A stretch of DNA of 64,000 nucleotides from Tubiluchus corallicola (Eukaryota; Animalia; Priapulida): NCBI GenBank assembly GCA_030141605.1, contig JAQGDQ010000473.1, positions 87,053 through 151,052 on the forward strand, given 5' to 3'. The notes beneath the pieces are model-generated. The model was given only the letters and a program-made list of their open reading frames with translations. It was not told the DNA's origin and searched no databases. Shown here one piece after another: positions 1 through 64,000 of this stretch. Both the position numbers and the translations under genes were made by a program. Every line of letters starts with the position of its first letter. Positions within the stretch are counted from its first letter, which is position 1.

Positions 1-837
1 AACAAAATTGTCAATGCCATGCTTTTATTAGTGTCACCTAGATAACAATGGGAAGAGTTATCCCAGCACTGAAATCTTATCAAGGAATTCCGGTGTAAAG
101 GAAGAGGTCGACATTCAAAATCCAAAGGAGCAAGAAAGAGAGGTCACCAAGAACAGGAGACAAAGAAAAGCACAATCCCTCAACAAGCCCAATCAACAAT
201 GAAAGAAGCCCAACTAGTGAATCTCTTGGAGGAGAGGAGCTTGAGAAGATATGCATAAGTCTGCCATGTGTCAATTAGAAGTTCATCTAACTCTACAAGA
301 GAAAATGAGAAATCCAAAAAGTCCCACGATCCTGTAAAATGAGTGAGCGATTGAATGTTCCCATTATTCCTTAATAAATCCAATACTCTTTTCCAGTAAT
401 CATCCACTACTCCAATTTTTGCAATAGGCAAACACTTCCGTGGAACAATTGCTGGTATTTTTCAACAGTTGTGTAATCCAATTTAATAGTAAACATAAAC
501 TTACAATGTAAAATTTGCAATGAAATTGTGAATTATATGAGAGTGCAGAATAGTAGAAACTATCAGCAAGCTTAGAAAAGTTTGTAGAAAAAGCATCTTT
601 TGTAAAGTAAGTTTGTGCTGCCAGGTTAGAGAAGCATAAGTCAGATGGCCTAACTGCAAACTGACTAAATAAAAGTGTCAGAGTGCAGATAGCCTAGACT
701 CATGGACATTCTGACAAAGGTTACCAAAAGATGTAATTCATTATTGAAGTTGTACATCGTAGTACTACATAAGTACTAGTATTTTGTTTAGTTTCTCTAC
801 ATGCTGAGCTGCAAACAAATGTGGAAATGACAGAAAA

Positions 838-1206
838 ATGGAGGTGGCTACATATCCAAATGTAAGCAAATTTTGCACGAATAGCAATGCGAAACTCAGC
901 ACTTTGGAAAGAAGAACTTCTCATACTAACTTTGCTTACGTTGATTCTAAAGAAGAACTTTTTGAAGAATGGCAAGAACGACTGAATCTAGGAAAGGTAA
1001 TACAGAGGTTTACAGTGGTTACTTATGCTTTTATGTAAAAGTGCCCCCAGCTGCAACAATACATTTATTAGCTCCTACTGGTGTGACTGAGTTTAACATT
1101 GGTGGAGATACGATATATTCTAGTTTGCAGATTTCTAAAGGAAATATAAATGCACTTAGTCCTGATGCATTAAATACGTTACTTGCTCAAAATGGCTGCC
1201 ATTATT
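838..1206 (+). mobile_element. Degenerate PIF1-type helicase fragment, probably Helitron-derived
   Basis: ORF 969..1238 contains LLAPTGVTEFNIGGDTIYSSLQI, matching the PIF1/Helitron motif APTGxAAxNIxGxTIHS. It is cut at 1207 by the Penelope-like element. Confidence 0.6.
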
Positions 1207-1247
1207 GGTTGGAAATAATATTCACAAAAACGTGTTAGCTTTCTACG

Positions 1248-1253
1248 TATAAA
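1248..1253 (+). promoter_or_regulatory. TATAAA box in the retroelement 5' end, 30 nt upstream of the viral terminus (also at 6150-6155)
   Basis: Sequence motif and spacing only; function is inferred. Confidence 0.3.
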
Positions 1254-1336
1254 CAGAGGTAGATATGTGTAGAAAACTAATCACACAAAGACGCTCATTA
1301 ACATTTTGAAACAAAGGAATAGGATATTGATAAGTC

Positions 1337-2242
1337 ATGTCCCAGCAGCAGAAGAAAACAGCCAGCGAGCAAGACGTTCAGAGATTCATCCTGGCATCCT
1401 TAGAAGACGTTAATATAGAAGATCTGAAGAAGGATGCCAAAGACATGATGGAGTTAGTAAAATTCCAGGGCTTTGATCCTGTGGAGACTGCACGTCAAGT
1501 CTTGGAATATAGTGACTGGGGTACTGGTGATGCCCCAATGTCAGATGCCTTGAAGGATGTATCCAAGATGATAGCCCTATTCCAAGCGAGAGGATCTAAA
1601 ATTGTCAATAAGTCTGGACAAAACTTTAGAATGAGTGCAGATGGGGTTAGTAGAGTTACTAACCTTATATCAAAATATCACATCGTGGCATCAGGAGGAG
1701 GACAACATGCAAAAGTCCTAACCCTACCAAGGATAGCTTTAGCTTTCTCTTACATCACATGTCAAAACTCTTACACTCTTCTTCCCGAGTCTGATACTCT
1801 CAGGCAACTCACTTGCACCGCACCAGTCAAACAGACAGCCTTTGCCAGTTTGATACCCAATGATATTGAGAATGAAGCAGATTCCACTAGGAGCATGGTG
1901 ACCACATTAATGTATGCCCATGCATATTGCATGTATGAATTAGGGAAGATCATTGGGGGAAATAAGAAACTCAGCCAAAGGCAAAGAGTGGATGAGGTGA
2001 TAAAGTTCATGAATGCAGGAATGAATAGTACAATGATCAAAAAAGAAACCAGGTTCCTAAAGCTAATAAGCCTTGGTTTAATAAATCAGACTCGCAATGA
2101 ATGGGGGCAAAACTCAACTCCTAAAATGCTGATTTATTATGCTTCTATGTGGGAACATGTAAGAGCTGAGAGACCAGACAGTGCAAGGCCCAAGCATCCA
2201 CAGGAAGATAAAGATAAAGCAGGACCTTCCCAGTCAACGTAA
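1337..2242 (+). CDS. Endogenous viral element: phenuivirus (phlebo/tenuivirus-like) nucleocapsid protein N, intact 301-aa ORF
   Basis: Motifs KFQGFDP, DVSKMIALFQARGSK, MSADGVSRVTNLISKY and LTLPRIALAF parallel phlebovirus N (FAYQGFD, DAKKMIVLALTRGNK, MSKEGKATVEALINKY, LTLSRVAAA). The ORF is intronless. The phenuivirus terminus ACACAAAGAC is at 1283-1292. Confidence 0.9.
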   Translation: MSQQQKKTASEQDVQRFILASLEDVNIEDLKKDAKDMMELVKFQGFDPVETARQVLEYSDWGTGDAPMSDALKDVSKMIALFQARGSKIVNKSGQNFRMSADGVSRVTNLISKYHIVASGGGQHAKVLTLPRIALAFSYITCQNSYTLLPESDTLRQLTCTAPVKQTAFASLIPNDIENEADSTRSMVTTLMYAHAYCMYELGKIIGGNKKLSQRQRVDEVIKFMNAGMNSTMIKKETRFLKLISLGLINQTRNEWGQNSTPKMLIYYASMWEHVRAERPDSARPKHPQEDKDKAGPSQST

Positions 2243-3395
2243 ACATATAAGGGACAATTGTTTTTGAGGCTGTCTTTGTGAGTCTTTGCTGGGTCAAGGT
2301 GTTTATGCACTGCTGCATGGGCTCGTGATTGATTGACTGCACATACTATGTGTGTTAATATGGACTTGTTTTTGTCAGAGAAGCCATTTTGTTCTTTGTT
2401 TGCATAGCAAGCAGTTGCAATCAGAAGCGCCATTTTGTTCTTTGTTTGTGGAGAATTTAGTTTTAATCAAGTTAGTTCTTTGAGGTGAGTTATTTTATGT
2501 TTTAGTTAGATTACATTACATTTGTTTTGAGTTAAAATTGCAGTTGATAGTTGCTAAAAGTTTATTTTATGTGTTTGTGTTGTATTTAGATGTTTTAGTA
2601 CAGAGAATTGTTATAATATTTAATGTTGAAGTGTAATGAGCAGAAATTCTCATAAGCTGTGTTATTTTTGTGATCTATTTATTTGGCGAGCACTTGTGTG
2701 TGTGTGTTAGTGTGTGTATGTTTATTTGTTAGTGTGCTGTAATTTTATATATTTTGTTATTTCAGTTATGGCTTTGTTATTTTTGTATTCTGATTATTTG
2801 TTGATTGTTCACGTGTATGAATATAGTCGGTAGTCTGCGATTGTGATTGTTAACGTGCCAGATTGGATTTTGCTGGTGCTTGCCTTGATAAGTTTTCAAA
2901 AGAGGGTTAAGTTTTAACATGTTTTTTTATATGCGCTTGTTTTTGGTTAGGTAGCTAGTGATATGTAATGCAAGCTTTATTTTTGTTTCAGTGGAGTTGT
3001 CTTGCTTTGTCTTTGTAATCATCAATTGTTATCGAGTTTTTAATTCTTTGAAGTAAGGTAATCCATTTTGTTTATTTTAATTTGCTTGATTTGATATCAT
3101 TTTGAAGTGTTTGTTCATGTGATTGTTTGTAGTTAAAGTAATTGTGAGGTCACATTATTGTTGTTACATTGTTGTGATGATGAAATTGTTCTTTCATTAG
3201 GGATGGGATCTTCTGAGGAGTTGTTGTCTGGGCTACTTAAGGATTTGAAGTCGGGAGGAGAACGAGATTCTGGGTTTTCTATGTCGCCAGGAGTCGAAAG
3301 AGAATCATCGCGCAGGGTCCGTGGCGGGTTAGCGGACAAGGAGAATAGAAGTGGTAACTTGTTTAAATATTTCAATAAAAAGGGTCTCGCAGGTC

Positions 3396-4200
3396 GAAAC
3401 TCAGGCAGAAGAGAGCTGCTTGGAGAAAGTATCAAAGAACAGCTTCCCGTACCAATTATGAACGATACGCTCGAACTAGGAATGTTACAACATTAGTTAG
3501 ATCAGCGAGAAGAAACTTTGAGCAAAAATTGTCGCAAGAATGTAGTAGTAATCCTAAAGCATTCTGGGCATATGTAAATTCTATATTAATGAAAAAAGAA
3601 AGGGTAAGACCCTTAAAAAGAGAAGATGGTAGCATTGCCACTACTGATCAAGAACAGGCTAACGAATTACAAAATTTTTTCACATCTGTCTATACAAATG
3701 AAGATACAAGCCAAATTCCTCAGCTACTACCAGTAACCGAGTATAAACTTGATGTGTGTAGTATCAGTGAATTAGAACTTAGTACAAAAATTAAAAAGAT
3801 GAAGGCCAACAAATCTATGGGGCCTGATGGAATTCATGCAAGTATAATTAAGAACAACGAGGATATTCTTATAAGACCAATGCTACAGAAAATGAACCAA
3901 ACTTTATCCAGTGGTATATTACCACCGAGTTGGAAAATGGCCAGAGTTTCTGCTATCCATAAAAAAAGGTGAGAGACTTAGCAAAAAATTACAGACCTAT
4001 TAGCCTGACATCAGTTGTTTGTAAATTGCTACAAGGAATACTAAGGGATAAAATCTACAACTTCATTACTGAACATAATCTCATTTGTGATAGTCAACAC
4101 GGCTTCAGAACTGGCAGATCTTGTACTACCAATTTATTAGTTTCTCTTGAAGAATGGATGGATTTACTTGAGAATAAAGGCGATGTTGATGTTATCTATA
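3396..4200 (+). mobile_element. CR1/L2-like LINE reverse transcriptase fragment, frameshifted
   Basis: NPKAFWAYVN, KSMGPDGIH, NYRPISLTSVVCKLL, QHGFRTGRSCTTNLL and VDVIY. Frameshift in an A run near 3965. Truncated before the D..KAFD motif. Confidence 0.9.
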
Positions 4201-4514
4201 CCTTACCTTGCGCACTATGTGATAGCTAGTTGAAGTCGTGTCTTACATGTATTACGGCTGTTAATTATCAGTGTTTACGCTTTTGGTACTGATGATACGT
4301 TCGTACTGAATAATATTAGAAATCCCAAAGCAAAACGATAAACGAAGCTCATTACGGTCAACTAATAAACAATCAGAAGGCATGAATATTAGTTCACATA
4401 TTGAAACCGTAGAAGTATCAACAACTCAGGACCAAAAATTGGACAAAACTTTGAGTCAACTTACTGCACTTGATATGATAATGAACGATATAAGAGAGTT
4501 AAAGGATGAACAAC

Positions 4515-6108
4515 TCTGGGGCGGAACTAGGAGGGGGCAAAGGGGGGCGCCCCCCCCCCTGCCAAATCGGACAAACAATTTTTTTTGCAGTGAAAATTGC
4601 AGCACGCATGTAATCATTTTCAATATGAATTAGAATTAGGTAGAAAAATGTTTGGTAGCTTCAGTGTGCGTGCAGACAAAACTCAGTGTCCATAGAGGTG
4701 CCTATCACAGTGTAGGCCTACAGGGACCACACACAGTCACAGGCTCTACACACAGGCCAACAGGTCTGTGTGCACAGCTATAGGATGCTGGTGTAGCAGC
4801 GGTACTATGCTGAAATTTGAGAGTGCCCTGTGCGTATAGGTACCATGCTGTAGCAGCATTACAGCACTGAACTTGGCATAGGCCTAAACCTTTTGTACGG
4901 TACAGCACGCCAAAACAAATTTGCTAAGCACACTATAGTAATAATCTCATTTCATTGTTTCATATAATTTCATTTGTAGTACGGTATTTGTGTAATTCGG
5001 GCTACTTGGCAAAATGTATATCAACGTGCCTTTATAGAACGTGGACTTTACAGAGTGTCGAATATCATATGGTTTGTGGTTTGTGGTAAAACAAAAATTA
5101 ATCAAAATTGTTTCAGAAATCTGCGCAACATGTCTGGGAATGGGGAAGACGACAAAGTTGTACCACCTAAAAAACGGCAGAAAACTTTAGACTTTTTTAT
5201 CCAAGGAAGTAAAAAGGAATCAGCATGCAACTGCAGAAGTCCAAAAAGATTATCCTGCCTCTCCCAGTGGAAAGGATCAATCAGTTTCAAAAGTTACAGA
5301 AGACGAGAAACAACCGGAGTCTCCCACTCAGAACATGAACACAAGAGCAAATGACTTAGGGCCTGTGTCTGAGAAACCACGACAACCACATATGACGAAA
5401 TATCCGAAAACTGGCCAAGGAAAGAATGCTCTTTCTTTTCAGTATAGTTGGTTCGGGAAACACTCATGGCTGGAGTACTTAAAGCAAACAGATGCAGCAT
5501 TTTGTTTTGTATGCAGGCATTTTGGTAAACAAAGACAGATTACTTGGACTGAAGTCGGATTTAAAAAATGGAAAGACGCAATGCATGATATGCAAAAGCA
5601 CGAAGAGACAGAATCACACAAAGACAGCATGTCAATGTGGGCCCTCTTCAAAAGCAGTAGCAAAACAGGTGACGTTCAAAAACGCATGCAACTTGCATAC
5701 ACAAAAAAGGACGAGAAAAAAGACAGTACATATGCAGAATCATAGCTACTGTAGAACTGTGCGCAAAACAGTGTCTTCCCCTGCGTGATCACATCGAAAC
5801 GGAAGTCAGCTCGGCCAAAGAAAATTTCCTTGAACTGCTCGCATATCTGAAAAAGTTTTATCCATTTCTGCAAACTTATACTCCACCAAAGAATGCCACG
5901 TATACGAGTGGGAAAATTCAAAACAAGGTCTTAGATATCATGTCTCATGAAATTCTGTCACAAGTGGTTCAAAGAGTGAAGAAGTCGGGGTGTTATGCAA
6001 TCATGGCAGATGAAGCAAGAGATGGAAGGACAGAATTGCTAGCACTGTGTGTGAGATTTCTCAATGTTGACAATGGTAATGTAGAGGAACATTTCGTAGG
6101 TTTCGACA
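4515..6108 (+). mobile_element. hAT transposon (ZMYM1/DUF4371 type), 5' half, degenerate
   Basis: GC-rich left end (ctggggcggaactaggaggggg). TTF-type zinc finger (FQYSWF...WLEY...AFCFVCRHF...GFKKWK...KHEETESH). DUF4371 motifs YTSGKIQN and YAIMADEARD...CVRF...VEEHFVGF. Cut at 6109. Confidence 0.85.
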
Positions 6109-9100
6109 GGTTGGAAATAATATTCACAAAAACGTGTTAGCTTTCTACGTATAAACAGAGGTAGATATGTGTGAGCAAGTTTCTGCTATAGCAGATTGTT
6201 TTTGAGGCTGTCTTTGTGAGTCTTTGCTGGGTCAAGTTGTTTATGCACTGCTGCATGGGCTCGTGATTGATTGACTGCACATACTATGTGTGTTAATATG
6301 GACTTGTTTTTGTCAGAGAAGCCATTTTGTTCTTTGTTTGCATAGCAAGCAGTTGCAATCAGAAGCGCCATTTTGTTCTTTGTTTGTGGAGAATTTATTT
6401 TTAATCAAGTTAGTTCTTTGAGGTGAGTTATTTTATGTTTTAGTTAGATTACATTACATTTGTTTTGAGTTAAAATTGCAGTTGATAGTTGCTAAAAGTC
6501 TATTTATGTATTGTATTTAGATGTTTTAGTACAGAGAATTGTTATAATATTTAATGTTGAAGTGTAATGAGCAGAAATTCTCATAAGCTGTGTTATTTTT
6601 GTGTTCTATTTATTTGGTGAGCACTTGTGTGTGTGTGTTAGTGTGTGTATGTTTATTTGTTAGTGTGCTGTAATTTTATATATTTTGTTATTTCAGTTAT
6701 GGCTTTGTTATTTTTGTATTCTGATTATTTGTTGATTGTTCACGTGTATGTATATAGTCGGTAGTCTGAGGTTGTGATTGTTAACGTGCCAGATTGGATT
6801 TTGCTGGTGCTTGCCTTGATAAGTTTTCAAAAGTGTTTAAGAATTAACATGTTTTTTATATGTGCTTGTTTTTGGTTAGGTAGCTAGTGTTATGTAATGC
6901 AAGCTTTATTTTTGTTTCAGTTGAGTTATCGTCTTGCTTTGTCTTTGTTATCATCAATTGTTATCGAGTTTTTAATTCTTTGAAGTAAGGTAATCCATTT
7001 TATTGTTTATTTTAATTTGCTTGATTTGATATCATCGTGAAGTGTTTGTTCATGTGATTGTTTGTGGTTAAAGTAATTGTGAGGTCACATTATTGTTGTT
7101 ACATTGTTGTGATGATGAAATTGTTCTTTCATTAGGGATGGGATCTTCTGAGGAGTTGTTGTCTGGGCTACTTAAGGATTTGAAGTCGGGAGGAGATCGA
7201 GATTCTGGGTTTTCTATGTCGCCAGGAGTCGAAAGAGAATCATCGCGCAGGGTCCGTGGCGGGTTAGCGGACAAGGAGAATGGAACTGGTAACTTATTTA
7301 AATATTTCAATAAAGAGGGTCTCGCAGGTCAGGTTGTGACGCGGAAGTCATCTTCTTTGTCGGTTCGGGAAAGTTTATCAGTTAAAAGACATACTAGAAT
7401 TGTTTCGGAATTGGGTGGTTATCAAAATTTGGGTACAGTTAGTGTAGTTGGTGCTAGTGGTAGCAAACGTTCTCCTTCTTCTGTGTGTTCTTCCTCGGGA
7501 TTTTTAGGTGAGAGGTTTGGTAGCAAAAGAGTAGTGTCTCGTTATAATTCTAAAACAGGTTCGTTAGAGTTAAGGCCGAAGAATCCTGCAATATCCTATG
7601 ATGGTCATGATGAAATTGTTTCGTTGGATGAGGGTGGTTCAGTAGAAAAACCAAAGGGGGAGGTTAGTAAGAGGAGTGGGGGAGTTTGCGCGAATCTAGG
7701 TTAGTGGATGAGGCTGGTGTTTCGTTAGTTGATAAGGATGTTCAGACTTAGGCAATATTAGAGTACTGGCTATTATGCAGTGAATTTGGAGTTAAGTGAA
7801 TTAGTTGGTAAGAAGTTAGACAAGATTAATGAGGCATTGCTTGAGAGGATGCAGTCTGAATTTGGGGTACGGACTCTTGTAACGAATAGTTCTAGGGCGG
7901 CTGCTGTTTTGAACACTTTGGATATTTCGCTTCGTTTAGCAATAGTGGAGTTTGACTTTGCAGAATTATATACTAATGTGAGCCATGTTGATGTACATTC
8001 TAGTGTTAAGTCAAGTTTGCTTATGTTGGATGTTGATTTTATGATATAGTCTTTTTTGCTTCTTTTAGATGAGTCTATAAATCAGAATTATTTTAGAGTG
8101 GGGGATTATATCTATAGGCAGGTTTCAGGTTTATTTATGGGTTCTAATAGCTCTCTGGCAGCTGTCAATAATGTTTTGATATGTTCTGAGTATAGGTTGT
8201 ATAAGGATCAGTCAAGTTCAATGAGTAATGTAAAGTTCTTTAAGAGGTATGCAGATGATGGTTTAGCTTTGGTTCTTTGTGATTATCTTTTGATGTTTTT
8301 GGATGTTATTAAGCAATACTATCCTGGAAGCTTGTCTTTAGAAATGAAAGTGGGATTCGATCGTGCTGTATTCCTGGATTTGGAGTTACATTTGTCAGGT
8401 ACTAGGGGAAGGAGGGCATTGATTTATACGCATGTGAAACCTCAGAATCCTACGGTTTATTTGCATTATGATTCAAATCATCCTGAATTTGTCTTTAAAG
8501 GTTTGTTTTACGGAAAGTGTGAGGAACGATCGTATTTGTAATGATTATGTGGAGTTTCATCATAGGATGGAGGTTTTTCTTCGAGTTTGCGACGTCTGGG
8601 TTATCCTGCTTCTGTTATTCGCTCTCATGTAGGGAATGTTGGTAATATTCGGGCTGCTTCATCGCCGAGAGTTCGTAATGGTGGTTTTAGGGTGTTCTAT
8701 AATTGTTTGTTTGATGCTGTTACAAGAGTGTCATCTATGGTTAGTCGCATGCTAAGGTTGAAAGGGGTTATGCAGGCTAATTCCGTAAATGGTAAATTGC
8801 GAAATGGTTATTTCAAAAGGCATCTTTCACGGGAGCTTTGGATTATAGGCCTGCTTCTGGTTGCTAGAAATAATAGGAAATTATTTTTTTAAGGTAGTTT
8901 GGTCTTTGGTTGTGTGCATTGGCATAGCTATGATGTTTTGTTTACTTGTGTAGGTTTGCGAGGTTGCTGTTGTAGTAATTATTGTTAGGTTTTTTGTTTT
9001 GTTGGTGTGCTTAGGTTTTTTGGTTCGTGTCTGTTCTTTGTGGTCTGGTGGTTTTATGTTCTTGCGTAGATTTGTTGTCTCTTTTTGTATGAACAACAAC

Positions 9101-9320
9101 AAAAAAACAATTAAACGATTAAATAAAAGATATATATATAATAGTTAGTGTATGAATTTTTTGGTAGTGCATGCTGTTTAGAGTTTTGGTGTTGCTTTTT
9201 TATGTTTTTACAGTTCTGTTTTGTGTCATTGTGTTTTCTAAAAGTAAGGCTATATGTGTTTGGAAAGTAAACCTTATAACTTTTAAAGGACTTTTCTAGT
9301 TTTTAGGAAAAAAATTTTTT
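6109..9320 (+). mobile_element. Penelope-like retroelement, copy 2 (no viral insert), with disrupted RT
   Basis: PLE-type RT motifs DFAELYTNV, YFRVGDYIYRQVSGLFMGS, FKRYADDG, FLDLEL and YLHYDSNHP in ORFs 7780-8892, with in-frame stops. Long T/G-rich UTRs. No GIY-YIG recognised. Right end approximate. Confidence 0.8.
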
Positions 9321-9324
9321 AAAG

Positions 9325-9720
9325 CCTGCATGCACAACGTGACCTACAGAACAAGTTTGATGGAAGGTCGTGTACACAGGGAAACAATCAAGTGGTTGAC
9401 AAGGAAAAGGTTGACCCTGTCATCAAGGAGCTTGATGGTGCATTTGAAATCCTGAAAGGAAGGTATAACTGTCGAACAAAGAGTTTCTGGCCAAACCAAT
9501 ACGAGCATTTGTCAAGCAATCACAGAAATTGTCCATGGACTCTGCCTTGGAACCTGCCCTTCATTGCTTTGGGAAATACGCTTCAGTTGCTGAATCTGTT
9601 GGAAACAAGAAAAAAAGAGAATGCTTGTTGGTGCAAAGTCCATTGGTGTCCAACCTACTGCAAGGGCACGCAGGAAAATATGTTTCATTTAGTGCCAAAA
9701 AACTGCATTTTGAGCTGATG
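9325..9720 (+). mobile_element. Possible MULE-like transposase C-terminal fragment
   Basis: SALEPALHCFGK...KKRECLLVQSP loosely resembles the SAL..FGK...I.VQPT tail I recall from invertebrate MULE-like proteins. Weak. Confidence 0.3.
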
Positions 9721-9956
9721 TAGTTGAGTTTCATACAAGTTGCATTTAGTGGTACAACGAGTATTTCGTGATTTTTTTGCCTGGTTTCGACAGACCGAGG
9801 TTTTTGGTGAGTTCGTTCCATATTGTTTATGCTTTGAAATTGCTAGATTAAACAGAAACTAAAATGAACTCAGTCTCTGTACATGTCAACAAATCTAAAT
9901 CAAACCATAAACGTATGAAAGAAAAACAACGCAGAACGAAATCTAGTATTGAAGTA

Positions 9957-10569
9957 CCGTATTTTCCCGTGTATAAGAGACCCTTTTTTGCTCAGAATTT
10001 TCACTTTAAAAATAAGGGGTCTCTTATACACGGGAGTAAGTCTTTTCAATCAGATGCATAAATTGTGACACTAATGATTTTAAAGAAATAAGTGCTCTAC
10101 AACTGTTTTATTTCGAATAATTATAGTTTCCTTTCAATAAATCTTCTCCATGGCTAAATTCTAATGATAAAATTATTAATATTAATCACGAAGTGGATGC
10201 AAGATGCCGACTCCAATCTGACACCAACTGGCAAGATAAGAAAGCCAACCCTTGGAGAAGTCTGCAGCTGGGTCCTCAAGGCATGGAATGGTGTAAAGCC
10301 AGAGGTCATTATTAAATCTTTCAAGAAGTGTGGCATCTCCAATGCCATGGACGGCACAGAGGACAATGCCATTTTTGAGCAGAGTGACTCCTCTGATGAT
10401 GAACTGGCTGGAATTGCAGTTGATATTTTTGATGAGAGTGATGAGGAATTTAATGATTTCTATGATGAATAAAGTTATTCATTACCAAAAAACTTTTTTC
10501 CAGAATTTTTGCCTAAAAATTGAAGGGGTCTCTTATACACAAGGGTCTCTTATACACGGGAAAATACGG
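9957..10569 (+). mobile_element. Internally deleted pogo/Tigger-type DNA transposon with intact TIRs and TA TSD
   Basis: TA|CCGTATTTTCCCGTGTATAAGAGACCC...GGGTCTCTTATACACGGGAAAATACGG|TA. The internal ORF has the pogo C-terminus TPTGKIRKP...WVLKAW...IIKSFKKCGISNAMDGTED. Confidence 0.9.
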
Positions 10570-10619
10570 TAGATCATGTAGCCGGCGTTGTCTCAAATAA
10601 CGGGTCATTAACCCTTGAC

Positions 10620-11290
10620 ACATCATCTAAACGTGTAACCTGCCCTAAATGTAAAACAGTTGTTAAGGATTATGATAAAGGCGTATCGTGTGAAATATGC
10701 GACAGATGGTTCCACACATCATGTGTCAGTGTGAGTGATACATTGTATGATGTACTGATGAATGATGAGAATGATGTCCACTGGTACTGTACTTACTGCA
10801 ACAGCGCAGCCCTGCAATTGAAACAGGACATCATAAATTTGCAGTCTAAGTTTGAGAAAATTGAAACTGACCTGAATAAGGTAACAGACAAAGTTACAAC
10901 AATCGACGATAAGCTGGAGGCTTTTAGTAAAAATGTTAACTCAAAAATAAATGCTATAGAAAAGAAAATCTTTCATAGAGGTAATCTGAGTGACAGTGAA
11001 GCAGACAACCTATTTGAAGATTTTAATGAACGAATGCAAAAAAAGGCAAGAAAAGACTAGCATCATAATACATGGGCTTACACCAGTCGCAGACTGCCAG
11101 TGGTACGAGCAATGGGTTCAAAATACATTGAACATAAAAGTCAAAATCGTGGAATCAAAGCCGCTCAAAGTAGCATCTAAAATGACATCCACATCTACAG
11201 GACCAGTTAGGATCTGTCTTTCACATCCTGGTCAAAAATGGCAAGTATTAAGAGTCATTCCACGAGAAAACCATGCAAAAGTCAAAAAAT
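10620..11290 (+). mobile_element. LINE ORF1 fragment (PHD finger plus coiled coil, CR1/L2 type)
   Basis: CPKCK...VSCEICDRWFHTSCV...WYCTYCN, followed by a heptad-rich region and an IIIHGL motif. Interrupted by a stop/frameshift. Confidence 0.75.
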
Positions 11291-11299
11291 AGTGGAAAG

Positions 11300-12800
11300 T
11301 GACAAATCACCGATTTTGTTCATATTCACAGGGTTGGATGATCCCCTCAGATGTACCCCACAGCCAAAATATTAGATATTAAAAATGAACCGTTTAGGAG
11401 ATAAGCCGCCATTTTTATTTTTTCGGATTTTGGCCATTTTGACGTAAAAAAATGACCTATATTTGTCACATCATTACAGGCAGTAAATGAATGATCCAGG
11501 ACTAGTTGCTGGGTGGTATATATAGTAGGGGTCTTGCCCTATTGCCACATTGAGTTTGATGAATTGAGATTCTCTTTCAATAGGTATCATGAGCTCATGA
11601 AAGATGCGTGTCTGCTACAGTCTGAATGACACCCTGTTTTAAAATTCTCATAACTCCACTCGGGTGGGTATTTGAAGTATAATTAATATATGTTTATTTA
11701 CAGCTTGACCAGGCATACTTAGATCATTAATAAAATTTTGGCCAGCCCGTCCATAAATTGGTGAGATTCGATCTTGAATGTGACCTAAATCGGAAAAAAA
11801 TAGTACGAATTATTCATAATTCTGAATAAAAAAAAGAAAATTGATCTGATATAGAAATGCCGTAGTACAAAGGATAACAAAGATAGATTCGTGTCGATTT
11901 ACAGCCCGCTCTGGCAAAAAAGTTAATTTCATTGTGACTTGGTACACGTTCATGCTTGGTATCCATTCATTTAATCCAAGATGGCTGCCACCGGAAGCTG
12001 TGGATTTTCGAAGTTTTCCAGCGTCATATGTGGCGTCCATACGGACTATATGAACGAAAAAAACTTTATTCCATTAAAGTAGTGTAAAAAAGATATCAGT
12101 GGTCATCTCAAGCAGGTTAAATTTTCGAATAATGACGTTCAAACGGAGTGGCAATTGATAACATTGAGACGCAGAATTTTTGACTTCCATGGGGATTATT
12201 TAGATGGCAAAGTGATTTGGCCAGCCCGTCGATATAATTTGGGACTTAGGTGGAGACCACCTAAAGGTTGTGGTCATTTTTTGCACAAGAAACCAGCGAG
12301 CTCGAAAATAAATACCAGGACAACACGAGTGAAAAGTGGGATGTTGGCTAAAATGAGCAAAGAAGTTAAAGTTGCTTGGAATGTTTTAATTCCCATTGGA
12401 ACAGGTAATTATTATTTTTTCAGTTATTTTACATAATTATATTTTCGGTTAGAGTTAGATATTATAGACAAGCAAGATATTTATAAACGGTGTATGCTCA
12501 TTTCGTATTACAGTGGTGTTAGTAAGTAGGAAGCAAATAGCTCTACAGTTCAACTTCTTAACTGCGGCCTCTGAATCCTGGTTTAAGGTTTATACTTTAT
12601 ATACTCTACGCCTTTTGCTTTCTTACACCATAGCTTTTTTTGTGTTAGGTGTATGCAGACAATGTTTACAAAGACACCAAAAACAAATAAAGTCCACTGC
12701 ACGAGAAATGCCGCAGGTAAAAAATAACTAATTTACAATCTACAACTTATATGATCTGTTGATTTTGGTAGGGAGAAGCTACATTTTGGAAATATATATA
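11300..12800 (+). mobile_element. Unclassified DNA-transposon-like 5' fragment with a Cys/His-rich N-terminus and an intron
   Basis: IWPARRYNLGLRWRPPKGCGHFLH...MSKEVK...IPIGT, spliced (GT near 12405, AG near 12649) to GVCRQC. Resembles N-termini of invertebrate transposases. Family not determined. Confidence 0.4.
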
Positions 12801-12859
12801 ATCTAGTGTTTTGATTATCCAATAGTGATCAAAGTCAGAAAATTGATAAATCATATCTG

Positions 12860-14407
12860 CTTGGATTCTTCAAAATCAGGAACAATCTAAAATTAGTTGA
12901 TGACAACGGTGTGGCTGATGATGAGAAACAGAGGGACAGATTGTGGAAGGTGCGACCGCTGCTGAACTCGGTTCGCCAGGGTTGTTTGGTGATGCACCGA
13001 AGCAACAATGTATCCATCGATGAACAGATGATTCCGTTTACGGGGCGATGCAGCATGAAACAATATGTTAGAGGAAAACCCAATCCAGTGGGGTTGAAAA
13101 ACTTTGTTGCTGCCAATCCTGATGGATTAATATTAGATTTCAGAATCTACACCGGTAACAACACGTTTGAGGATATCAACTCGCCATTGGGTTTGGCTGC
13201 CAAGGCTGTACTCTGTTTGTCAGAAACAATGGCAAGAGACACTGTGATATACTGTGACCGTTTCTTTACGAGTGTGCCTCTTGCTGCTGCACTGCTGAAC
13301 CACCATCTACATCTGACTGGTACAATCATGTGGAACAGAGTATCTGCAGTGAGTGGCAACCTGTCTCCTGATGTGCAACTGAAAAAACAACCCAGAGGCA
13401 CTTCAGCTGAAGTCGTGTCAGATAATTCAGAAACTGTTCTGATAAAGTGGTTTGATAACAAACCAATCTTGATGCTGTCTACAGCGGTAGGCAAGAATCC
13501 GGAAGGGACTTGTCGCAGGTGGTCGAAAGCTGCGCAAGCTCGTGTAACAATAAACTGTCCTGCTGCCGTCATCTCGTACAACCAAAACATGGGGGTGTCG
13601 ACATGCACGATCGACTTCTCAGCTATTATCGGTCCCAGACGCGAACAAAGAAGTGGACCATCAGGACAATTCTTCACTTCTTCGATGTTGCTGTTGTGAA
13701 CAGCTGGATTCAGTACAGAAATGACAGAGCTGCCCTAGGAGACAGGCGCAAAGACATCATGCAGCTGATGGACTTTAAAATGGATGTTGCAGAGGCCTGG
13801 ATAGCCACACCTCCTCATCAATCTGAGTCTAGCTCAGATGATGAGCCACAACCAGGGCCATCAGCCAAGCGTAAGTGCCAGCCGATGCTGTCGCAACACA
13901 AGCGCTACAGTAGTGCGATGCACTTACCGGAAATGACTGAAGTACCATCTGGCAGTCGCTGCCGCAGAGAGGGCTGCTCTGGCAGAACAAAAGTATGCTG
14001 TTGCACATGTGAAGTGTTTCTGTGTTTGACATCCAAAAATAACTGCTTCAAAGCATTCCATGGCCAGTAGTATTCAGTAGCCAGTAGTATTCAGTACTTC
14101 GCAGTATTCTAGACAGACAGACCTTAATTCAACTCAGAGACCTTACTTTTGCTTTAACTGGACCTTGATGTGATTAAAACAGTTGAACTTGATTAATTGT
14201 TGTCATTGTTTTATCTTGAAATAAAGTCATTTTTCCATGAAATATGTCGCGACTAAGACCCATTGTGAATTGTAATGCACATAGGAGGTCAAGGTCAAGG
14301 ATGATCATGAAAAAACTTGGTGTGTAAGTTCACTAGGATCTGTATGTTATAAAAAGTCTATAATATTAAGAAAAAAAACACATGAATTTATCTTGGGTCT
14401 CAGGAGG
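12860..14407 (+). mobile_element. piggyBac (PGBD) transposase 3' part with right end, frameshifted
   Basis: SIDEQMIPFTGR, KQYVRGKPNPVGLK, YCDRFFTS, YNQNMGGVD and a C-terminal cysteine-rich domain (RCRREGC...CCCTCEVFLC...CFKAFH). The right end reads gggtctcaggagg. Confidence 0.92.
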
Positions 14408-17272
14408 TTGGAGTTAACAATACTTGCTCAGAACACTGAGACGTTCAGTTCTATAACTGGCAAAAGTATTATAGATGTTATTATAACAAATAACTTTACA
14501 GCAGCAAAGGTTCTATCTCAAACAGTGGACAAAGATGCGGAATTTTTTACCGGGGCTCCCACAATGGGGCACCATCCCGTTATAACAGAGTTTAGGGTAA
14601 ATCGGAGCAGGCTAAACAACCGACGTACGAGATATGACTTCAAGCGAAGCAACTGGACGGACTGGTCGCATGTTTTGGAGGAGAAAATGAGAGCACTTTA
14701 TCCAACAGTCACAACAGAGCTACAAAACAGAAATGCCAATAACGTGTGGGCATTATTTTTAAATGCTATTCAGGAAGCCAACAATGAAGCCCTGGTGACG
14801 AAAACTATTTCAGCACACAGTAAACCCTTCTGGACACCTCAGCTGCCAGTGCTTTCCAGCGAATTACGAGAACTGAAAAGAGCCTACAAATAGCATTCTA
14901 ATTACATAAACCTAAATGCCTACCAGAGTAAAAAAGAACAATTTCAAAACAAACTGTCAGACGAACTAAATAACTGGGTTATTCAAAATACTGCAGATTT
15001 AAATGTACAGAGAGGAAATGACTTTTGGAAAACTCATCAAAAATTGTTTGGAGATAGCAGTGAAAATGGTGTAGATATTTTAAAGGTAAATGATGTTTAT
15101 TATACAAACGAAAACAATAAAAGTAGGATATTGTATGAAACATTTTTCAATGGTAGTCATTTAGACAATAATGCTTTTGATCATGCTTGGTTTGAACATG
15201 TAGAAAATGAAGTAGCTGAAGGAATTAATTTAAATCAAGAAACTAATCATTGGTTTAACGAAAATTTTACAATGGCTGAAATCACCGTTGCGATAAAAAA
15301 CATGAAGGTTTCCAATAAAAGCGTATTGACTGTGATGGATGCCACCCACTCATTGGGGAAGAGTTTATTATTAAATCTAGCTAATGTGTGTTTAAGAACA
15401 GGTAAATGGCCATGGAACAGTGCAAAAGTAATATACTTCCGTAAAGATGGAAGAAACGATTACAGTGACCCATCAAACTATAGCCCAATTACGATTGCGT
15501 CCTATTATGGCAAAATAGTAGAAAAACTCATAGAGATCAGATTGAGAACCTGGTTAAATGACAATAACATTATAGATCAAGAGGAGGAAGGATTTCAACC
15601 CTTGCGTAGCACAAATCGCTATCTGCTTAGACTAGTTTCCGCTATTGAAAGAAACGGGCTTCAAAACTGTGTTGGAATTGCAGTCTTCTGTGACTTCACA
15701 AAGGCCTTCGATAGCATTTGGGTTGATGGTTTAATATTTAAGTTAGCCCAAGCAGGGGTAGCAGGCAGGCTTTTGAAATTGATTTTTTCATTTCTGAAAA
15801 ACAGGCGTATTAAAATACGATTGACCAAAACAGTAATATTTTGAAGTTTAAATTTGCTGATGAAGGCACAATTTATGTGTACGCAAATACAAATAATGAA
15901 TGCTACGAATTGGCTAAGTTGTCATGTGATAAACTTCATACCTGGTGTTCTAAATGGAGGCAGATGTTGAACTGTAATTTAAACAAAACAGAAGCTATTG
16001 TTTTTGAAAATGATCAAAACCCCAGCTTGCCAAAATTACGTTTTGGTAACAAAGAGATTAATTATGTTAACAACACGAAAGTGCTTGGAATTACTGTCGA
16101 TAAACAAATAAGTTTTGATAAACATGTTGCTAAAATTAGACAAAAAGCTTGGAAAAAGTGGCACAACATTAAACAGTTATCTTTTAAGTATAAAGGTATG
16201 AAAATGTCCACCATTTTAAAGCTGTTTGAAACAATTGTTGTACCTACCGTCTTCCATGGGTCAGTTGCCTGGACGGTCAAAAAGCATAGTTATTTTGAAG
16301 ACCTGTGGTATGAAGTTGTCAAAACAGCAGCGGGTGTAGGTTACAATCCTAGCAAAAATGAAATCCAGCGTATTTGTGGCGTGCCTCCCATTGATATAAC
16401 GTATGATAATATATGTAGTAAATTTATGTTAAAAGTGTTAGCCAATCCAGATAATGATCTACTTAAGAAGGAAATAGCTATATGTGAAACCATGCCAAAT
16501 AATGCTAGATATTGTGTGCATCCCGTAAAAATTCACCTGGCAACTACCAAATCTTTCTTGAAGATTACAAAGGACACTAATATGAGAAATCAAACATTGT
16601 CAAATCTCCCGAGGGAAAACTTTATTTATCGGAAAAAGGATGGCTCGAAATTTTTAACAACCCAATGGGAAAGAAGATTTTATTATTGTGCCCAAATAGC
16701 AAATTTACCACTAGATAGTCCTACACCTATGTTAACGCCGCTGTGTCTACCACTAACGCATTACGAAAGGCTTATTGAAACAACTGCATTAAACTTACTT
16801 TTAAATAGAGGAACTAAATCATTTCGGTATAGAATAGGCGAACAAAATACGGATTGCTGTCATTGTAATAATGCAACTCCTCAAACACCAGAACACACTA
16901 TATTTGACTGTGATTTGGTAGACCATCAATTTCGAATGAATATAAGACAAGTTCTGCCCTCAGCCAACATAAGTGAGATTTATCTAAATAGAGATAAAGA
17001 TGTGTGCCAGGCATATGTAAATATTGTTAGAGATGTTGTGCGAAAAAATTGCTATAAAGTAACTCAAATTATATTCACAGAAAAACAGGTATTGAGTTAA
17101 TCGTTATATTGTATATAATATAGTGTAAACTATGTATGTACTTTAAATTTATTGTAAATAGGCATCATGTATAATCTTGTTATTGTAAATTTATATTTTG
17201 TAAACGAACCCCTGCAAATAGAGGGGAAACAATGTATTCATTGTTTAATAAAAGAATTATAATAATAATAAT
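14408..17272 (+). mobile_element. 5'-truncated LINE ORF2 (end of APE endonuclease, RT, C-terminal CCHC), probably I-group
   Basis: SIIDVII...HHPVI, NYSPITIAS, GFQPLRST, DFTKAFDSIW, KFADE and CHC...TPEHTIFDC. The GVPQG segment is deleted near 15840. The 3' UTR ends in AATAAA and (AAT)n. Confidence 0.88.
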
Positions 17273-17618
17273 TTACTGCAAGAGATAGGAACATCTGCGA
17301 CTTGTTTGGAAAAGTTGTACGAAATATTGTAAATATAGAGATTTTGTCAAATTATTAAGTGGATTAAAAGTTTTTTGATATTACCAACGTAAAATACTTA
17401 ATTTGGTTTTGTGTGTTCTTTCACAACTGTCTAATTGTCAGCTCACATGTAAGAAATATCATATTTCGTATATTTGTATATTAACTAGAACTGCTTTGAC
17501 ACTCATGTATTATTACGTTAACTTGCTCTGAAAATTATGTGCATTTACTGTAAAATGTTATGTACTGCCTGCAAAATGAGGTACTTTTTTAAATAAAGAG
17601 TTATAATAATAATAATAA
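17273..17618 (+). mobile_element. Probable 3' UTR/tail of a second LINE
   Basis: Ends in aataaa followed by (AAT)n, like the preceding element. No clear ORF. Confidence 0.35.
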
Positions 17619-17621
17619 TCT

Positions 17622-17654
<33 letters not shown>

Positions 17655-17959
17655 TGCCACATGCCTTTTTAGAGAATTTTGTGCGTTATTTGGCCATGAA
17701 TGTTTTCTAGCTTGTGTATCATCTATTTTAGACAATAGAGGACACTACCGCTTTTTGTTTTCAAAGCTGGATTCCTTAATTGCACGTGGCGTGTGTAAGT
17801 ATTCTTGCTACTGGCGTAGATGTCAATTAATTTGCATATTCGACTAAAATTTGTGGTAATTCCCCCTCGCCAATTTTTTTTTACATACACAAATTTTATT
17901 CTCTATCCAGTGATGCAGTGATGCTAATTGCAACTCTATAATAGAATTTATTAAACTTT

Positions 17960-19324
17960 TCATTTTTCCAGACTACCGAAAAACCCTTGTTGCTCCTTTT
18001 GATGAAAATGTCAAAACGTTATTTCGAGTCCGGTGCATCAAAACGCAAACGAAAAGCGTTAAATTCAAAACAAAGAGGTGCTATATTAAATTCCGTTACT
18101 CGTCAGCCGCCTCCACATTCGGCAGCATTAACTTCGGATACTCAAGATTCAGAACGAAGAAGATACACAATCTTCTTCTCAATCGCTAACAAGTGGTCAA
18201 AGTAGTCAGATGGTTTTAGAAGAAGTGGTCAATGAATCGGCTAATTTGCAGGAAGAAGTCATGGACACGGTCATGGAAGATGGCGATGCAGGTTCATGCG
18301 ATGCAGATGAGACCCAGCATATTGACTTCGATTGGAAAGATCCAGGCTTATGGCCACTTTCAATTAGCAATAAAGAACGTTTTTACTTGGTCGAAAAAGG
18401 ACCGTTTCGTGAATCTGGAAGTGGAATAAAGTATCCGCAAGATAAGAGTTCTGCGAAGCGGCATTTCTCTGTGGGATTTTTTTGAGGAAGTTACGAAATG
18501 GTGAATGCTCAGATCGTCGTTGAATCAGTTGAAGGAAGGAAAGACAATTGACAAGGAGACACAAAAACTTATGCAAAAAGAGACTCAGCACTGGAACAAT
18601 GTTTTACAAAGAATAATTTGAATTGTGCAGTTTCTTGCAGAACGGAATTTACCACTTCGTGGCACTGTGGATCGATTGTTGCACAACATCAAAAAATTGC
18701 AGAATTCGACCAAAACGATTTGATGAAATGTTGCATGGATTTGAATATTGCGCTCACTGATGCATCTGGTTCAGATATTGATCTGAAGGATTTATGCAGT
18801 GAATTGCAAATATTTTCCAATATTGTTCCAGATACTGTTTTGTCTTCTCTTGATGCTTTACGTTTTATTTATGATCATGGTTTGAACACCGTTGTTCCAA
18901 ATGTCGCCATAGCCCTTTGTATAGCATTGACAATTCCGGTTACTGTTGCATCGGGGGAAAGAAGTTTTTCCAAGTTGAAATTAATAAAAAACTATTTGAG
19001 AACTACTATGACGATGAACGCTTAAACAGTCTGGCAATGATATCTATCGAACAAGATATCGTCCAGTCTCTGGATTATTCACAATTTATTGCAGACTTTG
19101 CTGCCATCAAAGCACGAAAAGCTGATTTTTGTTGAATGTTTAGGACATCTGCACGAATGTGTTTGTATAAATTTCAGTTATTTGTTGATTTAGATATAAA
19201 TACAGGTAGTTTTTAATAAATTGCATAATTTTATTTTTTTCGTATTTATTTTTTATTTTTCTATTTCATTTGGGGCCACCAAATTCACTTCGTCTAGGGC
19301 CTCCAATTACCTATGGCCAGCCCT
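17960..19324 (+). mobile_element. Internally deleted hAT transposon (ZMYM1 type) with right terminus
   Basis: SGASKRKRK N-terminus, DPGLWP, and the dimerisation domain TIPVTVASGERSFSKLKLIKNYLRTTM...ERLNSLAMISIE. Ends ...gggcctccaattacctatggccagccctg. Confidence 0.88.
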
Positions 19325-19388
19325 GAGATACGTCCATGAAACTAGGAATGTTGGAAGCGGTGATAACCAGACACCCGTAGAACAAAGA

Positions 19389-19846
19389 GTACCTCCACTT
19401 TGTTGGCAATATGAAGAGACAGGAACATGTACATGGGGATTAAGATGTAAATTCCGTCATGAATATACTGATTTTGAGAACAAGTTGTATACAGGTCTAA
19501 AAGTCAAACGCAGTTTCACAACGATTGGAGTAGCACTGCCACTGGTTTTATTGATGCTTTTGATTCAAATTGGGAATCTGAAAACCACCTAAACGGCTAA
19601 CTAGTCTGCGTACCTCCACTTATGGAGTACCTTCACTTTGTTGGCAATATGAAGAGACAGGAACATGTACATGGGGATTAAGATGTAAATTCCGTCATGA
19701 ATATACTGATTTTGAGAACAAGTTGTACACAGGTCTAAAAGTCAAACGCAGTTTCACAACGATTGGAGTAGCACTGCCACTGGTTTTATTGATGCTTTTG
19801 ATTCAAATTGGGAATCTGAAAACCACCTAAACGGCTAACTAGTCTG
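19389..19846 (+). repeat. Two-copy tandem duplication (~220 bp) encoding a CCCH zinc finger
   Basis: 19389-19608 matches 19627-19846. Translation LCWQYEETGTCTWGLRCKFRH fits C-x8-C-x5-C-x3-H. Confidence 0.85.
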
Positions 19847-22108
19847 TTAGTGTAATCAACAGAAAATCACTTAAACCACACATTCGCTTATAATTTTATT
19901 ATTGTTAAAATAGTACTAAATAACACTATTACTAGTATTAGTATTACTACTAATGCCACTGTGAGTAAATATTATTTATTAACACCTACTTTCATAAAAA
20001 TTAAGGGTAATTTCAGTAAAAATAAGAAGCGCCAAACTTACCTGTATTTCTCAAAACGATTGGCATCATCCTTGAACAATTGTAACAAATTGATTTTGCT
20101 ACAGTTTTGTCTATAATAATCATGCAACTTTTGAAATGTGGCCTCCTGCAACAAGGGCACTTGCTTCGGTATCGGAGCCATCTTCATAAAGAGTGCGCTT
20201 TTACTGAGATCACGCAGTTGAGGCGCACTACTTCACAGGTTTACCGACCATGTGCGCCAAATAACTTGCACTGATAACGTGCTATGCTATCTATGTTCTA
20301 AACTGTTCGTTGACTGGGCAATCTGATGCACTTTTCCATCGCCAGACACATGCAAGATGCAAAACAATTAAAGAGAAATGGTGATTAAATAATAACAATA
20401 ATATTAATAGATGGAAAAAACTTTGTGGTTGTTTTTTGTCAACAGCAAACATGAACTTCTCGTGATATGTCTATAGGCACAGAATATGTTGGCTGTAAGA
20501 TAAGCAACACTGAATCTGGTTAGTATGATACATTAGCACTGTGAAAACTGATTTTGATTAGCATCATCTGCCATGCTGCCTCGGCTATTTCTTTCTTTGG
20601 CAGAAAATATAATACTAATCTGTATATGATTAATATAAAACGGTCAGTTTGGAATGTTAAATAAATATCCTGCAAAACTATTAGGTTGTTGTCTTGACAC
20701 GATCATTTTCATTAAGTAAGCTGTGTGCTTGACTCAGCTCGCAGGGTCCGAAATTGCATTAAAAATATAACATTAATAGAAATTACCTGGTTCAACGTTG
20801 GAATATATTACCCCAGCTTTTTCACATTTCCCATCTTTCAAGTTTGATGTCAATATTTAATTGGGAGCTTGCACCATCGATATATTCATTTATTCGTTTT
20901 CAAAAATCCTGAGAGAACATTTAATTTTCACAAAGAATGTAACAATAGAAATACGCATACTGCGACAGTTGGACATTTCAAAATACTTTTAGAAATAGCA
21001 CCATCCTCTTTGGAAAAGTAATTTGCTACCGAAGACATTTTTAAACTTGCGGCTTTTTATTCTGGTAAAGTAAGTTTTGAATTTTTCTTATTACTGTATT
21101 ATTTTTTTGTTTTGGATTTTATCAAGTTTATGGAAAAACTTTCGCATGTCTGTTTGTTTAAAATTACAATTACAATATTAACACTACCCACGTTTATTTT
21201 AATTTACACGGTATTACAACAATGGCTAAACATTTTCTGAAACAGCACCCCCATTAATTTTAGCTACGCCACTGGATGCAAGTACATCAGTACTACTACT
21301 TAATCTATCTGTGCCTCACATACTGCGCTACCACAATAAAAGGAAAAGATACAAGATGTTTAATATAAAAGTCAAAAATATATTTCTTTGTATTCAAAAA
21401 AGTATATTTATTTGTATTCAAAATTTTACAAAGGAACATCATTCCATGAAGATGTTTTTATTTATATATATAAGTAAAGCAGATGATAGTAAAAATGTAA
21501 CTGTAGCAGCTCTACAAATTATAACAGCAGCAAACCAGCAATTGCAAGTTTAAAAACATAATTGCCAGAGTTTCCTTTAGTATCAATAAATACATATAAA
21601 ACTTATATATTACAATCATCGTGCCCATAAAAAGAAACATTAATAAAGTGATAAATCTTCTCCAACTAGCTGAAAATTGACAAATTGAGCAATGCTGTTA
21701 ATTACCGTTTTGTTGTCGTTTTGACAAGTTGCAAATGCAGGATTATAAAAGGAATTTACTGTGATTCATCTACAGTTCAGCTGATTTCAAGCTAAGCAAG
21801 ACATCACCTGGCTAGAAGGAAAAATTCATCATTTTAGTTTCCCAGTTGATTATGACTAAAACTCAGCAGTTATAAAACATGTATAACAAGCACTTAAGAT
21901 AGAACGACACGCACGGAAGGTCATACTCGTTACTAAATAATGTTTAATAATTCTAACTATATGCATCAGGCACCCTAGCTTGTAAAATGCACACTGACTA
22001 GAACAAGGTTTCATCATAAAAAAACCATCGGAGGAAAATGTGCTGAGAATTTAACACTGCTTAATTGTGAAAATTCAAAAGTTCTTAAGTTTCGCGCGAT
22101 ATTTAGCA

Positions 22109-25100
22109 CTAATCAGAATCGCTTTCATCTCTTATCGTAGCAGCTCGTATAGAAGAATCCATGACATCACGAATCTTTGGCCGCGGATCAGTCTTTATTG
22201 TTGACTGCCAAGCACCTGCCTCTGACAGCTTCCACTCGAGCACTGCAAATGGACAAAGCGAACACGCTCATAATTAATCAAATTAAAGGTTTCACCAGTT
22301 CAAAAAGAATTTTAGCAAATAGAAACATCAACTCCCTGGAAAGTGCTAGTAATAATATTTTGTAGGAAATGTAGTGACATCTATAAAAATAAGCATTATA
22401 AACTGATATCTGCTTAAGAAATGAACTGCTCCAATGAAAATTTTGGCTATACTGCACGAATTTGACATAAGACATAGCACAGATGTATAGTGGACCAGTT
22501 TCAGAAAGGTTAGTATTTTGAGTTAACGGGTAGACTTCCTCTGCATGCATTACTCATCATGCAAGCTTTCATTTTTCCTGATCAGCTTTTTACACAACAA
22601 TGTATACAAATTGATGCAAAATTCACCTGGACAGAAAATCAATAGGTAATAGAATGATAAGTAATAGACAACAGTGACAACTGAACCGTCACGACGTTTA
22701 ATTCCATCTCCTCGTGGTGGTGACTATACCACATTGAGGAAATGTTCTCTCTACATTTTTACACCTAATTGCTGCAAACAAGCTGCTTGGCACACAAGGT
22801 CTAAGGGTTAATTCTTGTCATAACACAACACAAGCAGTTTATAAATTCCCCATCAAAACTGACAGAACATTCACAAAAATTTATTATGTTAGTTAATTAT
22901 GCAGATACCTAAAGTCAATTAGAATCATTTTACTAACAAAATATGAAGTAAGTAGAGCTATCTAAAAACTAACTAAACAGTATTGGATGCACTCCTATAT
23001 CAGCAATGTCAATAGTCTCTGATGCACAACATTGCACTTACACTAATATTAAGTCAAACTTCAAAATATACAAAAAGCACAAGCTAAACACGCATTTTGT
23101 GACAAGCGTTAACATTAAATTTCGGGCAAAAATTGCAAAAAAACTTGTAAAAAAGTTATCTGAAACTGTTATATCTAACTTGTTTATATAAGACGAGAAT
23201 AAGTGCTAAAGGTAAGCAGTGTCATGCCTGGATACCAATTGGATGAGTAATTGCGAAGACTTTTCAGGATGCCAAACTCTATAGACAGAAACAACAACCA
23301 ACCACTCTTGCACATTCATAAAGTGACAGTTTGAAAAAAATCATCTATATGCAATATAATTTAGTCCATAGTATAGTTAACAAAGTTTCTGTTATAATGT
23401 AATTGTAAATGAATTCAGGTAACTCACCATCTATTGTCAAATTCATGCCACCAAACTCATGTGGTCCAATAATTTGCTTCTTTAGTTCCCCTTCATAATA
23501 TACAAATATGCTGGGTAGATTTTTATCTGGGTAGTTTGGTATACACGTTGATGAAACACTTTTCAGCACCTTCGTCACGGGAAACCTGATAGCCAGTTGT
23601 TCTAGATACTGATTGATCAAAGCACACAATGGAATACTACAAAAAAGTGAAAGCAACATAATATTCAGCATGTCCACATTTGACGAATAAATTAGAAATT
23701 TCACTGCAGAAGACTGATGCTGCAGAACTAGGTGGATTTTTGCGCATTACGGCTAGTGGTGGTTAGTTAAAATATCACTTTTGTTTTCATCCTGCAGGTA
23801 AGCAGATTTGATGTTCAATTTGACCACCTTATTATCATCACTTTTTTTCCATTATAAAATTATTCGAATAGTTTCCACACTTTATCAACACCAAGAACAG
23901 ACGTTGGCAAGTCTCTTACAAGTCTCAAGTTAAGTCCCAGGTCTTTGGCATAAGTCTCAAGTTAAGTCCCAGGTCTTTGGCATAAGTCTCAAGTTAAGTC
24001 CCAGGTCTTTGGCATAAGTCTCAAGTTAAGTCCCAGGTCTTTGGCATAAGTCTCAAGTTAAGTCCCAGGTCTTTGGCATAAGTGTCAAGTTAAGTCCCAG
24101 GTCTTTGGCATAAGTCTCAAGTTAAGTCCCAGGTCTTTGGCATAAGTCTCAAGTTAAGTCCCAGGTCTTTGGCATAAGTCTCAAGTTAAGTCCCACGTCT
24201 TTGGCATAAGTCTCAAGTTAAGTCCCATGTCTTTGGCATAAGTCTCAAGTTAAGTCCCAGGTCTTTGGCATAAGTGCCAAGTTAAGTCCTAGGTCTTTGG
24301 CATAAGTGTCAAGTTAAGTCCCAGGTCTTTGGCATAAGTCTCAAGTTAAGTCCCAGGTCTTTTGCATAAGTCTCAAGTTAGGTCCTAGGTCTTTGGCATA
24401 AGTCTCAAGTTAAGTCCCAGGTCTTTGGCATAAGTCTCAAGTTAAGTCCTAGGTCTTTGGCATAAGTCTCAAGTCAAGTACTAGGTCTTTGGCATAAGTC
24501 TGAAGTGAAGTCCCAGGTCTTTTGCATAAGTCTCAAGTTAAGTCCCAGGTCTTTGGCATAAGTCTCAAGTTAAGTCCCAGGTCTTTGGCATAAGTCTCAA
24601 GTCAAGTACTAGGTCTTTGGCATAAGTCTCAAGTTAAGTCCTAGGTCTTTGGCATAAGTCTCAAGTTAAGTCCTAGGTCTTTGGCATAAGTCTCAACTTA
24701 AGTCCCAGGTCTTTGGCATAAGTCTCAAGTTAAGTCCTAGGTCTTTGGCATAAGTCTCAAGTTAAGTCCTAGGTCGTTGGCATAAGTCTCAAGTTAAGTA
24801 CTAGGTCTTTGGCATAAGTCTCAAGTTAAGTCCTAGGTCTTTGGTATAAGTCTCAAGTTAAGTCCCAGGTCCTTGGCATAAGTCTCAAGTTAAGTCCCAG
24901 GTCGTTGGCATAAGTCTCAAGTTAAGTCCTAGGTCTTTGGCATAAGTCTCAAGTTAAGTCCTAGGTCGTTGGCATAAGTCTCAAGTTAAGTCCTAGTCCT
25001 TGGCATAAGTCTCAAATCAAGTACTAGGTCTTTGGTATAAGTCTCAACTTAAGTCCCAGGTCCTTGGCATAAGTCTCAAGTTAAGTCCTAGGTCGTTGGC

Positions 25101-28100
25101 ATAAGTCTCAAGTTAAGTCCTAGTCCTTAGCATTAGTCTCAAGTCAAGTACTAGGTCTTTGGCTAAGCTAAAATAAGCTGTTTGCATAAATTTATTAGGT
25201 AGGTGCTGTTTATTACAGTCACAGTTAATAGAATCGGTCGCGTAATTGACTCAAAAACACCTGGAAAAGGAATGCTAGTGTATATAAAAACTGTTGATAA
25301 TTGACTCAATATTTTTACTTAACATACTTAAAATAAGACACTTGTGTGTGCCCAAAAAGCTTTTACTGCTTTTATGTCATCTTTACGTCGATTTTGTGCA
25401 CAATAACATACGTAGAAACAGTCATGTTAAGTACAGCTTTGTTTGTAAGCAGGTACAGTATGTTTATCATATGCACTAATATATTGTCATAGCAGTTTTG
25501 CTTTGAATCTGTCAGCCGCTTGTCCACTGCAATTAACCTCATTGTTTCTGAAAGCTAAACATTTAATCACTTGACCAGCGGTTTGCTTTTGAAGTTCCCG
25601 CTGCTTTTCACAGGGGAAACAAGGTCATCACCAACTGCAGCTCAAGCACAAAGTGACTAGGTGTTTTTGTGAATATGTACAGTATACAGCAAGAGTTTTC
25701 AATGTTTTTATCATTATGAGAATTTCATAAACCAACTTCTTCGTGAAGAAATGAAACAACCGACCTTGCATGAATTTTTGTAATTTTTAAGGTAATAATC
25801 AGATTTTTTTCTTTTTTATTAATTCACTTACATACATTATGCTTCGTAAATAGTTGCAAATCATTTTGACATTAATTCATTTCAAAAATTCATTAAAAGC
25901 CTTTGCAGTGCATACTAAGATGATGACTCGTACTTAGACTAAATCCTTCAGCTAATTGACTCAGTCAGTTAATTGGGTCAAAACACTTCCCAAAGTGAGT
26001 CTATCAAGTGGCGCCGCCTGTATTATAATACTTACCCAGGCTTATATAAATGTAAAACAACCCAGATTCCATTTCCAGCTTTATTGACATGAGTAACGTA
26101 ATCTTCTGCACTGATCTCTCTCACGTCACCAAATTTAGACTTTTCGGCGAGCTTCTTTAATTCTTCTAGACGCTGTTGCCTGAAATACATGAAGGATACT
26201 ACACGTATACATATTATACTACTTGCATACATCTTATTACAAATGAAAGTTTTAACATGTATAGCAAAATCAAAACCACGAACGTCATTTGTTAGAAGAA
26301 AAATGCACTACAAAGAAAATTCTAAAATAAGTAAAATATTTTGTTTTTTGTCTGTTTTTATTTGCTGTGATGCAAAATTACTGATAAAAACTAAAGGATG
26401 TTTTATACTATAGAACCTCAAACTTGACGTAGTGGCTTATATTAGAAAAATTAATGTGTTACAATTCTTTCGATTTAACTATCCTTAACGATTAATATTT
26501 AAAGATCATAATGATTCATTAAAATAAAGAAATTTTATTTTGTAGATATTTTGTTGCCTATATTTTATAAATTATAAAATTAAAAATGATTTTGCTCAAA
26601 AAAATTCAAACGTGGTTTGATATTTCGTTTGAATAGACCTGGAGACCATAAAACTTCACAGTGGTCAGCACTGACGATATGCTGCACTGCTGTGAAAAAT
26701 ATGTCACAAACTGTTATGTGTCAACGAAATTTGCACTTTGTTTGAACTATTTTAGCCAAGATTTTTCAGCAGTTTTTGACATCTAAAAGAAATGAAAAGG
26801 TAAATTGGATAAATACTAGTAAAAAAACCTCTGAAAAATGCCACTGAAAATTATCCGAAATTTCCACGACAAAACTTAACAAATTCCGCCGAAACCGAAA
26901 CTCAAACGAAAGCGCAATTATCGGCAAATTGAACCGAGAATTTCATTTCGGTAACATCCCTGCATACGTAACACCTGTCCATCTCTTACCTGTACAAGCA
27001 TAACACCTTTCATCCACTTACCTGTACAAGCATAACACCTGTTCATCCACTTACCTGTACAAGCATAACACCTGTTCATCCACTTACCTGTACAAGCATA
27101 ACACCTGTTCATCCACTTACCTATACAAGCATAACACCTGTTCATCCACTTACCTGTACAAGCATAACACCTGTTCATCCACTTACCTGTACAACCATAA
27201 CACCTGTTCATCCACTTACCTGTACAAGCATAACACCTGTTCATCCACTTACCTGTACAAGCATAACACCTGTTCATCCACTTACCTGTACAAGCATAAC
27301 ACCTGTTCATCCACTTACCTGTACAAGCATAACACCTGTTCATCCACTTACCTGTACAAGCATAACACCTGTTCATCCACTTACCTGTACAAGCATAACA
27401 CCCGTTCATCCACTTACCTGTACAAGCATAACACCTGTTCATCTACTTACCTGTACAAGCATAACACCTGTTCATCCACTTACCTGTACAAGCATAACAC
27501 CTGTTCATCCACTTACCTGTACAAGCATAACACCTGTTCATCCACTTACCTGTACAAGCATAACACCCGTTCATCCACTTACCTGTACAAGCATAACACC
27601 CGTTCATCCACTTACCTGTACAAGCATAACACCCGTTCATCCACTTACCTGTACAAGCATAACACCCGTTCATCCACTTACCTGTACAAGCATAACACCT
27701 GTTCATCCACTTACCTGTACAAGCATAACACCTGTTCATCCACTTACCTGTACAAGCATAACACCTGTTCATCCACTTACCTGTACAAGCATAACACCTG
27801 TTCATCCACTTACCTGTACATGCATAACACCTGTTCATCCACTTACCTGTACAAGCATAACACCTGTTCATCCACTTACCTGTACAAGCATAACACCTGT
27901 TCATCCACTTACCTGTACAAGCATAACACCCGTTCATCCACTTACCTGTACAAGCATAACACCCGTTCATCCACCTACCTGTACAAGCATAACACCCGTT
28001 CATCCACTTACCTGTACATGCATAACACCTGTTCATCCACTTACCTGTACAAGCATAACACCTGTTCATCCACTTACCTGTACAACCATAACACCTGTTC

Positions 28101-31100
28101 ATCCACGTACCTGTACAAGCATAACACCTGTTCATCCACTTACCTGTACAAGCATAACACCCGTTCATCCACTTACCTGTACATGCATAACACCTGTTCA
28201 TCCACTTACCTATACAAGCATAACACCTGTTCATCCACTTACCTGTACAAGCATAACACCTGTTCATCCACGTACCTGTACAAGCATAACACCTGTTCAT
28301 CCACTTACCTGTACAAGCATAACACCTGTTCATCCACTTACCTGTACAAGCATAACACCTGTTCATCCACTTACCTATACAAGCATAACACCTGTTCATC
28401 CACTTACCTGTAAAAGCATAACACCTGTTCATCCACTTACCTATACAAGCATAACACCTGTTCATCCACTTACCTGTACAACCATAACACCTGTTCATCC
28501 ACGTACCTGTACAAGCATAACACCTGTTCATCCACTTACCTGTACATGTGTAACACCCGTTCATCTTCTTCATCTTCCAACTCATCAAGTTCATCCAAAT
28601 TTAGATCTTCTAGCTGTTTCCCTGGAACAATTCAACGTTTTATCAGCAAAGAGTAAAGACAGCAGAGTATTAATGGCAAACTTATGAAATCCTTTGAGTT
28701 TTTGACAATTTCAGTAATGCTAGCAGAAGACTAAGCAAAAGCAATCGAGCACTGTAGTGCTGTCTTTCTAACTAAATTTCTGAATAAGAATTACATTTGC
28801 AAAGCTACCAAGTGAAATCAATGCAAACAAATCATGCTAAGCAACAATCAATTCAATATGCCATTGTCATTTGTCCAAGGGGTGGAGTCAATTCACAGAA
28901 AAGTGCAAGTTCACTTTGAAGTTATATTCACCATAGCACATTATTTCATAGACGTCTAAGAAATTCAATGGCTTTGTGTCTTTGTTTACAAATTTCTTTT
29001 GCTCAGAATGTCACTCTTTAAACCACTTTTTATAACCTTTAACTTTGAAAAAAATGACATACTATTAACAAATAATAGTCTTTCTATCTTTTATATCATC
29101 CCATATATGAGCTTCATTCATTACATCATTCCATTTTAAGCACTAATGTTTTTTTTATCACGATTCTTTTTAAATTTTCAGATTATCTCCATTACTTTTT
29201 TTTCTATCACTGTGTGGGACAATCTAACAAGCCCTGCTTTTTTATTGCCCGCAACACATTTACCTTCGTGTATAAGTGAACAGTGTTTGAGGCTTTTCCT
29301 GTGCAGTATTTCTTATTTGTATTATATCCATTGTAGGCCATTTCACTAGATACTGTACATGAAACTAATGTAAATGTGTAAGGTGAAATAAATGACTTAT
29401 GACTAAACAAATAAATAATGCAAAAATAATAGATTTTCTCTTCGAAAGCTTGGTTACAGCAACAATGGCATTACTTTATATCATTCGAACAATATAGTTA
29501 TAGGACGAGAAAAAAGGTAGTACCCGCAGCACGTTTCAGAAAAAATCGCCTTTAAAAATTATATTACTTTACATCGATTTTATGCATATATCGTATTCAC
29601 ATTAAAAGCAATCATTGTTTGTTTATATTTTAAATCTCCCGCAGTTGTCTTCCGACGGCACCATTACGTGATGTCACCAGGCAAACATAAATCAGGCGAA
29701 GAAAAGAGAATGTTAAATTATGTCCCAAAAAACTTTCCATGCAAACTTATTGACCAGATATAGTAATTCAAAATTTCACTTAGTTAGTAACATGTGTGCT
29801 ACGAATGTTCTGATTATTTTTTCAAGCTTTACGCAATATTTTCTAAACTTGTTTCAAAAGACCTACCATCAAAATGGCTGCGCCTAACGGCAATTGTTGA
29901 GTTTAAATTTACATGTTTTATACAGCGTTATTGAAGACGCAAGCCCTGCATGCAAAAAGGCAGTATGTAAGTGGTATAAAATTTTGAGGCAAATTTTTTA
30001 AGCTTTATGTTAGTGGAGGATTTTCTTGTGCTTTAGGACAGGATCACATCAGCGCGATCGCAGAGAGGATGAGGGACAGACCAGGGTGCAGAGAGATAGT
30101 TTAAGAGGTCAACGTAGGACGATGCATATAATTTTACGTTATCTAACTGGCTGCTTTTGCATTTAATAGGAACTAATTAAATCTGAATCCCATAACCATA
30201 GAGAAATTGAAGGAAGCACATCCGGGAATGGGTTCACCGAACTATCTGGTCCCGAAGTAAACAACAAAAACCATGGTAGATATGCTAGATAAAAAAATCA
30301 ACATATACAATACTTCAGGAATCACTCGGTCATCACTGAAATTGACCAGTGGTCAATTAACCACTATGACCACAACTCGCAACGCTTAACAGTGGAAACT
30401 TTATCCAGCAAAAGCTTTATTCTATGTCACTGAAGCACAACATGCTATTTATTGAAATTTTTAAGTGCTACTGTGTCACAGTTCATTTAACAAGCTTAGC
30501 TGAGATGTGCCTTGCATAACATCTCACTCCTACACCGTGCGATCCTACCATCTCACTCCTACACCGTGCCATCCTACGATCTCACTCCTACACCGTGCCA
30601 TCCTACCATCTCACTCCTACACCGTGCCATCCTACCATCTCACTCCTACACCGTGCCATCCTACCATCTCACTCCTACACCGTGCCATCCTGCCATCTCA
30701 CTCCTACACCGTGCCAACCTATACCATCTCACTCCTACACCGTGCCAACCTATACCATCTCACTCCTACACCGTGCCATCCTACCATCTCACTCCTACAC
30801 CGTGCCATCCTACCATCTCACTCCTACACCGTGCCATCCTACCATCTCACTCCTACACCGTGCCATCCTACCATCTCACTCCTACACCGTGCCATCCTAC
30901 CATCTCACTCCTACACCGTGCCATCCTACCATCTCACTCCTACACCGTGCCATCCTACCATCTCACTCCTACACCGTGCCATCCTAGACCATCCAGACCT
31001 GACATCCTTTCATCTCATTAGTTTCCTTTCATTAGTGTTTCCACCGGGTACCCGGGTACATACAGGCATGGTTTAGTACCTGAGCCTAATATTTCTACCC

Positions 31101-32191
31101 GGGACAATGAAAATGCAGACAATGTTATTAATAGGATATCCATTGTTTAAGGATTCATTTAAAATTTAAATATGGTTTTCTCCATACTGTAGAACAGTTA
31201 CCTACTAGCAGACTGCTAACAGCTGCGTTGGTACATGGCCAGAGACAGCCTGACCTCTAACAAATTAAACTGGTTCAAAGTTAGTAAATTATTTCTCGTT
31301 ATTATTTTGACTACTGTATACCAGTATATGCCAGCATTAGCAAACCAGCAGCAATTGCAACTTTATCAGTTGCAAGTGCATAGCAGATCAAACAATTTTT
31401 GATGAAGGCTGACCTATGAAACTTTACTGAAAACAAACTGTATTTTTTTGCAAAAAGGTCGATTGTTCAAAAGAAATGTTTTATAGATATTTAACAAGCT
31501 TTCAGGCCACTAGAAAAGATACCAACAAAAGATTGTTAAACGACGCACAAAAACCACAATAGATTATTATAATCTCTACACTGTAGCTGATTCGTTGATA
31601 AAGTGAAATACAGGTAATTTAGAAGTCTCGGAGATAAGGCAGTGCGGCAGCAAAACACTAACTTTTGTGACTCATAGCTCGTGTATTCAGGGCCTAAACC
31701 CGCAATAATCAAATGTTTATTGTTAAAATAACACTACAGTTAGTCAAAATGCACCAGTGGCTGTTTTTGTTTGCGAATATGAATGATACAATCTTTTCAC
31801 TGCCACGGAATCTTAACGATTGGGTACCCGACAGGTATAAGGAAAATAGGAAAAGGAGTCTGGTTTTTGCTACCCATGTAAACTTTACCATTTACTCTTA
31901 TAAAATACCTGTATTAGCTTTTTCTTCTACAGTCGCATCTACCAACTTAATAATTTGGTCTTCAGATAGCTCGGCTTCCGGTTTTGCAGGAATAATACCC
32001 TTTGCACGAAGAACGTCATTCCATTCTGTATCTCGATTCGGATCCTAAATTATGATAAAAAACAAAACAATTTTACGAACACTACATGGTTACATCAAAT
32101 TGATATTAAATGAAAAGATGATAAACAATTAATAATTGACCAAATCCGACGATTAATTTAATAACAAACACAAATCGAACCTTACTTGCAT
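22109..32191 (-). CDS. PDCL3: Phosducin-like protein 3 (PhLP2A/VIAF), 6 coding exons
   Basis: Exons 32186-32191, 31909-32044, 28540-28621, 26036-26179, 23428-23636 and 22109-22242, all GT-AG with consistent phases. Protein [19 protein letters not shown]...[20 protein letters not shown]...[14 protein letters not shown]...[16 protein letters not shown]...[11 protein letters not shown]...SDSD*. Confidence 0.95.
23915..25162. repeat. Intronic minisatellite, 32-bp unit aagtctcaagttaagtcccaggtctttggcat, ~38 copies
   Basis: Direct inspection. Confidence 0.95.
25213..26021. mobile_element. Non-autonomous Tc1/mariner-like element, same family as 34930-35697
   Basis: Shared internal blocks (aattgactcaatatttt, aaataagacacttg, catgttaagtac) and TA-flanked CAG... 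ends. Confidence 0.55.
26980..28565 (-). repeat. 33-bp minisatellite made of the PDCL3 exon 3 end plus 5' splice site, ~48 copies
   Basis: Minus-strand unit GATGAACAGGTGTTATGCTTGTACAG|GTAAGTG versus the true junction GATGAACGGGTGTTACACATGTACAG|GTAAGTG. Confidence 0.95.
29499..30035. mobile_element. Non-autonomous DNA element, same family as 57194-57871 (possibly Kolobok-like)
   Basis: Colinear similarity between the two copies, with imperfect TIRs (aggac(g/a)agaaaa ... ttttcttgtgcttt). Confidence 0.55.
30518..30985. repeat. Intronic minisatellite, 29-bp unit catctcactcctacaccgtgccatcctac, ~16 copies
   Basis: Direct inspection. Confidence 0.95.
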
Positions 32192-33178
32192 GTTTTTCGT
32201 AAAACTTGTCTTCTGCAAGGAATAGTTTTTTAAAAGATACCGAGAACACAGCACTAAGGCTTTATGAATTGCGGATAATATTTAGTACTAGCAGAGACCA
32301 GAGGACTGCGCTCTAACTAGCACTACAAGTTAAACAAATGATTTGGTTCGTAACGCTCACTAGTATGACACGTAAATTCCAAATTTTACTGTGCTCAACT
32401 GTCAAACTGGAGATTGTACGGGTAATTTAAGCAGTATCAAGGCATACAGTGGAAAAAGCCGACGAATGGGCCTGAAACACGTGAAATTTGAGCTAAGCAC
32501 AGATTTAGAGAAAACGCGTGCCCCTAGACGCACCATATAAATCTATACTATCACTAGACAACAAAATACATCAATAGTCATGATCAACAAGGCCATGGCT
32601 ACAGCTTGTCATTTGTAGTAGTAACCACAAATTTACCAGTTTAACAAATTAATTAAAATAAAGACAAAAGTAATGTATTTACAATTACTTTTAAGTAATA
32701 AATAAAACCATAATAACAGTTATTTGCATTTAATTGATGAATATTTACAATATAAAGTTTTATAAGAAAATATTATAAATGATTAAGATTAAGGTCTGGT
32801 CATTGTGCCGTGATCAATAACTATAATGATAAGGAACTTTATGAAATTTCGATAACAATAGACGGGTGAGGCAAATAAAGAGATTGTATACTGTGCCTGG
32901 CTAACACAGTGAAATTAGATGAAAAACAGTTAGGCGTGCAAGTGGTGGCTGTTTACCCGTACCATTTACCAGCAGTTAGTACTGCTGTAATTCACAATAT
33001 TACAGTCACAAGTGCAGCTTACACATGACTAATTAAATTAATATTATAACAATTAATAATGTAGCAGTTTCTTGAATATTTTGAAAGCTTTTACAAATAA
33101 AATACCGTCAACAAGAATACTGTAATACATTTAAATGAAAGTGTAGGATGCTGTTACCTGTAAAATGACCTTGTTGAT

Positions 33179-33555
33179 CAGTGACGGCTCGTGTACAGGT
33201 ATTGTGAAACTGCAGCACCCCCTATATTCACTCAATATTATCGATAATATTCAATATAATGTGTTTTTCTTTAGTTCTTTTTTTATACTTGTACGGAAGC
33301 AGAACACAAGAAGGTAGTACTGTTTGTTTCACAACTCAGCACAGTACGCTATTAGTAACCAAAACAATATTTTTTTGCCTAGGATTTTATCAAGTTTATG
33401 TATAAAGTTTCGTATCTTTGTTTGTTTAAAACTACAATTACAGATTACAATATTTGAATTATATATCTTTGTTTCGTTTTACACAGTATTAAAACAATGG
33501 CTAAAAATTTTCTGAAGCAAGCACCTTCAGTAATTCCAGCCACGAGCCGCCACTG
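33179..33555. mobile_element. hAT-like MITE in the divergent promoter region, related to 56454-56815
   Basis: TIR cagtgacggctcgtg ... cacgagccgccactg. Internal blocks are shared with 56454-56620. Confidence 0.65.
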
Positions 33556-33761
33556 TTGTCGATGCTTCTTTGCCGATTTGAACATTTACAGATAACGTAG
33601 ATGTTGGCACTTTTAAAACTGTTTGCATTCAAGTTCACTGTACAGAGTATATATGTAATGAAATGATTGCAAAAACTTCACACGCACACATAGTAGCAGA
33701 AAACAGCAGTTTGTCCAACAGCAAGTGCCTATAATTGTTGCGAGAGCCTCGCAATCTCCCC

Positions 33762-33769
33762 CCTCTCTA

Positions 33770-33825
<56 letters not shown>
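33762..33825. repeat. (CT)n microsatellite
   Basis: Direct inspection. Confidence 0.95.
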
Positions 33826-33827
<2 letters not shown>

Positions 33828-34097
33828 ATTTGAGTACCGTAATAAATATCTCCAGTTTGAGTACCGTAATAAATATAAACAAATTATTATTTTCAAAAAT
33901 AACGTGAAAATTACTAACTCTATGGAGAAAAGAGATTAAATTTTCAATTATATTTAGAACAAAATTTCTTAAACTGTGGAACAAGTTACTAGTCATAGAT
34001 ATGAAGTGTGCAACGGTGCGTCCTATGACAAACTTTTGTGACTATAGTAAACAGTTCTGCCTACTGTACTGTACATAATAATATAATCTGGTGAATC

Positions 34098-37000
34098 ATG
34101 GACAACGAGCAAAGAAAAGAGCTTATTTCTCAATTTACGTCAATTACAGGTGTACCCGAGGAAAGAGCAACTTTTTATTTGGAATCTTCAGGATGGATGC
34201 TAGAGGTATTAAATGAATGGTTATGATTTTATGATTTTTTTTAATTATGAGTTGCAGCTGTCACCGCCGTACGTACCGGTTTCCCTTATCCTTAGCGAAA
34301 TTGAATAACATTAACTATTTAACTTTAGTAATGCACTAGAATAACCCACGAAAACCTACTTAAGAAAATGCAGTTAATTGTTTCCAGTGAGATCACAATG
34401 CATAATTTTTAACTAGTAGTAGTACATTGTAACAACTACTGAACTAGTCTAACTAGTACTAGTACGTACTTATACTTATAGTACTGCTAGTTGGTAGAAG
34501 ATGTCTGCAGCAGTAATATACATAAACTGCAAAGCGTGGCGAAATATGCTGAAATAAGTATGATAAGTAGTATAAAGAGCAAACAAATTAGGGAAGAGCT
34601 GAATTGAAAGAGAAGTCGTCAATACAGTGATATCTGATCTTGCAAGCTAAGAAGAGTTTGCTCAATTGTTGAAAGAATGGATCTAGAAGAATCGCAGGAA
34701 TCACAGCTTACCATTCACCAGTCATTTATTTCCGAGACTCTTATTTGCATGTCGAAGTTCGTAGTGAAGAACTTGTTTGGGAAGCTTGTCTTCCTCACAT
34801 ATTTTTCCATATGTATTTTAGCAATTTACTAGTGTGGTAACTATCAGCTAACTTTTGGACTTCTGTGAACGTTTACACGCGGGTTTTCTGACGTGTGGTA
34901 GTTTTCAATTGCTTTCTTTATTTATATATACAGTAGACGCCGCCACGTAATAGACTCACGGTTAATCGCTTTATTGACTCAATGCCTGGCACGGGCCGCT
35001 TCTATTCAGATGTACATAAAAACTGTAGGTAATTAACTTAAATAACTCCGCTTAATTGACTCAATATTTTTCCTTCATCTTCTTAAAATAAGACACTTGT
35101 TTGTGCCCCAAGAGCCTTTCCTACTTTTATGTCATATTTGCTTAGTTTTTGTGCACTATAATATATGTAACACAATCATGTTAAGTACCATTTTGTTTGT
35201 AAGCAGGTTCACTCATCATGGCCTATACGGTAGCGCAGTGGATTTGCTTTGAATCTGTTACCCCTCACTGACTGTAATTAATTTTGTTACCCAAGAATTT
35301 CTGGAAGCTAAACACTAGCTAATCACTTGTCTAGTAGTTTTCTTTTTCTTTTAGTTGCAAATCACGCTTTCACGCTTAATCAGTTAACAATCACAGACAC
35401 AGATACAGTAACTTTGTGGGCCAACTTCGTCGTGAGAAACTGAAGCAGCCGACTTTGAAAGAATTTTTGTAATTTTTTCTAGTAAACAAACTTAGAAAAG
35501 TCTGTGATTTATGTTATGATTTGTGATATATATATTAAAATTATGCTTTTTAATTTATTGCTATTTCACTTATATAAATTAATATTTTAAAATGCTCATA
35601 CTTTTATACCAGTAATATTACACGCATCGGTTAATATGTTCAGTCGGTTAACTGGGTCAGAACATTTCCGTCCCAAAGTGACCGAAGCGCCAACTGCATT
35701 TACTTTATTCATTATTTTATTTTACCAAATAAAGTTGCTTTAAAAAGATTTACAAAAGCTACATTAGGAGGATACATGCCAGAATTTATATGAAGAACTA
35801 TCTATGTACATGCAATTACACAAACGTGTATTTAAAAATTCATGGTAAGACTACAAAACTGTAGAACAGTAAACATATATACATTTATTATTAAGACATA
35901 ACTAAGTAATAAATGTATATGAAGATGTTTGCAAAACAAAATTGATATTCTAAGAAATCTAAATGTTTAAAGTGAATGCGAATATTGCAGCAAATAATCG
36001 TTGTATAGCATGTTTAACAGTCTCTAATATTGCAGCATGACTGCCTTTGAACGGAAATTGTTAAAGCTTTGCAAAATAAAATTTCTTTTGCAGTTGTCGT
36101 AACCGTTGTGCTGCTGCTGTTGCTGTTCAATAACAACAGCTGGAAACAGTATCAGGTTGTTGCTACTGTTGTTGTCGCTGTTGCAGCTGCTGTGCTATCA
36201 TACAAATGTGGAACATTTACAAGCAATAATAAATGATTTAAACCCAGAAATGTTCAAGTTTACCATTATCATACACTACATAGTTTATTTAAAGTAGTAA
36301 TAAAAAGTTTTTCACACATACGTAGCGTAAACATATATACAATAGTATTTAAGTAGCTTTACCCTTACATTTTTATTGTATGCTGAAAATTGATTGTGAT
36401 TGTTTATGCAAATATAAAGTCAACTAGTGTAGCTATGGGCAGCAACATTGTCAGTTGAATTAGTAATATAGCATTTCTTATGTAGACAGACATTTTCACT
36501 GTGTCTTTTGTACTATAGTCAACTTGCAAATCATGGTCATTTATATGCATTTGTTTCCATTTGTCAACTGAATTCTTACAAATTGATTTCTGTCTATTTG
36601 TAAACCTTCAGCATTCTCTTCACAACTTATTTTGGCGTGTAGCACACGGCGCCGAGCTGCATTCGATGTGACATCTATATAAATGGTGTCTGTTACTGTA
36701 GTCATTAGGTGTTAATTCTCTTTTATTTTCAGGTTGCTATGGCGAGCTTTTACGATTACAATGAAGAATCACGAGGTGATGATGATGACGACGATGTGGC
36801 TGTGATTGAACCTGAAGATCCTGTCAGAGATGAACCACCACAGACCAAGAACCAATCACAGCCAACTGCTAGGTACAGTTCTACTGCTAGCCGTGCACAT
36901 GAGCTTGAGTTGAAATTTCTCGTATTTAGTGCATTTGGACTTGTGGAAAACAAGTCGTAAACAACAGAAAATGCTGGAAAACTGGCACTTTTATGGTCGT

Positions 37001-40000
37001 TGTGTGGCATGTTGTAGCTTTTGGTTTGATAGTAAAGTGCAGAGACTGAAATTAACAGAACTAACTGTGAAATTTCAGTCTAGAGAGAGAGAGAGAGAGA
37101 GAGCTATTTTTGTTTATTTTAATGAACACTTCGGAAAAAACAATAACTTCTTTGCTAACCTCAAGGGTGTATCAAGACTTTATGATGCCCTAGGCTGATA
37201 GATCTGTCCCGCCCATCTGCATTGTGAATTTGTGATTCATTATGTACTGTAAAGATTAAACAATTATTTGTGGTGTGCTACGGTCATTATTAATTACGTG
37301 TATATGAACTGCGATGACATATAAGCAGACTGGACAACTGCTTGTTGTGTAATTCCTTGTACTTGTTCGTTATATGGCACTTATATAGCATCTGGTCTAA
37401 GTAACTGCCTGTGGTGTGTTACATAATGCTTGCTTTGCATGAATATGAACGTATAAACGTTTTCCGAGGAGAATAAGAATTTTTTTCAAATTGGGCATCT
37501 AAAATGTGGCGCCCCAGGCTATATTCTAGTTAGCCTATTGGTTAATATGCCCCTGGCTATCCTAATAACGTCATAGTTCACTTTATAGTTCACAAAACTT
37601 GGAAGCAGCACAGTTTTTTCTAAGAGTCTAACTGGCTTTCATTAATTGTGGCTAATTTAATACAAAAATGGTTAAAGGAAAACAGGATGATTTTTCAAAT
37701 CCTATACCCTTTCGATTAAGGCAAAAAATACATTTTAACACTCATAATGCCAAAGCATCTCTTGTGATTAAATAATAGATTAAAAATTTAATTTACGGTG
37801 TTTGATGCCAATTAGTGGCGACATCACAACTGAACATAATTTTCAACATGCCAAACAACAGCAAACACTCCATGAGAGTGTTTCACTTGTTTGTGAAAGT
37901 GAAAATTAACGTACAGTACTACTGTACAACAGTTCGAATGACCCGTTTTTGTGCAACAAGTTTCTGAAATGCAGGCGCTAGAGCCCGTCTAACTAGCAAA
38001 AAGCAAAGTTGATGTAACAATGAAGAACTAGTTGCAGGAACGTGAAATTGCATTTGTGTGGTAGTAATTCTTTCACATACGTCATTCTTGAAAAAATAGT
38101 ATGTTTCCTTTGAATATTTTAAAGACTAGGTTGTTTTGACCTGCAGTTTAAGATTTGGTTCAGTTTTGCTTTAAGGTATTACACAAACCATCGTGATCGT
38201 AACTTTTTCCTGTACTAAACTAAAAAAATCTTTGTTGACAGTGAATTCAAATTTTGTGCAATCAGAAATTCACCGCTTAGAGAATGTAATTTATTTAAAT
38301 AGCAGCACCATTTACTGTGCATTTACTAACTTAAAAGTCTCGGTTGTCATGGTTACTACGAGGCAACATTCATGGTTATTTCTGTTACCACCATTATTTA
38401 TCATACTAACGCAAGAATCGTGTAAGCCATGGATTACGAATGTCACGTTGTGAAGTTCTAACTCATGATAATTGTATTTTTGATTGCATGTGACGTGTAA
38501 CATTTACTAAAGCACAAGAGAATGATTATAATTTTTGTGGTTCCGTTCCAGGTTTGGAACAATATCAGCGCTGCATCAAGATTCTGATTCCGATGAAGAG
38601 GGACAGGCATTCTACGCCGGGGGTGCTGAGCATGGGGGCAGGTATCCAAGTGCTTTTTATTTTACTTGCACATTAATATTTCAAGCAAATAAAAGTAATT
38701 TATCTGTGAGTGGCATGGTATACGGTCCCAATTTGCATTACGTAATTTCGTGACTATATTGACATGGATGTCAGGTTTTTATATACCAAGTCATAATTGT
38801 AGCTGTAAACCCGATTATTTAATTTAGTAGTATATGAACAGAATAACAACCTTTGTTTAACGTCAATGTTAACATATGAACAGAATAACAACCTTTGTTT
38901 AACGTCACTGTTAACATATGAACAGAATAACAACCTTTGTTTAACGTCACTGTTAACATAGGAACAGAATAACAACCTTTGTTTAACGTCACTGTTAACA
39001 TATGAACAGAATAACAACCTTTGTTTAACGTCACTGTTAACGTATGAACAGAATAACAACCTTTGTTTAACGTCACTGTTAACATAGGAACAGAATAACA
39101 ACCTTTGTTTAACGTCACTGTTAACATAGGAACAGAATAACAACCTTTGTTTAACGTCAATGTTAACATATGAACAGAATAACAACCTTTGTTTAACATC
39201 ACTGTTAACATATGAACAGAATAACAACCTTTGTTTAACGCCACTGTTAACATATGAACAGAATAACAACCTTTGTTTAACGTCACTGTTAACATATGAA
39301 CAGAATAACGACCTTTGTTTAACGTCACTGTTAACATATGAACAGAATAACGACCTTTGTTTAACGTCACTGTTAACATATGAACAGAATAACGACCTTT
39401 GTTTAACGTCACTGTTAACATATGAACAGAATAACAACCTTTGTTTAACGTCACTGTTAACATATGAACAGAATAACGACCTTTGTTTAACGTCACTGTT
39501 AACATATGAACAGAATAACGACCTTTGTTTAACGTCACTGTTAACATATGAACAGAATAACAACCTTTGTTTAACGTCACTGTTAACATATGAACAGAAT
39601 AACAACCTTTGTTTAACGTCACTGTTAACATATGAACAGAATAACGACCTTTGTTTAACGTCACTGTTAACATATGAACAGAATAACGACCTTTGTTTAA
39701 CGTCACTGTTAACATATGAACAGAATAACGACCTTTGTTTAACGTCACTGTTAACATATGAACAGAATAACAACCTTTGTTTAACGTCACTGTTAACATA
39801 TGAACAGAATAACAACCTTTGTTTAACGTCACTGTTAACATATGAACAGAATAACGACCTTTGTTTAACGTCACTGTTAACATATGAACAGAATAACGAC
39901 CTTTGTTTAACGTCAGTGTTAACATATGAACAGAATAGCAACCTTTGTTTAACATCACTGTTAACCCTTTTTCAGTGGAGAGGTTGTGATTGGACCAGGT

Positions 40001-43000
40001 AAAAAGAAAAGTGGAAAATATGTAGAAAGTTTATTCGAGGCAGCACGACAGTAAGTGTTATCTTTCACTCTACAGTGTGTGTACAACGAAAACATTACGT
40101 ACAGCATAAAACATAAGTACAGGACGTAATAAAAAATGTTTTCCTGTTTAACAACTAAATACAGAGATAAACTGGTACAGAGATGCATTTCTGAACCTTT
40201 GTTATCTATTTATAGACAATATTCATTTCAATGTATAATGCAATTAGTAATATACAATTTTTGTATATCAATTTACTAGACAATAGTACTATATTATGTT
40301 TCTCTTGGTGTATTTTGGTTCGTCTTTATACGTTCTATAATGTTATGTAAATTTATTACCTTAGTGACGTGTGATATTAGAATTGTACTTACTGTAAAGT
40401 GTGCTAGAGCATATAGACATGGATAGTCCGCTGTAGTAAAGTAAAATAAATATACGATGTCCACGCCAATCTTTTTTTTTTGGTAATAGATTATCAGTGT
40501 TTTGCCTACAAATGTTCATTATAATATATTGTATTTTGCCATTGTCAACTTTTCTTGCTGTCCAAATTTAACGAGCTTGAAATAAATGCAGTGTTTTAGG
40601 AATCTGTTAACAGATGGCGATAGTCACGATACCAACACTATTAAAATGACAAAAAACTGTGCTGACTTTGTTTTGTAGGTGTAAGGTAGTGTTTCTTTTA
40701 GACTAAATTTATTTTATATGTTTGTTACATTTTACACAATATGAAAACAATGGTTGAAGTGGCGCCCTCACTGATTTTAACTATGAGCGCCATTGTGCGA
40801 CAGTAGCCATATCATCAGAACCAGTCAAGGCTCAAAGAATTAATAAAGAAAATTCTGATTTCTTTTCTGCTCCTAGAGGAGACTGAGTTGTGGTTTCTTG
40901 TTTGCAGGCATGGTGCTGAAATAGCCGAGGACGAAGCCGGCAGTACAGCGGGCAGTTCGTCTTTCCAAGGAGCTGGCTACAGACTAGGTAAGTACTTTTT
41001 TACTACTAAATAATATCATGTTTAACGAGCCTTTTCATAGTATCGTTGTGTGCATGGGCAGTTTGCTGTAGGTCAAAGGTTAAAGTAGGTATTTTTTATT
41101 GCCAGCAGCTGAAAATTTTCAATGTCTTGTTTATGCGAAGCAGTTTATTCAGTTCAGTTTATTTTCAGGCATGGCAGAAGGACAAAGTGAGGTAGTGAAC
41201 AAAAATCCGGTTATTCCAAAACCAAAGCAAGTTGATTTTGTATTGAAGTTGTGGAAAAATGGCTTCAGCATTGATAATGAGTCACTGCGTAGTTACGACG
41301 ATCCCGCAAATAAAGAATTCCTTGACTCCGTTCATAAAGGGTATGCAGCTGTGTTACAATGTGTGCACGTGCGTGTGTGCGCATATAAGTGTGGGTGTAT
41401 GATCTGTAGCGGATAGCCCTATAGGCTGAATAGGCTGAAGCCTAAGGCCCGGGATCAAAAGGGTAAAAAAAATTTTTTGTTGTAAAAAAAATAAATTGAC
41501 AAAAGAGCAAGGGGCCCGCCAAAATAAAATATAGAAAAAAGTTTTTTTTTCAAAAGTCACTATATTTCAAATCGGGTTTACACAAATCAAGTTTACACAA
41601 TTTAAGTTTACACAATTCACGTTTACACAGTTTAAGTTCAAAATTTCATTTTTCGAATTTTTCTGGGGACAAAGTCAGTTATAATTTCTGAAAAGTCCAT
41701 TTTTTTCAACATATCTGACTCAATATGCATCAGTGATAAATTGTTTAATTTGTCATCCTTTACAAACGACGAGAGCTCCACAAAAACACGTCAGCTCAGC
41801 AGTGTAGCAAAATTTAAAAGGCCCGTTCCAAGCTCAAGCCTAAGGCCCATAAAATCATAATCCGCCGCTGAGTATGATCATGTGCATTATTAGTGTTTTG
41901 TATTAGTGAACTGTTATAATAACTTGATTTTAATTTTCTTTTCTTCTGCGGAATAAGTTAAGTTCATGCTCCCTCTTTACTAATTATTGAAGTACGGGAT
42001 GATTTAAACTGTTAATTTTTCCCCATTTAACTTTTAGCCAATGTAACTGTTTTACGTTAGCTGTTATTAAGTCATGCCAAGCCTTTTACAAGGTTTGACA
42101 CCCCCCAAACTTGGATCTGCCAGTTAACGGAAAGATCTATTCAGTTCAGATTAGTGATTGTCAAACGGGAGAGATCTATTCGGTTCAGATTAGTGATTGT
42201 CAAACGGGAGAGATCTATTCGGTTCAGATTAGTGATTGTCAAACGGGAAAGATCTATTCAGTTCAGATTAGTGATTGTCAAACGGGAGAGATCTATTCGG
42301 TTCAGATTAGTGATTGTCAAACGGGAGAGATCTATTCGGTTCAGATTAGTGATTGTCAAACGGGAGAGATCTATTTGGTTCAGATTAGTGATTGTCAAAC
42401 GGGAGAGATCTATTCGGTTCAGATTAGTGATTGTCAAACGGGAGAGAGCTATTCGGTTCAAATTAGTGATTGTCAAACGGGAGAGATCTATTCGGTTCAG
42501 ATTAGTGATTGTCAAACGGCAGAGATCTATTCGGTTCAGATTAGTGATTGTCAAACGGGAGAGATCTATTCGGTTCAGATTAGTGATTGTCAAACGGGAG
42601 AGATCTATTCGGTTCAGATTAGTGATTGTCAAACGGGAGAGATCTATTCAGTTCAGATTAGCGATTGTCAAATGGGAGGCTCTAGGAAGCGGGAATGGAA
42701 ATGGTGACGAATGTACTCTGTGTGTTGTGTTTATATCAAATGAACTATCAAAATGTATACGTTCGTTTCTTTGCATGCATGAATCAGCTTTAAAACTCAA
42801 ATGTATTTTTGTTCAATGAGAATTTAATTATCATCCACTTTTGTGATTTTATTGCATTTTATAAACTATTTTTGACTTTCCCGACGAGTTTGCAAATATA
42901 TCGAGTACAAATTTTATGATCCACTTAAATGAAGACTTTTTTCATTTGATTGCAAAATTTTAAAACAAATTTTCAACAATCGTGCACTTTTAAGCCTGGA

Positions 43001-45547
43001 AACCTATTCCATGCCTGAAACATTTTCTTGTTTTGGAAGATGCAATCGTTAATAAACTGACAATGATTACCGTGACTCAGAAAAACTGGTTTCAAAGAGA
43101 TGCTAACGAAAGATTGTCTGTTGTTCATAATAATTATTTACATTGTAATCCGACATCAGAGAGGTACCAGCCGAGTTGGAGCGCATGGCTCGCGGTGGAG
43201 AAGTTAACCTCAACATGGAGGACCACCGGAATGAAGAATTCGCTCCGCAGAAGAAAACGGTCAAGGCGTTTTCTGGAACTGGCCACATGCTTGGCAGGTA
43301 CTGACGATCAAACAACAAAGAGTTCTTTTTTTAAGTTTGTTTTTCTGCTTCTTTCTGCTTCTTTGTTCTGTTCTTAATGCTGCTGGTTTACTTTTTCTTT
43401 AATTAAATTTAGTTTTTTTTCTGCACGTTTCATGCTTGTATTTAATGAGCTGCATTGGTCCCCAAACTTTGTTATGAAGCTGCTGCCATTTGGAAGATTA
43501 CCGAGCTATGTGAAAACTCCGGCGTCTCGAGACTTGTTGTTGTCCTCAGGGGTGTATCAAGACTAGGGGTGAGCATTCTCTATCGGAAAGCGAATTCGAA
43601 TCGAACCGAACTTCAGTGTTTCGAATTCGAATTGAGAACGAAAGATTTTCGAACAAGTTTTTGAACCACCAGCAAAAATTAGTCTTACAAAGATCATGCA
43701 TATCACTACATTTTGTTCTGCAATAAAACGACTAGTAATTTCTTTAAAATTGCGTGCAGAAATCACAGCTAAATTATGCTAATTGCATGATGTTTCAATC
43801 GTTTTAGTGATAAAGAACGAATGTGATTGAAGTGCTGAATTATTCGAATCTATAATTTTGGATTCGAATCGAGTTTGAACTAAAAAACTCATTCGAACTC
43901 GAACGTTCGATGCTCACCCCTAACCAAGACTTTACGATGCCCTAGGCTGATAGTTCTGTCCCGCCCATCTCTATTGTGAAGTTATGGTTGTTTATGTAAT
44001 GCAGAGATCAAACAATTACTTGTGGTGTATTAGAAATACTATTAACCTAGTTTCTAAGTTGTCATTATATATTATGTGTATTTGCATGGCGCTTATATTC
44101 AAGCAGGCTGTTCAACTGCTTGTTGTTAATACCTTGCACTTGTTCGTTATGTGGCAGTTATATAAAAGCTACTCTCAGTAACTACCTGTGGTGTGGTAAA
44201 ATTTGCCATTTACATGAAAAGTTATACATATTTTCCGAGGCGAATAACAATTTTTTTCTAAAATGCAACACCCTCAAACTTTGGTACCCTAGGCTATTGT
44301 CTAGTTAACCTATTGGTTAATAGGTCTCTGGTTGTCGTTGAAGACAACTCCAGAACATTGTTGTTTTTGTGATGCCATAAGATTGTCCAGTTGATGACAT
44401 AAGATGAATCAACCCGGTGTGCCCTCTTGTGGCACCGTCAAGTACTAACGCTTATGAAGCACTTCTCTTATTTACAACGGAAAATGAGTGCTGAGCTAAA
44501 AACTTTGCCAGTCACAGGACAAGTGTACAATGTGCCCTTTACCACGGAGAATACGACTCGGAGATCGCTTCTGCAGCTGAAATAAAAATGTGTAAAAATA
44601 AACGACATTTCGTTTTTCACGTCCCTCACCTACTTAGTGAAACTCTGAGCCATTTTGGAATCTCAGTACACAATAAGGTGTCTCAATAACTAATAATAAT
44701 AATTTTGTTTGGGACGTAGTCTAGGGATAACACCTTAAATAACTCAATACTTATTTCCAAGGTGGTCCCGATTATTATTACCCACATGTTACGTCAATGA
44801 ACCTGCGTGCTTAGTCAAACAACCAGTGGTACAATTTTTTAAGAAATTGGTGTGACTTGATAGGGAGTTGAACCTGTAACCTTCAGTGTGGAAAACGAGC
44901 ATGCTACTAGTGAGCTGTACCACCCGGTCAATGAGCCTTTGCTGTATATTTGCTGTATAAACGGTACTGCTAATATTTGAAATTGTAAAGTTATAATGAG
45001 TGGTAAAATTCACAGCAGTAGAAGCCGAAAAATTTTCAAAGTTGAGACAAAGCTGACATATTACATGTATATTAGAAGAAACTGACTCGACCAAAATGTT
45101 CCTCCATTATTTTTTCAACTATTCATTAAAAGCTTGTTCCAAACTTTGATGCATTATTTGTTAAAACAACTTCTGTATACCACTTTTTCAAATCTTAGTA
45201 AACTACGTCTAAAGATTAACCACTTTGCAAGTGTAGCAAGGTTCCCACTCTCAGGGAAAACACAGGCTATCCTGGAAAGCTATGTAAAAGTTGAGGAAAA
45301 AGATAATTTGGTAAAAAGTCAGGGAAAAATGTGGCGAAAACTTGGGGAAATTAGTTGCAAAAACAATCCCTGTGAACCGATATTTTTACAAACATATTTT
45401 CAGCGATTCGTCTTCAAATAAAATTTTGCTATGGCAGGCTCCTAATTTCGATTTCTGTTCCAAAAATAATGATTGGATTAAGACAGTTTATTTAATGTGA
45501 TTAGTGTAATTTCTTGTGAACTACTACAACTGTACCAACACTTTATG

Positions 45548-45584
<37 letters not shown>

Positions 45585-46510
45585 ATATATATATATATGC
45601 ATACATATATATGTATATACATTTATGTATCAGAATATGTATGAATGTCCATACACAAAAATGTTTGAATATGTGTACTGGTAATGCAGTTTCTGCTTGT
45701 CTTGGTCATGGAAAATCAATATTTGGTCAGGAAAATTTATTTTAAAAATTCTGTGGGAACTCTGGTGTTTGTACAATTGTAGGTAGTTTGATAAATACCA
45801 TATTGTTACTAATCTGTATTTTCAGCCCAGCGCCGAGCGTAGTTCCTTCTCCCAGATCTTCATCAGAGAAAGTGTCAGATTTGCAGACGGCTAGCTCAGG
45901 GATACATCTGGATACATCCCAGCCGTTGACCAATATTCAGATTCGATTAATCGATGGAACAAGGTAATTATCTTCCTTATACTTTTTTCAAAATAATATT
46001 TCAATTTTGTTATTAAAATTTAATGAACATGCAAAGCGGATTAAAACAAAGATTTTATGTTCATTGGTCCATGTGGTATAGATACTAGTGTAATATAAAA
46101 TGTTGTTCTCAGTAAAAATGAAGATAATATTAACTTCACACATAAAAAACTTTTGTTTTGGCATTCAGTCTATGTCAGAAAAATTGAGTTTATTATTAAA
46201 ATGATTATGAAGCTGATAATATTGACCTTCATACGTGTTTTTACACACCATGGCGCCCTCTATATGTGGTTGTTAAAAGTGTATTATTATTTCTGCCCAT
46301 TTACATTATTCCAGATTAGTACAAAAGTTCAACCATAGCCACACTATAGGAGACATTCGAAGTTTTATCAACCGAGCTCGACCAGACCTGTCCTCATTAC
46401 CATACACGTTAATGACTACATTTCCTAATAAGGACTTGATTGAGGACTCTCTGCAAATTAAGGAGGCAAGTCTTCTTAACGCTGTCATCGTTCAACGAAA
46501 ACGGTCGTGA
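34098..46510 (+). CDS. NSFL1C: NSFL1 cofactor p47 (UBA-like, SEP and UBX domains), 9 coding exons
   Basis: Exons 34098-34205, 36733-36872, 38552-38641, 39976-40050, 40908-40987, 41169-41340, 43160-43297, 45826-45963 and 46315-46510. Motifs QFTSITG...[45 protein letters not shown]...[27 protein letters not shown] and [10 protein letters not shown]...TTFPNK...LLNAVIVQR. Confidence 0.95.
34930..35697. mobile_element. Non-autonomous Tc1/mariner-like element, same family as 25213-26021
   Basis: Left end ta|cagtagacgccgccacgtaatagactcac, plus shared internal sequence. Confidence 0.55.
37161..37555. mobile_element. hAT-like MITE, same family as 43546-44330
   Basis: gggtgtatcaagactttatgatgccctaggct ... 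ttaatatgcccctg, colinear with the second copy. Confidence 0.65.
38832..39965. repeat. 42-bp minisatellite (~27 copies) ending 10 nt before the NSFL1C exon 4 acceptor
   Basis: Unit aacatatgaacagaataacaacctttgtttaacgtcactgtt. The last unit runs into the pyrimidine tract and cag at 39975. Confidence 0.95.
41406..41870. mobile_element. hAT-like MITE
   Basis: Ends tagcggatagccctataggctg... and ...gcctaaggcccataaaatcataatccgccgctg. Confidence 0.5.
42126..42677. repeat. Intronic minisatellite, 39-bp unit gagatctattcggttcagattagtgattgtcaaacggga, ~14 copies
   Basis: Direct inspection. Confidence 0.95.
43564..43922. mobile_element. hAT MITE nested inside another MITE (43546-44330)
   Basis: TIR TAGGGGTGAGCAT ... 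ATGCTCACCCCTA with an 8-bp TSD (atcaagac/accaagac). The empty site is visible in the copy at 37161. Confidence 0.85.
44790..44935 (-). mobile_element. Possible tRNA-derived SINE head
   Basis: The minus strand has A-box-like ggtggtacagctcactagtag and B-box-like aggttcaactccc. No complete cloverleaf. Confidence 0.4.
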
Positions 46511-47599
46511 CTTTTTGCTACATAGAATTGCATTTTGTTAAAGTTAAACATGTTGTTGATACATTTATTTAAAAAAAAACATTCAGTGCGAAGATTTACA
46601 ACGGTGACGAAATTTTGTGTATTTAAAGCTAAAGTTGAATAAACATGATATTATGTATTGAGTAGTTTTTCTCTGTGTCTAGAATCATTACCATCATTAT
46701 TATTAACACTGTAAAAAATTGTCTACAAAATAATTTTAATACTAACCGTTGTAGCTGTTAACATCATCACTAAGACGGCTGATAATTGCTGAATATCTAG
46801 ACTTGACTCACAGGCACTTTGCATATGATAAAACTGCACAGCAAAAATTCGATTAGAAATTAGAATGTTTATAGCAATTTAAGAGACTGTTTGCCCATAG
46901 CTGAAACACAATCAGGCATCCATCACCACATTGATGTTGATACGTTTGACAATATGGATTGCATCGTGTGAGCAAAACAAGTACGAAGCAAAAGTGTGTT
47001 AATAACCAAGTCAATTTTCTGTCATAAATAAAAAGCCTTATTGTATGCAAACTATTTAGATGCTTACGTGGTCAGCTAATTTAGATGCTCACGTGGTCAG
47101 CTAATTTAGATGTTTACGAGAACATCACATTCCAACAGTCTAAATATACAATTTAGATTTTTATTTTTATATCTTCACGTTCCCACCATCATACAACCAG
47201 TACATATGCTAGACCAATGATTTCCAAACTTAAGGATCACGACCCAAATTGGAATCACCAAGTCAGATAACAAGAGTTCAGACGCCATTTTACATGTAAT
47301 TGTCTTGAATAACAAAATCTACACGAAAGTATTTGTAAACATAGAGAGTTTAAAATGCACAATATTCACACGTGCTGAAGGGTCCAAACTTGATAACACA
47401 GAGCAGCTCTTTTCCAAGACCCACACAGATGTACAGACCATGTTAGACTGTCTTAATGATGATCAAATCACGGTCAGGAAAGAACTGTAACCACAAACTA
47501 AATACACACTATAGAAGTACAGTCATTAAAACTGCTTAAATTACCGTTACCACTCCACTTTTACAAATGAAAAATGTTCTTATAAATAGTACAGCTAAA

Positions 47600-48005
47600 G
47601 AGACTATAGTGAAAGACATAGTTGGACGTGTGTTCATCGTTTCGGTACTGCAAGGTTCTAAAATACATGGCACGACCCACCTGTTGATGCCTCGCATTCC
47701 TGTCCACCCCCCACTGCCCAGCAGTGCATCATCCCTCACACCTTTAGTTGTTGTTGCTAAATTTTTTTGCCGCAAATCTATATACGTCAGTATGAGACCT
47801 CCTGTTGGCCATTTCGTCATATGAAAAGTTTTACGTAATGTTATAGCAAGAGGAGACTTACGAGGCTATCTTAGTCTCCCAATGCCCAATCCAATGCAAT
47901 CTTCTTACTTGTATTTGTTCAGTCCAAGGATTCTTCTTGACCAAATTATGCAGATCATCATTGGATATTCTGTCATGCCATTTGATTCCTAGTAATTTTC
48001 CGTAG
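47600..48005 (-). mobile_element. RTE-type LINE 3' fragment
   Basis: KLLGIKWHDRISNDDL...IQVRRLHWIGH is typical of the RTE C-terminus. Confidence 0.75.
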
Positions 48006-49027
48006 AGAATATTTTCTGACATGCTGGCAAGAAAACATGCGGCAGGCAACATGGGAAACCATCACGGATTCACAATATCAACAATGCAGACTAAAGCATG
48101 TATGCCAACCATAAATAATTGACAAAAGCCTTTACATCAGTGTACGTAGCTGTAACATTATAAAAACAAATTGGACGTTCGCATCTTATTGTAGCTGCTA
48201 TGCATACTCAGACAACGGAGGGAAAATAACATCACACCTCATTACACCACATTAGCAGCAGTCATATAAAAACATTTTAAATGCTTACAGTTCAAAGCTA
48301 TCTCAACTTCGCTAACCACTTAAACCGATACAAATGGGAATGTACTTGTAAGCAAAAGGATTCGTAAACTGTAAACATAGTTACTATGTTTCATAGTAAA
48401 CATAGATTTTCCATTTTAGACAAACTTTCTATTAGAAATCTCCAACCATGATAAACAATGTTACACACAAGATGATGCTCTAATTGACGACTTGCCTGTA
48501 GTTTAATCATCAAGAAATATACAAATGTGACCCATCTGATTACAGAGGAGTATTTCAAAGTAAAATGCTATTTCCATAATATTATATAAAAGTGTTACTA
48601 TGCAGAAATAGCATGCAAAATATCCAAGTTTTTAAACCTGGAGTTTGCTATACACAGCAGGTCTTTTACAAATGTCCTCATTACTTTAACTTTCTAAGTA
48701 GGTAGGTAAACTCTATGCTGCTTTTGACTCCTTCAGCAAAGTTTTACCCCCATTCTTCTAATATAGCAATGACATCATTCACAGCATCACTTCAGATTCC
48801 TCTTTGCGTCTCATGATTTGTAATTAGAGAGGAAACACACTTCATAAAAGTACCACGGCTGTGAGTGTAAGTTCCAAACATTGTTCAATGCACAGCTGTA
48901 CAATTTTGAAACACATGCAGCTTCATACTTAATGACTAAGGCCACACAGTTGTACAGTTATGAAACACCCCCAGCTTCATGCTTAATGATTAAGGCCACG
49001 CAGCAGTTGCTTGATCACAGATTACAT

Positions 49028-63533
<14,506 letters not shown>

Positions 63534-64000
63534 CTGTAACAAAGAAACACAACTTTGAGAAGCTTCAACAATGATCAGCGGGTAACAAAAGGCTAAATCA
63601 CGAGTTGTTGTGCATCAGAAAATCAAAACTGTGGCTGAGGCACGACCACGTCATGATGGAAATGCCACAATATACTAGAGCAAATAAAAAACACGAGAAA
63701 AAAGTAGTTCATTGTGGTTTTTACTTGGAAACGTATGAAGCTTATTGCACATGTTGTCAAGGGTTTTTCTAAATGGGCACAGATTTTTTCTGAGCGTTGC
63801 AAAAATAGATAAACTTGAGTTTAGTCTGATTACTTTTCAGTTTTCAGTTTATACTAAGCAAATAATGAAGCCAATAACATCTCTGAAATTCTTTGTCTGT
63901 CTACTTGTCAATCAAAACAAATCTTGAAATTTGGTAAAACTAGTTGAAGCAATATAGTTAGTGTCGCGAAACTAACGAACTCTTGAACGTTTGCCACTTG

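Follow-up and report, generated by a model that had tools for sequence, protein, structure and literature searches.

An intact phenuivirus-type nucleocapsid gene in a Penelope-like element copy of Tubiluchus corallicola, and an empty allele at the same locus

Introduction

How did an intact nucleocapsid (N) gene of an RNA virus come to lie inside one copy of a Penelope-like element (PLE) in the priapulid Tubiluchus corallicola? Endogenous RNA-virus elements usually are old fragments whose template and route of entry have to be guessed. At the locus studied here (a window of 64,000 nt, to which all positions refer), the ends of the template look readable, with a leader, a viral terminus and a likely stop. 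In addition, an allele from before the insertion is available, the same sample contains a second event with a different leader, and an N gene of 99.6% identity abounds in another sample. The locus thus makes testable how a non-polyadenylated bunyavirus mRNA enters the germ line without LINE-type poly(A) priming or an LTR partner. A sequence-only reading had proposed that the reverse transcriptase (RT) of the element made a chimeric cDNA, which was then inserted here. We favor, at a probability of about 0.55, that the intact N gene is a DNA copy of a capped mRNA, written recently by a host RT during the repair of a break in a resident copy of the element.

Results and Discussion

Element Copies and the Site of the Insert

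Two copies of the element lie on the + strand of the window. Copy 1 consists of a 5' part (1195–1270) and a remainder (2257–3395), and copy 2 is the empty form (6109–9300, with an approximate 3' end based on G+T skew). Positions 1207–1270 are identical to 6109–6172 across 64 nt, and 2257–3395 align with 6195–7330 at 96.4% identity (1145 columns; BLAST E = 0). Between these blocks, 986 nt of copy 1 (1271–2256) take the place of 22 nt of copy 2 (6173–6194, + strand), exactly as the sequence-only reading had described, and the N gene (1337–2242) has the same sense as the RT frame (7138–8892), both being on the + strand. The last 12 of the 22 nt (6183–6194) are a perfect palindrome that ends at the right junction.

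The earlier statement that the copies start at the same base is correct for copies 1 and 2 but does not apply to the family, because a third, diverged copy in runs X1 and X2 also matches 1195–1229. The family sequence therefore extends upstream of 1207 by 12 nt or more, and the start of copy 2 is internal to it. In the third copy position 1229 is joined to 2383, and arithmetic on the contig record leaves at most 241 nt between them (189 in the empty and 1153 in the filled form). The diverged copy in X1 also has a homologue of the first half of the 22 nt, with a loose contig end behind 1252; within the window, neither the 22 nt nor the 64 nt have a further good match. Copy 1 ends at a LINE-like RT fragment at 3395 (contig loose ends at 3394–3396), the LINE label being judged by eye from the translation of a fragment with no Pfam match. 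Copy 2 lies within a hAT-like ORF, with DUF4371 directly upstream. The different flanks, the presence of more diverged copies in X1–X4, and the fact that copy 2 was unseen in X3 indicate a dispersed family, as the earlier reading had assumed, and a local segmental duplication was rejected. An 11-nt repeat (6099–6109 and 9783–9793) was considered as a target-site duplication (TSD) of copy 2 and discarded, since the hAT frame does not visibly resume. A TATAAA hexamer does stand just before the insert (1248–1253), as had been pointed out with the suggestion that it could drive N expression, but it is not distinctive, with 108 such hexamers on both strands of the window (about one per 600 nt).

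The Inserted Transcript

The 986 nt are composed of a 12-nt leader, the terminus ACACAAAGAC (at 1283), a 54-nt untranslated region (UTR), a gene for a 301-aa nucleocapsid protein, and a 14-nt tail. The leader (1271–1282, + strand) is neither viral nor element sequence and likely was cap-snatched from a host mRNA. It is followed by what resembles a phenuivirus-type N transcript in DNA form (1283–2254, + strand), which comprises the terminus, the 5' UTR, the ORF and 12 nt after the stop codon. Two additional letters at the 3' junction (2255–2256, + strand) may be untemplated or a remnant of the 22 nt. ACACAAAGAC has two forward matches in the window; the one at 1283 agrees with the conserved 5' terminus ACACAAAG(U/A)C. 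Passages of PMC8148189 report ACACAAAGUC for tenuiviruses and as partly common to other phenuivirids.

The ORF (1337–2242, + strand) is intact and matches the Pfam family Tenui_N (PF05733; E 9e-18, 65.1 bits, cut-off 25) as well as the sequences of 12 solved nucleoproteins (E ≤ 0.01, lowest 3.3e-11), in agreement with the earlier identification as the N gene of an RNA virus. Its product is longer than the solved nucleoproteins (301 versus 245–257 aa) and no close relative was found: a word-indexed protein search (666 candidates), Atlas, viral_contigs and metagenome_contigs contained none. The gene appears to record a divergent phenuivirus-type lineage.

The junction sequences show neither poly(A) nor a TSD, as noted before, and 22 nt of the target are lost. 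The insert hence lacks the poly(A) tail and the TSD of retrocopies made by LINE-type target-primed reverse transcription. It does have the mark of an endogenous viral element (EVE) derived from mRNA, a non-viral leader of about 10–20 nt (here 12 nt) that differs between events. According to passages of PMC5533932, phlebovirus mRNAs are cap-snatched, without poly(A), and shorter than the segment, and the relevant part of PMC8148189 gives leaders of 12–18 nt for two groups of bunyaviruses that infect plants. With the N mRNA of Phenuiviridae (phlebo- and tenuiviruses), as these passages portray it, the insert shares the Tenui_N family, the terminus ACACAAAG and the leader, and likewise the missing poly(A) and, probably, an end before the segment end. 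It is shaped like a cap-snatched, non-polyadenylated N mRNA and probably was copied from a capped viral mRNA including the stolen 12-letter leader. Its 3' end likely corresponds to the transcription stop, as judged from contig depth and not raw reads. In X3 the match to N begins at 1283, the contigs run into other letters past 2254, and the depth is 402.5 just before this point and 30.8 past it (contigs only, type of X3 unrecorded).

Classification of the Reverse Transcriptase

Copy 2 contains a single, decayed ORF with 7 in-frame stops (7138–8892, + strand), whose predicted Penelope-like RT spans 7780–8889 and is not accompanied by a GIY-YIG domain. An exhaustive search with the RT yielded 932 matches at E ≤ 0.001 (best 6.3e-23). 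A word-indexed search retrieved no relatives, and searching the solved sequences with a profile of 12 RTs brought up no RT at E ≤ 1. Telomerase is the best fold match (Z 16.5, rmsd 2.8, 209 aligned), followed by R2 (12.8) and LINE-1 (11.6), and three of the 29 RT matches scanned were RT+GIY-YIG proteins. Foldseek alone did not separate the RT classes and ranked retrons, a group II intron RT, and telomerase together. Taken together, the matches, the fold and the GIY-YIG relatives bear out the earlier assignment to the PLEs. GIY-YIG was absent from the 13 best RT matches scanned (0/13), and the ORF ends 210 aa past the YADD motif, like most clade neighbors (about 200–223). Placement among the canonical EN+ Penelope elements (Penelope/Poseidon, Neptune, Nematis, Hydra) was rejected because their C-terminal GIY-YIG endonuclease is missing. 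By these comparisons the RT is classed as Penelope-like and natively endonuclease-less, and it seems to belong to an endonuclease-less clade without a name, whose nearest relatives are metagenome proteins.

Endonuclease-deficient PLEs (Athena, Coprina, and families with EN loss), as characterized in parts of PMC8557442, share the telomerase-nearest RT fold and the absence of GIY-YIG after the thumb. The element studied here differs from them in that no pseudo-LTR or hammerhead was found and in that it is set among other transposons. The comparison of its 5' region with 8800–9500 scored 80 (shuffles ≤98), with the 3' end of copy 2 unfixed and copy 1 truncated. Rfam gave no hammerhead match at E ≤ 5 in 1000–9600, a search that minimal hammerheads can escape, and a hammerhead core pattern matched solely outside the copies.

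The Empty Allele and the Route of Insertion

The element copy that holds the intact phenuivirus-type N gene is empty in another sample at the same locus. Contigs of all four runs examined contain the joint of 1270 to 2257 with the same 22 letters in between. In X3, one unbroken contig of 799 nt (depth 12.1) unites the unique flank, the 22-nt form and copy-1 sequence. It comprises 910–1270 (0 differences), the 22 nt, and 2257–2672, where it has 3 differences and 0 gaps against copy 1 while copy 2 has 7 gap columns, and it offers 121–255 letters per side of the site. Neither a filled junction nor the flank and indels of copy 2 occur in X3, and the depth over 1194–1281 is fully explained (0 unexplained). 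Evidence for the empty allele comes from a single contig in a single run of unrecorded type. That the 22-nt form is ancestral, which the earlier reading had proposed to check, is supported by the contigs. Because the same unique flank adjoins the empty form in X3, N most likely entered a resident copy. This argues against the insertion of a carried chimera, and the earlier claim that the RT of the element made a chimeric cDNA that was then inserted here is not supported in that form. Only two options would leave room for a switch of templates by the Penelope-like RT: recombination of the chimeric cDNA into the resident copy, or later emptying of the X3 allele by gene conversion. The element likely served as the landing site of the viral gene, not as its carrier.

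The second of these two options, a chimeric cDNA that arrived as a new copy and an X3 allele that became empty by later gene conversion or by assembly collapse, is improbable. The X3 allele does carry the letter of copy 2 at 2299 (one shared letter), contigs lose rare variants, and PLEs are able to mobilize foreign sequence in trans, as stated in a passage of PMC3846280. However, the X3 contig tracks copy 1 without a break or gap to 2672, the flank and indels of copy 2 are missing, and N is 99.6% identical to the N of X3 (4 differences in 972 nt) whereas copies 1 and 2 differ by 3.6%. N therefore appears to postdate the divergence of the two copies, and its insertion looks recent. Two of the 4 differences are synonymous and two nonsynonymous, numbers that are uninformative on selection.

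The filled form was seen once. Its junction in X1 has the depth of a single flank (217.6 and 178.5 in the junction records, 186.4 in the unique flank), the same paths exist in X2 and X4, there is no filled junction in X3 (two samples examined), and N was not seen in any other copy of the element. These depths and paths make it very hard to believe that the insert is an assembly or library chimera of host DNA and viral sequence. Such an artefact would accord with the observations that no listed contig covers the whole stretch and that contigs of sample S1 cross each filled junction by only 30 letters on the short side, one below the 31-letter bridging rule; an overlap of 30 letters is expected where the contig graph branches. 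S1 possibly is the source of the window itself, and its junction contigs thus are not independent support.

Break repair in a resident copy, the reading preferred here, would have begun in a germ-line cell, where the virus produced an N mRNA that was cap-snatched and not polyadenylated. The resident copy would have broken at or near the small palindrome, and the downstream broken end may have primed reverse transcription at the 3' end of this mRNA, or a pre-made cDNA may have been captured. End joining would then have sealed the 5' side with the loss of 22 nt. Junctions with a target deletion and extra letters fit endonuclease-independent insertion as described in passages of PMC1920257. A LINE RT and an intact relative of the endonuclease-less Penelope-like RT would both serve as the acting enzyme; no RT is tied to the insertion event. 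Against break repair, it leaves unexplained that the pairing between the viral 5' end and the element extends to the right junction and that the palindrome ends there. The shared letter at 2299 is also compatible with gene conversion by a paralogue of the empty form.

A second N copy was detected in sample S1 (run X1), which diverges from the window copy exactly at 1283 and has different letters ahead of this position, i.e., another leader. The N contig of X1 likewise begins exactly at 1283, at a depth of 374, twice that of the flank (186). The upstream letters of the second copy have no match within the window, so that event did not use the present site.

Complementarity between the Viral 5' End and the Element

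A tract of the element that is complementary to the viral 5' end is located at 2257–2279 and 6195–6217 (+ strand) and is found in the empty allele of X3, too. The pairing between the 5'-terminal 30 nt of the virus and the element stops precisely at the right junction (−25.2 kcal/mol; 3/5000 shuffles) and ranks first by z among 95 30-mers of the insert, 3 of the 95 being stronger in raw energy. An exact 9-mer complement (2271–2279 and 6209–6217) is yielded by 105 of 20,000 shuffles. No non-self match in the window surpasses the duplex and its copy-1 twin. As the complementarity was spotted before testing, these pairing statistics are post hoc; this, the three stronger 30-mers and the shuffles that yield the 9-mer caution against giving the match much weight. 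The sequence-only reading mentions neither this complement nor the viral terminus at 1283 or the 12-nt leader. The 22 nt fold as a weak hairpin (−7.2 kcal/mol), the 12-nt palindrome of which reaches up to the junction; the 64 kb contain 29 palindromes of such kind.

Given this complementarity at the right junction, tethering and a template switch by the Penelope-like RT stay in play. Element RNA would pair with the 5' end of the viral mRNA via the tract at 6195–6217. The RT would stall at the hairpin, jump to the 3' end of that mRNA, copy it to the cap and rejoin the element RNA 22 nt further on, and the chimeric cDNA would replace the empty copy at the locus by recombination. This route is unlikely. 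In its favor are the duplex and the palindrome that both end at the right junction, the rank of the pairing, the hairpin, and the shared sense of N and RT. The two extra letters are compatible with a jump preceded by untemplated addition, a step that the R2 RT requires according to a passage of PMC8857657, and endonuclease-less PLE families are said to exploit accessible 3'-OH ends in the part of PMC8557442 that concerns them. However, two jumps plus a recombination are demanded, the ORF of copy 2 has 7 stops, an intact source copy was not encountered, the sequence ahead of the second N copy in S1 is unmatched in the window, and the pairing statistics are post hoc.

A bolder idea, to which we assign a small probability, is that this endonuclease-less PLE family has a decoy near its 5' end, beside a hairpin, that is complementary to the conserved 5' end of phenuivirus mRNAs. 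The decoy would tether viral messages, and the RT would write them into resident copies. If true, this would be a sequence-guided trap that turns circulating virus mRNA into heritable insertions, observed here at a stage at which the insertion is still polymorphic.

The tract might instead be viral itself. The viral part would then extend to 2279, with 2257–2279 as the 3' end of the viral complementary strand, the insert would represent a segment, either complete or with an internal deletion, and an older viral end would already be present in the empty copies. In the predicted fold of 1283–2280, positions 1283–1309 and 2257–2279 do form a panhandle (about 10 paired letters, a bulge and further pairs) that resembles the tenuivirus pattern in a passage of PMC8148189. 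This explanation is quite improbable, however, because the tract is present without N in copy 2 and in the empty allele of X3, sequence of the element family flanks it without interruption on either side, and the N of X3 gives way to different sequence past 2254. A search of viral_contigs did not retrieve the tract either, which is a weak negative. A variant that takes 1283–2279 as an entire segment and copy 2 as the result of a deletion was given less weight on account of the empty allele and of the other continuation past 2254.

Comparison with Known Systems

Among titles and the openings of abstracts, a search space that excludes most subscription journals and supplements, no report was found of an EVE with a cap-snatched leader or of a PLE carrying an RNA virus gene, and the relevant passages checked for "cap-snatch" do not describe such an EVE, which is weak evidence of novelty. 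The bornavirus- and filovirus-like endogenous elements attributed to LINE-1 (passages of PMC3205384) also are copies of one negative-strand transcript, contain a nucleoprotein gene and are ascribed to a host RT. In contrast to the present insert, they have poly(A) and TSDs, whereas here neither occurs, the 12-nt leader is retained and 22 nt of the target are deleted. Endonuclease-independent L1 insertions, in the portrayal given by parts of PMC1920257, share the target deletion, extra junction letters, the capture of other RNAs and the interpretation as break repair, but the cargo here consists solely of viral mRNA, to which no part of an acting element is joined. Viral sequence within a retroelement is also known from LCMV-IAP recombinants and from the LTR-associated NIRVS of Aedes (passages of PMC3205384 and PMC5497376), and one Aedes bunyavirus insertion sits in a full-length Pao-Bel element (PMC5497376, same passages). 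Unlike these cases, the element described here is Penelope-like and without LTRs, the insert appears to span an entire transcript with two readable ends, and the same locus also occurs in an empty form.

Boundaries of the viral insert

The two copies of the Penelope-like element (PLE) lie as the sequence-only reading had placed them: positions 1207-1270 and 6109-6172 share 64 identical letters, after which copy 1 has 986 nt (1271-2256) and copy 2 only 22 nt (6173-6194). Downstream of the insert, the copies are 96.4% identical over 1145 columns, up to 3395/7330. The insert contains one intact ORF (1337-2242, 301 aa), which is assigned to Pfam Tenui_N (E 9e-18) and matches 12 solved nucleoprotein sequences (E<=0.01); it is referred to here as N. 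Twelve non-viral leader letters (1271-1282) precede the viral terminus ACACAAAGAC, which starts at 1283 and is followed by a 54-nt UTR and the ORF, and the insert closes 12 nt after the ORF with two extra letters. The window contains 108 TATAAA hexamers, among them that at 1248-1253.

Outside evidence came from contigs of public runs, four of the six listed containing the stretch (two samples, two studies). Runs X1, X2, and X4 derive from one sample (S1), possibly the window's own source, and X3 from another sample of unrecorded type. Because contigs from X1 and X3 fix its boundaries, the viral part can be set at 1283-2254. The N contig of X1 starts exactly at 1283, at a depth of 374 versus 186 for unique flank (twofold), and a separate X1 record carries different letters ahead of this position; S1 has N a second time, next to a different 5' sequence and diverging at the viral terminus. 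The shared contig of this second copy (1283-2242) breaks past the stop codon at 2242. The match of X3 to N likewise starts at 1283, preceded by 29 unlike letters, and the sequence departs from the window after 2254, where one record continues at depth 30.8 versus 402.5 just before. According to passages of PMC8148189, ACACAAAGUC is the tenuivirus terminus, partly common to other phenuivirids, and cap-snatched non-viral leaders of 12-18 nt occur in tospo- and emaraviruses. Phlebovirus mRNAs also obtain their cap by snatching, lack polyadenylation, and are shorter than their own segment (PMC5533932, in part). We infer, with good support, that the insert is a copy of a cap-snatched mRNA. That transcription stopped at 2254 is less well supported, since the evidence consists of contigs and X3 is possibly a DNA run.

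The window and X3 versions of N are distinguished by 4 differences over 972 nt (two synonymous, two nonsynonymous), one of which recurs in contigs of X1 and X2 that collapse two copies. Searches of four sequence collections gave no close relative of N. Over 1283-2254 the depth of N in X3 is 159-402 versus 12.1 for unique flank, and bin arithmetic near 2224-2254 leaves approximately 6,900 depth x nt for an unlisted record (approximately 230 over 30 nt). Two X3 N contigs end in tips that resemble Illumina adapter. Two readings would account for the N excess: the library contained RNA from a live virus, or N is DNA that was amplified, perhaps in tandem.

An empty allele and the order of events

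Without a break, record 17 of X3 (length 799 nt, depth 12.1) matches 910-1270 with no differences, contains the 22 nt, and continues over 2257-2672 with 3 differences and no gaps. Copy 2 has 7 gap columns versus copy 1 in the latter stretch, and X3 shows depth 0 for them. Since there is no unexplained depth over 1194-1281, X3 shows neither the filled junction nor the copy-2 flank. This record presents copy 1 empty at its native locus (hereafter the empty allele), as seen in one contig of one run, and contigs drop rare variants. The sequence-only reading proposed that the RT of the element switched template onto viral RNA and that the chimeric cDNA was inserted as a new copy. Such an event would leave no empty allele with the same flank; thus, N most likely entered a resident element copy, and recently. 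The allele in X3 speaks against the proposal, which would require a later conversion there and is very unlikely. At 2299 the empty allele carries the letter of copy 2, which may be ancestral there or mark a conversion tract.

The observation is real and more informative than first thought, for another reason, namely the mRNA copy and its pre-insertion allele. The insert is likely a recent and polymorphic copy of a bunyavirus-type capped mRNA, probably from end to end. The element probably served as landing site rather than vector.

Mechanism of insertion

Poly(A) and target site duplications (TSDs), which LINE-made bornavirus elements carry (PMC3205384, in part), are both absent at the N insert. 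It resembles instead endonuclease-independent L1 insertions, whose marks, target deletion and extra letters, are read as break repair and which sometimes capture other RNAs (PMC1920257, in part). We favor break repair, at a probability of roughly 0.55: a host RT, as candidate enzyme, would have copied viral mRNA, or ready cDNA would have been caught, while a break in the resident copy was repaired.

Break repair leaves one observation unaccounted for. The initial 30 nt of the viral part base-pair with an element tract that extends from the right junction to 6217, at -25.2 kcal/mol. In a scan of 21,322 overlapping windows, the best non-self matches were this tract and its counterpart in copy 1, the energy was reached in 3 of 5000 dinucleotide shuffles, and the 30 nt rank first by z-score among 95 insert 30-mers. 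A 12-nt palindrome, one of 29 in the window, also terminates at the junction. Pairing and palindrome would suit a reading in which the PLE RT switched template onto tethered viral mRNA and the product then recombined into the resident copy, or one in which an older viral end lies inside the element. However, 3 of the 95 30-mers have a stronger raw pairing energy, the exact 9-mer of the pairing recurs in 105 of 20,000 shuffles, and the pairing test was made after the match had been sighted. The tethered switch is rather unlikely, and an older viral end very unlikely.

The element and its reverse transcriptase

Copy 2 has a single frame (7138-8892) with 7 in-frame stops. Its part 7780-8889 (X at stops) gives 932 protein hits (E<=0.001), the best with 6.3e-23; the RT plus GIY-YIG architecture occurs in 3 of 29 scanned hits, and GIY-YIG in none of the 13 best hits scanned. 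A tree was built from the query and 66 of 150 hits, none of them a named PLE; to be included, hits had to be at least 380 aa long and to have a usable YxDD match with flanks. It places the query in a clade of 14 (FastTree support 0.84) nested in one of 15 (0.97). No member of either clade was flagged for an endonuclease motif by a pattern that misses some. The query RT ends 210 aa past YADD, like most of these neighbours, and the absence of the endonuclease is therefore native, not a truncation. The clade consists mostly of unnamed proteins (9 of 10 clusters looked up), many of approximately 750 aa and ending soon after the thumb without GIY-YIG, and possibly represents an undescribed endonuclease-less PLE lineage. 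Families without endonuclease (EN) emerge inside EN+ PLE clades, and telomerase is the sister group of PLE RTs (PMC8557442, in part). Telomerase is also the best fold match of the predicted RT model (pLDDT 86.7; Z 16.5, rmsd 2.8, 209 aligned). Telomerases fill four of the six top rows of the fold comparison, R2 (Z 12.8) and LINE-1 (Z 11.6) score below, and Foldseek did not separate the RT classes. Searches at the element found neither pLTR nor hammerhead. The RT is Penelope-like and belongs to an unassigned EN-less lineage outside canonical Penelope.

Diverged family copies are present in all four runs, and the element is a dispersed family. It begins upstream of 1207, because one diverged copy matches 1195-1229, and the 22 nt are family sequence, because one diverged copy has a homologue of their first half. 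The flank and indels of copy 2 (6109-9300) were unseen in X3; copy 2 itself may be a polymorphic insertion, despite its 7 ORF stops. An exact 11-nt direct repeat at 6099-6109 (5' edge of copy 2) and 9783-9793, 3.7 kb downstream, is either a TSD or due to chance. The sense strand of the element is strongly G+T rich (GC skew approximately 0.4).

Endogenisation of RNA viruses from mRNA is already known, as are viral inserts within retroelements (PMC5497376, in part) and foreign sequence mobilised by PLEs (PMC3846280, in part). No account of an EVE that retains its cap-snatched leader, or of an RNA virus gene carried by a PLE, was seen in the literature searched, which lacked most subscription journals; prior reports may exist.

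Genomic surroundings

The element lies in a dense nest of transposon remains (3379-6108, 9955-10571, 10524-11060, 12815-14070, and 14285-17100), which contains a hAT-like DUF4371, a 31-nt inverted repeat pair, a PHD-finger ORF, a DDE_Tnp_1_7 transposase, and, labelled by eye, a LINE-like RT fragment and another LINE-like ORF. By eye, a frame at 23345-23746 (minus strand) resembles a host exon of phosducin-like type. Several long minisatellite arrays, whose units measure 16-42 nt, occupy 23800-25100, 26900-28600, 38700-40100, 42000-42800, and 51700-55400.
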